Below, one piece after another: positions 1-64,000 of a stretch of 64,000 bases of DNA; position 1 is the stretch's first letter; each line of letters opens with the position of its first letter. The position numbers were made by a program, and so were the translations under genes. Under the pieces are notes generated by a model. The model did not search any database. It was not told where the DNA came from and saw nothing but the letters and a program-made list of their open reading frames with translations. Source of the stretch: Planctomycetota bacterium (lineage in GTDB: Bacteria; Planctomycetota; GCA-002687715; CAIWVZ01); NCBI GenBank assembly GCA_044222185.1, contig JBGANV010000001.1, forward strand, positions 1,184,001 to 1,248,000, in the 5' to 3' direction.

Positions 1-179
1 ACGGCCCCGTTCATGCGCCGGCGGATCGAACCCGGATCACGCAGCGGATCGTCGTCGGCCGCAAAGATGCATACGTCGTGACCCTCCGTTGCGAGGATCG
101 TCGCGAGGCGGAGCGTGTAGATCTCCGTCCCGGCGACCTGGCGCGGTGGCAGACCGTGAACGACCAGGAGGACCCTCAC
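1..179 (-). CDS. Glycosyltransferase family 4 (GT-B), N-terminal part, runs off window edge
   Basis: Not in the ORF track. GTG at 179 overlaps the upstream stop (GTGA) and translates MRVLLVVHGLPPRQVAGTEIYTLRLATILATEGHDVCIF, a typical GT4 N-terminus similar to the 4909..6225 gene. Confidence 0.8.
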   Translation of the reverse strand, partial: MRVLLVVHGLPPRQVAGTEIYTLRLATILATEGHDVCIFAADDDPLRDPGSIRRRMNGA

Positions 180-1093
180 CGGCGGCGCTCCAGGATGCGG
201 AGGTCCGCGGGTTTGCCGCGCAGCCCGTCGATCGTCCCGCGAAGCTTCGCCCACGCGGCTCGGGCACGTCCCCGCGCGAGCGACAGCGCGAACAGGATCG
301 GCCACGCCGCCACGTCGAAGATCCAGAACGCGATCCACCGCGCGGCCGTCCCGTGCCGTTTCAGGAAGCGCGCCGCACCATGGGCCGTGAGGTACTTTCG
401 GCCGGCCGAATAGCCGCCGCCAGTGGATCCACCGCCCGGATGCTCGAGCACGGCGCTCGCCACGTAGAGGCACGAGAAACCGGCCTCTCGCGCACGGGCC
501 GCGAAGTCCGCGTCCTCGACGTAGGCGAAGTACGCCTCGTCGAACACGCCGATGCGATCGAACACGGCACGGGAGACGAGAAGCCCGCATCCCGTGAGCG
601 AGTCGACGGACTCCTCGCGGTCGTATCGGCCGACGTCGAGCTCGTCGAAACCGCGCAGTTTCGCGATGTTGGGCCCGAAGGCGTAGCGCACACCACAACA
701 CCAAAGCGTCCGCGCGCGGCGGTCGCGGAAGATCTTGCCCCCGTAGAGCCCGGCCGCCGGATTTCGCTCGGCCGCTGCGAGCAACTCTCCCAGGCACGCT
801 GGATCGACCCTCGCGTCGTTGTTGAGGAGGAAGACGAAATCCGCGCCGGCAGCCAGCGCCGCGCGGATCCCCACGTTCACACCGCCGGAGAATCCGCGGT
901 TCTCCGGATTGCGATGGAGTACGACGCGCGGAAACGCCGCCGCGATGCGGGCGACCGAATCATCCACGGAGCCATTGTCGACGACGTGGACGGCCGCCGG
1001 TTCCGGCAGGAACCTCGCCACACTCGACAGGCAGCCGAGAGTCTCCCCCGCCTGGTTCCAATTCACGATCACGACGTGGACCGAGCGTGTCAT
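176..1093 (-). CDS. Glycosyltransferase family 2 (rhamnosyltransferase-like)
   Basis: VVIVNWN, VVDNGS, LLNND, GCGLLV, FAYVEDAD motifs; start moved to ATG 1093 (ATGA overlap with upstream stop). Confidence 0.9.
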   Translation of the reverse strand: MTRSVHVVIVNWNQAGETLGCLSSVARFLPEPAAVHVVDNGSVDDSVARIAAAFPRVVLHRNPENRGFSGGVNVGIRAALAAGADFVFLLNNDARVDPACLGELLAAAERNPAAGLYGGKIFRDRRARTLWCCGVRYAFGPNIAKLRGFDELDVGRYDREESVDSLTGCGLLVSRAVFDRIGVFDEAYFAYVEDADFAARAREAGFSCLYVASAVLEHPGGGSTGGGYSAGRKYLTAHGAARFLKRHGTAARWIAFWIFDVAAWPILFALSLARGRARAAWAKLRGTIDGLRGKPADLRILERRR

Positions 1094-2163
1094 GCCAGGC
1101 CCCCGCGAAGGATGGCCCAGAGCATCTTCATCCATCCATCGAGCATCACGCTGCCGGCGCGGGCGAGCGGCTGCGCGAGCGCAGCACCTGTGAAACTCAT
1201 CGACGGCGCACCGAGCAACGCGCGATCCCGAACCTTCTTCGCGTAGAGCGGACCGCGCCGGTGCGCTCGTCGCAGCAGGAGTCCGACCGCCGAGACCTTC
1301 CCGCGGACGTAGGCCAGGGACTGTCCCGCCAGGACGGCGAACCCGAACCAGGCGATCTCGAAGATCACGAGAGCGGGCAACAGGACGAAGATGGTGCGGC
1401 AGTCATACAACTTCGCGATCAGGAGCCACCGATTGCGACTGTGCAGCTCGACACGCCGGGCCGGGTAGACGGCGTGCTTGAGGGACATGCCGGCCGATCC
1501 TCCGACGTTGCACGCGACCGCCGCCGGTACGACCCACAGCCGCCAGCCTCGCTGGCGCATCCGCAGCGAGAGGTCGACGTCCTCGGCGAGGAAGAAGTAT
1601 GTCTCGTCGAAACCACCGGCCTCACGAAGGCGCGCCGTGTCCACCAGCAGGCACCCCGCGGTCAGCACGTCGACGGCATAGGGCTCCCGCGACCGCTCCG
1701 GCGGCTTCCCGAGACCGATGAGGTGCGGCAACCCCCCGAAGTGCGCAAGCCCACCCGCGTACTGAACGGAATCCGGTCGATCCGCGTGGACGATCGCAGG
1801 CCCCACCATGGCGGAACCAGGATCGCCGTCGAGCATTCCGAGCAGGCGCTCGACGACACCCTGCTCGAGCACCATGTCGTCGTCGACGAAGAGAACGCGG
1901 GTCGTCCTGGCTTCAGCCAATCCGCGGTTGCGAGTCGCGCACGGTCCGAGATTCGCGCCCAGCTCGATCACGCGAACTCCCGGGTGTCGTGATGGCAACG
2001 ATGCGGGCGTGCCGTCCCGGCTTCCGCTGTCGACGACAAGCACTTCGCGAACGTGTGGCGCTCCGATGATCGAGGCGAGACACGCGTCGATCGTCTTCGC
2101 CGAATCGTGCGTCGTCACGACGACCGTGATGCCGGGCTCGAGGGTTTGACTCTCCGTCGTCAT
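1090..2163 (-). CDS. Glycosyltransferase family 2
   Basis: VVDSGSRDGT, LFVDDD, FFLAEDVDLS motifs. Confidence 0.9.
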   Translation of the reverse strand: MTTESQTLEPGITVVVTTHDSAKTIDACLASIIGAPHVREVLVVDSGSRDGTPASLPSRHPGVRVIELGANLGPCATRNRGLAEARTTRVLFVDDDMVLEQGVVERLLGMLDGDPGSAMVGPAIVHADRPDSVQYAGGLAHFGGLPHLIGLGKPPERSREPYAVDVLTAGCLLVDTARLREAGGFDETYFFLAEDVDLSLRMRQRGWRLWVVPAAVACNVGGSAGMSLKHAVYPARRVELHSRNRWLLIAKLYDCRTIFVLLPALVIFEIAWFGFAVLAGQSLAYVRGKVSAVGLLLRRAHRRGPLYAKKVRDRALLGAPSMSFTGAALAQPLARAGSVMLDGWMKMLWAILRGGLA

Positions 2164-2194
2164 GGAGCGGCGGGACAGCGCGCACGGCGCCGGA

Positions 2195-3235
2195 TCACTT
2201 CACCGGGAGATCGAAGTCGGGAGCGCGGCAGGGTTGCCTCTTCTTCAGGCATCTCGGGAGGCCGCCGATGCCGTGGAGCGACGCTTTGATCGCGACCCAG
2301 AGTCCCCCGGGCGTTTCCCGGATCGTTTTCATCAGGCCGATCGTGCCCACGGCATCAGCCGTCACGGGCGAGTTCCGCCGTCGGATGGGGCCGGTGAAGT
2401 GCAGCCAAAAGAACTTGACGACCTGCCCCCACGGCACGTGTTTGAAGAGATACCACCACATGTTTCGGATGTGGAAGTAGAGGCTTCGCTTGCCCGTCTT
2501 CATCCCGAAGGGCGTGCCATGCTGAACGACGACCTTGGGGAACTGGAGGATCCGGTGTCCGGCATTCAGGATCCGCGCCGAGAGGTCACGCTCGTTGCCA
2601 TAGATGAAGAAGTCCGCGTCGTACCACCCGCACTGTTCGAGCACCGCGCGCCGAGCGAGCGAGGCGCAGCCGCGGAACGTCGCCATGTACCGCTCGCGGT
2701 TCACCTCAGGGTGGTTCATGTACCAGTCGGGAGTGTTGGGCTCGTACACGTGCGACGAGATCAGCGCCGTGCTCGGCGGTTCCGACGCGAATTTCGCGAG
2801 CATCGCCTCGTTCCAGTTCGGCGGGAGGATCACGTCGTCGTCCAGGATCGCGATGAACGTCGTCTTCGCGCACGCGAAGCCGATGTTGAACGTCTCGCAC
2901 GCCCCATAGCGATCGTGCGGCATCACGACGAGATCCACCTCGGGGTACCCGTCGCGGATCATGTCGATCGTCCCATCCTTCGAATGGTTGTCGACCACGA
3001 CGATCGCGTCGAACTTCACCGTCTGCGCCCGAAGTCCATCGAGGTTCTTGCGGACGTCCTCGCGTTTGTTGAACGACGTCATGACGGCCGTGATCGTCGG
3101 ACGGCCCGCGGTCGGGGCCTGGTTCAGCCAGTTGCGTTCGGCGTCGATGCGACTGACGGCGGAGATCGGTCCACCGTCCCGTGCTGCGGGAGATGGCGTC
3201 CTGGCCACGGGCGGAGTGCTGGCGGCTGTCGTCAT
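2195..3235 (-). CDS. Glycosyltransferase family 2
   Basis: VVDNHSKDGT, ILDDD, FFIYGNERD motifs; start set at ATG 3235 (MTTAAST) because the longer ORF overlaps the PIG-L gene. Confidence 0.88.
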   Translation of the reverse strand: MTTAASTPPVARTPSPAARDGGPISAVSRIDAERNWLNQAPTAGRPTITAVMTSFNKREDVRKNLDGLRAQTVKFDAIVVVDNHSKDGTIDMIRDGYPEVDLVVMPHDRYGACETFNIGFACAKTTFIAILDDDVILPPNWNEAMLAKFASEPPSTALISSHVYEPNTPDWYMNHPEVNRERYMATFRGCASLARRAVLEQCGWYDADFFIYGNERDLSARILNAGHRILQFPKVVVQHGTPFGMKTGKRSLYFHIRNMWWYLFKHVPWGQVVKFFWLHFTGPIRRRNSPVTADAVGTIGLMKTIRETPGGLWVAIKASLHGIGGLPRCLKKRQPCRAPDFDLPVK

Positions 3236-3323
3236 GGCTTCAAACTTGCGCTCGATTGCCGGATTCGGGGCAACGCTACCACGGCCGCGCGGCGGTCCCA
3301 GGCGTGCGTTCGGACCCATGTGG

Positions 3324-4085
3324 TCAGCTCCGCGGCCGGAGGGACTCCCCCATGTCGTCGACGAGCCGCACCAGATCCTCCACGCGGCGGGCGTACTCGT
3401 CCACCATCTTCGGATCGATCCGGGTGAACGCTTCAACGTACTGGATCGTGGCGTCGTCCACGTTGACCGTTCGCGCCCGGTTGAGAGCGCGGACCTTCCC
3501 GATCAGGTCCTGGTGGAGAAGTTGGCTGTGATAGCTCGCAATCGCGGCCTCTTTGCGGGCCATCATGGGCGTGATGTCGAGAAGCACGTTCGACGTCATC
3601 GGCGCCCCGATCTCGAACGCGAGGATCACGGGGGCGTTCACGCGCCGCGCCAGGGCGCGCAGGGCGAAGGTCGCCGTCGCACGATGGTCCGGGTGCAGCT
3701 CGAACGGCGATGGGAACGCGACCGTCGCTGGCTTCACTCGTGCGAGCAGATCGGCGATGGAGTCAGCGGCCTCCGGGTGGCCGGCGAGCCCGCCATCCGG
3801 GAACGCGAGGAACTCGGCGGAGAACCCGCCGACCTTCTCCCCGGCGGCGAGCGTCTCGCGGCGTCGCTCCTCGGCGTATTCGGGTCCGCGCGCACGGGCG
3901 CGATCCCCGAGCGAGCCATCGGTCATGATGGCCACGGTAACCGGCTGCCCTCGCTCCCGATGCCATGCCACCAGCCCGCCGCACCCGATCACCTCGTCGT
4001 CCGGGTGTGGCGCAAGCACGAGCAGTGGACCGAGCACGAACGTGTCCGGACCCCAAAGCGGCTCGAACGGACGGAGGTACGTCAT
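3324..4085 (-). CDS. PIG-L/LmbE family Zn-dependent de-N-acetylase
   Basis: LAPHPDDEVIGCGG and HPDH motifs, C-terminal SYHSQ. Confidence 0.92.
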   Translation of the reverse strand: MTYLRPFEPLWGPDTFVLGPLLVLAPHPDDEVIGCGGLVAWHRERGQPVTVAIMTDGSLGDRARARGPEYAEERRRETLAAGEKVGGFSAEFLAFPDGGLAGHPEAADSIADLLARVKPATVAFPSPFELHPDHRATATFALRALARRVNAPVILAFEIGAPMTSNVLLDITPMMARKEAAIASYHSQLLHQDLIGKVRALNRARTVNVDDATIQYVEAFTRIDPKMVDEYARRVEDLVRLVDDMGESLRPRS

Positions 4086-4912
4086 CTCCCCGGCTCGCTG
4101 CGCAGGCGCCGCACTTCGGCTTCGAGTTCATCGACGCGTGCCTTCAACCGAGCCAGCTCCACACCTCCGAATTCGACCATGGTGAGAAGCTCGGGCATGA
4201 CGATGTGTGCGTAGCGCTTGTACAGGACCTCACGCGTTGCGGCAAACTCCTGGCGCAGGGCCGTCACTGCATTCGTGTTGTCGTCGCGCACCCGGAACGC
4301 GGACGTCACCTTCCGCACGTGGAAGAAGTCGTAGTCCTGGGCGAAGCGCCCGAACATCTCCATGTCCTCGAGCACCGGCAACGTCTCGTCGAATCCGCCG
4401 AGACGGTCCGAACACTCGCGATCGTGGAGCACGGTCACGAGGTGCATGTCGCCTCGCCGCCAGAGCGCGATCTTCGAGTACTCGAACGTCGGCGCGGGCG
4501 CTCGCGATCGTTCCTTGTAGGTCTTCGTCGCCGGATCATAGGTCTGGTGGACGAGGTCCGCGTCGCCGTATGCGATCTTCAACCCGCTCGCCTTCAGCCC
4601 GCCGACGAGCGATGCGACGTGGTCGGGGTAATACAGGTCGTCGTCGTCGAGCCATCCGATGTAGCGACCGCGCGCCTGGGCCAGCCCGAGGTTTCCGGCC
4701 TTGCACCGGCCGACGGAGCCGGCCGACACATAGCGGATCGGGTGCCGGCCCGCGAGGCGGGTGATCAGGGCGGAGACGTCGGCCCCGCCATCGTTGACGA
4801 CGATGTGCTCGACGTGCGGGTGGGTCTGGGCCTGCACCGAGGCGATGGCCTCGGCCAGCAGGGACTCGCGGTCCTTCGTCCGCGTGATGATCGAAACCAG
4901 GTCAGTCGTCAT
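4082..4912 (-). CDS. Glycosyltransferase family 2 with C-terminal coiled coil
   Basis: VVNDGG, GWLDDDD, VLEDME motifs; heptad tail LARLKARVDELEAEVRRL; ATG 4912 overlaps upstream TGA. Confidence 0.9.
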   Translation of the reverse strand: MTTDLVSIITRTKDRESLLAEAIASVQAQTHPHVEHIVVNDGGADVSALITRLAGRHPIRYVSAGSVGRCKAGNLGLAQARGRYIGWLDDDDLYYPDHVASLVGGLKASGLKIAYGDADLVHQTYDPATKTYKERSRAPAPTFEYSKIALWRRGDMHLVTVLHDRECSDRLGGFDETLPVLEDMEMFGRFAQDYDFFHVRKVTSAFRVRDDNTNAVTALRQEFAATREVLYKRYAHIVMPELLTMVEFGGVELARLKARVDELEAEVRRLRSEPGR

Positions 4913-6225
4913 GCGCCCGCTCCGCTCTCGGCGCGAAGTCGGCCGATGTACGCAAGAATCTCGCCAATCCACTGTTCCCGCCGGGCAAGTCGGTCGAGCA
5001 AGTGAGTCTCCAGGTCCACGGAAGGCAGCGGGGCCACCCGAGCGCGCTCATAGGCCGCCACCATGCGGCTCGCAAACGCGGCGCGATCGACGCGGGGATG
5101 TGGGACTCCGCGCACCAAGGCACCAAGCGCGTTCGCATCGGACGCGAGGTGCGACAGCGCACTGGACCACGCGTCGAGATCACCCGCCCGCACGACGAGT
5201 CCCCGTGAGCCGACGCGCTCCTTGGGGGCACCGCGATCGGAAACGACGACCGGTATCCCCATGTCGAGGGCTTCATCGACCACGAGCGAGTATGACTCCG
5301 GCGCGAACGACGGGAAGCACGCCACGTCGGCGTCGGCGACGAGCGCTTGCAGGCGCCCGCCGTCGTAGGGACCGGCGAGCGTCACGCCTTCGAGGTCCAT
5401 TCCCGATTCGATCACGTTCCCAGCAGCCACGAGTTCCATCGGGTGGCCGGACGCGACGCTGCGCCGCACGGCGTTCGCGAGCAGTTCCACGCCCTTGACG
5501 CGGCACAGGTTTCCGAAATGGAGCACGCGAAGCGGGCCCCTGCGGCCGGGTCGAGGGATCGGGTCGGCACCGGCGGAGGCCAGTGCGCACACATCGATGG
5601 TGACTCCGGTCGGGACGTGGGGCATGAGCAGATCGCGATGGGCGACGGACGGCGCAAACACCGCGCAGGCCGTGGCCAGTTCGGCCGCGAAGCCGTGCAG
5701 GCGCGAGTCGACGCGGAGCCCCACCTCCCGCTCGTCCAGGGAAACATGACTGGCGATGCACGGTGCGCAGGCTCGGACCGACTGCGTCGCGTCGCAAACT
5801 TCGGTGCCGCCGGGGATGCGGAAGAAACGACCGCACGACGAGAAGGCGTCGTGCAGCGTGACGACGGATCGAATCCCCCGACGCGCCGCGCGCCGCACCA
5901 CGTCACCACCGACGTTCATCCAGTGATGGACGTGGACGACGTCGGGCTTCAGCTCGTCGAATACACGCTCGATCAACGGGACGAACTCGGCGCGAAACGG
6001 ATCGATCGGATCGCGGAAGCCTGGTCCACAGACCAGCCTCCGAACCGGGACGTCCATCCACGACTCCGCCAGGAGCTGCGCCTGTGGTTGCTGCACCGCC
6101 GACCCCGACAGCACACAGGGATCGTGACCGAGGTCTCGAAGCGCCTGGTTCAGCCCCTCGACGACGCTCTCCGTTCCGCCCCGGAACTCCGGCGGATAGT
6201 TGTGGATGACCTGCAGGATTCTCAT
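4909..6225 (-). CDS. Glycosyltransferase family 4
   Basis: MRILQVIHNYPP..GGTE, PDVVHVHH, TLHD, PESYSLVVDEA (EX7E) motifs. Confidence 0.92.
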   Translation of the reverse strand: MRILQVIHNYPPEFRGGTESVVEGLNQALRDLGHDPCVLSGSAVQQPQAQLLAESWMDVPVRRLVCGPGFRDPIDPFRAEFVPLIERVFDELKPDVVHVHHWMNVGGDVVRRAARRGIRSVVTLHDAFSSCGRFFRIPGGTEVCDATQSVRACAPCIASHVSLDEREVGLRVDSRLHGFAAELATACAVFAPSVAHRDLLMPHVPTGVTIDVCALASAGADPIPRPGRRGPLRVLHFGNLCRVKGVELLANAVRRSVASGHPMELVAAGNVIESGMDLEGVTLAGPYDGGRLQALVADADVACFPSFAPESYSLVVDEALDMGIPVVVSDRGAPKERVGSRGLVVRAGDLDAWSSALSHLASDANALGALVRGVPHPRVDRAAFASRMVAAYERARVAPLPSVDLETHLLDRLARREQWIGEILAYIGRLRAESGAGA

Positions 6226-6983
6226 GACTCCGGCCGGTCCAGGTATCGACCCACGAAGGCTTCACCGAAAGTCGCGCCGGCCTCGAGGAACAGACTGCGA
6301 TACGCATCGAGCCCCCGCACGGCGGGCTCGTAGTCGCGGTAGAGGATCTGCGACCGGTAACAGTTCACCGCGCGGAGCTTCTCCGTGATGACGTCGGAAG
6401 TGTCGATCACCAGGTCCGGCGGACAGGCCGCCCAGACGTCGTACCCGAGGAACGACGTGCGCGCCGTCAACTCCGGCTGAGTGGCCTGGAGGATCGCCAC
6501 GGCTTCGCCAGCCGCCCAGTGATCCGGGTTCACCTCGCCGCGCCACGGAAAATAGACGATGTCGGGGCGACGCTCGGAGCAGATGTCGAGCAGTTTCTGC
6601 GCGAGTCCCGAGACGAGGACGCGACGCTGCTCGTCGGGCTCCTCCGGAAGGTCCGGAAACGCGGCGGTGTAGTCCGCGTCGCTCAGATTGTCGGGGTAAC
6701 CCCAGAACGTCAGAGTTCGAATGCCGAGAACCTCGGCCGCAGCGCGGGCTTCTTCCTGCCGAATGCGCGTCAGGTCGTCGCGCGCGAAATAGCCGTCCGG
6801 ATCGCCCTGGATCCCCGAGCAGATGAATACGGCTTCGACGAGATCGCCCTGACGGGAATGATGCAGGAGCGTTCCACCGACGCCGAGTGTTTCGTCATCC
6901 GGGTGTGGAGCGATCACGAGCACCCGCCCGCGCGGCGGGGCAACGAGGCGCTTGGGAGCGGCCGGCGGTCGAAACGAAGTCAC
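6222..6983 (-). CDS. PIG-L/LmbE family de-N-acetylase
   Basis: IAPHPDDETLGVGG, variant NPDH, C-terminal CYRSQ. Confidence 0.9.
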   Translation of the reverse strand: MTSFRPPAAPKRLVAPPRGRVLVIAPHPDDETLGVGGTLLHHSRQGDLVEAVFICSGIQGDPDGYFARDDLTRIRQEEARAAAEVLGIRTLTFWGYPDNLSDADYTAAFPDLPEEPDEQRRVLVSGLAQKLLDICSERRPDIVYFPWRGEVNPDHWAAGEAVAILQATQPELTARTSFLGYDVWAACPPDLVIDTSDVITEKLRAVNCYRSQILYRDYEPAVRGLDAYRSLFLEAGATFGEAFVGRYLDRPES

Positions 6984-8230
6984 CGACGCACCTCCGCGCC
7001 GATTTCCACGCAGGCGAGGAGCTCGAGGGCCTCCTCCATGATCGCCGGGAACAAGTCCTCGCCGAGTTCGGGCTGGCGAAGCGGCTGATGGATCTCACGG
7101 TTCCAGCGGTTGTCCGCGGGAGGCCACAACCCGCGCGAGACGCAAAGGTCCGTCGCGAGGGAGAGACCGGTCGGCTCGAAGGGAACGACGCGCAGTCGCG
7201 CCGATCGGCAGGTCCGCAGGATCTGGCACCGCGCACGAGTGATCGCGAGCGTCTCCCCCGGAAGGCCGACGACGAACAGGACGCCGGCCTCCATCCCGGA
7301 CCGCCTTGCTCGAGACACCGCCTCCGCGACGGACGCTGCCGAGCCGGCGCACTGCGGAAGAACGGGTGCGTCGGTTTCGTCCAGCATGTCGCAGTCGAAA
7401 ACGACGCGAGTGACGCCGGCGGCGCGCAGCTCGGCGAGTCGGATGTCGGTCGCGTCAGCAGGAAGCAGTCGCACGGATTGGTTCAGCCCTCGGTCCGCGA
7501 CGGCGCGGAGCAACGAGGTCCGACCCACTGGGAACCGGCGATCCCACCATTCGACCGCCCAGTCCCGAGCGCCGATCACACCCAATGGGGCGAGCGCCGC
7601 CTCATCCGAGAGATCGACGCCGGCGAAGCCGGAGGTGGCCTCGAGTCGCGCCAATGCGGCGACTGGAGACATGTCTGCGCGACTCCCGCGCCGAGCGAGG
7701 AGTGCGACCACGGGAACGTCGGCGAACAAGGATGAACCCATCCCGCGACGCAACAGGGCACCGCCGCCGAACACCGCATAGTCGAGCGCGACGTCCGACA
7801 CGTCGGCCGGCGACTTCGCCGTTGCGGCCTCCGTCCCGTCGAGCCGGGCGAGGAACGCCGGCGTAAGCAGCGGGCACTCGGCGATCGGAACGCTCCAGTG
7901 GCGGCCGCCGCCGGCCTCCGTCTCGCGCGCCAGGCTGTCGCCGACGACGACGATGGACGTCGCGCCACATTCAGCGGCCGAGCTCGCCAGCAGGTTGATG
8001 ATCTCTCGCCACTCGGCCCCGTCGACGAACACGACCGTGCACGGCGCCGCAGCGCGGACACGCGATTGAAAGGCATCGGCCGTGGTGCAAAAGTCCGTGG
8101 CCAATCGCTCCGTCTCGAATCCGCCCGCACGTAGGACGCTCGCAGCAAAGGCGGCGTCGGGGAGGAACTCGGGTCCGTCCGCGACGGTCACCAGCAGTGC
8201 ACGTCGAGTTCGGCCGTTCGCTTCCAGCAT
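6980..8230 (-). CDS. Degenerate B12-binding radical SAM paralog lacking CxxxCxxC
   Basis: Colinear similarity to 14784..16106 (EFLPDAAFAASVLRAGG vs EFHPGIAAMSAILKKSG; WWDRRF vs FWDEMF; VGLPGE vs IGLPYE); the Cys motif is replaced by ARRGSRADMSP; start ATG 8230. Confidence 0.75.
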   Translation of the reverse strand: MLEANGRTRRALLVTVADGPEFLPDAAFAASVLRAGGFETERLATDFCTTADAFQSRVRAAAPCTVVFVDGAEWREIINLLASSAAECGATSIVVVGDSLARETEAGGGRHWSVPIAECPLLTPAFLARLDGTEAATAKSPADVSDVALDYAVFGGGALLRRGMGSSLFADVPVVALLARRGSRADMSPVAALARLEATSGFAGVDLSDEAALAPLGVIGARDWAVEWWDRRFPVGRTSLLRAVADRGLNQSVRLLPADATDIRLAELRAAGVTRVVFDCDMLDETDAPVLPQCAGSAASVAEAVSRARRSGMEAGVLFVVGLPGETLAITRARCQILRTCRSARLRVVPFEPTGLSLATDLCVSRGLWPPADNRWNREIHQPLRQPELGEDLFPAIMEEALELLACVEIGAEVRR

Positions 8231-8254
8231 GGTTCGAAGCGCTCCCCCAGAAAC

Positions 8255-9628
8255 ATGGCCGAGAGTACCACCCCACCCGAGGCACCCCCAGAGATCACGG
8301 CGCGTGCGCGCAGCCGTGCGCTCGTCGCGGTCCTCATCGGCGTCACCGCGTTCTGGTTCGTGCACCGCACGCAATGGAGTTCGGCCTGGTCGAGCGCCGA
8401 GGCGTCCTTCGTGCACCACGCCTTCCGGGCAACCGGGCTCGTCCCTGGCCCGGCCCTCCCGTCGACGGCGACGCCCGCGCAGGCAGCCACGCTCGGGTAC
8501 GTGATGTATCTCGTGGGAGCGACGCCGGAGACGCTCCGAGGGTTCATGCTGTTCGTCCTCCTGGTTCTCGCCGCAGCCACGCTCGAGGGCCTTCGTCGTT
8601 GCGGCATCGCCGTCGCCATCGTCGTGCTTGGTTGGATCCTGGCGTCCCGCGAGATCGTCGAAGTCGATTTCGTCTCTCCGATGTGGATCGCCGCCGCGCT
8701 GGTCGGCGTCGCACGGCTCGCCTCCGCCGACGAGTCCGAATGGTCAGCGGGCCGCGCCGCGGTTGGAATCCTCGGCGCTGCGGCTCTCGCGAGTTTCTCA
8801 CCTGGAGCCGCGGTCTGTCTCGCAGCCGTGCTGATCGTGGACGCGACGACGACGCGGGCCGCGCGCGCCCGGATCACCACGGCGGTCGCCGCCGCCGTTT
8901 GCGGCGGACTGGCATTCGCCATCGACCGTGACGTGGTCAGCCGACTTCGATTCGACCCGGTGGCGACCACCGGATGGCACGCGATGCCATCGCTTCCGTG
9001 GTTGCCAAAGCCGTTCGAATGGGTCGCCCTTGCCGTTCTGGGGTGCTTGGGTGCAGCCTCGATCGTGTTCGTTCCGACGGCGGACCGGCGACGGGCGGTC
9101 GGTCGCGTGGTGTGCCTGGCACTGATCGGCGGGTGCGCGCCGTTCCTGGCGCCTTCGTCGCGTGATGCGATCATCGCTCCGGTGTGGCTCGCCGCGATCG
9201 CAGCTCTCGTCGGCGCGTGCGCGTCCAACGCACCGCGCGCCATCGCGTGGGGGCTGGCGATCCTCGTGCTCGGCTGTCACGTGCAACTCGTACGCGACCC
9301 GCCGCCACCGAAAGATCGTCCCGACGCAGTCCTCGTGCTCGAGTCTGCCCGTGCCTCGCGGCTGCCGGCGTCGGGTTTGGTCGTGAGCGGGGACCTGAGA
9401 GTCGCGGTCGCCGTCGCCGCGAGAACGGGCCACAATCCCGGGATCCCTGTCGTACTGGTCCCGGAAGACGCCGAGCCCGGTGGACTGGCCGGGGTTTGCC
9501 GCCAGCTCGGACTCCAACGCGTTTGGTTCGTTCCGCCGCCGGAAACGGCTCCGCCGGAGCTGATCGCCACCCCGAGCCCCGTGCGGGGCCCGCCCAATGC
9601 CGCACATTTCGTCGTAGGCCCCAGGTGA
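8255..9628 (+). CDS. Polytopic membrane protein of unknown function (possibly GT-C-like)
   Basis: About 10 hydrophobic segments followed by a soluble C-terminal region; no diagnostic motif recognised. Confidence 0.6.
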   Translation: MAESTTPPEAPPEITARARSRALVAVLIGVTAFWFVHRTQWSSAWSSAEASFVHHAFRATGLVPGPALPSTATPAQAATLGYVMYLVGATPETLRGFMLFVLLVLAAATLEGLRRCGIAVAIVVLGWILASREIVEVDFVSPMWIAAALVGVARLASADESEWSAGRAAVGILGAAALASFSPGAAVCLAAVLIVDATTTRAARARITTAVAAAVCGGLAFAIDRDVVSRLRFDPVATTGWHAMPSLPWLPKPFEWVALAVLGCLGAASIVFVPTADRRRAVGRVVCLALIGGCAPFLAPSSRDAIIAPVWLAAIAALVGACASNAPRAIAWGLAILVLGCHVQLVRDPPPPKDRPDAVLVLESARASRLPASGLVVSGDLRVAVAVAARTGHNPGIPVVLVPEDAEPGGLAGVCRQLGLQRVWFVPPPETAPPELIATPSPVRGPPNAAHFVVGPR

Positions 9629-9724
9629 GTCGCCGAGTTTTCGAGGCGCTGATAGCATTTCGCCCGTTTCAATCGACTAATGACGTCGCGGCTGGCCCAC
9701 GCCCCGCGACTTGAGAGGTACCGC

Positions 9725-10831
9725 ATGCGAACTCTTGCCTTCGTTCTCGTCTGGCTCGCCGCCGGCGCGAATCTCCTCGCCCAGAAAACCGAAGCGCCGC
9801 AGGCCGCTGACCCGTCCCTGGCCGCACTGAAGTTCCTCGTCATGGAACACGACTTCGAGAAGATCACGGACGAGAAGTCCGTCGCATTCTCGTTCACGTT
9901 CGTGAACACCTCCGACAAGCTCACCGTCAACGTGCGAAACGTCCAGAGCACGTGCGGTTGCACGGCGGCTGACCTCGGCAAGCGGGTCTACGCCCCCGGC
10001 GAGCGTGGCCAGATCGACGTGACGTTCAACCCGACGGGCAAGCACGGTCGCGAACAGAAGTCGATCTTCGTGGACACGGACGATCCACGCGCCCCGCGCC
10101 TCGAGCTCAAGATCATGGCGACGGTGATCCAGCGGATCCGCGTCGAGCCGGCATCGCTGTGGTTCGGCGAGGTCCGGTACGACAACGTGATCGGCACGAT
10201 CAGCCCGAAGCGCATCCAGATCACCACGACCGTTCCCGACTTCCAAGTGAAGGGCGTCACCGTCGAGGACAAACGCTTCGCCGTGCGAACGCTCAAGACC
10301 GACCAGGTCGAAAAGGCCGGCGAGAAGGCCACGCGCACCACCTACGAGATCTCGGTGGATGAGAACCTTCCGATCGGTCGCATCCAGACGCAGGGGACGT
10401 TCGAGACGAACGACGCAAAGCAACCCAAGATCGCATTCACCATCCTGCTCGACGCCGTCGGCGACCTCCGGGTCACGCCGGAGCGCATGTTCATCCAGAC
10501 CCGGAGTGCGAGCGAGGCGTTTGCGCAAGACACGACTCTCGTCCACCGCGACAACGGAGAGTTCAAGGTCACGGGGGCGACGGTCGTCAACGCCGAGAAC
10601 AAGGAGTTCGCGGGAATGAAGGCGGAGATCACGCCGCTCAATCCCACGCACACCTCCATGTGGCGCGTGAAGCTCACCGGGACGGGTCCGACGACTGCCG
10701 GCCAGCAGTTCTCGGGCACGCTGAAGATCACGACGGACTCCCCGCTCCAGCCGAACGTCGACGTCCCGTTCACGGGCATGCTCGTGGTCCAGCAGCCCGT
10801 GCCGCCCGCCGTCCCCACCACGAGCAAGTGA
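9725..10831 (+). CDS. Secreted DUF1573 (Ig-like) domain protein
   Basis: Signal peptide MRTLAFVLVWLAAGANLLA; HDF...FTFVN...STCGCT...PGERGQI motif followed by further beta-rich domains. Confidence 0.85.
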   Translation: MRTLAFVLVWLAAGANLLAQKTEAPQAADPSLAALKFLVMEHDFEKITDEKSVAFSFTFVNTSDKLTVNVRNVQSTCGCTAADLGKRVYAPGERGQIDVTFNPTGKHGREQKSIFVDTDDPRAPRLELKIMATVIQRIRVEPASLWFGEVRYDNVIGTISPKRIQITTTVPDFQVKGVTVEDKRFAVRTLKTDQVEKAGEKATRTTYEISVDENLPIGRIQTQGTFETNDAKQPKIAFTILLDAVGDLRVTPERMFIQTRSASEAFAQDTTLVHRDNGEFKVTGATVVNAENKEFAGMKAEITPLNPTHTSMWRVKLTGTGPTTAGQQFSGTLKITTDSPLQPNVDVPFTGMLVVQQPVPPAVPTTSK

Positions 10832-10837
10832 CCTGAG

Positions 10838-11401
10838 ATGATCCGCGGCGCCATCATCATCGTCGTTGCGGGGGTGGCCGTCGGCTGGATTCACTCGACG
10901 CTCGCGCCAGTGGACCTGGGCTTCCGTGCGCCACGGCCAACCGGAGCCCCAGCCGAATCCCGGGCCAACGCACCCGGCGCCATGGCGGTTCCGCCGGTAT
11001 CGGCGACCCGCCATACGGATCCGCCTCAGGTCCCTGAATCCGGTTCCAGTCTTCCGCGCGCGACGCGTGGTGACGGTTTCATCGGAATCCTCGAGGCCAA
11101 GCAGCACTTGGACGCAGGCACAGCGTTCTTCGTGGACGCCCGCCTCGAGAAGGACTACGTGGCCGGCCACATCCCGGGGGCATTTTCCTGCCCGCCGGAG
11201 AAGTTCTACGCCGGGGCGTTTCCCGACATCGTGAACATGCTCCCCCGCACGAGCACGCTCGTGGTTTACTGCGGCGGTGGTGACTGCGACGCATCCATCC
11301 TCGTGGCCAAGCGCCTCACCGAATTCGGCTTTGCATCCGTGCTCGTCTGCGAGCAGGGATTTTCGGGCTGGACGGCGGCAGGGTTGGCTGTCCAGCGGTA
11401 G
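10838..11401 (+). CDS. Membrane-anchored rhodanese-like domain protein
   Basis: FVDAR, YVAGHIPGA, VYCGGGDCDAS, GFSGW motifs; N-terminal hydrophobic segment. Confidence 0.88.
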   Translation: MIRGAIIIVVAGVAVGWIHSTLAPVDLGFRAPRPTGAPAESRANAPGAMAVPPVSATRHTDPPQVPESGSSLPRATRGDGFIGILEAKQHLDAGTAFFVDARLEKDYVAGHIPGAFSCPPEKFYAGAFPDIVNMLPRTSTLVVYCGGGDCDASILVAKRLTEFGFASVLVCEQGFSGWTAAGLAVQR

Positions 11402-11689
11402 GAGGATGCTTCGGATCTCCGCCCGCCTGGTCCGGGTGTGCGATCGACATTCGGCCGCAATCGACGCCCCGCAGGCCACCAGGCGTGACGTTGCTCCGCG
11501 ATCTGGAACGGAGTTTCCTCGAGGCGGTCGCTCCGACCTGCTTGCAGGCGGCGACATGCAAACCGTAGACTGCCGGCGCCGTAGCGTCGGAGTCCGCCCA
11601 TGTTGGGCGTTCCCCGCCTTCCGCCGACACCGCTTCAGGCGTGTCGGGCTCTCTGCTTGACCCCTACAGTCCCCTCTTTGGAGTTTCAT

Positions 11690-13444
11690 GTGAAGTCAAC
11701 CTGGGCACTATCCATCGCCGCCGCCGTCCTGATCATGTCGAGCGCCACAGCGCAGCTCGCATTCAGCTCGAGCATCGCGGGCACGTTCGACGACATCCAA
11801 TTCAGCGGTGGAACCTCGCTGGGAACGGCCTCCGACGACTCGGAGCACAACTTCACCGCGACGATCGGCAACGCACTCTTACCCGCAGGACCCGTTCGCG
11901 TCGGCAACAACGGCGCTGCGGTGTGGGGCATCACGACCGGTGACGTCGGGTTCACGAACGCGGCGATCCCGGCGACCGGCCTTCCGAGCGGCATCCCCTC
12001 CGGCGGCGACAGCGCCCTCCTTCCGTGGTGGGACGATCTCTTCCCGAGCACGGCCCAGACCGGCGCGCTCACCCTGTGGTTCAAGGAAGACGTGCCGAAC
12101 GGCGTGCTCACGATCATGTGGAAGAACGAGGACCACTTCAGCGCCACGGGGACGGGGACGATCACCGTCGAACTGAAGGTCTTCGCCACTGGACCGGTCT
12201 TCGCTCAGTTCCTCTACCCGGACGCCGAGTTCACCGGTCCGCCGACGTTGGCGGCCCAAGACCGCGCCGGCAGCGCGACGATCGGCTACATCAAGGGCTC
12301 GAACGCATCGGCTTGCCCCACGACGGCGAACCTGCAGTTCAGCTTCAACCAGCAGGTGATCCAGAACGGCACCGTGCTCAGCCTCGTCCAGGCCCCGGGC
12401 TTCGGCGCCAGCGCCACCGCAACGCCGAGCGGCCTCAACGCCGGCTCGTCGACGCTCGTCTCGTTGAATCTCGGCTGCGGCGCCCTCTTCCCGGCCACCG
12501 CGACTGCCGACATCTCGAGCCTCGTCGGATCGCCGACGACCGTTCCCATGAACGACAACGGCGGCGGCAACTTCTCCGTGGTCGTCGGCGTTCCCCTCGG
12601 CACGCCCCCGGGCAACTACGCGGTCCCGATCAGCGCCACCGACAGCACGCCGTTCACTGCGAACACGTCGGTCACGATCTCGGTGCGCCCGGACAACGAT
12701 GACTGCGCCAACGCCATCGCGATCGCGGACGGCCCGACGACGGGAACGAACGTCAACGCGACGACCCAAGCCGGTCTGCCGACGAGCCTCTGCGCGTCTG
12801 GCCCGCTCGAGGTCTGGTACACCTACACGAACCCGCTGGCGTGCGCCGAGACGGTCACGGCGTCCCTCTGCGGCGGAGCCACGTTCGACACGGTCATTCG
12901 GATCTACTCCGGCACGTGTGGCTCCTTCACCAACGTCGCGTGCAATGACGACTTCTGCGCCCTCCAGTCGCAGTTGACGTTCACGGCCGCGCCGCTCACG
13001 ACCTACTACGTCGCGGTCGGATCGTTCTCGACCACCACCGGGCCGTTCACGCTGACGATGACCAGCCACACCGCAGTCTCCCAGCAGTTCGGCACGGCTT
13101 GCGGCACGCTCCCGCCGGCCTTGAACGGGACCGTCCCCTTCCTCGGCCAGAACGGCACGCTGTCGATCACGGGCGCCGACGCGAACGCCCCCGGGATCAT
13201 CTTCGCCGCTCCCCCGGGCGGCGCTCCGACCCCGCTCGGCGGGACCTGCAACCTCTACCTCCAGCAGGGTGGTCTCGTTCTGTTCCTCCTCGCGAACACG
13301 GACGCCCTTGGCGCGTGGAGCTTCACGGGCCTGATCCCGAACGACCCGCTCCTCGACTGCTTCCCGCTCGACCTCCAGGCGATCATGCTTGGCAGCGGCG
13401 GCTTCGCGGCCAGCAATGGGTTGCACCTGGTGCTCGGTCACTGA
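11690..13444 (+). CDS. Secreted multidomain beta-rich surface protein (nidogen-like, Ig-like, PPC-like and C-terminal domains)
   Basis: GGAG RBS then GTG 11690; signal peptide; LPWWDDL; NDDCANA..EVWY..FDTV..CNDD..YYVAVG module; Thr/Gly/Asn-rich. Confidence 0.85.
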   Translation: MKSTWALSIAAAVLIMSSATAQLAFSSSIAGTFDDIQFSGGTSLGTASDDSEHNFTATIGNALLPAGPVRVGNNGAAVWGITTGDVGFTNAAIPATGLPSGIPSGGDSALLPWWDDLFPSTAQTGALTLWFKEDVPNGVLTIMWKNEDHFSATGTGTITVELKVFATGPVFAQFLYPDAEFTGPPTLAAQDRAGSATIGYIKGSNASACPTTANLQFSFNQQVIQNGTVLSLVQAPGFGASATATPSGLNAGSSTLVSLNLGCGALFPATATADISSLVGSPTTVPMNDNGGGNFSVVVGVPLGTPPGNYAVPISATDSTPFTANTSVTISVRPDNDDCANAIAIADGPTTGTNVNATTQAGLPTSLCASGPLEVWYTYTNPLACAETVTASLCGGATFDTVIRIYSGTCGSFTNVACNDDFCALQSQLTFTAAPLTTYYVAVGSFSTTTGPFTLTMTSHTAVSQQFGTACGTLPPALNGTVPFLGQNGTLSITGADANAPGIIFAAPPGGAPTPLGGTCNLYLQQGGLVLFLLANTDALGAWSFTGLIPNDPLLDCFPLDLQAIMLGSGGFAASNGLHLVLGH

Positions 13445-13485
13445 TCGGCTGAGGTGGTCAGCCAGCTGACCGCTTCATTCCAGGC

Positions 13486-13518
13486 AAGCCGCGTGTCTTC
13501 GGACACGCGGCTTTTTTT
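13486..13518 (+). terminator. Intrinsic terminator
   Basis: AAGCCGCGTGTC-TTCG-GACACGCGGCTT followed by a T run, downstream of 13444. Confidence 0.9.
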
Positions 13519-13542
13519 CTGCATCCGTCGTGAACCGCAGCG

Positions 13543-14466
13543 TCAATTCCGTCGCAAGATGCCCCAGGCCATCTTGACAATGGTCCCGCAGTGGGGCTTG
13601 GATGCCTTCCAGCTGCCGAGGTCCTTCCGCACGCGGAAGCACTGGCGGATCGCCACGTACACGAGGACGCACTTCGTGAGGAATGCCCCGACGAACCCCC
13701 AGTGCTTGCGATAGAAGGCGATGCGGTTGCGATGCCACTCCGCGCCGAAGTCGGAGTAGCGGCGTGTGGACCCGCCGAGGTGATGAACCACCGCGACATC
13801 GTCGAGGTACCACAGCTGGAAGCCCGCCCGGGTGATCCGCAAGGCCCAGTCGACGTCATTGAAGAAGAGCCAGAGCTTCTCGTCCATGAGTCCGACCTGG
13901 TCGATCACGGCGCGCGGCACGACCAGGCAGGTCCCCGGGGGCTGCTCCACTTGTCGCGTACCCCGGTGATCCCACTCGAGGTACTGGTAGCGACGAAGTT
14001 CCTTCGCGTTGGGAAACCAGCGCTGCAGGAACGTGTCCCAGATGAACACGGTCGCGAGTCGCGGGAACCGCATGCACGCGCGCTGAACCGAACCGTCCAG
14101 GTTCATGAGGCGCGGCGCAACGGCTCCGACGTCCGGGTGCTGGACGAGAAACGCGACGAGCGCCGGCAACGCATCGGTGGCGACGCGTGTGTCCGAGCCG
14201 AGGAGGCACACGTAACGCCCCTCGGCCAGCCTGATGCCCTGGTTGACGCCACGGGCGTACCCGACGTTCTCGGAATTCCGCTCGAGCCGCACCCAGGGGT
14301 AGGTCGCGGCCACGAGGTCACCCGACCCGTCGACTGACGCGTTCTCGATCACGATCACTTCGACAGCGAGCCCGCCGCGCCCCTTGTCGATCGCGTCCAG
14401 GCATTCACCAAGCAGCGTCTTGGTGTTCCAGGAGAGGACGACGATCGAGAGGTCGGGCTGGGGCAT
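13543..14466 (-). CDS. Glycosyltransferase family 2 (WbbL-like)
   Basis: DLSIVVLSWN, IENASVDGS, LLGSD, FFNDVDW, HHLGGS motifs. Confidence 0.9.
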   Translation of the reverse strand: MPQPDLSIVVLSWNTKTLLGECLDAIDKGRGGLAVEVIVIENASVDGSGDLVAATYPWVRLERNSENVGYARGVNQGIRLAEGRYVCLLGSDTRVATDALPALVAFLVQHPDVGAVAPRLMNLDGSVQRACMRFPRLATVFIWDTFLQRWFPNAKELRRYQYLEWDHRGTRQVEQPPGTCLVVPRAVIDQVGLMDEKLWLFFNDVDWALRITRAGFQLWYLDDVAVVHHLGGSTRRYSDFGAEWHRNRIAFYRKHWGFVGAFLTKCVLVYVAIRQCFRVRKDLGSWKASKPHCGTIVKMAWGILRRN

Positions 14467-14783
14467 GGCGGCGAGATCCGCGGTCGTGGGCGCGCAGGAT
14501 AGCGCGGCAGGGGCGGCAGCGCGCGGTGCCCGGTTGAAGCCGTGAGTAGGCCGGCCGATGGCGCGGCGGGTCGTTGGGTGCTCACGAAGGAGGCGGCGCG
14601 GGGTTCGTGATCGGTCGGGCGCGGGAACGCATGGCGGGTGGTGTGCGAGGTCGGGGTGCGACGCGTGTAGGCGTTCACGGCGAGCGGGTGGCGCCGCACG
14701 GTTGGTGGTGTGACGGCGCCATCGGTGCTCACGTCAGGGCTGGAGCCCTGACGGTCCGGCCAGGCGGAGCCTGGCGTTCCGGA

Positions 14784-16106
14784 TCACTCGTACTTCTTTT
14801 CGATCTCGCGCTGGAGGTCGCGGAACTCCTTCCAGACGCGCTCGAGATCGTCCTCGTTCAGCGACGGCTGGTGGATCATCGTGTCCGCGGACTCGTACCA
14901 GAAGTCCTGGTTGTCGGCGAGGTAGCCCTCGCGCTGACACACGTCATAAAGCTCGGTGCCAGGCAGCGGCGTGAAGTGGAAGAAGTAGAGCGCGTTCGGA
15001 TCGAGGCGGCGGTTGAGCGCGATCGTCTCGCGAACGAGATCCGGGTTCTCGTACGGCAACCCGATGATGTTCGACGCGACCGTCTCGATCCCGACTTCGC
15101 GGCAGTTGTCGAAGGCCTCGATGATGATGCGGTCGGTCGTCCGCTTCTTGAGATGCTGGCGGCGGTAGTCCTCGTTGCCGGCTTCCACGCCCATGGCGAG
15201 GATCTGGCAGTTCGCCCGCTTCATCATCTTCAAGTTCGAGACGGTGCACGTCTCGGCGCGCACGAAGGCGGTCCACGGAAGCCCGACGTCCTTCGCGTAC
15301 GAATCGCAGAACTCCTCGAGCCAACCGGTGCCGAGGCAGAACATCTCGTCCCAGAACTCGAAGCGCTTGACGCGATAGCGATCCTTCAGCGCCTTCAGTT
15401 CCTCGATGACGTTCGGCACGGAGCGCTTGCGCGTGAATCGCCCCTTGCCGCGGTACATCATCAACCACGACGAATTGGCGCAGAACGTGCACGCGTAAGG
15501 GCAACCGCGCCCGGCATACACGGGCATGATTTCGTTCCCCCACACGAGGGCGAGCTTGCCCACGTCGTTGAGGAGGCGGTCCATGTCGAAGGCGTCACGG
15601 TCCCACATGGGGAGCGTGTCCAGGTCCTCGATGAGCGGGCGCAGCGCATTGCGGTGGATGACGGCCTCGCCGTTCACCATCTCCTTCACCCAGATGTTCT
15701 GGATCTTCCGGAGATCCTCACCCTTCGCCATCTTGTCGCACAGTTCGACGATGGCGAGGTCGCCTTCGCCCTGGCAAATCATGTCGACGGCGTCGTGGCG
15801 GAGCACCATCTCCGGCAGTGACGTCGGGTGGTACCCACCGACGATCACGGGCGTCTCGGGCTTCGCCGCCTTCACCCATCGGCTTCGCTCAGCGACCGGC
15901 TGCCACTGGAACGACATGCAGGTGAAGCCGAAGACGTCCGGCTTGTAGTCGTCCAGGTGACGCGCGTAGTCGGCCGGCGTCATCGTGTTGTCGTCGACGA
16001 TGACGCGGCAGTCGTGACCGGACTTCTTGAGGATCGCCGACATGGCGGCGATGCCTGGGTGGAACTCTCGGTCTCCACGCGACCAGTGAACCAATGTCAC
16101 CTTCAT
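14784..16106 (-). CDS. Cobalamin-binding radical SAM protein (class B methylase-like)
   Basis: N-terminal B12 domain (VIVGGYHPT, QGEGD), GRGCPYACTFC, GVEAG, IGLPYE, FTPLPGT; start ATG 16106. Confidence 0.93.
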   Translation of the reverse strand: MKVTLVHWSRGDREFHPGIAAMSAILKKSGHDCRVIVDDNTMTPADYARHLDDYKPDVFGFTCMSFQWQPVAERSRWVKAAKPETPVIVGGYHPTSLPEMVLRHDAVDMICQGEGDLAIVELCDKMAKGEDLRKIQNIWVKEMVNGEAVIHRNALRPLIEDLDTLPMWDRDAFDMDRLLNDVGKLALVWGNEIMPVYAGRGCPYACTFCANSSWLMMYRGKGRFTRKRSVPNVIEELKALKDRYRVKRFEFWDEMFCLGTGWLEEFCDSYAKDVGLPWTAFVRAETCTVSNLKMMKRANCQILAMGVEAGNEDYRRQHLKKRTTDRIIIEAFDNCREVGIETVASNIIGLPYENPDLVRETIALNRRLDPNALYFFHFTPLPGTELYDVCQREGYLADNQDFWYESADTMIHQPSLNEDDLERVWKEFRDLQREIEKKYE

Positions 16107-16331
16107 GGCGGGTTGCGACCTCCGAATCGGATGTTCTGTTTGCGTCGTGGCAACCGTCCCCGGTGCTGGACCGCGATCACATGCAACCGAGACTCGATCG
16201 CGCGGACAGGGTTTGATCCACGCTTCCACGAACGAATGGCGCCGCAGTATATCGTCACCGTTCGGATGTTCGCCAGAGGGCAATCGATGGCTGGCAAAAA
16301 ACTTACAGAATCAGCACTGAGGCAGTACCCA

Positions 16332-17558
16332 TTACTCGTCCTCGGGCCTCGCGAATGGTTCGGTCGTGGAGTCGAACTTCGCCGCTTCCTCCGCGCCCGC
16401 GACGGTTTCGAGCAGATCTGAAAGCCCGTCGATGACCGCCTGGAGCGACTTCGGCCGGCCATCCAGCCCCACCGTCACCCGGATCAGCCCTCGTTCGTCC
16501 GGGAAGTAGTGCCTCTCGAAATCGCACCCCGCGCGGCCGAGCCAGACCTCCTGCCCGGGGCGGGCTTCATGTTCCTCATCGAGCGCCTTCGGGGGCGTCA
16601 ACGTGACACGAAGGGCGGCAAAACGCGCCGGGTCGATCGGGTAATGCCTCAGGTCATAGTTGCCGACGACGAGTTCGCCCTTCGCCGTGACCCGAAGAAA
16701 GATGTCACCGCGGCGGCACGACCGGACCTCGAGGCCGAAAAGCACGGCCTCTGCGTCGGCCTGCGAATCGGAGGCGCGACTCGTCGGTCGGGACTCGGTC
16801 CCCACGAGTGCACCCACCCGGGCGCCGACGGCCTCGAGCGCACTCTCCTGACGCCGTGGCGCAAGACCGGGGTCGTAGCCGGTGTCGTTGCCCACGAGCG
16901 GTTGGAGGGTCAGCCAGGCGCGTCGTCGAGCCAGTTCCCCGAAATCGATCGCGAAGAAGCGCCGCTCTGCCGCCAGCGCATGCGCCAGCGTCCAGAGCCC
17001 TGAGCGGTCGCCGCAGCGCAGCAGGGCCTCCGCTGCCGCGAGCCGTGGCTCGAACGCCACGTCGTCGAGGTGCCTGCGGAGAATCCCGACGACCGCGTCC
17101 CGGTCGCTCGCGTGCTCCGACGCGCACCGCGCGAGCCCGTCCATGCACGCTTCGCGCACGGCGGGCAGCGCGTCATCTCCCAAGGACCGCCAGAACCCCA
17201 GGTCACCCCCGCCCGACCTGCGGGCGAGCGACTTCGTCGCGATCGGTCTCCAGGGGAACGCCGGATCCCGAACGGCGTCGATCAGGACCCGATCCGCGTC
17301 CTGATTCGGTGGCAGGTCTCCAAGCCACGCCACGAACAACGGTGAGAGGGCATATCGGCTGCGGCGCTCGATGAAGCCTTGGAGTTCCGGGAGCGCTGCG
17401 AGCCCAACGTTCGCAAGCGCCTTCACACCTTGTGCCGCGATGTAGGGGCTGGCGTTGTTGGCGCGCTCGATGATCTTCTCGAGCGACGGCTTCGACTCCT
17501 GCGCCGCCGCGAGGCCGACGAGCCATGCGGCGCAGAGCGTCGCAGCCCGCAGTCTCAT
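16332..17558 (-). CDS. Secreted HEAT-repeat protein
   Basis: Signal peptide MRLRAATLCAAWLVGLAAA-Q; L.D....VR.A repeats; ATGA-coupled to the DUF3299 gene. Confidence 0.75.
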   Translation of the reverse strand: MRLRAATLCAAWLVGLAAAQESKPSLEKIIERANNASPYIAAQGVKALANVGLAALPELQGFIERRSRYALSPLFVAWLGDLPPNQDADRVLIDAVRDPAFPWRPIATKSLARRSGGGDLGFWRSLGDDALPAVREACMDGLARCASEHASDRDAVVGILRRHLDDVAFEPRLAAAEALLRCGDRSGLWTLAHALAAERRFFAIDFGELARRRAWLTLQPLVGNDTGYDPGLAPRRQESALEAVGARVGALVGTESRPTSRASDSQADAEAVLFGLEVRSCRRGDIFLRVTAKGELVVGNYDLRHYPIDPARFAALRVTLTPPKALDEEHEARPGQEVWLGRAGCDFERHYFPDERGLIRVTVGLDGRPKSLQAVIDGLSDLLETVAGAEEAAKFDSTTEPFARPEDE

Positions 17559-18466
17559 TCGGCGATCTTCACCGACGTGGCCCTCAAGCGGTAGACGCTC
17601 GTGACGAACCCGTCCTCGACTTTCTCGCCGACCTCGAGCGTCCCCAGGATGACGACGGGAGACCCCGTGAAGTCGATCCCTTTCGTTCCCTCGAGGTGCA
17701 CGAGCAACACCTGGTTCACGTTCGGCGGCGTTCCGAAGCAGCACGACCACAACGACTCGACGAGGAGGAACTCGTGAATGTTCTCGACCTCCTCGAGCGT
17801 CATCATGTAGCCGGCGACCCCGATCTTCGCCCCGTTCAGGCGGGTGACGGATTCGGGGAGCTTCATCCCCTCCGTGTAGTCGAATCCGCCGAGCGTCTTC
17901 CACGCCACGGCTTCGTAGCCATCCGGCACCTTCACGGTGGGCGCGGCCCGCATGAAGCCCGTGTGCGTCGATCCGCCCGCTGCCGGTTGCGCCGCGGCCA
18001 GTGGAAGGCGCTTGTAGATGTCGCGCGCGAGGTTCTCCGCGACCATTCCGGCACGGCGGTCCTCGTCCTGAGTCAAGGGTTTATCCGCCGGTCGCGGAGT
18101 CTTCGGACGAAAATCGATCTGCACCTGGAGCAGGGTCTGCGCGACGCTCGCGGCCTCGTTCTTTCGCCGCGCGTCGTCCGCGAGGTTGGTGCGTTCCAGG
18201 ATGGAGGTGATGCGGTCGACGAGCACCGACTTCTCCGCCGGGTCGAAGCCCTTCTGAATCAGCTCCCGAGCGATCGTTCGCATTCCCTCGAGGAGCGGAT
18301 CGCGTGCGCCGTCCGGAATGTCGTTGAATCTGGGCCGAGAGTCGGCGACGGGTCGGCTGTCCGTCGGTCTCGATTCAGGCGACGCCGCGGGCTGCGGCGA
18401 TTGGGCCACGACTCCGCCGACGACCATTGCGGTGGCGAGGAACAGGAGGCTTCGAGCGTGATTCAT
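17555..18466 (-). CDS. DUF3299 domain periplasmic protein (ZrgD-like)
   Basis: LNG..I.VAGYM, EFLLV, SCCFGTPPNVNQV, GTLEVG..VYRL motifs; signal peptide. Confidence 0.85.
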   Translation of the reverse strand: MNHARSLLFLATAMVVGGVVAQSPQPAASPESRPTDSRPVADSRPRFNDIPDGARDPLLEGMRTIARELIQKGFDPAEKSVLVDRITSILERTNLADDARRKNEAASVAQTLLQVQIDFRPKTPRPADKPLTQDEDRRAGMVAENLARDIYKRLPLAAAQPAAGGSTHTGFMRAAPTVKVPDGYEAVAWKTLGGFDYTEGMKLPESVTRLNGAKIGVAGYMMTLEEVENIHEFLLVESLWSCCFGTPPNVNQVLLVHLEGTKGIDFTGSPVVILGTLEVGEKVEDGFVTSVYRLRATSVKIAE

Positions 18467-18476
18467 GGCGATGCCT

Positions 18477-19838
18477 TCAGGACGACGGCGCGAGGTTCGT
18501 GGCGACGTCGGTCCGGTAACCCTTGATCGCCGGTAGGAGCCCGGCGAGGGCTCCCACGACGGCGACGCCGAACAGAATGACAGATTCCGTGGACACGAAC
18601 CACGGGAGGGGGTGCTCGGCGCCCGGGGGAAACGGCGTTGCCCACCCTGCGTCCGGGGTGAATCCGCTACGCGCAGCGACCAGATCTCGCATCCAGATCA
18701 ACAGGACGCGCGACAGGAAGATGCCCCCTACGCACCCGAGGATGCTGATGAGGGTTGCCTCCCCAACGATCTGGGCGACCACCGTGCGACGCCCGGCGCC
18801 GATGGCCCGCAGGATGGCGATCTCCCGCCTCCGCTCGTTCATCGTGTTGTAAAGCGCCACGGCCACCGAGCTGACGCCCACGATCACGACGAGCACGGCG
18901 ACGAAGAGGAAGAGGCTATAGGTGTCGCCGACGGTGTCGAGGAGCTTGCGGATCTCCTCCGACGGATTCGCCACCTGGATGTCGGTGCGCTTCTTGAGCC
19001 GCCCGAGCAGCACGCCCTTCCAGACGCCACCCTGCGGATACACGATCGTGGCGGACAGGCCGGCCTCGCCCGTTTCCGACAGACGCGCCCCCTTCTGATG
19101 CTCGGGGATCTCATAGAACGAGTCCAGGTTGATGAACACCACGCGATCGAGGGTGGTCCCCGTCGGCTCGAGGATGCCGACGAGGTCCCACAGGTGCTCG
19201 TGCTCGTGCTGTTTCCCACCCTCGACGCCATGCGTCGGCTCGATCTTGTCGCCGACCTTCAGTCCGAGAGCGCGGGCGACGTCGCTGCCGATGACCGCCT
19301 CGGCCGGAGGCTCGTGATCGTGGCCGTGGCCGTGATCGTCGTCAGCTGGCGCCGACGCGGGACGCAACGACTCGACCTCCTCGATGGCATGTTCCAGCCG
19401 GTGTGCGTCGAAGGCGAACGGTCGGCCCTCGCGGACGCGGAGCGGGCGATCGGGCAACGGGCGAAACACGTCGTTGAAGATCGCGTCCGTCGTGCCGATC
19501 ACGCGATAGCCGCGGAAGGAATCGCCGACGGCGTAGGGGATCGCGAGCTTGACCGCCTTCTCCCCCATCAACTCCGTGTAGACGCGAAACGGCATGTTCC
19601 CGGGGCTCGTTCCCAGGTGGTAGACGGTGTTCAAGACGAGGTCGAGCCCGCTCCCCTTCGGGCTGCCGAGGACGATCGGGAACCCACTACCCTGGTTTCG
19701 ATAGTTCACCGAGACCTGGTGCGCCAGCGAGAGGATCGCCGCCACGAGCATGACACCGAGCGCGACGTTCAGCGCCGTCATGGTCGTGCTGATCTTCCTC
19801 AGCCCGAGGCTCCGCAGGATCCGCTGCCACAGGCTCAT
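18477..19838 (-). CDS. MacB/FtsX-type ABC transporter permease with His-rich loop (ZrgC-like)
   Basis: GDSFRGYRVIGT, NERRREIAILRAIGA motifs; DDDHGHGHDHE and HEHEH tracts; start ATG 19838. Confidence 0.9.
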   Translation of the reverse strand: MSLWQRILRSLGLRKISTTMTALNVALGVMLVAAILSLAHQVSVNYRNQGSGFPIVLGSPKGSGLDLVLNTVYHLGTSPGNMPFRVYTELMGEKAVKLAIPYAVGDSFRGYRVIGTTDAIFNDVFRPLPDRPLRVREGRPFAFDAHRLEHAIEEVESLRPASAPADDDHGHGHDHEPPAEAVIGSDVARALGLKVGDKIEPTHGVEGGKQHEHEHLWDLVGILEPTGTTLDRVVFINLDSFYEIPEHQKGARLSETGEAGLSATIVYPQGGVWKGVLLGRLKKRTDIQVANPSEEIRKLLDTVGDTYSLFLFVAVLVVIVGVSSVAVALYNTMNERRREIAILRAIGAGRRTVVAQIVGEATLISILGCVGGIFLSRVLLIWMRDLVAARSGFTPDAGWATPFPPGAEHPLPWFVSTESVILFGVAVVGALAGLLPAIKGYRTDVATNLAPSS

Positions 19839-20506
19839 GCTGCCGGCTCCAACGTCACGACGCGCTCGAATGCACGCTTCACGCGTTCGTCGTGAGTCAC
19901 GACGATCAACGACGCGCCGTTCTGGCCGGCGACTTCGCGCAGGATGTCCATCGCCGACTGTGCGTTGCGGGGATCGAGACTCGCGGTCGGCTCGTCCGCG
20001 AGAAGAAGCCTCGGGCGGCACGCGATCGCGCGCGCGAGGGCCACGCGCTGTTGTTCGCCGACGGAGAGATTCGCCGGCCTGCGGTGCGTCTTGGCACCCA
20101 GTCCGATGCGTTCGAGAAGCTCGCGGGCGCGCGCCCGGGCATCGCGTACGGACGCCGTCCCGGCCAGCGTCAACGGCAGAGCCACGTTCTCCAACGCCGA
20201 GTAGGGCTGGAGCAGGTTGAACACCTGAAAGAGGTACCCGATGTTGCGCGCCCGGAATCGATCCCGCCCGGATTCACTCATCGTGCCTAAATCGGTTCCG
20301 CAGACCTTCACGTCCCCCGAATCCGGGACGACGATCCCTGCGATCACGTTGAGTAGGGTCGTCTTCCCCGTTCCCGAACCACCGACGACGCACACGTGTT
20401 CACCCTCGGAGACCGACAGCGAGTCGACGCGCAGCGCCGTGGCACTCACACCGTCCGTCGACGGATAGGTCTTCCGAACGTTCGCGAGTTCGACGGTCAA
20501 TGCCAT
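19835..20506 (-). CDS. ABC transporter ATP-binding protein (LolD/ZrgB-like)
   Basis: GGSGTGKT, LSVGEQQRVALARA, LLADEPT, VTHD. Confidence 0.95.
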   Translation of the reverse strand: MALTVELANVRKTYPSTDGVSATALRVDSLSVSEGEHVCVVGGSGTGKTTLLNVIAGIVVPDSGDVKVCGTDLGTMSESGRDRFRARNIGYLFQVFNLLQPYSALENVALPLTLAGTASVRDARARARELLERIGLGAKTHRRPANLSVGEQQRVALARAIACRPRLLLADEPTASLDPRNAQSAMDILREVAGQNGASLIVVTHDERVKRAFERVVTLEPAA

Positions 20507-20512
20507 GGAGCG

Positions 20513-21535
20513 TCAGACGACGTCGAAGTCGCCCAAGGTGATGAACCAGTTCTTCGCCAGCCGGTCGAGCGGAACGACGGCCGCATCGTAGGTTCTTCCG
20601 ACGAAACGGAACGGTGTGGGTCGCGGATCATATCCGACCTCGGCGCAGTGCATCCATTCGTCCGATCCCGGACGGAAGACGAACCGCACCTCGTCTGCAC
20701 CCTTGGAACGGCCGAGATGGGGAACGACCTCCGGAATCATCTTCGTCAGGGGGTGTCGGCGGTCGACCACCCATTCGACGACCACAGTCACCTGCCTGCC
20801 CAGCTCCTGTGGGAGCCACTGATCCTTCAAGACGAAGATCCCCACGAGAGCGCCGAGGCCATCCCTGAGAGCGAACTTCCGATACGTGGTCTTCGGCTTT
20901 CGCAGGTACCGCCAGGTCAGGTACCGGCGGTCACGGATCACGGCGATGTCGTACTCGGCAGAAACCCGCCGCCAGAGCGCATCGGTGTCGTCGGGAAACT
21001 CGTCGATCTCGTCGAGCCTTCCCCCATCCAACGGGCGGACGGACGGCAGCGCGGCGTCGCCGCCCACGTCCTTCCCGAGCGACTCCATCTGATAGAAGGG
21101 CGAGTAGCCGAGAAGGCGGCTGCCGATGCGGAACGCCGGCGGATTCGGAAGCCCGTACATCACCGTCTCGCGATCGGGGCGGCCGAAATGATCGACGTAC
21201 CGATAGACGGTCGTGGCGAAGAGCCCCGGCTTCTTGAGACCCTGTCGAAAGTCCGGGTCACTGAGCGAGTCCACGATCTCGGCGAACTCCCGTGTCTCGT
21301 TCCCGACCTTCATCAGGCGCGGAATCCCCGTGAACTGGGAGACGACCTGCCCGTTCCCGAGGACACCGAGGAAGCAGTGGATGCCGCGCGGGCAGTCGCG
21401 GAATTCCCAGTTCCATTCCTCGAGCGAGCGGTTGGCCCAGGGAAACACCTTGTGGAATGCGCGGAGGATCTCCGTCTCGTCGCCGGGGCGGTACTCGCGG
21501 ATTTCCACGTCGGTCGGCGGAAGTTCGTCAGACAT
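20513..21535 (-). CDS. GNAT family N-acyltransferase (tandem fold)
   Basis: IREYRPGDE, W.WEF, PDFRQGL, YGLPN, RDRRYLTWRY, terminal GDFD motifs. Confidence 0.8.
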   Translation of the reverse strand: MSDELPPTDVEIREYRPGDETEILRAFHKVFPWANRSLEEWNWEFRDCPRGIHCFLGVLGNGQVVSQFTGIPRLMKVGNETREFAEIVDSLSDPDFRQGLKKPGLFATTVYRYVDHFGRPDRETVMYGLPNPPAFRIGSRLLGYSPFYQMESLGKDVGGDAALPSVRPLDGGRLDEIDEFPDDTDALWRRVSAEYDIAVIRDRRYLTWRYLRKPKTTYRKFALRDGLGALVGIFVLKDQWLPQELGRQVTVVVEWVVDRRHPLTKMIPEVVPHLGRSKGADEVRFVFRPGSDEWMHCAEVGYDPRPTPFRFVGRTYDAAVVPLDRLAKNWFITLGDFDVV

Positions 21536-21547
21536 CGAAGCCTCGAA

Positions 21548-22681
21548 TCAGGCGGGAGCCCCCTTCGTCACGCACCATGCATCGACCGTGTCGAACGTTC
21601 GGGGATCTACGGTACGCATCCAATACCGGTTCGGGCCGAGCTGATCGAAGAAGCTCCGCGGAATCGGGTAGGGGCCCGGGCTGCTTGGGAAGAGCCCGAC
21701 CGCCAGCGTGAACTGCGGATTTCCGGCGACCTCCACGTAGGCGCCTTCGCAGGGCGGCACGCGCAGGACGGGAGGTTCGAGCGTGGGCCCCACGTCCGTC
21801 ATGGGCCAGGGCGAGAGGTGGTCCCGCTTCATGGCGTCCGCCCTCGATCTCGCGACCTCCTGCACGCGAAGTCCCGGAGCCCCGAACCAGCGGGTGAAGT
21901 AACGCTTCAGGGAAACGTCGTGCCGATACATCGCGGCCTTCATCCGGGTGATCGCCGAGCGTGAAAAGAAGTGCGCCACGCGCGCGTCCGGCACGTGGAT
22001 CAGCCGCATCCCCCGCTCGCGGAAGCGGCGGAAGAGGTCCGTGTCCTCGTAGTAGAGCGGGTAGGCACCGTCGAAGAGGCCGAGGTCCAGGAAGTCGCTC
22101 CTCCGGCCCAGGAAACAACCGCCAGAGAGCATTTCCACGTCCACAGGGCGAGTCGCCGTCCAATAGCGATGAGCGAACGCCGCACGCCGTCGCGCGTTGA
22201 ACGTCGCCGCTCCCGCGGACATCCGTGCCAGTTGCTGCAGCGTTTCGCGGTAGGGATCGGGCAACTCGTTCGGCGGAAGCAGGACGAGCCCCTCCTCGTC
22301 CATCGTGGCGAGGGGTCCGACGATCCCGGCGCCGGGTGTGGACTCGAGGACTTCGATCAGGCGGGACACGCATCCGGGAATGATCCGCACGTCGGGGTTG
22401 ACCACGAGGTGCCATCGGCCGGAGCACACGCGGAACCCCTGGTTGTTCGCCAGTGCGTACCCCACGTTCTCCGTGTTGCGTACGAGGTCGACGTTGGCCG
22501 ACACGAGCGGCAGGAGCTGCGTCACGTCCTCTCCCCGCGATGCATTGTCCACGACGACGACCTCGATCGTCCCCGGGCGGCCATCGACCATGAAGCGTTC
22601 CGCGAGCAGGCTCTCGACGGCCCCGAGCGTGAAGTGCGCGCTCTGGAAATTCACGATCACCGCGGAGACGTCGGGTTTCAC
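21548..22681 (-). CDS. Glycosyltransferase family 2
   Basis: GTG 22681 overlapping the upstream stop; VIVNF, VVDNAS, VNPD, LYYEDTD motifs. Confidence 0.9.
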   Translation of the reverse strand: MKPDVSAVIVNFQSAHFTLGAVESLLAERFMVDGRPGTIEVVVVDNASRGEDVTQLLPLVSANVDLVRNTENVGYALANNQGFRVCSGRWHLVVNPDVRIIPGCVSRLIEVLESTPGAGIVGPLATMDEEGLVLLPPNELPDPYRETLQQLARMSAGAATFNARRRAAFAHRYWTATRPVDVEMLSGGCFLGRRSDFLDLGLFDGAYPLYYEDTDLFRRFRERGMRLIHVPDARVAHFFSRSAITRMKAAMYRHDVSLKRYFTRWFGAPGLRVQEVARSRADAMKRDHLSPWPMTDVGPTLEPPVLRVPPCEGAYVEVAGNPQFTLAVGLFPSSPGPYPIPRSFFDQLGPNRYWMRTVDPRTFDTVDAWCVTKGAPA

Positions 22682-24378
22682 TTCGAGCCCTCGGCGGGCG
22701 GCCGGCCACGCTGAAGGGCCAGGAGCTGTTCGAACAGCCGCGCCTCGCGAGCATAGGCTCCGACGAGTTCGCGATAGAGCTCGAGCGGGGCGAGCCGCAT
22801 CTCCGCCTGCGCACCCGTGATCACGCTCCGCCCGCTCGGTGGCGCATGCGGCGAGTCGACGGTGACGACGGGCACGTGCACCACACGCTGCGTGGCGACG
22901 AGACGGGTCAGCCACCGTTTGATGGGCTCGTCCGTGTTCGGCTCCGGTGCGCCCATGCGCAGGAGAGTCGCGGAGTGAAAGAGCATCGTCGAGAGCGAGA
23001 ACGCGGAGCTGACGGGGTTTCCCGGAACGAGGTCGGGGCCGACCACCCCCGAGCCGTCCAGCAGCATCCGGTCGCCGTGGACCGCGTCGGCCCCGGAGGC
23101 CAGGAGCGACGCGACGAGACGGTCGACGTGGTGGCACTCGAGCCGGTCGCCGGCGACGACTGCGCCGATGACGTTCCCTCGGCAGTTCACGAATCCCGTT
23201 GCGAGCATGTCGACCGGGGAAGTCCCGTGCGGGGCTCGCAGGATCACGAGGCGCTCGATCTGCCGCAGGTCCCCCAAGGCCCACTCGAGAGCGGCGTCAT
23301 CGAGCGTCGAGACGACGACGACGTGAACGTCCGGATAATCCTGCGTGAGTGCCGACTCCACGGTCGTCCGCAGCCCCTCGATGCCCTGCGCGACGACCGC
23401 GAGAGACACGCGTGGTCGATCCGACCGCTCGTCGATCGGTCCCAGGTCTGCCGGCAACTGCCCTGGCACCGGGAACTGGCGCACGTCGACCGGTTCGCCG
23501 CGCATGGCCCGATCCACGAGCCGTCGCAGCGCCGTCGCGGCCCGATCCTTCAGGTCGCCGAGCGTCGCGAGCGCATCGTCGAACTGGAGCAATCGCGCCT
23601 GGTAGACGGCGAGGAGGACGCGAGGTTCAGGCCGATCGGGCATGAAACGAACGGCAAGATGCGCATCCGGGTAGGCGAACGTCAGCTCGGCCCCGCGCAT
23701 GAGGCAATTCCGGGCGAACGAGTAGTGACTTCGCGCCGCGTGCGCCGGGTCGTCGTAGTCGAACACGGGACCCGCCACGGGCTCGACCCGAACGGATAGC
23801 CCGTCGGAGAAGAGCACCTGGTGATTCTGGACGTTCCGGAACGTGGCGTCTGCGCGAAGGCGGAGATCCGCGTCTTGGAACAACGCTCCGTAGAAGAGAT
23901 TGTCGAACGGATGCTCGATGAACCGCCTGCGGTGGAACACGAGCGTGTCACCCTCCCGATCGACGATCCAGCGGTGCGTCGGGTTGCCATTCAACATCTC
24001 GCCGACGCGCGAAGGAACCTCGACGAGCCCGCGCCGGGCTACGCGCGAAAGTTCCGCCGCCGCCGCCAGCGGGTCCGGCACGTGCTCGAGGACCTGCCGG
24101 CAGACGACGAAGTCGAATTCCTTGTCGCGGAACGGCAGCCTGTCGATCGGCGCCTCGCAGTAGGTGACCCCGCGCTGAAAGACCCCGGGCGATCCGTTTC
24201 GCTGCGATGTTTCGCCGAACGTCAGGTCGCACACGACGTCGGCCCGCGGGAACGTGTTCGAAGCTCCACCTACGTCGAGGACCCGGTCGCCGTCGCGGAT
24301 TCCGAGGGCGCGGGTCATGGCCGAGATGTCGTCGAAGGCCAGATTGGGGCCGAAGCCGTTCTCCGGCCACGCGCTCAC
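22678..24378 (-). CDS. Class I SAM methyltransferase fused to a helical linker and a degenerate GT2 domain
   Basis: VLDVGG, LPFRDKEFDFV, VLEHVPDP; C-terminal ESALTQDYP..VVAGD..HHVDRLV; GTG 24378 coupled to wzt. Confidence 0.85.
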   Translation of the reverse strand: MSAWPENGFGPNLAFDDISAMTRALGIRDGDRVLDVGGASNTFPRADVVCDLTFGETSQRNGSPGVFQRGVTYCEAPIDRLPFRDKEFDFVVCRQVLEHVPDPLAAAAELSRVARRGLVEVPSRVGEMLNGNPTHRWIVDREGDTLVFHRRRFIEHPFDNLFYGALFQDADLRLRADATFRNVQNHQVLFSDGLSVRVEPVAGPVFDYDDPAHAARSHYSFARNCLMRGAELTFAYPDAHLAVRFMPDRPEPRVLLAVYQARLLQFDDALATLGDLKDRAATALRRLVDRAMRGEPVDVRQFPVPGQLPADLGPIDERSDRPRVSLAVVAQGIEGLRTTVESALTQDYPDVHVVVVSTLDDAALEWALGDLRQIERLVILRAPHGTSPVDMLATGFVNCRGNVIGAVVAGDRLECHHVDRLVASLLASGADAVHGDRMLLDGSGVVGPDLVPGNPVSSAFSLSTMLFHSATLLRMGAPEPNTDEPIKRWLTRLVATQRVVHVPVVTVDSPHAPPSGRSVITGAQAEMRLAPLELYRELVGAYAREARLFEQLLALQRGRPPAEGSK

Positions 24379-25580
24379 GGCTCCCGCCCCACCATCCGCC
24401 AGGTGACGGGCGGCTGGTAAACACCCTTCTCGATCCCCGGAAAGGCCACCTTGAAGCGTGCCCACGACAGCCGCTGATCGATGATGTGCTCGCAGGTGTC
24501 GTCGAGCATGAACCCGGAGACGAAGTACTCCCCGGCAAGCATTCCCACGGGCACCGTGGCGACGACCGATCCTCCCTTGCCCGACAGCAACGGCAACGCG
24601 TCGAACGTCCGCGCGCCGAAGAGCATCACGTCGTCGTTCCGGTAGACGATGAAGCCGACGTGCCAACCACCCGTCTGTTTGGGGTCGTGCCAGTCGATCG
24701 TGATTTCCATGACGTCGCCGTGATCGAACTGCGTCCGGGGCGTTGGGTCACCTTTTCTGGTGAGCCGCACGTCTCCCAGGTGCGGAAGGTCCTTCAGTGA
24801 ACCATGACCCGTGACCTTCTCCGCCAGCGCGGCCTGCCCGCCCGACAACGCGTACTGGAAGTTCACGTACTCGTCGGACACTTCCGTGGGGTTTCCGTAC
24901 ATGACGGGCGCGCCCTCGTGGATCCAGATGGCGCGATCGCACATCTGACGCACGTGGTACAGCGAGTGGGAGACGAAGAGGATCGTCGTCCCGCGCTCAC
25001 GGATCTCGCGAATCCGATCCATGCACTTCTTCTGGAAGTACTGGTCCCCGACGGCGAGGATCTCGTCCAGGATGAGGATGTCCGGCTTGGACATCATCGC
25101 GACCGTGAAGCCCAGACGCATGGCCATGCCGGACGAGTAGGTCCGCACTGGCCGCATGAGGTAGTCGCCCAGCTCGGCGAACTCCGAGAGTTCGTCGTAC
25201 CGCTTCTTCACCTCGGATTTGGGAACGCCGAGCATGGCGGCGTTCATGTAGATGTTGTCCTTGCCGTTGAAGTCCGGATGGAAGCCCGCGCCCAGTTCGA
25301 GGAGCGACCCGAGGCGGCCGTTGATCGAGAAGGTGCCGGTCGTCGGCGGCGTCGTCCCGGTCAGGATCTTCAAGAGCGTGCTCTTCCCCGCACCGTTGCC
25401 GCCGATGACGCCAAGCGCCGAGCCGCGCGGCAGGTCGAAGCTGATCCCGCGAAGCGCCCATTTCTCCTGGTGCCGGCGAACGCGCCCGCCCGTGATCCAC
25501 TCGACGACGCGGGAGCCGCTGTCCGGGTAGAGCCGGTAGCACTTGCCGAGGTTGTGGACGGAGACGGCGAACTCGGTCAT
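24375..25580 (-). CDS. wzt: Polysaccharide ABC exporter ATPase with C-terminal Wzt_C domain
   Basis: GGNGAGKSTL, LLELGAGFHP, YSSGM, LDEILAVGD, VSH; about 150-aa beta-rich C-terminal extension. Confidence 0.95.
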   Translation of the reverse strand: MTEFAVSVHNLGKCYRLYPDSGSRVVEWITGGRVRRHQEKWALRGISFDLPRGSALGVIGGNGAGKSTLLKILTGTTPPTTGTFSINGRLGSLLELGAGFHPDFNGKDNIYMNAAMLGVPKSEVKKRYDELSEFAELGDYLMRPVRTYSSGMAMRLGFTVAMMSKPDILILDEILAVGDQYFQKKCMDRIREIRERGTTILFVSHSLYHVRQMCDRAIWIHEGAPVMYGNPTEVSDEYVNFQYALSGGQAALAEKVTGHGSLKDLPHLGDVRLTRKGDPTPRTQFDHGDVMEITIDWHDPKQTGGWHVGFIVYRNDDVMLFGARTFDALPLLSGKGGSVVATVPVGMLAGEYFVSGFMLDDTCEHIIDQRLSWARFKVAFPGIEKGVYQPPVTWRMVGREP

Positions 25581-25587
25581 CGCGGGC

Positions 25588-26466
25588 TCACAGCTCGTCC
25601 GCGAAGCGGGACTTGACGCGGGAGAAGAGACGGAATCCGAGGAACGACACGACCAGTGCGAGCGCGCCGAAGATCAGGAACGAATTCCACGGGAAGTCGG
25701 CCAGGCTCGTCGGCTGGAAGATGAAGATTGCGCGGTACATCCGAAGCAGGTGGAACGTTGGATTGACGTCCATGATCGCCTGGTACTTGGCCGCGTCCGG
25801 CGGCAGCCCGAAGTAGAAGATCGGCGTGAAGAAGAACCACACCGTCATGGCGATCGGCACGATCTGCATGAGATCGCGAACGAAGACGGTCACTGAACTG
25901 ATCAGGTACGACACGCCAAGCATGAAGAGCGCCTGGAGCGCGAGGACCGCTGGGAACACGAGGAGAAGCGACGGCGAGGGCAGCAGTCCGACCGCGAGGA
26001 ACGAGGCCCCGAGGAACACCGCGTATCCGATCACGATGTTGATCAGGTTGTAGCCAACCAGATACACGGGAAGCAGTTCGGACGGGAACGCGACCTTCTT
26101 GATCATGTTCCCGTTCTCCAGGATCGTGCTCGTCGACCTGACGATCGACTCCTGGAGGGACGTCCACGGGATCAGCCCGGCGAACATTGCGAGGGCCGAC
26201 ATGGGGCCGAGGCGGGCGGGATCGTCGATGAGCGCTCGAACGGCCGGTCGCAGGGCCGCGCGGGTGTCGGCGGGGATGTCCGCCATGAGCTTGAACTTCA
26301 AGATCTCGACGAACACGGTGTAGTAGACGGCCAGGAAAACGACCGGCTGGAGCACCATCCACAAGCCGCCGAGGATCGACCCCCGATAGCGCGCCCGCAG
26401 CTCCCGCCCGATGAAGGCCGACACCAGTTCGCGGAAACGGAGGCAGGTGCGGACGAGGGTGATCAC
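25588..26466 (-). CDS. wzm: Polysaccharide ABC exporter permease
   Basis: RELRARYRGSILG.LW..L.P, IKKVAFP, RDL, TPIFY, RFADEL. Confidence 0.95.
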   Translation of the reverse strand: MITLVRTCLRFRELVSAFIGRELRARYRGSILGGLWMVLQPVVFLAVYYTVFVEILKFKLMADIPADTRAALRPAVRALIDDPARLGPMSALAMFAGLIPWTSLQESIVRSTSTILENGNMIKKVAFPSELLPVYLVGYNLINIVIGYAVFLGASFLAVGLLPSPSLLLVFPAVLALQALFMLGVSYLISSVTVFVRDLMQIVPIAMTVWFFFTPIFYFGLPPDAAKYQAIMDVNPTFHLLRMYRAIFIFQPTSLADFPWNSFLIFGALALVVSFLGFRLFSRVKSRFADEL

Positions 26467-26756
26467 GTGGAGGAGGGCGTCGGCCTATGTTCGGGCTTCG
26501 AGTGGAGTGGAAACGCCGCGAAGACTACGCCGCGCATTCCGGCCGATCAAGCAACCGGACTGCGTCTCCACGTCACCTAAACTCTCGGCGCTCATCGGGA
26601 TATGCGGGTGCTCGCGGCGGCCCGCGCGGTTTGACCGGGCAATTTCACCGTGATAGCCTCCCGCGCAATTTCCCGCGCTCCGCAAGCGCACGCAGCAACG
26701 CCAGCGCGCCGCGATCCTCCCCGATCCAAGGACTCGAAAACAAACCTCCATACCTC

Positions 26757-26930
26757 ATGAAGTGTCCGGTCTGTGGCACCGAGGCCGTCGAAGGCGGAAC
26801 GTGTTTCTATTGTGAAGCACGGAAGTCCCGCAAGAAGCTCAAGGCGGTCGATCCGAAGGTCGAACCTCCGGAGAGCCCGCGCACCACGACGCCGGACGAC
26901 AAAGAGAGATCCACGAGCCAGAATTCATGA
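26757..26930 (+). CDS. Small zinc-ribbon-like protein (57 aa)
   Basis: MKCPVCG..TCFYCE (two CxxC), basic then low-complexity tail; stop overlaps next ATG (ATGA). Confidence 0.6.
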   Translation: MKCPVCGTEAVEGGTCFYCEARKSRKKLKAVDPKVEPPESPRTTTPDDKERSTSQNS

Positions 26931-28354
26931 CATCCGCCGGAAAGCACGTTCTCGTTCTCGGCGGAGGTCTGGCCGGACTCTCGGCTGCTCACAAACTCGC
27001 CAAGAACGGATGGCGAGTCGACGTCGTCGAGGCGGACGACGAGGTGGGAGGACTCGCCAGCAGCTGGACGATCGACACCCAATGGGGCGAGTTCGACTAC
27101 GACACGGGCCCGCACCGGTTCCACACCGGTGAGAAGAACCTGAAGGACGAGGTGCTCGCGCTCCTCGGCGACAACAAGGTGGAGGCGAACCGCCTCTCGC
27201 GGATCTTTCTCTACGGCCGTTTCTTCAACTACCCGCTGAATGGGTCGAACGTCGTCGCGAGCCTTCCCAAGCTCGTCCTCGTGAAGTCGTTCCTCGACTA
27301 CCTGTGGGTGAAGATCCGGAACATCTTCAATCGGCCGCCCGACGACAACTTCGAGAACTGGGTGATCAACCGGTTCGGTCGCAAGCTGTACGAGATCTTC
27401 TTCGGTGTCTACACGGAGAAGACCTGGGGCATCCCATGCACTCAGATCAGCGCGGACTGGGCTGCGCAACGCATCTCGCTCCTCTCGCTCTGGGACACGG
27501 TGAAGAAGACGCTCTTCCGCCCGTCGGATGGCGACACTCCCCGCACGCTCGTGTCCAAGTTCTTCTACCCGCGACGCGGAGGAATCGGCGTCCTGTGCCG
27601 CCGCTACCGCGAAGAGCTGGAGAAGATGGGGAATACGGTCCGCACGAAGACGCGCGTGACGCAGGTCCGCGTCCAGAACGGCAAGGTCGTCGGGGTCGAC
27701 GTCGAGACGCCGACCGGCAAGCAATTCCTCGAGGCTACGACGGTCCTCTCGACGATCCCCGTCACGAACCTGGCGACGTCGATCACGCCGAAAGCGCCGG
27801 ACGACGTCCTGGCAGCGAGCGCCGCCATGCGCCACCGCAGCATGGTGTTCGTCTACCTCATTCTCGACCGCCCGAAGCTCACGGACGATCACTGGATCTA
27901 TCTCCCCGAGGACAAGATCACCGTCCACCGACTTTCCGAGTTCAAGAACTTCTCGCCCTACTCGGCACCGGCGGACAAGACGCTCATCTGCGCCGAGATC
28001 ACCTGCGACTTCGGCGACGAGATCTGGAGGGAGTCGGACGAGAACCTGCGCAAGATCTGCGTCGAGGACCTGGTGACGATCGGATTGATCAAGCGCGACG
28101 AAGTTCTCCACACGTTCTCGAAGCGAGCGCGCTACGCCTACCCCCTCTATGACCTGAGCTACCGCCCGAACAAGGACAAGGTCCTGGGCTTCATCGATTC
28201 GATCCAGGGCCTCGACACGACCGGTCGCCAGGGGTTGTTCAAGTACAACAACATGGACCACAGCATCGGCATGGGCCTCACGGCGGCCGACAACCTGATG
28301 GGCCGCGGTGAATCGCACCGGCGCATCGCCGACGAGCAGCAGTACTTCGGGTGA
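26927..28354 (+). CDS. FAD-dependent oxidoreductase, UDP-galactopyranose mutase/protoporphyrinogen oxidase-like
   Basis: GGGLAGL, VGGL, DTGPHRF, YTEKTWG, SADWAAQRI, YAYP, GRQGLFKYNNMDHS. Confidence 0.88.
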   Translation: MTSAGKHVLVLGGGLAGLSAAHKLAKNGWRVDVVEADDEVGGLASSWTIDTQWGEFDYDTGPHRFHTGEKNLKDEVLALLGDNKVEANRLSRIFLYGRFFNYPLNGSNVVASLPKLVLVKSFLDYLWVKIRNIFNRPPDDNFENWVINRFGRKLYEIFFGVYTEKTWGIPCTQISADWAAQRISLLSLWDTVKKTLFRPSDGDTPRTLVSKFFYPRRGGIGVLCRRYREELEKMGNTVRTKTRVTQVRVQNGKVVGVDVETPTGKQFLEATTVLSTIPVTNLATSITPKAPDDVLAASAAMRHRSMVFVYLILDRPKLTDDHWIYLPEDKITVHRLSEFKNFSPYSAPADKTLICAEITCDFGDEIWRESDENLRKICVEDLVTIGLIKRDEVLHTFSKRARYAYPLYDLSYRPNKDKVLGFIDSIQGLDTTGRQGLFKYNNMDHSIGMGLTAADNLMGRGESHRRIADEQQYFG

Positions 28355-28415
28355 TGCTCATGGACCGCACGACGTCCCGAGCCTGGTTCCCGCGCATGAC
28401 CGGGACTTGCCGGTC

Positions 28416-29333
28416 ATGACCTCCACCCAGGAGCTCGTGAAGCGCCGCGACCTGCCCGTGGAAACGGTGGCCTGCTACCTCTGCGGCGCCACGTCCGGGA
28501 CGACGCTCGTCGACGATCCGCCATTCAGGGTGATTCTCTGCGATCGGTGCGAGCTCGGATACACGAGCCCGCGCATCCGGGCCGATCGGATCCAGGACAT
28601 CTACAACCTGGGCTACTTCAGCTCGGAGAGCGCCACCGACTTCGGCTACGCCAGCTACGCCGACGATCGTGAAGGCTTCGAGCGCACGTTCGACCTGAAG
28701 GCCCGGATCGTGCAACGGCACCTGCCCGAGGGCCGCGTCCTGGAGGTGGGCTGCGCCGCCGGGTTCTTCCTCGACGCGCTGCGCAAACGCGGCTTCGAGG
28801 TCCACGGGCTCGAGGTCTCCGAGTCGATCCTCACGCACGCACGCGACGTCCTGAAACTGCCGAACCTGTTCCTCGGAACTCTCGCGAACTACCCGGGGCC
28901 GCCAGGTTCGTTCGACGGCGTGCTGATGTGGGACGTCATCGAGCACATGACCGATCCGATCCTCGAGCTGCGACGCGTCCGCGCGTTGCTCAAACCGAGG
29001 GGGCTCGTGTTCCTGCAGACACAGGACCTGTCGAGCCTGACGCGCAAGGTCCTCGGCTCGCGTTGGACGCACTTCAAGCAGCTCGAACACATCTACCACT
29101 TCTCCCCGAAGACGATCCGCGTCCTCCTCGACCGGGCCGGCTTCGAGGTGCTGGAGATCCGGAAGCGCGGTGCCGGGAAGCACCTGTCCTTCCGTTTCAT
29201 CGTCGAGCGAACGAAACGCTTCGGGTTCGTGCCGCACCTGCTCGCATCGCCGCTCAGGCTCTTTCCGCACGGGTACCTCTACGTGAATCCGTGGGACGAG
29301 CTGATCGTCACCGCGCGCTCGAAAGACACCTGA
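28416..29333 (+). CDS. Class I SAM methyltransferase with N-terminal Zn-binding CxxC pairs
   Basis: CYLCG..CDRCEL, VLEVGCAAGFF, WDVIEH.TDP; start ATG 28416 is approximate. Confidence 0.88.
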   Translation: MTSTQELVKRRDLPVETVACYLCGATSGTTLVDDPPFRVILCDRCELGYTSPRIRADRIQDIYNLGYFSSESATDFGYASYADDREGFERTFDLKARIVQRHLPEGRVLEVGCAAGFFLDALRKRGFEVHGLEVSESILTHARDVLKLPNLFLGTLANYPGPPGSFDGVLMWDVIEHMTDPILELRRVRALLKPRGLVFLQTQDLSSLTRKVLGSRWTHFKQLEHIYHFSPKTIRVLLDRAGFEVLEIRKRGAGKHLSFRFIVERTKRFGFVPHLLASPLRLFPHGYLYVNPWDELIVTARSKDT

Positions 29334-30112
29334 TGGACCCCAACGCCTACCGGGAGTTTCGTGACTTCGAGACCACACATTGGTGGTTCATCGGCCGTCA
29401 CTCCATCTTCCGGCACCTGTTCGAGCAGAAGGTCCTGCCTGGACTCGGCTCGAAGCCCGGCGAACTCCGCTCGTTCGACCTGGGTTGCGGAATGGGCGCG
29501 ACGCTCGGGATGCTCAGGGCGTTCGGCTCCGCGTCAGGCTCGGACATCGAGCCCGAAGCCGTGCGGCACTGCCGGAGCCGCGGCTTCGCTCGAACCCTCG
29601 TCGGCGGCGGTGAGAAGCTCCCGTTTCGGGATGCGTGTTTCGACGCGATCACGGCATTCGACACCATCGAACACATCCCCGACGATCTCGCCGCCGTGCG
29701 GGAGTGTCTGCGCGTCCTGCGTCCCGGCGGCCGGATGTTCGTCTCCGGTCCCGCGTACCAGTTCCTCTACGCACACCAGGACCGCGTCGTCCACCATCAG
29801 CGCCGGTACACGACGACGCGGATGCGCCGGCTCTTCGAATCGGCGGGCTTCCAGGTGGAGAAGGCGTCGTACATCAACTTCTTCCTGTTCCCGCTGATCC
29901 TCCCCGCCGTGCTCCTGATCAAACTGAAGGAGCGCCTGCGGCCGCCGCCTCCGACGCAGAACACCTCGAACGTGTCGGTCCCCATCGCCGGTTGGATCAA
30001 CAAGACGCTCGCGGCGATCTTCAGCTTCGAGCGTCACGTCCTCGCGCGGATTTCGGTACCCTTCGGGCATTCGCTGATCCTCATCGCCCGAAAACCGATC
30101 CCGCCGAAATGA
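29333..30112 (+). CDS. Class I SAM methyltransferase
   Basis: ETTHWWF.GR, DLGCGMG, DTIEHI.DD, HHQRRY, PFG.S; TGATG overlap with upstream gene. Confidence 0.9.
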   Translation: MDPNAYREFRDFETTHWWFIGRHSIFRHLFEQKVLPGLGSKPGELRSFDLGCGMGATLGMLRAFGSASGSDIEPEAVRHCRSRGFARTLVGGGEKLPFRDACFDAITAFDTIEHIPDDLAAVRECLRVLRPGGRMFVSGPAYQFLYAHQDRVVHHQRRYTTTRMRRLFESAGFQVEKASYINFFLFPLILPAVLLIKLKERLRPPPPTQNTSNVSVPIAGWINKTLAAIFSFERHVLARISVPFGHSLILIARKPIPPK

Positions 30113-32760
30113 CGCTCAAGAACCTCGCCTTCCCCGTCATCGCCGCTGCGTGCATCGCCAGCTGGGCCGGCTGGGTGTCATCGTCCGATCGGGTGTTCCT
30201 CCCAAGGCATCCGGCGGCCCGAGACCTTCCTTGGTCCGGGGTTGCGCGGCTTCACGAGGTGGGACTGAAGGAGCCGTTCAACCGTGCGATGACGGACCCG
30301 ATCAACCTCCTCTACCCGGATGTGGTGTTCGACCACTCGGAGAAGCAGGGCGGACGGCTCCCGTTTTGGAATCCCAACGTGCTGTGCGGGGTCCCGCAGC
30401 TCGCCAACCCCCTCAGCGCCGCGCTGTACCCGCCGTCGTTCGCATGGCTGGGACTGCATCCGCTCGACTCCATGCTGGCGTCCGCGGCGTTGCACGTCTA
30501 TCTGGCGGCTCTCGGCGCGTTCGTGTTCTTCCGGGCGGCGGGATTCCGAGCAAGTGCGGCATCGATCGGCGGAGCCGCCTTCGCGTTGTCGGGGTGGATG
30601 ACGGCGCACCTGCACAATACGCAGCTCGTCGCCGTGGCCGCGTGGGTCCCGTGGGGCCTGGCTGGCGTGGAATGGGCCATCGGAAACCGCCGTCGACTCG
30701 GCGCCCTCGCCGTCGCTGCGTCGATCACGCTTCAATGGCTCGCCGGCTTTCCGCAATTCGCCGTGTACGGGACGCTCGCCATCGCGATCCACGCAGCCGT
30801 AGCGCTCGCCGTCAGCCTCGTGCGAGACGGTCGCCGTGCGGCGGTCGGTCGCGCGGCACTGCTCGCGTCGGCGGGGTTGATCGGCCTCGCCTGGGCGGCG
30901 CCGCAGATCCTGCCGAGCCACGAGTTGTTCACGCGGTCGGGCCGCGCCCAGGATGCCGTCGAGGGCCCGTTCCAAAGCCGCCTGCGCCCGGGCGCCCTCA
31001 CCGGTCTCGCACTGCCGTTCTGGTTCGGCGATCCCTTCGAGGCCTCGATCACCCAGACGCCGGAGGGCGGCGACCCGGACCACTCGGCTCGCTGGCAGGT
31101 GGCTCGATTGGTTCTCGGGGACGACACGCAAAACGGTGTGGTGATCGACGGGATCAACGGCTTCGGCGAGCGTGCCATGTACCCGGGAACCGTCATCCTC
31201 GTCCTGGCCGTGTTGGGCATTTGCGGCCGACCCACGCGGATCTCCATCTCGGCCATCGCAACGGTCGGCGCAGGCCTCGTGCTCGCGCTCGCCCTCCCAA
31301 TCCCGCGCCCGCTCCTCGCCCTCCTCGGCCTCGAGCGCGCGACGGCCGCGCGTGCGATCCTGCTTCTCGCCACGTCCATCCCGATTCTCGCGACGATCGC
31401 GCTCGACCGGATCGCGGCGGCGACGGTCGGTGCGGCGTCGTCGGGACGCGGCACCCTCTGGGTCTTCCGTGTCGTCGCCGCCGTGGGAATCGCCGCCTGC
31501 ATCGCCGCGTGGACCATGCCCGAGCCGGTGATGGTGGCCATCATCGACTGGCTGAAACGCATCGGTGCGGACGCCAGGCTGGGCGTGAAGGCGACGACGC
31601 CCGAGTACGTGGCGGCATTTCGCCCCGCGTTCGATCGACTCCGCGAGGACCTGACTCGCGGTTGCGGCTTCGCCGTGGCGGCCGCGTTCGCGATCGACGT
31701 GCTCCTGAGACCCGCGCGCGTGCGCGCCGTCGGCTGGATCATCCTCACCGCGTCCGTCTGCGTGGACCTCGGTTGGTTCTTCGCTCGGTCGGTCCGACCG
31801 ATCCATCGCCAGGGCGCCTACGAGGTCACCCCCGCGATTTCCGCGATCCCGCGCACCACTCCGCATGACGCGCGATCCATGCGGTTCGCCCGGATCAGCG
31901 AGGATGCAGCCCTCGTCCTCGCCGAGAAGGACGCGCTCGTCCCTCCCAACGTAGGTCTCGTGTTCGGGCTCCCGGACGCCCAGGGTTACCGCGAACTCAT
32001 CGACGCGGGGCGACTTGCCGACGCTGCGTTGACGAGTCCGCTCGTGCGGTCGTTCGGCATCTCCGGACTGACGCTCGAGTCGGTCCGATCACCGCTCGTT
32101 GACGTCACGGGAATCCGGTTCCTCCTCGCCGCGCGTCCCATGGAGTCCCGCGCGGAGGCGTTCCGTGCGAGCGGGCTCGTTCGGGTGTTCCCGCCCCCCA
32201 CGGATTCCCGAGCGACCCCCGAGATCTACGTCTATGAGAACCGTCGCGCGTTCGACGGCGTCTTCCTCGTACATGAGGCGACCGACACGTCGACTCTCCC
32301 TGGCAAGCCCGCCCCCGCGCATGCGATCCACGACGGAACGATCGATGCGACGACGACGGCCGCCTTCGACGGGAAGCCGCCGCCGTTCGCCCCGGGCGCA
32401 GCATCGAATGAGAAGGACGGAATCGTCGTCGTCGACCGGCGGCCCGGCACCTGGGAACTGGCCGTCACCCTGGCATCGGACGGATTCGTCCTCGTCAACG
32501 AGACCTTCGATCCTGGCTGGACGGCCGCGCGCGATGACGGCGTGGGCGGCGAACTCCCGATCGCGCGCGCCGACGGCTCGCTCATGGCCGTCGCATTGGG
32601 TCGCGGGTCGCACCGCTTGAGCCTGCGCTACCGTCCCCCGCGATTCACCCTCGGAGTGGTGCTCGCCGCCATCGCGGCGCTCGCCATGGGCGCCTGCCTG
32701 ATCCTGAACAGACCGCGGGCCGACGCGGACGCGGCACCGCGACCGGAGCCCGCCACATGA
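30109..32760 (+). CDS. YfhO-like GT-C membrane glycosyltransferase
   Basis: D...LYP, LPFWNP..CG.P.LANP....LYP, many TM helices, C-terminal ETFDPGW.A and LRYRP; start ATG 30109. Confidence 0.85.
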   Translation: MTLKNLAFPVIAAACIASWAGWVSSSDRVFLPRHPAARDLPWSGVARLHEVGLKEPFNRAMTDPINLLYPDVVFDHSEKQGGRLPFWNPNVLCGVPQLANPLSAALYPPSFAWLGLHPLDSMLASAALHVYLAALGAFVFFRAAGFRASAASIGGAAFALSGWMTAHLHNTQLVAVAAWVPWGLAGVEWAIGNRRRLGALAVAASITLQWLAGFPQFAVYGTLAIAIHAAVALAVSLVRDGRRAAVGRAALLASAGLIGLAWAAPQILPSHELFTRSGRAQDAVEGPFQSRLRPGALTGLALPFWFGDPFEASITQTPEGGDPDHSARWQVARLVLGDDTQNGVVIDGINGFGERAMYPGTVILVLAVLGICGRPTRISISAIATVGAGLVLALALPIPRPLLALLGLERATAARAILLLATSIPILATIALDRIAAATVGAASSGRGTLWVFRVVAAVGIAACIAAWTMPEPVMVAIIDWLKRIGADARLGVKATTPEYVAAFRPAFDRLREDLTRGCGFAVAAAFAIDVLLRPARVRAVGWIILTASVCVDLGWFFARSVRPIHRQGAYEVTPAISAIPRTTPHDARSMRFARISEDAALVLAEKDALVPPNVGLVFGLPDAQGYRELIDAGRLADAALTSPLVRSFGISGLTLESVRSPLVDVTGIRFLLAARPMESRAEAFRASGLVRVFPPPTDSRATPEIYVYENRRAFDGVFLVHEATDTSTLPGKPAPAHAIHDGTIDATTTAAFDGKPPPFAPGAASNEKDGIVVVDRRPGTWELAVTLASDGFVLVNETFDPGWTAARDDGVGGELPIARADGSLMAVALGRGSHRLSLRYRPPRFTLGVVLAAIAALAMGACLILNRPRADADAAPRPEPAT

Positions 32761-35252
32761 CGGTGCGGGCCGGGCTCGCAGCGGTCGTCGTCTTCTCGAT
32801 CGCGTGTTTCCTGCCGCACCTTTCCCGGGGCCTCGGCCTTCGCGGCGCGACCGAGTCGGTCGTTCCGCCTTGGTCCGCCGTCCCTGTGGAAGCGAACCTC
32901 GACGCCTCGGCGACCGACGCACTCATCTACAGCTACCCGAATCTCGTGCACTGGCAGCGCGCGGTCGCCGGGGATTGGACCGGCCTGTTCTGGAACCCGC
33001 ACCTGTTCTGCGGGACTCCGTTCCTGGCGACTCTCGACACGTGTGCGCTCTATCCGACGAACGCCCTCTCGCTCGTGCTTCCCCCCGGGGCGTTCCTTCT
33101 GGCAGTCGCCTTGATCCACGTGCTCCTCGCGAACGTCGGCGCGTATCTCGCATTGCTGCGCCTCCGGATCAGACCATCCTCCGCGCTCCTCGGTGCCTGT
33201 GCATTCGGTGCATCGCCGTGGTTCCTCGCGCATCTCGACGTCGTCAACTTCCCACAAGCGGCCGCGTGGCTGCCGTGGATGGCGTTGTTCGCCGACCGCC
33301 TCCTCGCCGACGGCCGCGTACGAGACGCCGCCGGCCTCGCCGCATGCCTCGCAGTCTCGATCCTCGGTGGGATGATCCAGATCACCGGCATCGCAGTCGT
33401 GTGCGTCCTGATGCTCGCGGCCGCGCGCGTCGTGACCATCTCGGCTCACGGTGGGCGCCGACGCGCGGCCCTGCGTGTCGCAGCGGCGATCCTGGCGGGC
33501 CTGGCCCTCGCCGCGCCGCAGCTCGCGCCGACCGTCGAGCATGGTTGGGACGCCCCGCGCGTCACGACGAGCGCGGGCGACGCCCTTCGCTTCGCGCACC
33601 GCCCGCTCGAGTGGCTCCAGCTCCTCTACCCCGAGATCCTGGGCACGCCCGCGGACCTCAGCCGATTCGGCGCGGGCAGCGCGCAACTTCTGACTGCGCC
33701 CAGCGAGTCCACGTATCCCCCGGCCGCGCTTGCCGGGAGTCGCGGCCCGGGCATGACGTTCACCGAGAGTGTTTGCGGCCCGGGAGTCGTCGCCCTCGCC
33801 CTCGCGCTGGCGGCGCTCGCGTCGAGCGAACGCAAACGCGCCCTCCCATTCCTGCTGCTCATCGCCATCGGTGCGCTCGCCTCGTCCGACTCGCCCCTGA
33901 CACGGCTCGTGTTCCAGATCCCGGGGTCGACCCTGGGCAATCCCAAGCGCTTCCTCCTCGCGTGCTGCGTCGGATTTGCCGGATGCGCCGCGCTGGGCGC
34001 CGAGGCCCTTGCCGATCGCCGCCGCGGGGCGCGGATCGCGGCGGTCGTTCCGGCATTCGCCATCGTCCTCTTCTGCGCCTCGATCGCCGCCGTTCCCGAT
34101 CTCGTCGAGGAGTGGCTCGCGCGAGCCGTGGGATGCGACGTCCGCTTCTGCCGTGGAGTCGCGGCCGTACTCTTGACCCAGGCCGCGCTCCCAGCGGGCG
34201 TCGCCATCGCCACGGCCGTAGTTGCACGCGCGCACCGACTCGGACCCTTCGCAGGACACGCGATTCTCGCCGGCCTCGCTCTCGTTTCCGCCGCGTCCTT
34301 CAACGCCAATCAGAACCCGGGACACGCCGAACGCCGCCTCTTCCCATCGACGGTCACGACGCGGTACATCGCGGCTCGCGCAAACCGCAGCGACGACGTG
34401 TCGCCGTTCCGTGCGGCGGCGACGACGCCGTTCCGGATCGCCCGCTTCCGCGGGGCTACGGCGCGCGTCCCGGCTCCGCTTCCTCCGAACACGGCGATCC
34501 TCTTCGGTTTCCGCGACCTTCAAGGCTATGAAGGGCTCGTCCCACCGCGGCTCGAGGAACTCCTCACTCGACTCCAGGCTGACGTCGTCTTCGAACACCA
34601 CATGGTGCGCGAATGGTCCGACGCCCGCGTCCTCGCGAAGCCCGTGTTCCACTTCCTCGGGGTTCGCCTCGTGCTCAGTTCGAACGACGAGGTTCCCGGC
34701 CTTCCGACGAGCACGCTGGTCCCCGAGGAGAACGTGGGGGTTTTCGAGAACTGGTCCGCTCGCCCCCTCGCATCGTGCGTGACGTCCGTGCGTACCTTCG
34801 AGTCCGACCCCGCGCTCCTCGACGCGCTGGTGGGCGACGAATTCCTCCCCGGCCGCGAGGTTCTCGTGCTCGCGCAGGACGCGTCGGCGCTTCATTCCAA
34901 GCCGCAAGCCGGCGGTGTCGATAGTCAACCGGCGGCACCAACCGTTCGCTGGAAGCAAACCAGTGCCGGCGTGATCGATCTCTCCTGGGAGGGCGACCTG
35001 CCCGGGCCACTCGTCGTGGCGGAATCGTTCTCACCGGGGTGGCGTGCCGAGACTCCCGATGGTGCGAGCGTGAAGATCCTGCGTGCGAATCACGCTTTCA
35101 TGGCCATGACCGTCCCTGCGGGCTCCCGCTCACTGACCCTTCATTACGTTCCGCGCGCGTTCTTCCTGGGCCTCGGCATCGCGTGCCTCGGGCTCGGGGC
35201 GCTCGGGCTCAGTGGTATTCTCTCGCACCGCCGCTCGCGACGGTCCCTCTGA
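32757..35252 (+). CDS. YfhO-like GT-C membrane glycosyltransferase (tandem paralog)
   Basis: WNPHLFCGTPF, LYP, QGYE, ESFSPGWRA, RANHAFMA, LHYVP. Confidence 0.85.
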   Translation: MTVRAGLAAVVVFSIACFLPHLSRGLGLRGATESVVPPWSAVPVEANLDASATDALIYSYPNLVHWQRAVAGDWTGLFWNPHLFCGTPFLATLDTCALYPTNALSLVLPPGAFLLAVALIHVLLANVGAYLALLRLRIRPSSALLGACAFGASPWFLAHLDVVNFPQAAAWLPWMALFADRLLADGRVRDAAGLAACLAVSILGGMIQITGIAVVCVLMLAAARVVTISAHGGRRRAALRVAAAILAGLALAAPQLAPTVEHGWDAPRVTTSAGDALRFAHRPLEWLQLLYPEILGTPADLSRFGAGSAQLLTAPSESTYPPAALAGSRGPGMTFTESVCGPGVVALALALAALASSERKRALPFLLLIAIGALASSDSPLTRLVFQIPGSTLGNPKRFLLACCVGFAGCAALGAEALADRRRGARIAAVVPAFAIVLFCASIAAVPDLVEEWLARAVGCDVRFCRGVAAVLLTQAALPAGVAIATAVVARAHRLGPFAGHAILAGLALVSAASFNANQNPGHAERRLFPSTVTTRYIAARANRSDDVSPFRAAATTPFRIARFRGATARVPAPLPPNTAILFGFRDLQGYEGLVPPRLEELLTRLQADVVFEHHMVREWSDARVLAKPVFHFLGVRLVLSSNDEVPGLPTSTLVPEENVGVFENWSARPLASCVTSVRTFESDPALLDALVGDEFLPGREVLVLAQDASALHSKPQAGGVDSQPAAPTVRWKQTSAGVIDLSWEGDLPGPLVVAESFSPGWRAETPDGASVKILRANHAFMAMTVPAGSRSLTLHYVPRAFFLGLGIACLGLGALGLSGILSHRRSRRSL

Positions 35253-35254
35253 TC

Positions 35255-36037
35255 ATGCACGCGCAATGGAAGGTTTCCGTGATCGTCCCGGCCTACAACG
35301 AAGAGGCCACGATCGCCGAGGTGGTCCGCGACTTCCGCGCTCACCCTTCAGTCGACGAAGTCGTCGTCGTCGACAACAACTGCCGTGACGCAACGGCCGA
35401 ACGCGCTCGGTCGGCGGGCGCGCGTGTCGTCCAGGAGTCCGCGCCGGGCTATGGGTGCGCGCTTCGGCGCGGCTTGGACGAAGCGACGGGCGACTTCCTC
35501 GTGCTCGTGGAGGCGGACGGCTCGTTTCGGGCTCACGACCTGGACAAGTTCCTCTGCTACCTCCCCGACTGTCATCTGGCACTCGGCACGCGGACCACGC
35601 GCCAGATGGTGCAGCAGGGCGCCAACATGGACTTCCTCCTGCGATGGGGGAACGTCGCGGCGGCGAAGATCCTCGAACTCTTGTGGTACATCCCGAACGA
35701 ACCACGAATCACGGACGTTGGTTGCACGTATCGGGCCCTGCATCGCGATGCATGGGCCCTCATCCGCGACGGCCTCACCTGCGCAGGCCCGGCGTTCTCG
35801 CCGGAGATGATCTGCGAGACCTTGAGGCATGGACTCCGGGTCATCGAGATCCCGGTGCACTACTTCAACCGGGCCGGCGGCGAATCGAAGCACAGCAAAG
35901 GGCTCCCGCAAATCATCAAAACCGGACTGCGGATGATGCGCGCCATCATCCGCAAGAGGTTCGAAAGCCGTCCCGCCGCTGAGAGACTCGCCCGCGCGGC
36001 TTCGCTGGCGACTCCAGGGCAAACTTCGCCGCCGTGA
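35255..36037 (+). CDS. GT2 polyprenol-phosphate glycosyltransferase-like (DPM1/GtrB type)
   Basis: IVPAYNEE, VVDNN, GYG.ALR.G, EADGS, GTR, TDVGCTYR, EIPV.Y..R.GG.SK. Confidence 0.88.
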   Translation: MHAQWKVSVIVPAYNEEATIAEVVRDFRAHPSVDEVVVVDNNCRDATAERARSAGARVVQESAPGYGCALRRGLDEATGDFLVLVEADGSFRAHDLDKFLCYLPDCHLALGTRTTRQMVQQGANMDFLLRWGNVAAAKILELLWYIPNEPRITDVGCTYRALHRDAWALIRDGLTCAGPAFSPEMICETLRHGLRVIEIPVHYFNRAGGESKHSKGLPQIIKTGLRMMRAIIRKRFESRPAAERLARAASLATPGQTSPP

Positions 36038-36042
36038 GGCCC

Positions 36043-36069
36043 TTGACATCCCAATGGGTGAGGTACGCT
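36043..36069 (+). promoter_or_regulatory. Putative sigma70 promoter, leaderless transcript
   Basis: TTGACA-N15-TACGCT, 7 nt before ATG 36077; spacer is short. Confidence 0.45.
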
Positions 36070-36076
36070 TCCGGGC

Positions 36077-37534
36077 ATGCCGTTTCCTAGCCCTCGGCGC
36101 GCCGCTCGGCGCTCCGGGATCTGCCTCCTCGCCCTCGTCATCTCGACAGTAGTTTCAGCGCAGTCCGCAAGCGGACTCGTGTTGCAGCCGGGCTACAAGT
36201 CCGCCATCTACGCAGGGCCGTTTCCGGACCTCGTGACGTCGATGACTCAGGACCCGCAGGGGCACGTCTACGTCGGGATGATCGGCGGGTGCATCCACCG
36301 TCTGACCGACTACAACCAGGACGGAATCGTCGACTCGACGAACGTGTTCTTCACCAGCGGTGGAACGTTTTCGTCGCTGACGGACATCCTCTGGATCGGG
36401 ACCAAGCTCTACGCAAGCCATCTGGGCACCGTCTCCACGCTGGAAGACACGAACAACGACGGTGTCGCCGACGTCGTCGCGACCATCGTCACGAACCTGC
36501 CCATCGGGTTCCACCAGAACAACGGTCTGCTCCAGGATGGCCCCAATCACCTCCTGATCTGCAGTGGATCGTGCACGGACATCGGGCCCGAGACGAACCC
36601 GATCAGCGCGGCGATCCTCCGCTGCGGGCTCGACGGGTCGAACCTCACCGTGTGGGCCACGGGCGTCCGCAACACGTTCCGCCTCGCGCGCCACCCGGCC
36701 ACCGGCGAAGTCTTCGGCGGCGACAACGAGTGGAATTCGCACCCATCGCTGCCGCTCAAAGGCGACGAGATCAACCGGATACAGCCGGGCGCCGACTACG
36801 GGTTTCCCACGTGCTTCGGGATTCCTCCGGCCGGGTCGACGTCACAACCTCCCACGGTCCAGTTCCCGCCACACGTGGCGCCGGTCGGGATGGCATTCAA
36901 CCCGAACACGATGATTTCGGGTTACCGGAACGAGCTCTACGTCGCGCTGTTCCCGCGGCCGTACATCAACGCCGTCGTGCGCGTCCCGATCTGGTATGGA
37001 CCGAGGACCGGCAACCCGGTCGGTGTCTACGACGGGTTCGCTCTCGCGTTCCAGAACCCGATCGACGTCGAATTCCTGCCCGACGGATCCATGCTCGTCG
37101 CGGACTTCACGGCGAAAGTGATTCACCGGATCACACCCATCAGCGACGCCATCGTGACGGTCGACGGAGTGCCTGAGATCGGCGGGACGTTCCCCATCCA
37201 GCTGAAGTCCGCCTCGCATCCATTCGCGACGATCATCATGGGTGCGTCCCATGCTGGTGGGCCGCCGCTTCCCCTCACGCCGCAGCTGAACCTCTACCTC
37301 GAGGCCAGTTCGCCGTTGTTGCCGTTCAGCCTCACCCCGAACAACGGGATCTTCCAGTTCCCGGCGCCGGGGCAGCTCGACGCCAATGGTGAGGCGACGG
37401 CGACCGTGTCGATCCCGAACGTCCCATCGCTCATCGGCAGCCAGTTCTTCGTCGCGTTCGTGGTCTTCGGCCCGAACATGACCATGCTCGAATCATCCCC
37501 CGAGCAGCGAATCCTCATCGTGCCGCAGTTCTGA
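36077..37534 (+). CDS. Secreted glucose/sorbosone dehydrogenase-like beta-propeller protein with C-terminal beta domain
   Basis: D.N.DG..D repeats, H.NNGL, GS, ATGVRN, DE.N.I..G.DYGFP, APVGM.F, PIDV.F.PDGS.LV.D. Confidence 0.82.
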   Translation: MPFPSPRRAARRSGICLLALVISTVVSAQSASGLVLQPGYKSAIYAGPFPDLVTSMTQDPQGHVYVGMIGGCIHRLTDYNQDGIVDSTNVFFTSGGTFSSLTDILWIGTKLYASHLGTVSTLEDTNNDGVADVVATIVTNLPIGFHQNNGLLQDGPNHLLICSGSCTDIGPETNPISAAILRCGLDGSNLTVWATGVRNTFRLARHPATGEVFGGDNEWNSHPSLPLKGDEINRIQPGADYGFPTCFGIPPAGSTSQPPTVQFPPHVAPVGMAFNPNTMISGYRNELYVALFPRPYINAVVRVPIWYGPRTGNPVGVYDGFALAFQNPIDVEFLPDGSMLVADFTAKVIHRITPISDAIVTVDGVPEIGGTFPIQLKSASHPFATIIMGASHAGGPPLPLTPQLNLYLEASSPLLPFSLTPNNGIFQFPAPGQLDANGEATATVSIPNVPSLIGSQFFVAFVVFGPNMTMLESSPEQRILIVPQF

Positions 37535-37588
37535 GGGACTGGCCTGGAGGCCGCGCGTGGGGACGCACCGCGCACGGCATGGTCCCCG

Positions 37589-37630
37589 AAAAAGAACGAG
37601 GCCCCGCGACACCGTTGTGCCGCAGGGCCT
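37589..37630 (-). terminator. Intrinsic terminator on minus strand
   Basis: Minus-strand 14-bp stem AGGCCCUGCGGCAC/GUGUCGCGGGGCCU (two G-U pairs), AACG loop, then CGUUCUUUUU. Confidence 0.75.
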
Positions 37631-37696
37631 GACGTCCATCCGCTTCTGGTCGTCCTCCCATTCGAGGGAGCGACCACGTCCCATTCGTTGCGAAAT

Positions 37697-37850
37697 GAAG
37701 GCGGACTCCGCCAGCCATTGACACCGGGGACCCTCCGTCCGAACAGGCCTGAAGCCGTGCGCATCGTTTGAGGCCACCGCGGCCCCGAACAAGATGATGT
37801 ACGCCTGCCCGAACCGGTAAGCCACTCCGGAAGCCGCAGACCCGACTTCC
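37697..37850 (-). ncRNA. Candidate 6S-like structured RNA
   Basis: Minus strand folds by eye into one long irregular hairpin with internal loops and many G-U pairs (UUCGGGCAGGC/GCCUGUUCGGA; GGGGCC/GGCCUC; GAAG/CUUC ends), followed by a minus-strand terminator between two plus-strand genes. Confidence 0.55.
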
Positions 37851-37956
37851 TCTCGCCTGACCATTCACCGGGCTCCATGCCCGAGCGACATCGAATCGCA
37901 CCAGTGTTCTCGGATGTCCTTCGCAAGAGTTGAGGGCTGATGCGAGAACGCGCGGC

Positions 37957-37985
37957 TTGACAGCGGATCCCGCGGGCGGAAGACT
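37957..37985 (+). promoter_or_regulatory. Putative sigma70 promoter, leaderless transcript
   Basis: TTGACA-N17-AAGACT, 7 nt before ATG 37993, no SD sequence. Confidence 0.5.
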
Positions 37986-37992
37986 GCCGCCC

Positions 37993-38925
37993 ATGGATGG
38001 TCTGATGGGAGTGATCCTCTCCGCGGGCAAAGGTTCGCGGATCGACCCGTTCAATACGCAGTACCCGAAGCCGCTCCTTCCCGTGGGGAACGTGCCGATC
38101 CTCGGGCACCACCTGGAACGGTTCAAATCCCTTGGCATTCGCCACGCCAAGATCGTGGTCGGACACCTGATGGATCACATCATCAACTACTACGGCCGCG
38201 GCGACGAGGTTGGGCTGGCGATCCAGTACATCGAGCAGGAACACACGCTCGGAATCGCCCACGCCGTCGGGAAGGTCGAGCCACACGTCGACGGTCCGAT
38301 CCTGCTCTGCCTCGGCGACATCTTCTATCTCACGAGTGGCATCGAGCGGCTCGTCACCAGGTTCGCCCGCGGCGACGTCGCCGGAGTCCTCGCCGTGATG
38401 GACGAGCCGGACCCGGCGTCGATGAAGAAGAACTTCTCCGTCGAATTGGACGGCAACGGTTTCGTGCGGCGCGTCGTCGAGAAGCCACGCGAGCCCAGGT
38501 CGCGCCTGAAAGGCTGCGGGATCTACCTCTTCGGCCCGCAGATCTTCGACGCCATCCGCAAGACCCCCCGCACGGCGTTGCGAGACGAATACGAGATCAC
38601 GACCTCGATCCAGCTCCTCGTCGACGACGGTCACAAGATCGCGGTGGAGTCGGTCATCGACTGGGACCTGAACGTGACGTTCCCGAAGGATCTCCTCACG
38701 GGGAACATCCACTACCTCGAGCACCTCGGCCGCGACTCGATCGTCGATCCCTCGGCCCGCGTCCACCCCGACGCGCGCATCACGCGCACGGTCGTCGGGA
38801 AGAACGTCGTCATCGATTCGCCCATCGCTCTCGACGAATGCGTCATCCTCCCGGGAAGCCGAATCACCGGTTCGGAGGGATTGCGCCGAACGATCGTCTC
38901 GCGAGACATCGTGATCAGGTGCTGA
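37993..38925 (+). CDS. Sugar-1-phosphate nucleotidyltransferase
   Basis: VILSAGKGSR..P....PKPLLPVG, EQ...LG.AHAV, LGD, VEKP, EYEIT, C-terminal hexapeptide-like region. Confidence 0.92.
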   Translation: MDGLMGVILSAGKGSRIDPFNTQYPKPLLPVGNVPILGHHLERFKSLGIRHAKIVVGHLMDHIINYYGRGDEVGLAIQYIEQEHTLGIAHAVGKVEPHVDGPILLCLGDIFYLTSGIERLVTRFARGDVAGVLAVMDEPDPASMKKNFSVELDGNGFVRRVVEKPREPRSRLKGCGIYLFGPQIFDAIRKTPRTALRDEYEITTSIQLLVDDGHKIAVESVIDWDLNVTFPKDLLTGNIHYLEHLGRDSIVDPSARVHPDARITRTVVGKNVVIDSPIALDECVILPGSRITGSEGLRRTIVSRDIVIRC

Positions 38926-38929
38926 TCCG

Positions 38930-40912
38930 GTGAGCCACGTCTCAGCTCCGGCGAAACGCGCGCCGAGCCCGGCGAAACGAGGGCCTACGCCGTGGCCGGC
39001 GTGCCTCGTCTTCTTGGCCGGCGTCGCCGTCTACTGGGCGTCCGCATCTTGCGCGTTCATCAAGGACGATCTGACGCTCGGTCAGCTCACGCAGGACGGG
39101 ATCCACCCCGACTCGGGCGCGATCCTGCGGAACTTCCTCTGGCCCACGGGCCTGACGCACGACCAGTTCTATCGGCCGCTTCCGGTCCTCTTCGGAGCAT
39201 TCGACCTTTGGGCTTTCGGGCCCAACCCGCTGCTCTTCCGAATCTGCAACGTCGGGTTCCATGCGCTGAACGGCGTGTTGCTCGCGCTGCTCGTCAACCG
39301 GCTCACGGGTTGGAGACGCGCAGCAGTCGGCTGGCTCGCCGGACTTCTCTTCGCACTGCACCCGCTTCACGCCGAGGCCGTCCTCTGGATCACGCAACGG
39401 ATGGTCGTTCAGTGCCTCACCTGGCACCTCCTCACGGCGTTGTGCTTCACGAGCTGGCTGCGCCACCGCCGGCGATCGAGCCTCGTCCTGACGGTCGTCT
39501 TCGCGGCTGCAGCCTGCCTCACGAAGGAAGTGTCCGCCGCCATGCCGGCGATGCTCGTCGTCCTCGCGTGGTTCGTCGGCCAGCCAGCCGGCGTCGGCGC
39601 GTTCGACCGTCGCCGGCTGCAACTCGCCGCGAAGGTCACGGGTCTGGCTGCGCTGATCCCGGCATTCGTCTTCGGCCTGCGGTACACCCTCTTCGGAACG
39701 TGGGAGGGGACGTACGGCAACCTCTCACCGGCGGCGTATGCGGCGTCACGCCACGTCTTCGAGCGGCTCCCGCAGAGCCTCATCAACGGCTTCTGGGCCG
39801 TCAACCCCTCCGAGGCATCACGCTCGGTTCGCATCTCGCTCGGGATCGCGTGGCTCGTCCTGCTCCTCCCGCTGCCGCTCCTGCGCCTCGCGCGGGGAGT
39901 CGTCCGGGGCGAGGCGCGCGCCGCGGCGGCGGTACTTGCCACGTTCGCGGTCGCGTCGTTTCTCCCGACGCTCTACATCTTCTACGTGGACCCGGGTCTC
40001 ACGAACGGGCGCTTCCTCTACCAGCCGATCGCGGGCCTCGTGGGGCTCGTGATGTGCGGATTCGCGCTGCCCGCGCGGCCCAGGTCGTCCTTGGACCTGT
40101 CCGTTCCGGCGGCCGCCGCAGTGCTCTTCGCCGTCGCCGGGCAGATCAACCAGCACGCCTACGACGGTGCGCATCGTCAGATCCAGGCCGTGACGCGCGG
40201 GATCCGCGAGCAACTCGAATACTGGAAGCCCGACGGCCTCGCCGTCGTCTACGACGTCCCGGTCGAGCACCACGGCGTTCCGACGATCGACCTCTATCTG
40301 CCCCTGCTCATGTCGCCACCGTTCCAGCCGACGACCATCGACGCATTCCCATTCGTCGGCGGATCGGAAGCCGAGTGGCCGCGTGCTCTCATCGGAACCG
40401 ACGGCAGGTCTGGCGGAGCGTTCTCCGCGTGGCGTGACCAACCTGGGCATGCGGAGCGCGCGCTTCTGCACCTCGTCTACGCCGACGATCCGCCGCGCGT
40501 CAGCCCGCTCTTCGGCGCCGCCGAAAGCGAAGAGGGCGCCAAGCCGCCCACGCTCGTCGCTCCCGAGGACGGCGCCGTCGTCGTCTGCCCTGGCGAGGAA
40601 CCGGTCTTCGTGTTCTCGGCTGTCCGCGGATCGGCCTACTACCGCTTGCACTTCCAGGTCCCGGGAAAGCGATTCGTCCTGGACGTGAAGCCGTCCACGC
40701 ATCTCGTGCGCAGCGGCACTCGCCTCGAGTATCGGTTCTTCCGGGGAAACGCGTCCGGCGTCCCGGACATGTGGCACGACGTGGGAGCCCAGTCGTTTCC
40801 AAGTCCGCTTCCGCTGCAATGGCGAGTGGAGGCGATCGGTGCCGAGCAGGACACGCTCGGCACGTCGGCATCGCGCCGCATGGTCGTGCTCAACGCTGCG
40901 TTGAAGCGCTGA
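38930..40912 (+). CDS. GT-C membrane glycosyltransferase (TMTC/ArnT-like) with periplasmic C-terminal domain
   Basis: FIKDD, FYRPL, N..FH.LN, LFALHP.H.EAV.WI..R, LTKE, RFLY motifs. Confidence 0.8.
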   Translation: MSHVSAPAKRAPSPAKRGPTPWPACLVFLAGVAVYWASASCAFIKDDLTLGQLTQDGIHPDSGAILRNFLWPTGLTHDQFYRPLPVLFGAFDLWAFGPNPLLFRICNVGFHALNGVLLALLVNRLTGWRRAAVGWLAGLLFALHPLHAEAVLWITQRMVVQCLTWHLLTALCFTSWLRHRRRSSLVLTVVFAAAACLTKEVSAAMPAMLVVLAWFVGQPAGVGAFDRRRLQLAAKVTGLAALIPAFVFGLRYTLFGTWEGTYGNLSPAAYAASRHVFERLPQSLINGFWAVNPSEASRSVRISLGIAWLVLLLPLPLLRLARGVVRGEARAAAAVLATFAVASFLPTLYIFYVDPGLTNGRFLYQPIAGLVGLVMCGFALPARPRSSLDLSVPAAAAVLFAVAGQINQHAYDGAHRQIQAVTRGIREQLEYWKPDGLAVVYDVPVEHHGVPTIDLYLPLLMSPPFQPTTIDAFPFVGGSEAEWPRALIGTDGRSGGAFSAWRDQPGHAERALLHLVYADDPPRVSPLFGAAESEEGAKPPTLVAPEDGAVVVCPGEEPVFVFSAVRGSAYYRLHFQVPGKRFVLDVKPSTHLVRSGTRLEYRFFRGNASGVPDMWHDVGAQSFPSPLPLQWRVEAIGAEQDTLGTSASRRMVVLNAALKR

Positions 40913-40923
40913 GCCGGGGCGCG

Positions 40924-42240
40924 TCAGCTCCGGGATTTTCTCGCTTCCTCGAACGTCGCCGCCAGGTCCATCGCGGCCCGGACGCAACGATCGGAGTTGA
41001 AGTAGTTGTAGTTGCCGAATCGCCCGACGATGTCGAGCCCGGCGTCTTTCAGCCAGCCACGGACGTCCTTCAGCCGCGCCTCGAGCCCGTGCTCGTAGAG
41101 GATGTAGGCGTAGTGGTTGTCGTAGGTCTTCGAGAACAGCACCTCGTTCGCCGAGATGATCCCGCAGCGCTCGAGGCCCGCGATCACCTCCTGCGTGACC
41201 GACTGCGGCGTGCCAGGCATCTTGCCGATGTACGTGACCTCCGCCAGGATCGAGCTCTTCCCCTTCGGCGCGTTGTTGGGGCTGTAGTTCGAAAGGAACG
41301 TGACGCGGTTCTGCGGGCCGTTCTCCGGATGAGGGAAGTACACCCACGAGTACTTGGGCAGGCGCGCGTGATCGATCGCGAGGAACACGCTGATGAGCGA
41401 CGTGTAGCCGAGCCCGTCGAACGCGGAGCGGATTCCCTCCGGGACATCGCGCAGGGTCTTCACGAGCTCGCGCAGCGGAAGCGTGGAGACGACGCGGTCG
41501 AAGGCCTCGCCGTCGACGCTCCATCCAGTCGGCGTGCGCGCAAGCGACGTGCACAGATGACCCAGCCGCACCTTGGTCGTCGTGAGCGTCGCGCGAATCC
41601 GGTCGACGATCGTCTGGAATCCACCGTCGCGCGGGTACCAGAACACGGCCTGGTGGCCGTAGCCAGTGGTGCGAATTCCGATCGATGAGCGAAGCACGTC
41701 GTCGATGGGCGCATCGGGCACGCGTCCGCGCACCCAGTCCGTGCTCATGGTGCGCAAGTCGACGTTCCAGATCCGTTCGTTGTACGGCCACATGAAGTGC
41801 CGTGAGATGCCCTCGCCGAAGCGCCACAGACACCAGTCGTGGAAGTTCGTGGGCTCGACGGCACCGTTGCGCCGTGCGAACGCCGCCTCCACGTACCCCT
41901 TCAGGCAGTCGAAGTTGTCCTGGGGCGGAAGATCACCGAGGCCGTTCTCGAACGGGTACATGACGTAGCGGTCGCGGTAGAAGATCCGCGCGTGACGCTC
42001 GTTCTCCACCGAACCGCCCGGGCCGAGGACGTCCAGGATGAACTTCAGGACTTCCTTGTCCGTGCTGTAGATGATGTGCCCACCGGACTTGTCGGCGACG
42101 AATCCGTCGGTGGTCTCGCTGGCGCAAAGGCCGCCGACGCGCGATTCCGCCTCCAGGATGTGGACCTCGTGCCCCTTCCGTTCGAGGAAGTGGGCCACGC
42201 TCACGCCGCTGATTCCGCCACCGAGGACTGCAACCTTCAC
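40924..42240 (-). CDS. FAD-dependent oxidoreductase, UDP-galactopyranose mutase-like
   Basis: VLGGGISG, GGL, GGHIIY, FM.PYNERIW, W..GRVP, FWYP..GG, YAY, GRFG.Y.Y.N.D; GTG 42240. Confidence 0.88.
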   Translation of the reverse strand: MKVAVLGGGISGVSVAHFLERKGHEVHILEAESRVGGLCASETTDGFVADKSGGHIIYSTDKEVLKFILDVLGPGGSVENERHARIFYRDRYVMYPFENGLGDLPPQDNFDCLKGYVEAAFARRNGAVEPTNFHDWCLWRFGEGISRHFMWPYNERIWNVDLRTMSTDWVRGRVPDAPIDDVLRSSIGIRTTGYGHQAVFWYPRDGGFQTIVDRIRATLTTTKVRLGHLCTSLARTPTGWSVDGEAFDRVVSTLPLRELVKTLRDVPEGIRSAFDGLGYTSLISVFLAIDHARLPKYSWVYFPHPENGPQNRVTFLSNYSPNNAPKGKSSILAEVTYIGKMPGTPQSVTQEVIAGLERCGIISANEVLFSKTYDNHYAYILYEHGLEARLKDVRGWLKDAGLDIVGRFGNYNYFNSDRCVRAAMDLAATFEEARKSRS

Positions 42241-42962
42241 CGGGCTCTCTCCCCTCGTCGGATACCCTGGCCCGACGCCCATTCGAGCAGTCGCGCGACG
42301 GTCAGTCCGCGGAAGTCCGCCACGCTTGCGATCACACCACTCATGTCCTGCTCCGGTCCGGTTCGTCCCCGCACCCCCACCACCGCGAATCCCGCAGCCC
42401 GCGCGGCGAGGATGCCCCGCGGCGAGTCTTCGAACGCGAGGGGCACGCTGCGGCGAGGTTCCGCCTCCCCGAGCCGCTCGCGGGCCAGCCGATAGACCGC
42501 CGGATCCGGCTTCGCGCGCGGCACTTCGTCCCCGCCGGCGACGGCCTGCACGAACGGCTGCAAGCCCGTGACCTCCAGCGTCCTGTCGACGATGCGACGC
42601 GGCGACGACGATGCCACTCCCACGGGGACATCGGCGTTCCGCAAAGTCGAGATGAACTCGAAGATCCCGGGTGTGACGGCCGGTTTACCCGGAGAGATCA
42701 GGGTCTCGAACGCGGCCACGCGCGCGGCACCCAACGCCTCGATCGGCGAGGCGATCCGAAAGCGCTCCCGGAGCAAGGCCCAGTACTCCGCGTCCGAAAG
42801 CCCGAGGTACTGGTGGTTGTCCTCGGTGGTCAGGCCGGCACCGAATCCCGCCAGCACACGATTCGTAGCCACGAGGTGTAGCGGTTCCGAATCGACGAGC
42901 GTTCCGTCCAGGTCGAAGATGACCGGGCCCAGTTCTTCAAATTCGGGGGCGCGGGAAGGCAT
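42237..42962 (-). CDS. HAD-superfamily phosphatase (beta-PGM/CbbY-like)
   Basis: IFDLDGTLVDSE, VASSS, KPDP, FEDSPRG. Confidence 0.93.
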   Translation of the reverse strand: MPSRAPEFEELGPVIFDLDGTLVDSEPLHLVATNRVLAGFGAGLTTEDNHQYLGLSDAEYWALLRERFRIASPIEALGAARVAAFETLISPGKPAVTPGIFEFISTLRNADVPVGVASSSPRRIVDRTLEVTGLQPFVQAVAGGDEVPRAKPDPAVYRLARERLGEAEPRRSVPLAFEDSPRGILAARAAGFAVVGVRGRTGPEQDMSGVIASVADFRGLTVARLLEWASGQGIRRGERAR

Positions 42963-43082
42963 GATGGTTGCGGAGCCGAAGAAACGAAGGACAGTTTCTG
43001 ACCCCGCGTCGCCTCGAGATGGGCCGGATCGTAACCCGCCCCTTCACGAGCCCGAAGGCGTGGAACCGAACGGAGTTCTCGC

Positions 43083-44126
43083 GTGAACGTCGCAACAAGG
43101 ACCAGCGTGGCGTCGGCCGTCCTCGCCGTCGTGATCAGCCTCACCGCGACCGGACCTGGCCCGGCGCAGAGTGCCGCAAAGGACACGCGGACGCTCACCA
43201 CGGAAGGTGTGACCTTCAAGCTCCCCTCGGGCTGGACGTGGCAGGCCGACGCAGCGTCCAACATCGCGATCAAGAAGGAGGTCCGTGTCGGCGACGAAAC
43301 GTACACGGTCACGGGGGAGCTGCTCTACGAGGCCGAGGCCTACCTCGAGCAGACGATCACGGGGCTCGAACAGAAGGTGAAGGAATCCAAGGGCGACCTC
43401 CGCGACCTGAAGGTCGACCGGTCTCAGAAGTTCGGGGACAACCCGGCCGTGCTCGTGAGCTTCACGCGCGTTCGCGGCGAGGACGGGAAGAACATCAGCG
43501 AGGAGCGGCAGTGGCTGTTCCGCCGTCAGAACGCGCTGTATCGCTGGGTGGAAGAGTACAACCGTCTCGTGGCCTCGACGGCCCTGGGCGCGCTGGCGTC
43601 AGCGCGCAGCGGCGTCACGTTCAAGGGCCAGGACGTCGCCCGCAAGGACACCGCTCGCAACTATCCAGAAGCGGGGGTGAAGTTCACGCTCCCGGCGGAC
43701 TTCGAATGGGTCGGTGAATCGAAGCCGCTCCCGACGGACGACAAGTCGAACGCGCTGCTATTCGTCGCGCGCACGGTCGTCACCGTCAAGGCCGGGCAGT
43801 CCTACGTGTTCTGCCAACTGGCCGCGCAAAAATACCCGGGAACGCTCGACCAGGTGATCGAGGGGAACAAGCAGCACTTCACCGAGGGGTTCTCGGAGGT
43901 GAAGGACTTCGTGATCGAGACGAAGCAGACGTTCAAGGACGAGAAGGCCGCGATGGTGCGGTTCTCCGGCCTCGGCGAGAAATCCAAGGAACGCACGACG
44001 ATTTCGCGCTGGTTCATGAAGCACAAAGGGTGGCTGCTGACGTGGATCGAACAGTCCCCACCGCAAACGAGCCCGTCGATGGAGGCCGCGCTGAAGAAGG
44101 CTCGCAGCGGTCTCAGTTGGATGTGA
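43083..44126 (+). CDS. Secreted protein with two tandem PsbP/DcrB-like domains
   Basis: Signal peptide; internal duplication GVTFKLPSGWTW / GVKFTLPADFEW. Confidence 0.75.
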   Translation: MNVATRTSVASAVLAVVISLTATGPGPAQSAAKDTRTLTTEGVTFKLPSGWTWQADAASNIAIKKEVRVGDETYTVTGELLYEAEAYLEQTITGLEQKVKESKGDLRDLKVDRSQKFGDNPAVLVSFTRVRGEDGKNISEERQWLFRRQNALYRWVEEYNRLVASTALGALASARSGVTFKGQDVARKDTARNYPEAGVKFTLPADFEWVGESKPLPTDDKSNALLFVARTVVTVKAGQSYVFCQLAAQKYPGTLDQVIEGNKQHFTEGFSEVKDFVIETKQTFKDEKAAMVRFSGLGEKSKERTTISRWFMKHKGWLLTWIEQSPPQTSPSMEAALKKARSGLSWM

Positions 44127-44138
44127 CGCGGGGCTCGC

Positions 44139-45062
44139 TCACCGGATGCGCCGCAGGCGCTCGGACCATCCCGAGCCGGTGCCGGCAAGGGCTTCGAGCT
44201 CGCGGAGGAAACGGCTCCCGTCGACGGCGTAGCCGGCAGTCGACGCAAGCCCTCGATATCGCTCCGTGAAGGTGCGATTGAAGCCCTCCATGAGCAACTC
44301 GCGGACGTATTTCGCGATGCAACTCGACCAGGCGATCAGCGGCGCCCGGCTCTCCCCTCCCACGAGGAACTCGAAGGTCACTGCGGGCCGCCCGGCCGGC
44401 GCGACGCGGTAGCGGCTTTCGGTGCGATCACGCCGTTCAGTCGCGGTCGGCATGAAGGGAAAGAAGCTGCTCACGAATTCCAAATAGTCGGTGCGCCCGC
44501 CGAGTCGATCACAACGCACCGCGCCGCCGACCGCCTCCTGTCCCATGAGGTCCTCGATGACGCTCCCCACGGTCTCCAGGTGAACCGCGGCCTTGTTGGG
44601 AACGAGCTGGAGACGCCGGTTGTATTCACGTTCGAGGAGGACTCGGAGCGAGGAACGCCAGCTCGCGCCCGTGGACGCTTGCACGTCCGTGGCGCGTGCC
44701 CACAAGTCGGAGAGTTCGCAGGGATCCGACCACCTGGGAACGGGGTCGTCCCAATGGCCGTACCAGGGGTGATCCGTCGCGGCGGCGACACTGCCGCCGC
44801 AGACGTCCCGCACCGAGGTCGGCAGACGACCGCGGGCCAAGCCGATCCCGATCAGGGCCGTTCGCTCGAGGCGCGCGTGCGCGTGCTTTCCCTGAAACAC
44901 ACGCTTGCTGTCGTCGATCACGAGGCCGGCCCGGCGCAAGGGACCAATCGTCGACTCGAGGGCGAGGCCATCTCCATCGACCCGAAGACCGGCTACGACG
45001 AGTGGCCCGAGAATCGGGCCATATCCAGCTTCGTCGACCCCCGCCTCGAAGACCGGATTCAT
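44139..45062 (-). CDS. rnhB: Ribonuclease HII
   Basis: AGVDEAGYGPILGPLVV, DDSK, CD, S.IAKYVRE, GY; start ATG 45062. Confidence 0.85.
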   Translation of the reverse strand: MNPVFEAGVDEAGYGPILGPLVVAGLRVDGDGLALESTIGPLRRAGLVIDDSKRVFQGKHAHARLERTALIGIGLARGRLPTSVRDVCGGSVAAATDHPWYGHWDDPVPRWSDPCELSDLWARATDVQASTGASWRSSLRVLLEREYNRRLQLVPNKAAVHLETVGSVIEDLMGQEAVGGAVRCDRLGGRTDYLEFVSSFFPFMPTATERRDRTESRYRVAPAGRPAVTFEFLVGGESRAPLIAWSSCIAKYVRELLMEGFNRTFTERYRGLASTAGYAVDGSRFLRELEALAGTGSGWSERLRRIR

Positions 45063-45107
45063 GTTTTCCCCGCGAGCTTGCCGAAATGGAGTTGGGGCAT
45101 CCCACCT

Positions 45108-45485
45108 GTGCTCGAAGCGTTCATCTCGATTCGCGACCCACTCCTGCGTGACGTACTGCGGACCGCGCTCCGGTCGGCGAGGAGTTTCCGTCCGTCCATC
45201 GTTCCGCGCAACGACCTGGCCGGCCTCCTGGCGGATTCCCGCCACGTCGATCTCGTGATCATCGACATCGACGTGAAGAGCGGTTCGGACGAGGAATTCC
45301 TCGCTGAACTGGTCACCGCCCGCTCGTCGGTAGGAATCGTGGTCGTCGCCACTGGGGCCGAGCGCGCGCACGTCAACCGTCTCAAGCTCGGGCATGACGT
45401 CCTGACCGTGGTTCCCACGCCGATCGACGCCTTCGACCTTGCGAGGCGATTGCGACGGGTCGCCCAGTCCCTGGTTCGTCGATGA
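45108..45485 (+). CDS. Atypical single-domain response-regulator receiver
   Basis: alpha/beta pattern with VDLVIIDID and IVVVAT; acidic pocket and conserved Lys are degenerate (VPTP); GTG 45108. Confidence 0.6.
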   Translation: MLEAFISIRDPLLRDVLRTALRSARSFRPSIVPRNDLAGLLADSRHVDLVIIDIDVKSGSDEEFLAELVTARSSVGIVVVATGAERAHVNRLKLGHDVLTVVPTPIDAFDLARRLRRVAQSLVRR

Positions 45486-45570
45486 TTCCCCCCATCCCCG
45501 ACCGAAAAAGTCTCCCGATTTGCGGCGCTTGATCGCCCGCGGGTCGATAGTCAGAATGCGCCCCTCGTTC

Positions 45571-45642
45571 GCCGACGTAGCTCAGCGGTAGAGCAGCGGT
45601 TTCGTAAACCGCAGGTCACGAGTTCAAATCTCGTCGTCGGCT
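45571..45642 (+). tRNA. tRNA-Thr(CGT), CCA not encoded
   Basis: Cloverleaf: GCCGACG/CGTCGGC acceptor, GCTC/GAGC D arm, GCGGT-TTCGTAA-ACCGC anticodon arm, ACGAG-TTCAAAT-CTCGT T arm. Confidence 0.97.
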
Positions 45643-45987
45643 CTCGGTGCTTCTCTTTGGCGGCGCGCAGGCCTGCGCCAGCGCTCGATCCGGTTTGACC
45701 TCGACGTCTTGCGTCATCCATGTCCCGGCTGATCGAACCGCCCGCCGCCGCAACCACGCGAACCTCCCCAGCGGCCTCCCGGTCGCACGGTGCATGAGGC
45801 CATCGCCACGCGGCGAATGCAGCGTGCGCCGGACCGGCCAACCGGCATCCCTGACCGGCGAGACCGGACCGTCGCACGGACGCCTCGACCTGTACGATCC
45901 TCGGCCGCGGACGGTTGTGATTCCGGTGGACCCGGTTCACCCGCCTGAACCACCTTGGGCATCCGCGGCCACGTCAATGTGAAGTCC

Positions 45988-48123
45988 ATGACGACTCCCC
46001 CCAGGATCGCCTCACGCCCGTTTGCCCCGTCGCCCGTCGAGATGGAAGGCCTCCGCCGGCTGGCGAGGCGCCTCGTCGACGACGACAACGACGCCGACGA
46101 CATCGTCCAGGAGTCGTTCCTCCTCGGACTTCGGCGCCGAAGCGCCACGGTTCTCAACCTGGGGGCCTGGCTGCGAGGCGTCGTTCGCAACAAAGCCCGC
46201 GAGTCACGGCGCGCAGCCCAGCGCCGTTTGGCGTCAGAACTGGCAGCTTCGCAAGGACCAAATCCAATGACTCCTCTGGACATCGCCGCACGGATGGACG
46301 TCCACGCCCGGCTTCTCGCCGCGATCGGCGCGCTGGCCGAGCCCTATCGGAGCTCCGTGTGGCTCCACTATGTCGAGGGCCGAACACCTGCTGAAATCGC
46401 CCAATCGTCAGGCAGGCCCGTCGAGACCGTACGAACGCAGATCAAGCGTGGAATCGCTCAGCTCCGTGACGCGCTCGACGCCGATCACGGCGGCGATCGC
46501 CAGGCGTGGGCCCTCTCGCTCGCGGCCTTCGCAGCGGCTGGGCCATCAGCCACGGCCCCAACGACTGCGGCGGCCGTGGGCATCGGAATGGGGCAGGTGC
46601 TGCTGGCAGCTTCCGTAGTGCTCGCCTTGACGCTCTCCGTACCGGGATCTCGGTGGATCGCGTCACCCACACCAGACCCCGCTCCCGCATCGATGCCGGG
46701 CGGCGACCCCGTCGCGCGCTCGGTCCCGGCGACGACTTCTGGCGCTTCAACTCCTGTGCCCGCGTCTTCGGACCGGGCCGCCCGCCAACGCATGGAACCG
46801 ATCCCGTGGAGCGAACCCTCGGCGGATTCGCGATCGAACCTCGAGATCGTCGAAGGTGAGTTCTCGTTCCATTACCAGCAGGGGTACTCGTTCGAGACTC
46901 AGTCGGTGGTGAACGACCTCGCGGATGCCGACCTCACGTTCGAATCCTGTGCCGGCGGAATCGCAAGCGTCACACTCAAGGCACCAGGAGGCACGATCAC
47001 GAACCTCGAGCGCCTCGGAACGCGCATTCCGAGCGTGAAGCGCGCAGCCGCACTGGCACGTGCGGTCGTTCGAGCCGAGACGAGCGCGTTTGGAGATCGG
47101 GAACAGGCCGGCGGCAACGACCGTAGTCCAAGCTCCGATGCGTTCCTCCTCAAGACTCGTCACGGGCAATGGGCCAGTCTTGCGATCGCATCACGCGCTG
47201 AAACCGGCGGGTGGACCACGAAACCCATCTCGATCCACTACGTCATGAGTCGCTCGACCGCCGTGTTTCGTGACGGAACCGGCGACCTCACGGTCGACGG
47301 CGTCGAGATCGACACTGGCGTTCTCACTCGGCTCGACCGGGAGATCCAGGACGCCGAGGAGCGCGCGCTCGCCCTACGGAGCGAGCCGATTCTGCTCCGC
47401 CTGCGTGAGTTGGACCGGTTCGCCGCACGTCTCCAACCGGAGATCGCGGCACGAGACGGCGCGGACGTTCGGGTCGCGGCGGTTCTCGATCGGGAGTTTG
47501 CCGCCCCTCTGGGGAACCGGGCGGCCTACATCGCGGCGACCTACAGCTTCGAGCACGGGACCCGCGACGACGAGGGCGCGACGCACAATGACTGGGACTT
47601 CGTGCTCCAACGCGAGATCACGGTCTGCACCGTCACCGATGACCACAGCGAGATCTGGGACCTGGGCGAGCTGAGTTACGCCGACGGACGCTCGGGCAAG
47701 GTGGCGCCCGCGCACGGGACCAGGACCCATTCCCCGATTCGCGGCCATCTTCTTGCGATCCACACCCTGGACGACGACTCGGATCTGTGGACGCTCCTGC
47801 GCGTCGAGGCCACCGTCCCCGGGGAATCGATGGTGTTCTCATATTCCGTCCTTCGGGACCCGTCCGCACTCTTGCGCTCCCTGTACGTCGCGGACGATGC
47901 ACTTCAAACACCCGAGGTGCGGATGCAGATCCGCGGTGGAGCCGGCGGCGGAAACCCCCACGTCGCCGCCCTCGACAGATCGACGAATGGCTACATCAGC
48001 TCTCTCGAATCGTCGCCCATGGAGGTCGACGGCGCCATCGACACCAGCGAGCGCCACAGGGCATTCGTCTCGGGCGGGCTCGTGCCGCTGGGGAAGGTGT
48101 TCATCATCGAGCGCGTGGAGTAA
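45988..48123 (+). CDS. ECF sigma-70 factor with TM segment and long C-terminal extracytoplasmic extension (probably truncated by an in-frame TAA)
   Basis: LRRLARRLV..DADDIVQE, WLRGVVRN, LAEPYR..VWLHY.EG....EIA......ETVRTQIKRG..QLR, then hydrophobic VLLAASVVLALTL. Confidence 0.85.
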   Translation: MTTPPRIASRPFAPSPVEMEGLRRLARRLVDDDNDADDIVQESFLLGLRRRSATVLNLGAWLRGVVRNKARESRRAAQRRLASELAASQGPNPMTPLDIAARMDVHARLLAAIGALAEPYRSSVWLHYVEGRTPAEIAQSSGRPVETVRTQIKRGIAQLRDALDADHGGDRQAWALSLAAFAAAGPSATAPTTAAAVGIGMGQVLLAASVVLALTLSVPGSRWIASPTPDPAPASMPGGDPVARSVPATTSGASTPVPASSDRAARQRMEPIPWSEPSADSRSNLEIVEGEFSFHYQQGYSFETQSVVNDLADADLTFESCAGGIASVTLKAPGGTITNLERLGTRIPSVKRAAALARAVVRAETSAFGDREQAGGNDRSPSSDAFLLKTRHGQWASLAIASRAETGGWTTKPISIHYVMSRSTAVFRDGTGDLTVDGVEIDTGVLTRLDREIQDAEERALALRSEPILLRLRELDRFAARLQPEIAARDGADVRVAAVLDREFAAPLGNRAAYIAATYSFEHGTRDDEGATHNDWDFVLQREITVCTVTDDHSEIWDLGELSYADGRSGKVAPAHGTRTHSPIRGHLLAIHTLDDDSDLWTLLRVEATVPGESMVFSYSVLRDPSALLRSLYVADDALQTPEVRMQIRGGAGGGNPHVAALDRSTNGYISSLESSPMEVDGAIDTSERHRAFVSGGLVPLGKVFIIERVE

Positions 48124-48630
48124 CGCGCGAACGTGACGGGCGACTCGAACGGACACGGGGAGTTCAAGCTCGTCGTCGGGTTCTGCCCGATCGCACACAT
48201 CGCGGAAGCGTTGGACCCGACGACGCACGAGAAGACGTTGCGCTGGTTCTCCCTCGATCGCGGAAGTTCGAGCCTCGCGCCCAAGACCTCGGTTCGCGCC
48301 GAGATGACCGTCAACATCCCGATCCGTCGTGGCGACGAACCGAAGGTCTTCGTCGAGATCGCGAACTCGAGCTGGGCGGACGTCACGTTGAGCGGGCGGT
48401 TCGCTCCCGACGTCGCGAAACCGACGTCGACCACACAGCTGAAGTCCGGGCGGCAAGTGCTCAAACTCCTCGAGACCTTCCGCAATCGACACGAGGGCGA
48501 AACGCAGCCGACGCGCTCGCGAGTCCTCGACCCGAGTTGGACCGGCTCGCTGCGCCCGATCGTCGAAGCCATGCCCGAGGGTCCCTTCCGCACCGAACTG
48601 AGGTCCGCGCTGTCGTCGGACTCCCGCTGA
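48124..48630 (+). pseudogene. In-frame continuation of the ECF sigma gene beyond the TAA stop
   Basis: Same reading frame continues open (RANVTGDSNGHGEFKLVV...) to TGA 48630; no SD before GTG 48133. Confidence 0.6.
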
Positions 48631-48736
48631 GGGCTCCGGACGGCACCGCCCGCGGCGGCGCATGCCGTCCTCGCGGAACGTCCAGAACGTCCCGTCGATC
48701 GCTCGGGTTGATTCCCGCATAGGATGTCCGACGAAC

Positions 48737-49914
48737 ATGGTCCGCCGTCGCCACATCCTCGTGACTCTCCTGCTGGGCGTTGGCGCATCGCTCGTATTCA
48801 TCGTTTCGCGCTCCAGCACATCCATGGACGTGCGGTTTCCCCCGCTCGAGGCACTCCGTACACCGTGGCCAACGGGCTACGGCGAGCTGTGCGAACCGCA
48901 CCACGTCACGCGCGTCGACGGGCGGCCATGGTCGTGGCCTGCGCCCGCGGCGTTCGACGCGGCACGCGACGCCGTTCGGAGCGCCGGCCCGATTCCCATG
49001 CTGACGGGCGTCATGGACGTGCCGACCGAGGAGCGCGACCCCCGTTGCCCGTCGCCGCCTCGTTCACGTGCGCGGCGCTCGCCACCGGCCCCACACGACC
49101 AATCGTTCGGATCGAAGCGATCCAGCTCGCAGCCGACGATCCCCGAGCGCAACCCATTCGCGACGACCTCGTCGGCAGGGCGGCGGCAACCGACGTCAAC
49201 GACCCGCACGGCGTCGTGTCATTCACGCTCCAATGGCGATGGCAGAGCACAGGGGGATCCGTCGTGGCGCGCGCGCTGCATGTCGAACCCGCGCCCCGCG
49301 GAGGTCTGACCCACGAGGTCGTCGCTCTCCGCGGATACGTCGATGCGATTCTCGCGGACAGTCCGGGCGATCCGGTGATCCCCGTGGGGCACTGCTCGAC
49401 GGACGATCGACCGGAGGAAGTCGCGAACGCGGAACTGAGGCGCGCATTCGACGAGGCCGCCACCGGCCGCTTCGTCCGCCTCCGGCTGCGTGTGCACGGA
49501 GGCCTGCCCAGAGTGGCCTATGGCACTCACAGGCCGCCCCCGATCGTTGCAGTGGGCCTCCCCGACACGCCGATCGCCATCGAAGCCTTCTACGCCGGGC
49601 TGTGCTGCGCTCGCGCTGGCGACGACTACGACGCGCCGCTCATCCCCGACGACCCGCTCGGTGTGCAGATCGTCGAGGCTGGACTCGCAGACGTGTTAGC
49701 GCCGTGGCTGCGCCGCATGGCGGAGGATCCGGCCGTCGACCCGTTCAACCGTCTCCGCATGGCGCGAATCCTGGCGTCCGTTCTCGGCCACGGTCGCGGC
49801 GAGCCGCGCCTGTCGATTCGATCGACATGGACGCGCGATTCCGCGCTCGTGCTGCAGCAGATCGAGACTCTCGATCTTTGCCAGGCCGCTCGGTGGTGGT
49901 TCGGGTTCCGCTGA
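48737..49914 (+). pseudogene. Hypothetical exported protein, apparently frameshifted near 49040
   Basis: Signal-like N-terminus (MVRRRHILVTLLLGVGASLVFIV) in one frame; protein-like sequence continues in the -1 frame from the C5 run at 49039-49043. Confidence 0.5.
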
Positions 49915-50110
49915 GCGGCCTCGGGTCCTCGCCGACGCCGATCGCGGCTGCGATGCTCGCGAACTCGAATCAACCCGAAGACCCGATCGCACCCTCGAAC
50001 CGACCTCGCCACCGACGACACGCGCGCCGACGTGTGCGAGAGCTGCGTGACGGGTCCACGCGACGAGTTCGCCCAGGAAAGCGGCTCGGCCTCGGTGTAA
50101 CTTCGCCGCC

Positions 50111-51169
50111 ATGACGTCACCCGAAGCCCCCGTCGCAGCCAAGCCTCCGCGCATCCGATCGGTCGACTGGCATCGCGGCCTCGTCGTGCTCGTCATGATC
50201 GAGTGCCACGCGCTCGTGTTCCTCGCCAGCGTCCACGACCAGGAACCCGCGCGCGCGTTCCTGAACAACATCAACGGGCTCGTGGCACCATCGTTCTTGT
50301 TTCTCGCGGGCTTTGCATTCGCGTACGTGTCATCGAACGTCGCCGGCGACCCGGTGGCTCGCCGTCGCCGCGCGATTGCCTCGCTCAAGCGAATCGGCCA
50401 GGTGCTCATCGGCGCCACGCTCATGCGGTGTGTGTCGTCGCCCGCGATCACGAATCCGGCACTGAGGTACTGGCTGCAGGTCGACATCCTCTCCTGCATC
50501 GCATACTCGCTCCTCCTGATCTGGGCGCTGTTCCGACTGATCGGCCAGCGGCCGAACCTGTGCGGCTGGATCTGCCTCGTCCTCGGGCTGGGAATCCTCG
50601 GCTGTGCGCCCCTCACGGAGGGCGTCCGCGACGCGGGAGCAATCACGTACTTCCTGAACGGGAGCACGGGGTCCATGTTCCCGGTGGCGCCGTGGGCGAG
50701 CCTGGTCTTCCTCGGCGGCGCTGCCGGCGTCGCCGCGCGTCATGGCGTGCGATGGCATCGGCTGGCATTCGCAGGGTTCGTCGCACTCTTCGGGACGATC
50801 GCGTTCTTCGGAACCGACGTCATGAGCCTGTACTCGTCGCCGCACTCATGGCTCGTCGCCAATGCTTCGGAGCGCATCTGGAAGCTCGCGGCCATCGGGC
50901 TCGTGCTGAGCTTCGTCGAAGGTGCGACGCATGCGACGCCGCGCTTCGCCGACTCGATCGTGGTGCGGTTCGTGACGTTCTTCGGCACCCACTCGCTCAG
51001 CGCGTATTGCGCCCACCTGCTGATGATCTACGGCGCCTGGGGTTTCCATCCGCTGAACCGGTTCCACGGAAGGCTGGAATGGGCGAGCTATGCGGGAACG
51101 GCGGCGGCAATCATCGCGGCGACGTACGTGGTCTGTCGCCTCCTCGATCGGGCTCCGACCGGGAAGTGA
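50111..51169 (+). CDS. DUF1624/HGSNAT-like membrane acyltransferase
   Basis: RIRSVDWHRG..VLVMI..H, AP.FLFLAG, DIL.CI, FPVAPW, G.HSL..Y..H; multiple TM helices. Confidence 0.8.
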   Translation: MTSPEAPVAAKPPRIRSVDWHRGLVVLVMIECHALVFLASVHDQEPARAFLNNINGLVAPSFLFLAGFAFAYVSSNVAGDPVARRRRAIASLKRIGQVLIGATLMRCVSSPAITNPALRYWLQVDILSCIAYSLLLIWALFRLIGQRPNLCGWICLVLGLGILGCAPLTEGVRDAGAITYFLNGSTGSMFPVAPWASLVFLGGAAGVAARHGVRWHRLAFAGFVALFGTIAFFGTDVMSLYSSPHSWLVANASERIWKLAAIGLVLSFVEGATHATPRFADSIVVRFVTFFGTHSLSAYCAHLLMIYGAWGFHPLNRFHGRLEWASYAGTAAAIIAATYVVCRLLDRAPTGK

Positions 51170-51237
51170 TCCCCGCTGGACTCGACTGGCGACGCCGTCG
51201 GGAACGGTTGCGACGGAAGCCGGACCATATCCGCCCA

Positions 51238-51270
51238 AGAAAAAAGGCCGCTCCCTGGGAGCGGCCTTCT
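51238..51270. terminator. Intrinsic terminator between convergent genes (U tract on minus strand)
   Basis: AAGGCCGCTCC-CTG-GGAGCGGCCTT with A run on the left and TTCT on the right. Confidence 0.85.
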
Positions 51271-51300
51271 CTCGAATCCAGGCGGCTGCGCCGCCCTGGA

Positions 51301-53454
51301 TCACTTGACGAGGTCGATGGTGACCTTCTCGCGCGCCATGCGGAGGATGTTCGCACGGGTCTGCGGAGCGATCGGGGCGATGCCTGCGGCCTGCGCCAGC
51401 ATCGTCATGAACTCGTTGGACCCGCCGGCGCGGACCGAATCCCAGAGCGCGTTCTTCGCGTCCTCGGTCACGGTTCCCGCCGCGCGGCCGATGCGCGCGA
51501 GCGCCACGCACGCCGCGCCACGGAGCGGCTCGGCCGCAGTCGTGTCACGGACGAGCTCGACGAGGCCCGCAACCGCCGCCGGATCACCGATGTTGCCGAG
51601 GGCGGCGATCGCCGGTCCACGGACGCGATCATCACCCTTCAGCGTCGACAGCAGGGCGCTCGTCGCGCCGGATGCAGCGAGGACTCCGCCGCGCGGGTCC
51701 ATCTTCGCGAGTGCCGAAGCGGCCGCCGCGGCCGTCAACGTCGCGGCTTCGCGACCGGCATCGAGGCTCGTCACGAGAGCGCGGAGAGCCGGCTCGTACG
51801 CATCGCCGACGGGCGGCGTGTTGATCCAGCCCTGCACCTTGCCTTCGTACTGCGCCTTGGCGGCTTCCGCATCGGCTGCATCGACGATCATGACGACGGG
51901 CGTCTTCTCGGTGCGCGGGTCGCGACGGATCGCCGCGAGCACTTCCGAGACGTGGGTGCCACCGCCCAGGTTGTACCGGACGACGACGATGTCCTCGATC
52001 GGGTACTCGCGCAGGCGCGCGACACCGACCGCACCGTTGTCCACACCCGCCGCGAAGTAGTGCTTCGCGTTCAGGTCCGCCGCAATGCGGTTCCGCGTGT
52101 CGGCGTTGTCGTCGATGACGAGGACGTTGCGCACGGCATCCTGGCCGAGGGCTTCGGCGAGCGCCGGAACGACCTGGTCGCTGCCCGGGAACGCGCTGCG
52201 CGGCCCGATGCCTGCAACCGCAAGGGCCGCCGCAAAGCGAACCGCCTTGTGCGGTGCCGCGAGCGCCATCGCCATGCCCGACGACTGGGGCAGGGTGTCG
52301 ACACTCAGGAGACCGCCGAGGAGCTTCACCGCAGCCGCAGCCACGTCGGAGCGGCCATCGGCCATGGCCTTGGCAATGACCTTGTCCAGGATCGCCGGGC
52401 CACCGACGTTTGCGATCATCCGAGCAGCACCTGTCGCGGCTGCCACCGGCGCCTCGTCTCCCTCGGCCTTGAGGTCGCGGCCGAACTCGGCCTCGGCCAG
52501 CAGCACCGACGTCAGGGCGACGACGCCGTCCTCGTTCGTCGGGTCGAGCGCGAGGAGGTCGTAGAGAGCCGTCTCGGCGAGCTTCAGGTGGTAGAGGTCG
52601 CGCGGGACTTCGCGGGCGACGAGGTTCGAGCTGTCGCCGTCCTTCACGAAGGCCCAGACCGGATACTGCGTCCGGTACGGATTCACGACGGCGGAGTCGC
52701 GCTTGTAGAAGCGGTCGGCGAGTTCGAGGAACTTGGCGGCGTAGCCGGAGTTCGACGCGCCGATCTTCCCGAGAGCCTCCGACGCGGCGGACTTCACGCT
52801 CGGCTCCGCATCGCGCTCGGCGGCTGCGGCGAGGTACGGAACGCCGCGGACGTCCTTCAGGAGTCCGAGCATCGTGGCCGCGTTCATGCGCGTGATCGTG
52901 TCGTCAGCCTTCAGCACCTGCGTGAGCGGAAGCGCGGCATCCGAACCGAGCTTGCGGATCCACAACATCGCGGTCACGCGACGCTCGGTCTCGCTCGCGC
53001 CGAGCTCGCGCCACAGCTGCGCCACCGCATAATCGCCGTGATTCGCGGCCAGGGTGACGAGCGCCTTCTCGCGCGCGGCGAAATCGCCGGTTCGCGCGTC
53101 GTCCAGGAGCTTCTTGATGGCCTCCTGGTCCGCGGTCTTCGCCATGGCGGCCGGGCGGGCGCGCTTGAAGAGGGCCTCGACCGCAGCCGCGATCTGGCCG
53201 TTCTGAACCTGGAGGCGCGCCCATTGGGCCGCATCCAGCGAGTTGCGAAGCGTGTAGGCGTCCTCGGCTGACGGGTCTTTTGCAAGAACCTCGTTGAGCT
53301 TCGTGAGCGCTTCGTCGTTGTGGCCGCGCTCCATGGCCGAGTAGGCCTGCTTCAGTGCCTCCGCCGGGTCCTGCGCGACCAACGCGCTGGGCGCAACAAC
53401 GAAGAGGACCAGCGCAAAAACGGTGGTCGTCGAAAGCGATCCCCGCTGAGTCAT
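51301..53454 (-). CDS. Secreted HEAT-repeat protein with embedded receiver-like domain
   Basis: Signal peptide ending ALVA-QDP; HEAT repeats; NVLVIDDN..DIVVVRY..DPRTEKTPVVMI segment; start ATG 53454. Confidence 0.82.
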   Translation of the reverse strand: MTQRGSLSTTTVFALVLFVVAPSALVAQDPAEALKQAYSAMERGHNDEALTKLNEVLAKDPSAEDAYTLRNSLDAAQWARLQVQNGQIAAAVEALFKRARPAAMAKTADQEAIKKLLDDARTGDFAAREKALVTLAANHGDYAVAQLWRELGASETERRVTAMLWIRKLGSDAALPLTQVLKADDTITRMNAATMLGLLKDVRGVPYLAAAAERDAEPSVKSAASEALGKIGASNSGYAAKFLELADRFYKRDSAVVNPYRTQYPVWAFVKDGDSSNLVAREVPRDLYHLKLAETALYDLLALDPTNEDGVVALTSVLLAEAEFGRDLKAEGDEAPVAAATGAARMIANVGGPAILDKVIAKAMADGRSDVAAAAVKLLGGLLSVDTLPQSSGMAMALAAPHKAVRFAAALAVAGIGPRSAFPGSDQVVPALAEALGQDAVRNVLVIDDNADTRNRIAADLNAKHYFAAGVDNGAVGVARLREYPIEDIVVVRYNLGGGTHVSEVLAAIRRDPRTEKTPVVMIVDAADAEAAKAQYEGKVQGWINTPPVGDAYEPALRALVTSLDAGREAATLTAAAAASALAKMDPRGGVLAASGATSALLSTLKGDDRVRGPAIAALGNIGDPAAVAGLVELVRDTTAAEPLRGAACVALARIGRAAGTVTEDAKNALWDSVRAGGSNEFMTMLAQAAGIAPIAPQTRANILRMAREKVTIDLVK

Positions 53455-53579
53455 CGACAGTTTCTCCAGTTCCAAGATGCCGATTCCGATCTTTTTTCCC
53501 GCATGTCGCCCGCGCTCCCGGCTCCGATCACGAAGCCGGTTCTCCGTTGACGGGCGCAGACATCTCACGATGGGGCGAC

Positions 53580-53607
53580 ATTTTAGGACCGCGCAACAAA
53601 GAGTCAA
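53580..53607 (-). promoter_or_regulatory. Putative sigma70 promoter of the HEAT/receiver gene
   Basis: Minus strand TTGACT-N16-TAAAAT in an AT-richer intergenic stretch. Confidence 0.6.
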
Positions 53608-53635
53608 CGTGAAGACGCCGGTCAGGTTGGTCCGA

Positions 53636-54787
53636 TCAGCCCCCCGCGAGCTTCCCGAGCGACACGGGTCGCGTCGCTCCGGTGATCCGCGGCAGGTTCG
53701 ATGGACCGCAAAACAGGCGTTCGTTCCCGAGGACGGCGAACAGTAGCGCCTCCTTGGCGTCCGGGTCGATCCCCACCTCCGAAAGACTGCGAACCGGCGC
53801 GGGGGCCAGGGCCTCGCGGATCCCGTTCATCAGCGCCGCGTTGTGGACTCCGCCTCCGCTGGCAATCACCTGGCGGACCGAGTCGGCGCCGCCGGCGACC
53901 CATCCCAGGGCCCGCCGGATGCTCTCCCCCACGAGCCGTGTGTGTGATGCGAGCAGGTCGCGCCAGGAGATGGAGGGGAACCGCGCACGGATCGAGCGCA
54001 CGTAATCGCCGCCGAACGCCTCGCGGCCGGTCGTTTTCGGGGGCGACGCAAGGAAGTACGGGTGCCCGAGCAGGGCGTCCAGGACGGGTCCGTCGGCAGT
54101 ACCCGCCAGGGCCAGCCGTCCACCGGTGTCCTCCCGCTGGCGCCCCTCTGACGCCTCGGCCGCCAGAAGGTCCAGGGTGACGTTGCACGGCCCCACGTCG
54201 AACGCCGCGACCCCGTCGAGGCCTCCGGGGCACCAGGTCAGCGACGTGATGCCGCCGAGGTTGAGTGTCACCGTTCCGGGAGCATCGCCGAACAAGACGG
54301 CATCCAGGTACGGCATCAAGGGGGCCCCGGCGCCGCCGTGGGCGACGTCGGCAGCTCTGAAATCCCCGATGACAAGGCAGCCTGTCTCCGCCGCGATGAC
54401 GTCCAGGTCGGCAATCTGGAGGGTGGTGGTCGCCACCCCATCCGGCAAATGGCAGATCGTCTGTCCATGACTCGCCACCAGGTCGACGTCTCGGAGACCC
54501 ACGTGAGCCAGGCGCGCGACCTCGCCGGCGGCCGCCGCGAACCGCCGTCCGAGCTCGCGATTCCAACGGCAAACGTCCACGCACCCGACGTCAGGAGCCC
54601 GCAGCAGTGCGTCGCGCAGCTCTCGCTCGAACGGGACCATGGTGAACGCAAGAATCTCGTGGCGGATCCCCAGCCCGTGGCCGCGCACGCGAACGAGAAT
54701 CGCATCCACGCCGTCCATCGACGTTCCGCTGTTGAGCCCGACGATGAGCCGTGATTCCTTGTCCCTCGCACGCTGCCAGCGCTCCAT
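53636..54787 (-). CDS. anmK: Anhydro-N-acetylmuramic acid kinase
   Basis: GLNSGTSMDGVD, ASHGQT, DFRAAD.A.GG.GAPL, LNLGGI, FDVGP.N, PPKTTGRE.F, KEA..FA. Confidence 0.95.
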   Translation of the reverse strand: MERWQRARDKESRLIVGLNSGTSMDGVDAILVRVRGHGLGIRHEILAFTMVPFERELRDALLRAPDVGCVDVCRWNRELGRRFAAAAGEVARLAHVGLRDVDLVASHGQTICHLPDGVATTTLQIADLDVIAAETGCLVIGDFRAADVAHGGAGAPLMPYLDAVLFGDAPGTVTLNLGGITSLTWCPGGLDGVAAFDVGPCNVTLDLLAAEASEGRQREDTGGRLALAGTADGPVLDALLGHPYFLASPPKTTGREAFGGDYVRSIRARFPSISWRDLLASHTRLVGESIRRALGWVAGGADSVRQVIASGGGVHNAALMNGIREALAPAPVRSLSEVGIDPDAKEALLFAVLGNERLFCGPSNLPRITGATRPVSLGKLAGG

Positions 54788-54870
54788 GGGTCCTCCGCCC
54801 CGACCTCGCGTCCGCGTCGGGGCCGGTATTGTAGAAGCGCCGGCGGCTCACACCGCCACGGAGAAAGTTC

Positions 54871-56226
54871 GTGTCAAAAGTCCTGATCGTCGATGACGAG
54901 AAGCCGATCCGCGACGCGGTGCGGATGATCCTGAAGTACGAGTCCATGGAGTGCGTCGATGCGGGTGACGCCCGATCGGCGCTGAAGCTCGTGGACGAGG
55001 ACCAGGAGATCGGAGTCGTTCTCTGCGACGTGAAGATGCCCGGCATGGACGGGCTCGAGTGCCTGGAAGCGATCAAGTCACGCCGGCCGGGGCTTCCGGT
55101 CATCATGGTTTCAGGACACGGCACCGTCGAAACGGCCGTCGAGGCCACGCGGAAGGGTGCCTTCGACTTCATCGAGAAGCCGCTCTCGCGCGATCGCCTG
55201 CTACTGACGCTGCGCAACGCCGCCGGAACCGAGAGCCTGCGGCGCGCGAACGAAACGCTTCGCGAGGAGCTGGCCGCCAGATTCAAGATCCTGGGCTCCT
55301 CCCCGCCGATCGTCGCCCTGCGCGAGACCATCAAGCGCGTGGCGCCGTCCGACGCCCGAGTCCTCATCACCGGTGAGCACGGGACCGGCAAGGAACTCGT
55401 CGCGCGCAACCTCCACCTGCTCTCGGCCCGCCACAACGAGCCGTTCGTCGACGTCAACTGCGCGGCGATTCCGAAGGAGCTCATCGAAAGCGAGTTGTTC
55501 GGCCACGAGAAGGGCGCGTTCACCGGCGCCGACAAGCAGAAGATCGGCACGTTCGAGCAAGCGAACGGTGGGACCATGTTCCTCGACGAGATCGGAGACA
55601 TGGACCTGGCGGCACAGGCAAAACTTCTGCGCGTGCTCGAGGAGAGCAAGGTTCAGCGCGTGGGCGGCGGCGCCCCGATCCCCGTCAACGTGCGACTCAT
55701 CGCCGCGACGAACAAGGATCTGGAGAAGGAAGCGAGCGAGAACACCTTCCGGGAAGACCTCTTCTACCGGCTGAACGTGATTCCCATAAAAGTCCCGCCC
55801 CTGCGGGAGCGGACCGAGGACATTCCTGAGATCTTCCAGCGGTACTTCGGGGACTACTGCCGCCGGTACCAGCGCGCGGGTCTCAAGCTCGAACCCGGGG
55901 TCATCGAAGAGCTGAAGCGCCTCCCCTGGCCCGGAAACGTCCGGGAGTTGCGCAATTTCGCCGAGCGGCTCGCGCTGCTGGGACCGGACCCGGCCATCAC
56001 GGTCGACACCGTCCGCCAGCTGGCCACGGTCAGAACGGCGTCCGACACCGACGTCTTCGCACTCGACAACTTCGAGGCCTTCAAGAACGCAGCCGAACAC
56101 GCCTACCTCGCGCGCAAGCTTCAGGAAAACGGCTGGAACATCAAACAGACGGCCGAGCGGCTCGGCATGCAGCGCAGCAACCTCTACAAGAAGATCGAGC
56201 GATACGACCTTCGTGGACCCGAGTGA
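54871..56226 (+). CDS. Sigma54-dependent response regulator (NtrC/NtrX family)
   Basis: Receiver (IVDDE, CDVKMP, EKP), GEHGTGKE, ESELFGHEKGAFTGA, FLDEIGDM, WPGNVREL.N, Fis-type HTH. Confidence 0.95.
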   Translation: MSKVLIVDDEKPIRDAVRMILKYESMECVDAGDARSALKLVDEDQEIGVVLCDVKMPGMDGLECLEAIKSRRPGLPVIMVSGHGTVETAVEATRKGAFDFIEKPLSRDRLLLTLRNAAGTESLRRANETLREELAARFKILGSSPPIVALRETIKRVAPSDARVLITGEHGTGKELVARNLHLLSARHNEPFVDVNCAAIPKELIESELFGHEKGAFTGADKQKIGTFEQANGGTMFLDEIGDMDLAAQAKLLRVLEESKVQRVGGGAPIPVNVRLIAATNKDLEKEASENTFREDLFYRLNVIPIKVPPLRERTEDIPEIFQRYFGDYCRRYQRAGLKLEPGVIEELKRLPWPGNVRELRNFAERLALLGPDPAITVDTVRQLATVRTASDTDVFALDNFEAFKNAAEHAYLARKLQENGWNIKQTAERLGMQRSNLYKKIERYDLRGPE

Positions 56227-56292
56227 GGTCGGACCACGTACGAAGCGTTGCCAAAAAACTCCGTGACGCCTTGTCGCCGGCCGGGGGCGGGC

Positions 56293-56301
56293 TGATATAC
56301 T
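56293..56301 (+). promoter_or_regulatory. Extended -10 promoter element for the barrel/TPR/ExbBD operon
   Basis: TGaTATACT about 60 nt upstream of ATG 56364. Confidence 0.45.
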
Positions 56302-56363
56302 GCCGCCCGCGATCCTCACCCCGCCAGGTGATCGCATTTCTTGGTCGGCCCCTGGAGTCTTAG

Positions 56364-58001
56364 ATGAACGAAGGCCACGAGCAGGCCCCCGTCCAGCATT
56401 CGCTTTCGGAGATCCTGCAAGACCACACGACCTTCGAGGACCGTGTTCAAAACATGGCACGAGGCGCACCGGTCCTGGTGATCGCCATCATCGTGCACGT
56501 CATCCTTGGCCTCGTACTCGGCATGGTCTACTTCCACGAGAAGGAGAAGGCCGCCGAAGCCGAGCACATGGACGTCGGTCAGGCGAACGCGATCGATACG
56601 ACCAAGATCGAGGAAAAGGCTGACGCGCCGAAGGAGATCGAGCGCACGGCCATCCCACAGGTCGACGAGAACGCGGTCACGGACGTCACGAACGATGACA
56701 GCTTCAACACTGTCACCGACGACACCGTGAACCCGTACGCACAGAACAACGAGCGCTTCGGCGTGTCCGAAGGCGTCGACGACGCGCCGGACAACCTGCT
56801 CACCATGAGCAGCGGCGGCAAGGGCCTCGCTGGCGCCATCGGCGTTGGCAACAGCGGCTCGGGCGCCGGTGGTGGTGCTCGCAAGGGCAGCCCGTTCGGT
56901 GGATCGCGTGTCAGCCGGCGCAACGCACAGTCGGCCCAGCTCCAGCAGACCGAGAAGGTCGTCATGGCCGGTCTCGAGTGGCTGAAGCGGCACCAGAGCC
57001 CGGACGGAAGCTGGGACTGCGACAACTTCGCCTCGAACTGCGACTCGAAGCTCGGGCCAGCGTGCTCGGGTCGCGGTCAGGCAACTTTCGACGCCGGTGT
57101 GTCCGGCCTCGCGCTCCTCGCCTTCCTCGGTGCCGGCTACGACAGCCAGCGGCCGGGCCCGTACCTCGAGACCGTGAAGAACGGGCTCAAGTACCTGAAG
57201 GGCATCCAGGACGCCCAGGGCTGCTTCGGCTCCCAGGGCGACTCGCGATTCACGTACGCGCATGCCTGCGCCACGCTGGCGATGTGCGAAGCGTACGCGT
57301 CGAGCAAGCAAGTTCCCTGGAAGCGCTCGGCGCAGAGCGGCGTCGACTTCATCAACCAGTGCCAGAACCCATACAAGGCGTGGCGCTACGGCATCAAGCC
57401 GGGCGACAACGACTCGTCGGTGACGGGCTGGATGCTCATGGCCCTGAAGTCGGCGAAGGATGCCGGCCTCCAGGTCAACGAGCGCACGATGAAGGACGGC
57501 CTCGCGTTCGTCGACTCGATGACGGACGAGGACACAGGGCGAACCGGGTACACGAAGAAGGGCGAGCCGCCCGTGCGTCCGGAAGGCGCGCAGGCCAAGT
57601 GGCCGGCTTCGGAGTCCGAAGCGCTGACCGCAGTGGCCATGTGCTCGCGCATCTTCACCGGGGCCGCCGACGGCAACCCGATGATGAAAGCTGGAGCCGA
57701 CCTGTTGTCGAAGCACCTGCCGGTCTGGAACGAAGCCAGCGGGTCGATCGACATGTACTACTGGTACTACGGCACGCTCGCCATGTTCCAGATGGGTGGC
57801 AACGACTGGGAGCGCTGGAACAAGGCGCTCAAGACCGTCGTCATCGACAACCAGGTCAAGGATGGCTGCACGAAGGGAAGCTGGGAACCGAAGGACCCGT
57901 GGTGCGATGAAGGCGGTCGAATCTACGCGACGGCCCTCATGACGCTCTGCCTCGAGGTCTACTACCGCTACCCCAAGGTGTTCGGCGCCACGAAGAAGTG
58001 A
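56364..58001 (+). CDS. Membrane-anchored prenyltransferase/squalene-oxidase-repeat (alpha/alpha barrel) protein with TonB-like N-terminus
   Basis: TM helix IAIIVHVILGLVLG, acidic/Gly-rich linker, repeats WLKRHQSPDGSW, YLKGIQ..QGCF, YYWYYGTLA.FQ, YATA...L.LEVYYRY. Confidence 0.88.
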   Translation: MNEGHEQAPVQHSLSEILQDHTTFEDRVQNMARGAPVLVIAIIVHVILGLVLGMVYFHEKEKAAEAEHMDVGQANAIDTTKIEEKADAPKEIERTAIPQVDENAVTDVTNDDSFNTVTDDTVNPYAQNNERFGVSEGVDDAPDNLLTMSSGGKGLAGAIGVGNSGSGAGGGARKGSPFGGSRVSRRNAQSAQLQQTEKVVMAGLEWLKRHQSPDGSWDCDNFASNCDSKLGPACSGRGQATFDAGVSGLALLAFLGAGYDSQRPGPYLETVKNGLKYLKGIQDAQGCFGSQGDSRFTYAHACATLAMCEAYASSKQVPWKRSAQSGVDFINQCQNPYKAWRYGIKPGDNDSSVTGWMLMALKSAKDAGLQVNERTMKDGLAFVDSMTDEDTGRTGYTKKGEPPVRPEGAQAKWPASESEALTAVAMCSRIFTGAADGNPMMKAGADLLSKHLPVWNEASGSIDMYYWYYGTLAMFQMGGNDWERWNKALKTVVIDNQVKDGCTKGSWEPKDPWCDEGGRIYATALMTLCLEVYYRYPKVFGATKK

Positions 58002-58066
58002 GCGCGGCTGTCGGTTCTCGCCCTGCCAGGAACTAATCACCCCCACGGCGCTTCGTGGGGTAAGGG

Positions 58067-60925
58067 ATGTTTCTCATGCGATTCGCGTCCGGTGTGATTG
58101 CATCGGCGGCCGTCCTGATATTGACGTCCGCTTCGCCGGCCCAGCACGGGACGGCACGTGACTACAAAGACTTTGCGAAGGCCCTCTCCGAGAACACCTA
58201 CTTCGACCTCGCCAAGGAGGTCGTGAACGAAGGACTCGGCGCCCTACAGGGCGGGGACGACAAGGCGATCCTCGAATACGCGCTGTGCGAGATCTCGGCC
58301 AATGAGGCCTTTCGCACGCCCAAGCCCGAGGAGCGCCAGAAGAACCTCGAAGGCGCGACCAAGGCCTACGAGGACTACCTCAAGAAGTACCCGAGCAGCC
58401 CGGTCCTTTCCGAGGCGCGCTACCAGATCTCCGAGCTGCTTCGCAGCGCCGGCGAAGCCGTCGCGCGGCAGCTGAAGGACGAGAAGGACGCGACGAAGAA
58501 GGACCAGCTTCGCGAGAAGGGGCTGAACTACTTCACGAAGGCCGAGGCGTTCGCCACGCAGCGCGTGGAAGAGCTGAAGGCGAAGCAGAACAAGTCCGAC
58601 ATCGAGAAGGACGAGTTCAAGGCGCTCCGCTTCGCGATCCCGGTCATCGCCTATTCGAAGGTCACGCTGTACGACGATCGCAACAGCCTCAACGCGCAGG
58701 TCGCGTTGAAGGCGGCCAAGGAAGGGTTCGAGGACTTCGACCTGGAGTACACGGGCGAGCTCCTCTCCTTCGAGGCGCGCCGCTACCTCTTCCTCATCGC
58801 CGTCGACGAGAAGCGGAACGACGAGGCCGAAGAGCTCATCGCCTTCTCGTGCGACCAGCTCGCCGAGGCCGCGCAGAACCAGCCTGAGATCCTTCAGGAC
58901 GAGTCGACGCGCGACGTCATGATCTCCAACTTCCACGACATGGCGCAGTTCCTCACGCAGACGAAGGCGCCGCCCGAAGGCAAGAAGGCCATCGAGCGCG
59001 TCGAGACGCTGCTGAAGGCCATCCCCCGCCTCATCACGATCCGCGAGGGTCGCGAGTGTCTGCTCATCCTCGCCCGCGCCTATGCAGCCGAGGGCCAGGC
59101 GGACAAAGGCAAGAAGCTCGCGGACGACATCTTCAAGGCGGATCCGTCGGGCCCGACGAGCGCTGCCGCGGATGAATTGCGCAAGGGTGGCAAGGGATTC
59201 GCCACGAGCGGTGGCGGTGACCTCTCGACGATCCTCGTCCAGCTCCAGGGATGCGTTGAGCGCAAGGACACCGCGACGGCCGAGAAACTGCTCGGCCAGG
59301 TGTTCGCGCGCGACGTGACCAAGGCGAAGATCGATGACCTCGCCGAGGCGCTCTTCCTCGGAGCGAGCACGTACTTCGAACGCGGCAACTACGTCGACGC
59401 GTCCGTGTGCTTCGGGCTGATCGTCGAGAACTACCCGCAAACGAAGCGCGCTCCCCCGGCCGCGAGCAACGCCGCCATGGCGTACGGCCGCATGGCCGGC
59501 ATCGAGAAGAAGAACGGCTCGGGCTTCGAGTTCTGGAAGAACAAGAACAAGGAAGCCATCGCCGATCTGATCCGCCGCTATCCGCAATCGCCGGAAGCCG
59601 CGGGCGTCACCTTCTTCGCCGCACTCGACGCCGAAGCCGAGGGCAAGTTGCCGGAGGCGATCGACCTCTTCGGCAAGGTCCCGGGCGGCAACGTGAATTA
59701 CCCCGAGGCGCAGTTCCGCATCGGTAAGTGCGCGACCGACATCGCGACACAAGCCGAGAACCGCGATCAGAAGGACGAAGCCAAGAAGCGCTTCACGCAA
59801 GCCGTTTCAGGCTTCGAGAACGCCATCACTTCGTACGCAAAGTCCGCGGCCGACACGCTGAACAAGGCGGACATCGCCAAGGCGCGACGCGGCAAGACGG
59901 ACTCCCAGCTCATGCTGAGCCAGATCTACCTGCGTGACGACTTCAAGCAGGTCGACAAGGCGCTGGGACTCCTCGACAACGCGGAAGCGGACAACAAGGA
60001 CGACAAGAACAAGGTCGCCCAGATCTGGAACTTCCGCGTCCGCGCCTTCGTGAAGCAGGGCCAGGGCACCAAGGCCGCCGACCTCTTCAAGCAGTGGTTG
60101 AAGCAGCAGACCGACGCCGGCGCCGTCGCCCCGACCGCCATCAGCGTCGCAGCGGCCGTCGACAAGGAGGCTGGCGAAAAGGTCAAGGCGAACGACAAGT
60201 CGGCCAACGAGCTGTACCGAACCGCAGCCGAGATGTACACGCTCGCCATCGACTCGGCGGGCAGGGGCGGTACGGCGAAGGTGGATTGGTCGCAGGTCGG
60301 TGGTCGTCTCCTGGCCATCGCCGGGCGTCTGTCGGGCCTCCCCGACGATCTCTCGCTGTCGAACATCGACCCCAACGCGAAGCTCGCGGAACAGGCGATG
60401 ATCGAGAAGGCGAAGAAGGCCTACGACTTCGCCAGCGAGGACAAGACCGGCACCGTCAACGTGGAGCGGCTGAGAAACACGGCCCGTTGCCGCGCGCTCA
60501 CGGGCGACTGGATCGGCGCGATCAGCGCGTTGACCGACATCACGACCAAGCAGCCGCTCTTCATGCAGGACGGGAAGCTCGACGCGGAACGCCTCAAGCA
60601 GAATCCGTCGCTCCCCGCCATCAACCTGGACCTCGCGGTCGCCTACATTCGCGCCGGCAAGTCGGACAAGAGCCAGTACTCGTCGGCTTCCGACATCGCG
60701 AGGAACCTGATCGCCAACTCCGAGCAAGGCAAGAAGATGTACTGGGAGGCCAGGTACCTCTACCTGCTGGCCATGCTCGAATCGGGCAACGTCTCCGAAC
60801 TCGACGGCGCGCTCGACTCGCTCGAGAGAACCAACCCGGAGGCGGACAAGAACGAGTACGGCATCAAGGCGAAGATCGACCAGATCCGCGCCATCCGGAA
60901 CAAGAAAGCAGTCATCACGAAGTAG
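58067..60925 (+). CDS. Large periplasmic TPR-repeat protein
   Basis: Signal peptide; many helical repeats with YP.S and A.Y/F..G patterns. Confidence 0.85.
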   Translation: MFLMRFASGVIASAAVLILTSASPAQHGTARDYKDFAKALSENTYFDLAKEVVNEGLGALQGGDDKAILEYALCEISANEAFRTPKPEERQKNLEGATKAYEDYLKKYPSSPVLSEARYQISELLRSAGEAVARQLKDEKDATKKDQLREKGLNYFTKAEAFATQRVEELKAKQNKSDIEKDEFKALRFAIPVIAYSKVTLYDDRNSLNAQVALKAAKEGFEDFDLEYTGELLSFEARRYLFLIAVDEKRNDEAEELIAFSCDQLAEAAQNQPEILQDESTRDVMISNFHDMAQFLTQTKAPPEGKKAIERVETLLKAIPRLITIREGRECLLILARAYAAEGQADKGKKLADDIFKADPSGPTSAAADELRKGGKGFATSGGGDLSTILVQLQGCVERKDTATAEKLLGQVFARDVTKAKIDDLAEALFLGASTYFERGNYVDASVCFGLIVENYPQTKRAPPAASNAAMAYGRMAGIEKKNGSGFEFWKNKNKEAIADLIRRYPQSPEAAGVTFFAALDAEAEGKLPEAIDLFGKVPGGNVNYPEAQFRIGKCATDIATQAENRDQKDEAKKRFTQAVSGFENAITSYAKSAADTLNKADIAKARRGKTDSQLMLSQIYLRDDFKQVDKALGLLDNAEADNKDDKNKVAQIWNFRVRAFVKQGQGTKAADLFKQWLKQQTDAGAVAPTAISVAAAVDKEAGEKVKANDKSANELYRTAAEMYTLAIDSAGRGGTAKVDWSQVGGRLLAIAGRLSGLPDDLSLSNIDPNAKLAEQAMIEKAKKAYDFASEDKTGTVNVERLRNTARCRALTGDWIGAISALTDITTKQPLFMQDGKLDAERLKQNPSLPAINLDLAVAYIRAGKSDKSQYSSASDIARNLIANSEQGKKMYWEARYLYLLAMLESGNVSELDGALDSLERTNPEADKNEYGIKAKIDQIRAIRNKKAVITK

Positions 60926-60967
60926 GCAGGTCGCTGAACACGACCTCCAGCACGAGGAATCAGAACG

Positions 60968-62086
60968 ATGAACGTTCGTGGCTTCAATCAACTCATGATC
61001 GCGATGGCGCTCGTGACGCTCTCGAGCCGGGTATTCGCTCAGAACGACACGATCACCCTCAAGGACAACTCGACGAAACAGGGCACCGTCCAGGAATGGG
61101 ACTACCGCGGCGTGAAGGTCGCGGTCGGCGGATCCGGGACGACGACGATCAAGGCCGATGACGTGCTCGGCGTCGAATTCGCGGCAGCCCCGAAGGACTT
61201 CAAGGAAGGCAAGGACGACCTCGCCGGCGGGAAGTTCGACGAGGCGGTCGCCAAGTTCCAGGCACTCATCGACAACGCGAAGGCCCGTGCGGCGATCCGT
61301 CAGGAGTCGCACTGGTACAAGGCGCAGGCCTTGAAGGGCTCTGGCAAGAACGACGAGAGCGTGGCCGCAATGAAGGCCATGATCGCCGACGGTCAGTTCC
61401 CGTCGTCGCACTACCTGGAGCAGATCCACGACCTCGTCCCCACCATGCTGGCGCAGGCTGGCAAAGGTGCGGAGGCCATCACCTTCATCGAGGGTGAGGA
61501 GTCCCGGATCAACAAGCTTCCCGAATCGGGCGGGCTGCTCGAGGGCCTGAAGCTCGGCCGCGCGCGCGCCTACCTCGCATCGAACGACCTGGCGAAGGCC
61601 AAGTCCGAGGCAACTGCGCTCGCTGCGACGACTGGGGCCCGCGCCTCGGAGGCCAAGGTCATGCTCGGCACCATCGCGCTGGCCGAGAAGAACCCGACCG
61701 AGGCCGAGAAGCTCTTCCGCGACGCCCTGAAGGTCGTGACCCGCTCCCGCGAGCGGGCTGCCTGCTACAACGGCCTCGGCGCCGTTCTCCAGCAGCGCGG
61801 CAAGGAGACGAGCAAGCCCGACCTCCTCCGCGAGGCCCTCCTCAACTACCTCCGCACGGCCCTGATGTTCGCGCCCGCCCCCGGAGAACCGACTGGCGAG
61901 CACGAGAACGGGCTCTACAATGCCGCCAACTGCTTCCAACTGCTGGGGGACGTGTCGAGCGACAAGGACGTACAGAAGCGCAACTACGGTCGAGCGGTCG
62001 AGATGTACCGCCGTTTCGTCGCAGAGTATCCGCAGTCCCCACTCAAGGCCGACGCGCAGTCGCGCCTCTCCAAGCTCGGCGGTTGA
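60968..62086 (+). CDS. Periplasmic protein with N-terminal small beta domain (DTITLKD..QG.V) and TPR repeats
   Basis: Signal peptide; EALLNYLR, YPQS C-terminal CpoB/BamD-like TPR. Confidence 0.85.
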   Translation: MNVRGFNQLMIAMALVTLSSRVFAQNDTITLKDNSTKQGTVQEWDYRGVKVAVGGSGTTTIKADDVLGVEFAAAPKDFKEGKDDLAGGKFDEAVAKFQALIDNAKARAAIRQESHWYKAQALKGSGKNDESVAAMKAMIADGQFPSSHYLEQIHDLVPTMLAQAGKGAEAITFIEGEESRINKLPESGGLLEGLKLGRARAYLASNDLAKAKSEATALAATTGARASEAKVMLGTIALAEKNPTEAEKLFRDALKVVTRSRERAACYNGLGAVLQQRGKETSKPDLLREALLNYLRTALMFAPAPGEPTGEHENGLYNAANCFQLLGDVSSDKDVQKRNYGRAVEMYRRFVAEYPQSPLKADAQSRLSKLGG

Positions 62087-62136
62087 TCGAGCGAACACCC
62101 ATACAGGAACTCTCATTCTCAGGAGCAACCGGAACC

Positions 62137-62853
62137 ATGAAGCACCGATTCGCGATGATGTGTCTCGTCACTGTGCTGTTCGCCGGAGCCGTCGCGGCCC
62201 CGGCACTCGCCGCTGAGGAAGCGACCGGCAAGCACAAGAGCGTCCTCGAACTGTTCGAGACCACTGGCTGGGTCGGTTGGTTGATGGTCGCCACGTCCAT
62301 CATCGGCACCGTGCTCTGCATCCAGAACGTCGTCGAGATCCGGATGGACAAGCTCGCTCCGCCGGACCTGACGAAGGAGATCGAAGACGCCATCAACGAG
62401 GGCGACCTCGATCGCGCGCTCGACGTCGCCATGTCGAGCCGTTGCTACTTCGGCCAGATCATGGGCGGCGGGCTCATGCTGAAGGAAGCCGGCTACGAGC
62501 AGATGGTGAACGGCATGGAGCAGGTGGCCGCCGAAGAGGCGTTCAAGCTCAACGCCAAGATCTCCAACCTCTCCCTCATCGGAAACGTCGCCCCGCTGCT
62601 CGGACTCCTCGGAACGGTGACGGGAATGATCTCGTCGTTCCAGGTCATCGCGCAGAAGGCCGCCCCGACGCCTGCCGACCTCGCGTCGGGCGTGTACGAG
62701 TCGCTCGTCAACACGACCATGGGTCTGTTTCTCGCCATCGTCTTCCTCACGCTGTTCTTCTTCATGAACAACCGCGTCAAGAAGATGTCGCTGAACTGCA
62801 ACCTGATGGCCGTCGAAATGCTCAAGAACACGGGCCTTCACAAGCACGCCTGA
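62137..62853 (+). CDS. exbB: MotA/TolQ/ExbB proton channel protein
   Basis: IGNVAPLLGLLGTVTGMI.SF, LASG..ESL.NT.MGL..AI; AGGAG RBS; signal-like N-terminus. Confidence 0.93.
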   Translation: MKHRFAMMCLVTVLFAGAVAAPALAAEEATGKHKSVLELFETTGWVGWLMVATSIIGTVLCIQNVVEIRMDKLAPPDLTKEIEDAINEGDLDRALDVAMSSRCYFGQIMGGGLMLKEAGYEQMVNGMEQVAAEEAFKLNAKISNLSLIGNVAPLLGLLGTVTGMISSFQVIAQKAAPTPADLASGVYESLVNTTMGLFLAIVFLTLFFFMNNRVKKMSLNCNLMAVEMLKNTGLHKHA

Positions 62854-62874
62854 TCGCAGGCGTGGGAGCCATCC

Positions 62875-63441
62875 ATGGCGTTTCATGACATCGAAGTCGA
62901 GCAGGACGTGGCGCCGAACCTGGTGCCGATGGTCGACATCATGTTCCTGCTGCTCCTCTTCTTCATGCTCAACGCTGACATGAGTCAGCGTGAGCTGGAG
63001 GAGATCGTTCCGCCCGTCGCGAAGGCCGCTCAGGAGGACAAGCCGAATGCGGGTGACACCTTCCGCATCACGGTCAACATCCACCATCTGAGCGAGGCCC
63101 AGGGGTCAACCTGCGCGATCCACAAGATCGGGCAGGTCTGCCGCGACGACGGTCACTGGCGCATCGCGGTTTCCGGTCGCTCCTACGAGTTCAACGCGGA
63201 AGGCCAGAAGCGGCTCGTTCAGCACCTGACCGAGCTCGCTCGCAAGGGCAAGACGAACCCGAACGACCCGAACTCGATCTCGGAGACCAAGATGCTGGTG
63301 CGTGCCGACCGGTTGGCCCCCTACGGGTACATCCAGAAGGCGATGGAGGCTGCGGCATTCGCCAAGCTCTACAAGATCGAAGTCGGGGCGGGAATCCCGA
63401 AAGAGGTCTTGAACGAGCGTGCCGCCGCGCAGCCGAAGTGA
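62875..63441 (+). CDS. exbD: ExbD/TolR family protein
   Basis: NLVPMVDIMFLLLLFFM with conserved TM Asp; VRAD...PYG. Confidence 0.93.
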   Translation: MAFHDIEVEQDVAPNLVPMVDIMFLLLLFFMLNADMSQRELEEIVPPVAKAAQEDKPNAGDTFRITVNIHHLSEAQGSTCAIHKIGQVCRDDGHWRIAVSGRSYEFNAEGQKRLVQHLTELARKGKTNPNDPNSISETKMLVRADRLAPYGYIQKAMEAAAFAKLYKIEVGAGIPKEVLNERAAAQPK

Positions 63442-63646
63442 CGCCGACGGGCGCGGGGTTCGAGCCCCGTGCCCGCGCGACCCGTGGTGACGAATCGAGC
63501 CACTTGACGCGTTCCGGCGCGTCGACAGTGGTGACACAAACAACCTGCTGCATGAGGACTGCGGCCCCCGGGGCCAGGCCGTGAGTCCAACACGGGATCA
63601 CCCGCGCGAGCGGGCGAAACCGTGACAACTGTCGAGGAGACGTGAC

Positions 63647-64000
63647 ATGGCTGGTTCTACCGGCAAAGACAATCCGGTCGGCATCAACGTGACGCCGCTC
63701 GTGGACATCATCTTCTGCCTGTGCCTCTTCTTCATGTGCTCGCTCAAGTTCAAGCCACTTGACGGCAAGATGGACTCCTGGCTGCCGAAGGACAAAGGTC
63801 CCGGCCCGGCAACCGCGAACCCGACGCTCGACGAGATCCGCGTGGTGTTGTCGTTCAGCTCGGAGAAGAACCAGCTCGAGCGGTTCTTCGGACAGCGCCC
63901 GATCGAGAGCGGCGAGAAGGGTGACGCCCTCCTCGCCAAGCTGATCAAGGACCAGTACACCTCGTACCAGTCCCTCGGGAAAACGGACATCCCGGTGATC
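63647..64000 (+). CDS. exbD: Second ExbD/TolR family protein, runs off window edge
   Basis: Not in the ORF track. GAGGAG RBS, ATG 63647, MAGSTGKDNPVGINVTPLVDIIFCLCLFFM. Confidence 0.9.
   Translation, partial: MAGSTGKDNPVGINVTPLVDIIFCLCLFFMCSLKFKPLDGKMDSWLPKDKGPGPATANPTLDEIRVVLSFSSEKNQLERFFGQRPIESGEKGDALLAKLIKDQYTSYQSLGKTDIPVI

Follow-up and report, generated by a model that had tools for sequence, protein, structure and literature searches.

What does a Ton/Tol-type motor act through when its operon carries neither a TonB nor a TolA? This question is raised by the end of a 64,000-nucleotide stretch of a Planctomycetota genome (hereafter the window), in which six co-directional open reading frames at 56364-64000 encode, in order, a barrel protein, two TPR proteins, an ExbB and two ExbD paralogs. 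Pfam and NCBIfam agree with the first labels of these genes, so that the six-gene set of the original prediction is borne out. The same prediction held that the barrel protein, 545 aa in length, is the TonB/TolA-type partner of the motor. In our judgment the operon does probably encode a Ton/Tol-type machine powered by the proton motive force, with the barrel protein as the force carrier on ExbB.

The motor subunits are recognizable from their families and conserved residues. The ExbB/TolQ-type stator subunit (62083..62853, + strand; MotA_ExbB, E-value 2.8e-25) scores 88.9 bits against PF01618 (cut-off 22.9), which places it in the stator family; its likely start codon is the ATG at 62137 and not the TTG at 62083, giving a leader that would be signal-peptide-like. 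All 50 sequences of an alignment share its pore residues Thr178 and Thr211, and Ser72 of TM1 and Pro197 of TM3 are conserved. The two ExbD/TolR paralogs follow: paralog 1 (62875..63441, + strand; 188 aa; ExbD, 5.6e-16) and paralog 2 (63647..64000, + strand, with its full end at window-equivalent 64117; 156 aa when complete; ExbD, 1.8e-6, or 2.7e-13 for the complete protein). They score 59.2 and 50.5 bits against PF02472 (cut-off 25.4), and each has an Asp in its TM helix. The best-matching models are TolQ for ExbB and TolR for ExbD, with scores far below the cut-offs in both cases; the ExbB equivalog is likewise matched far below its cut-off.

The motor of the Agl/Glt kind has one TolQ-like and two TolR-like subunits. 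One ExbB with two different ExbD paralogs, a TM Asp in each, would also suit a surface-motility or transport motor of that kind, in which the barrel and TPR proteins form a trans-envelope track and not a Tol/Ton-like puller. Gliding has in addition been raised for vWA-headed relatives with the same gene context (PMC12204202, in its available part). We nevertheless regard such a motor as very improbable: no Glt-like outer-membrane or TonB_C-type partner genes occur within 12 kb downstream, the barrel family occurs in 133 of the 151 planctomycete genomes sampled, suggesting a general function, and its neighbors elsewhere are envelope housekeeping genes, with a SurA-like isomerase near 12 of 75 homolog loci and a PBP2-type transpeptidase in one.

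Continuation of the sequence beyond base 64000, proposed earlier as a check, extends the operon by the rest of the second ExbD and then three genes, at least two of them conserved. In coordinates of locus L001, to which 56000 is added to obtain the window coordinate, these three encode a 293-aa two-TM protein (L001 8142-9023), a 528-aa Zn-ribbon/TM/coiled-coil protein with a lectin-like beta-sandwich (L001 9020-10606) and a 343-aa TM protein (L001 10608-11639). The 293- and 343-aa proteins have no Pfam match at an E-value of 0.1. Leads from an Atlas search with the Zn-ribbon protein fell below 0.9, and it was then examined by fold; its beta-sandwich is modeled at a pLDDT of 80, and the nearest folds are DUF1080-type (4jqt, Z 13.6; 3imm, 13.2; 3hbk, 12.8). 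Among the 12 frames scanned past base 64000 there is no TonB_C, TolA, TolB or receptor gene, in keeping with the expectation that no canonical TonB or TolA lies directly downstream. A single canonical receptor-ExbB-ExbD-TonB locus is present, on a different contig of the genome.

Upstream of the barrel gene, across a gap of 137 bp, lies a sigma-54-dependent response regulator with receiver, AAA+ and Fis HTH domains (54871..56226, + strand; Sigma54_activat, 1.3e-72; Response_reg, 1.1e-29), and in L002 and L003 a homolog likewise precedes the barrel gene. Its membership of the operon apart, this regulator is a possible controller of it. No sigma-54 promoter consensus with two or fewer mismatches is present in 56227-56363; at the same stringency, TGGCAC-N5-TTGC matches 37 times in the window against 46.7 expected. 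A promoter scan of the operon returned 0 promoter-like sites, and a terminator scan returned 10 terminator-like sites versus 10.4 expected, all of them on the minus strand.

Between the barrel gene and the motor genes lie the two exported TPR proteins. The first (952 aa; 58067..60925, + strand) matches Pfam TPR families and has a signal-peptide-like N-terminus; the second (372 aa; 60968..62086, + strand) was assigned through Pfam and NCBIfam. Both show weak, partial matches to YbgF/CpoB and BamD, the YbgF/CpoB match of the larger one (5e-11) being far below the cut-off. The gene for the 952-aa protein adjoins the barrel gene in L002, L003, L004, L016, L054, L055 and L086, and that for the 372-aa protein is conserved in L003, L016, L054, L055 and L086. 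Of the downstream proteins, the Zn-ribbon protein is conserved in L003, L054, L055 and L086, the 293-aa protein in L003 and L086.

The 545-aa candidate force transducer (56364..58001, + strand) consists of a short N-terminal tail, a TM helix, a linker and an (alpha/alpha)6 barrel. Its TM helix, placed at residues 35-57 (56466..56534, + strand) from sequence and alignment, is single and carries a mid-helix histidine, as first described; AIIVH, with His45, can be read directly from the sequence, and the AlphaFold2 model has an N-terminal helix at residues 35-67. The TonB/TolA motif is Ser-x3-His-x6-Leu-x3-Ser (SHLS), as in the E. coli TonB segment given in the accessible part of PMC12215075. In the 545-aa protein the corresponding pattern is Ala-x3-His-x6-Leu-x3-Tyr (A41-x3-H45-x6-L52), which keeps the His and the Leu and changes both Ser positions. 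In an alignment of 32 sequences (A1), Pro36 does not vary and His45 reaches at least 90% conservation. Across 120 homologs, the pattern P-x(4-6)-[SA]xxxH occurs in the N-terminal TM helix of 98 (66 with Ser, 32 with Ala); Leu stands at His+7 in 65 of these 98 and the last Ser is found in 16. Many of the Ser-type homologs have the full S-x3-H-x6-L-x3-S with a preceding Pro-Trp, like the E. coli TonB segment. Conservation of the TM His, one of the tests set for the original idea, holds for most of the family but not for all of it: the His is absent from a subclade of full-length proteins (P0009, P0016, P0019 and P0027) and from the barrel protein of L004, even though a large TPR gene adjoins the latter.

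None of the other operon proteins has a His-bearing TM helix, as judged from their translations. This bears on the possibility that the real motor partner is the 293-aa, Zn-ribbon or 343-aa protein, and that, in the periplasm, the barrel protein is the cargo or target of this partner. Both the 293-aa and the Zn-ribbon protein accompany the operon in L003 and G022, and in P0103 a barrel is joined to the lectin-like domain known from the Zn-ribbon protein, at 40% identity to the copy in the window operon. Yet the TM helices of the three downstream proteins contain no SHLS-like motif with a His, and the barrel protein does contain one, as do those of two other locus types, which do not have these genes; of the alternatives weighed here we consider this the least probable.

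The portion of the 545-aa protein that follows the TM helix has the two parts ascribed to it at the outset. Residues 68-182 (56565..56909, + strand) form a long acidic and Gly-rich linker with 17 Gly, 12 Asp, 7 Glu and 5 Pro among 115 residues, and AlphaFold2 predicts disorder (pLDDT <50 over residues 69-182). A conserved Gly/Arg-rich stretch closes the linker right ahead of the barrel; in alignment A1 every sequence has G160, and G162, G165 and G175 hardly vary. The remainder (56910..57983, + strand) folds as an (alpha/alpha)6 barrel, belongs to the terpene-cyclase/prenyltransferase superfamily and has 11 Cys and no DxDD, a description supported by a Pfam match to SQHop_cyclase_C (E-value 1e-6) and by the AlphaFold2 model, in which residues 182-540 are all-helical, mostly at pLDDT >90, and make one barrel. 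A profile search of the sequences of solved structures matched squalene-hopene cyclase alone (1.4e-8), and Foldseek against the PDB gave only generic (alpha/alpha)6 matches (E-value ~1e-5). The best VIA-align rows are 8paj (Z 27.5, rmsd 2.9, 291 aligned), 8zg0 (26.6), 1gsz (26.4) and 1w6k (24.3). The scores of the 545-aa protein against TIGR01787 (31.8 bits, cut-off 322.7) and TIGR01507 (28.3, cut-off 431.1) are far too low for membership. The protein contains no D.DD string, the nearest being DNDSS at 348-352, and any D.DD within the last 365 residues is found in 6 of the 120 homologs; the barrel position equivalent to DxDD cannot be placed, because sequence alignments slide between the internal repeats. 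An Atlas search with the barrel protein returned Planctomycetota clusters only.

The barrel, which we infer to lie in the periplasm, outside the cytoplasmic membrane on its long tether, has many highly conserved polar and aromatic residues in alignment A1. Dozens of these are invariant, which suggests an active or ligand site and lends some weight to another reading, in which the 545-aa protein is an enzyme acting on glycans, or a protein binding terpenoids, that is anchored in the membrane, faces the periplasm and is co-expressed with the motor without mechanical coupling to it. Its TM helix would then be a mere anchor, and force would pass through another component or not at all. Sugar epimerases and GH76 mannanases follow the cyclases in the VIA-align rows, at Z ~24; soluble forms with cleavable signal peptides exist (L081, of 422 aa, P0033, P0064 and P0115); kinases and BlaR1-like proteases carry the same barrel as their outer domain; and motor genes are missing near most homolog loci. 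A plain anchor, however, would not retain the Pro-x(4-6)-[SA]xxxH pattern in so large a share of the homologs, the motif recurs beside ExbB-ExbD in three distinct gene arrangements, and fusions of ExbD to the barrel indicate closeness to the stator. We hold an anchored enzyme or binding protein to be unlikely.

The evidence for repeated linkage to motors comes from several genomes. A second locus in the present genome has the order TPR (1062 aa)-ExbB-ExbD-P0121, where P0121 combines a PD40 propeller with an SLLVH-bearing TM helix, several hundred residues of low-complexity linker and a barrel. In G022, which belongs to a different family, the same eight genes occur in the same order and the barrel protein has SVAVH; L003 carries the operon as well. 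Fusions point the same way: a 690-aa protein of the present genome joins ExbD-like periplasmic domains to a barrel, and ExbD and barrel are also fused in the public proteins P0034 and P0135. P0152 and its relatives combine an SHLS helix, a barrel and a YfbK-type vWA in one chain, which ties the barrel family to the published vWA transducers.

Elsewhere the association is sparse. The gene-neighborhood survey that had been suggested recovered the operon in L003 and G022, but 69 of 75 homolog loci in other genomes have no TPR genes or ExbB/ExbD in the DNA covered, many of the contigs being short; ExbB was found in 1 of the 75 and ExbD in 3, by targeted phmmer and Pfam scans of the neighboring ORFs. 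tonB genes are often unlinked from exbBD. Of the 75 loci, 25 instead lie near mfd and 12 near the gene for the SurA-like isomerase. The barrel also has varied partners, which among the 120 longer proteins listed are vWA (36), PD40 (29), Ser/Thr kinases (12), HEAT repeats (9) and BlaR1-type M56 (2). It is a promiscuous module, and so a barrel alone does not imply a motor. The proposed role of the 545-aa protein as motor partner is thus partly supported: its motif, the repeated linkage, the fusions and its architecture favor it, and the homologs that have no TM His and the many loci that have no motor count against it.

Of the 151 genomes of the phylum sampled, 149 have ExbD and 111 have TonB_C; the barrel family is often present in several copies. 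In the five genomes without a TonB_C match that were examined (G043, G070, G003, G118 and G022), the best-scoring ExbD gene is in every case <3 kb from a barrel gene, and the barrel protein near ExbD in G043 has SIGVH. A broader proposal is that ExbB/ExbD motors in Planctomycetota serve mainly barrel-headed SHLS proteins and not TonB, and that with TPR, TolB-like propeller and lectin-like partners these proteins replace Tol-Pal in a manner specific to the phylum, gripping and moving an envelope glycan (cell wall or captured polysaccharide) by means of the proton motive force. We think this quite unlikely; if true, it would explain how these bacteria manage the upkeep of their unusual envelope, or polymer intake into the periplasm, without the usual Tol-Pal and often without TonB.

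If a transducer in the wide sense is a protein with a TM His, a disordered linker and a head, encoded beside ExbB/ExbD genes, the 545-aa protein has each of these features. In E. coli ExbB, a Trp four positions past the TM1 Ser contacts the TonB His. Four positions past Ser72, the operon ExbB has a Thr; the TonB-linked ExbB of the same genome has a Leu at this site, and the Thr is therefore not diagnostic. Docking of four copies of ExbB (residues 45-256) with residues 20-80 of the barrel protein returned two ipSAE values of 0.01, where the mark is 0.32; the docking target was a non-native open ring that did not contain ExbD, and these values carry no weight for or against binding. In solved structures, the Ser and His of the motif touch TM1 of one ExbB/TolQ subunit (PMC12215075, in the part available).

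A mechanism can be proposed on this basis. The two ExbD paralogs would pair as a heterodimer inside a stator ring of ExbB, and the 545-aa protein would dock on the outside of ExbB via Ala41, His45 and Leu52 of its TM helix. The flexible linker of ~115 residues could span the periplasm, allowing the (alpha/alpha)6 barrel to grip a target, which motor movement would then pull or reposition. The two exported TPR proteins may act as periplasmic scaffolds, as CpoB does for Tol, and the Zn-ribbon/TM/coiled-coil protein with its lectin-like domain may be an additional fixed component. As target of the barrel we consider a glycan of the envelope or a component of the cell wall most likely, ahead of a TonB-box protein; this would make the machine as a whole a Tol-like device for envelope maintenance or polymer handling. 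The function of the operon is probably glycan- or envelope-related; the functions suggested originally (secretion, uptake, tethering or motility) are conjectural.

The (alpha/alpha)6 barrel would thereby be a candidate fourth head type of motor-coupled transducers, and it sits by motors where no TonB domain is found. If this is true, the TM helix of TonB and TolA would be a portable plug for motors, to which evolution has attached very different working ends. It would also provide a first role for a very large family now called "prenyltransferase/squalene oxidase repeat" or "terpene cyclase/mutase family", as well as a way into the envelope of planctomycetes, which is poorly understood. Since some planctomycetes can be manipulated genetically, the idea of a barrel transducer should be directly testable.

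Among known systems, class II terpene cyclases share the most with the head itself, as they are its best structural matches (Z 24-27.5), have QxxDGSW-type repeats in common with it and are the sole Pfam/NCBIfam families that match its sequence. On the other hand, the head has one barrel instead of two, no DxDD, scores far below the family cut-offs, and, at the end of a long tether, a predicted location beyond the cytoplasmic membrane. A link to hopanoid transport was considered and set aside; PMC12324291, in its accessible part, makes no mention of TonB or ExbB.

With TonB, the 545-aa protein shares an N-terminal TM helix with a Pro, then [S/A]xxxH and then a Leu, as well as the linkage to ExbB/ExbD, a linker that would span the periplasm, and a single transducer gene per motor operon. 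Unlike TonB, it has no TonB_C (PF03544) but a C-terminal domain that is an all-helical barrel, its linker is not Pro-rich (5 Pro/115), and its operon has no TonB-dependent receptor, the canonical TonB locus of the genome being separate. Its TM helix also resembles the TolA segment shown in the available portion of PMC12215075. As in Tol-Pal, ExbB and ExbD fit the TolQ and TolR models best and the TPR proteins match CpoB/YbgF, weakly and partially; in addition, the barrel protein of the sister locus carries a TolB-like PD40 propeller. In contrast to Tol-Pal, the operon has two ExbD paralogs versus one TolR, no Pal gene is in the operon and no OmpA-family gene is in or beside it, and the genome, which is 93.8% complete, has no TolA domain III and 0 matches to TolB_N.

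The closest published analogue is the group of vWA-headed force transducers of PVC bacteria, proposed in 2025 as a third head type (PMC12204202, in its available part). Related PVC neighborhoods had been anticipated as known and functionally uncharacterized, which is the case, with a vWA head and not a barrel head in the published analogue. No word starting with "prenyl" occurs in the text of PMC12204202, and no description of a barrel-headed TonB-like protein was found in the full texts of openly available papers. As far as the accessible sections of that paper go, the present system differs in its (alpha/alpha)6 barrel head, with no match to a VWA family in Pfam, in the position of the barrel-protein gene upstream of the TPR and motor genes, the vWA gene being downstream of them, and in the presence of a gene for a Zn-ribbon/lectin-like protein. 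Both systems nonetheless join an SHLS-type TM helix, in which the His is conserved, through a disordered linker to a head other than that of TonB. Both stand in a PVC context of TPR, tolQ-like and two different tolR-like genes, and in both the role as force transducer is putative.

Six co-directional open reading frames separated by short gaps occupy the forward strand from position 56364 to the end of the window, which bears out the gene content of the original prediction and can now be extended. The first gene (56364-58001) encodes a 545-amino acid (aa) protein, the barrel protein, which matches SQHop_cyclase_C (1e-6). It is followed by two TPR proteins with signal-peptide-like starts, of 952 aa (58067-60925) and 372 aa (60968-62086), both of which match YbgF/CpoB and BamD models weakly and partially, at scores far under the cut-offs; by ExbB (62083-62853; MotA_ExbB, 2.8e-25); and by two ExbD proteins (62875-63441, ExbD, 5.6e-16; and ExbD2, from 63647, ExbD, 1.8e-6), the second of which is cut by the window end and reaches 156 aa when read on into the genome. 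After ExbD2, three further genes follow beyond the window end, each either overlapping its neighbour slightly or separated from it by no more than 24 bases. The first encodes a 293-aa protein with two transmembrane (TM) helices and the last a 343-aa TM protein. Between them lies the gene for the Zn-ribbon protein (528 aa), in which an N-terminal zinc ribbon, a single TM helix and a coiled coil precede a C-terminal beta domain. No match to TonB_C or any Tol family was found in the 12 frames examined beyond base 64000, in keeping with the expectation that no canonical TonB or TolA lies directly downstream.

A sigma-54-type response regulator is encoded 137 bp upstream of the barrel gene. The minus strand encodes, at 51301-53607, an exported protein of 768 aa that has HEAT repeats and contains an embedded receiver-like domain; such repeats also occur among barrel fusion partners elsewhere. 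On the other side, ~690 bp from the operon, is a gene (L001 12326-14923, equivalent to window 68326-70923) whose 865-aa product resembles a lipoprotein, contains a Big_5 domain and long Gly-rich stretches, and has two paralogs of ~50% identity on contig C2. Approximately 143 kb downstream of the operon and distant from any ExbB match, an iterated ExbD profile matches three adjacent or overlapping open frames (locus L084, G000:C1:1386001-1398000, ~5000-7900).

The TM helix of the barrel protein runs Pro36 ... Ala41-Ile-Ile-Val-His45 ... Leu52; across an alignment of 32 sequences, Pro36 never varies and the conservation of His45 is 90% or more. The motif P-x(4-6)-[SA]xxxH is present in 98 of the 120 best homologs of comparable length (Ser in 66, Ala in 32), with Leu at His+7 in 65 of the 98 and Ser at His+11 in 16; the 22 without the motif are mostly N-terminally cut fragments, or signal-peptide or fusion forms. 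The predicted conservation of the TM histidine therefore holds for most of these homologs, but not for four full-length members of one subclade (P0009, P0016, P0019, and P0027), in which the TM helix is present and the His absent. The barrel protein of locus L004, next to a TPR gene, is also without the His. The complete pattern Ser-x3-His-x6-Leu-x3-Ser (SHLS) after Pro-Trp is common among Ser-type homologs, and is the same as that of the E. coli TonB helix given in PMC12215075. Judged by its sequence, the helix of the barrel protein is TonB/TolA-like and conserved. According to that paper, the motif Ser and His contact a Ser and a Trp on the TM1 helix of one ExbB or TolQ subunit, and a conserved TM3 Pro stands behind this contact (PMC12215075). 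In the window's ExbB, Ser72 of TM1 and Pro197 of TM3 are retained, but Thr occupies the position of the E. coli Trp; this substitution says little, since the ExbB of the canonical TonB locus in the same genome has Leu there.

According to an AlphaFold2 model built on 32 homologs, residues 35-67 of the barrel protein form a long helix, residues 69-182 have a pLDDT below 50, and residues 182-540 form an all-helical domain (pLDDT mostly >90). When 48,161 chains were searched by structure without a filter, class II terpene cyclases were the top matches (8paj, Z 27.5; 8zg0, Z 26.6), with squalene-hopene cyclase (1gsz) at Z 26.4, oxidosqualene cyclase at Z 24.3, and sugar epimerases and GH76 mannanases close behind (Z ~24). 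With the terpene cyclases ranking first, the C-terminal domain as modeled is a terpene-cyclase/prenyltransferase-type (alpha/alpha)6 barrel, but their Z margin over the epimerases and GH76 is too small for naming its function. Cyclase family models match at approximately one-tenth of their cut-offs, and a scan for D.DD found none anywhere in the protein, as anticipated for a barrel without a recognisable DxDD motif. The linker, rightly described as acidic and Gly-rich, contains 17 Gly, 19 Asp+Glu, and 5 Pro among its 115 residues, and ends in a conserved Gly/Arg-rich stretch. In some paralogs and homologs, a cleavable signal peptide replaces the TM helix, and this, together with the 11 Cys of the barrel, argues for a barrel outside the cytoplasm.

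The genome (7.08 Mb, 16 contigs, 93.8% complete) has exactly one TonB_C and one TonB-dependent receptor match, located together with an ExbB on another contig, no TolB_N match, six MotA/ExbB-family matches, and twelve barrel-matching regions (tblastn). A second motor locus (L077; G000:C15:362001-376000, 4741-12701, minus strand) has the order TPR(1062 aa)-ExbB-ExbD-P0121, followed by a subtilase with P-domains. P0121 (1229 aa) comprises a TolB-like PD40 propeller, a Ser-Leu-Leu-Val-His TM helix, a low-complexity linker of several hundred residues, and a barrel. The exported 690-aa product of a third gene (L078; G000:C7:551001-565000, 5519-7591, minus strand) is a fusion of ExbD-type periplasmic domains to a barrel and has no TM Asp helix of its own.

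This linkage extends to other genomes. G022, from a different family of the phylum and without a TonB_C match, has an L077-type locus (L087) and repeats, in identical order, the eight genes from barrel protein (helix Ser-Val-Ala-Val-His) through two TPR, ExbB, two ExbD, and two-TM protein to Zn-ribbon protein. The full operon is present in L003; the order is barrel-TPR-TPR-ExbD in L016 and L055, with the Zn-ribbon gene next in L055, and barrel-TPR-TPR-Zn-ribbon, without any motor gene, in L054. Five of the genomes that have no TonB_C match, four of them 99-100% complete, were examined more closely; in each, the ExbD gene with the best score is <3 kb from a barrel gene. For instance, the complete genome G043, which has no TonB_C match, carries the cluster TPR-ExbB-ExbD-ExbD-(161 aa)-PBP2-type transpeptidase-ExbD-barrel protein (L085; G043:C1:1052001-1068000, 2275-11171; helix Ser-Ile-Gly-Val-His). 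The transpeptidase gene, between the ExbD pair and the ExbD/SHLS-barrel pair in this one genome, hints at a link to peptidoglycan synthesis.

Among 75 homolog loci from species genomes, many on short contigs, ExbB occurs in one and ExbD in three, and a large TPR gene adjoins the barrel gene in only six; mfd is near 25 and a SurA-like isomerase near 12, and tandem barrel paralogs are common. Motor linkage belongs to some clades, not to the whole barrel family; tonB genes, too, are often unlinked from exbBD. In L005, L008, L011, and others, mfd and a SurA-like peptidyl-prolyl isomerase gene precede Ser-type barrel genes, which are often tandem. At one locus (L012, 11812-15084), a bacterial alpha-2-macroglobulin gene is immediately downstream of the barrel gene; the thioester domain of alpha-2-macroglobulin likewise folds as an (alpha/alpha)6 toroid.

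The barrel is an outer module that is widely reused. Among public proteins, P0034 and P0135 fuse ExbD-type domains to it, in P0103 its partner is the beta domain known from the Zn-ribbon protein downstream (40% identity with this operon's copy), and P0152 joins an SHLS helix, barrel, and YfbK-type vWA module in a single chain. Partners among 120 longer barrel proteins include vWA/VIT (36), PD40 (29), Ser/Thr kinases (12), HEAT repeats (9), and BlaR1-type M56 proteases (2), and an [SA]xxxH helix occurs in 37 of these proteins. That kinases and BlaR1-like sensors carry the barrel as their outer domain suggests that it recognises some widespread envelope ligand. Across 151 evenly sampled genomes of the phylum, the barrel family (E <=1e-30) is present in 133, usually in multiple copies, ExbD in 149, and TonB_C in 111; 18 of the 20 TonB_C-less genomes listed by name have a barrel match. 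This breadth makes the barrel-headed system of considerable interest.

The C-terminal domain of the Zn-ribbon protein is modeled as a beta sandwich (pLDDT 80), which best matches DUF1080-type "putative glycosyl hydrolases" (4jqt, Z 13.6; 3imm, 13.2; 3hbk, 12.8), followed by carbohydrate-binding modules, sialidase lectin domains, and PL7 lyases. Because of this lectin-like domain, the likeness of the barrel fold to glycan enzymes, the weak matches of the TPR proteins to CpoB, the TolB-like propeller of the sister locus, and the G043 transpeptidase, we lean, by analogy, toward a cell-wall or glycan-related role for the operon.

Given motif, linkage, and fusions, the best-supported explanation of the barrel protein is a candidate barrel-headed transducer of the TonB/TolA type, powered by ExbB-ExbD-ExbD, and we favor it with moderate confidence. 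The proposal that it is the motor's force transducer is partly supported in this form; most homolog loci show no motor genes nearby. The barrel protein falls outside the TonB, TolA, vWA-transducer, and terpene-cyclase families, as it failed on a defining feature of each. Full-text searches of the literature outside subscription journals found no description of a barrel-headed form, and no word starting with "prenyl" occurs in the text of PMC12204202, on the vWA-headed transducers of PVC bacteria, the closest published analogue. In those transducers, a disordered linker connects an SHLS helix with a vWA head (PMC12204202); the present system has the helix, linker, and gene context in common with them but differs in its head, and the candidate transducer most likely works like TonB, TolA, and the vWA transducers.
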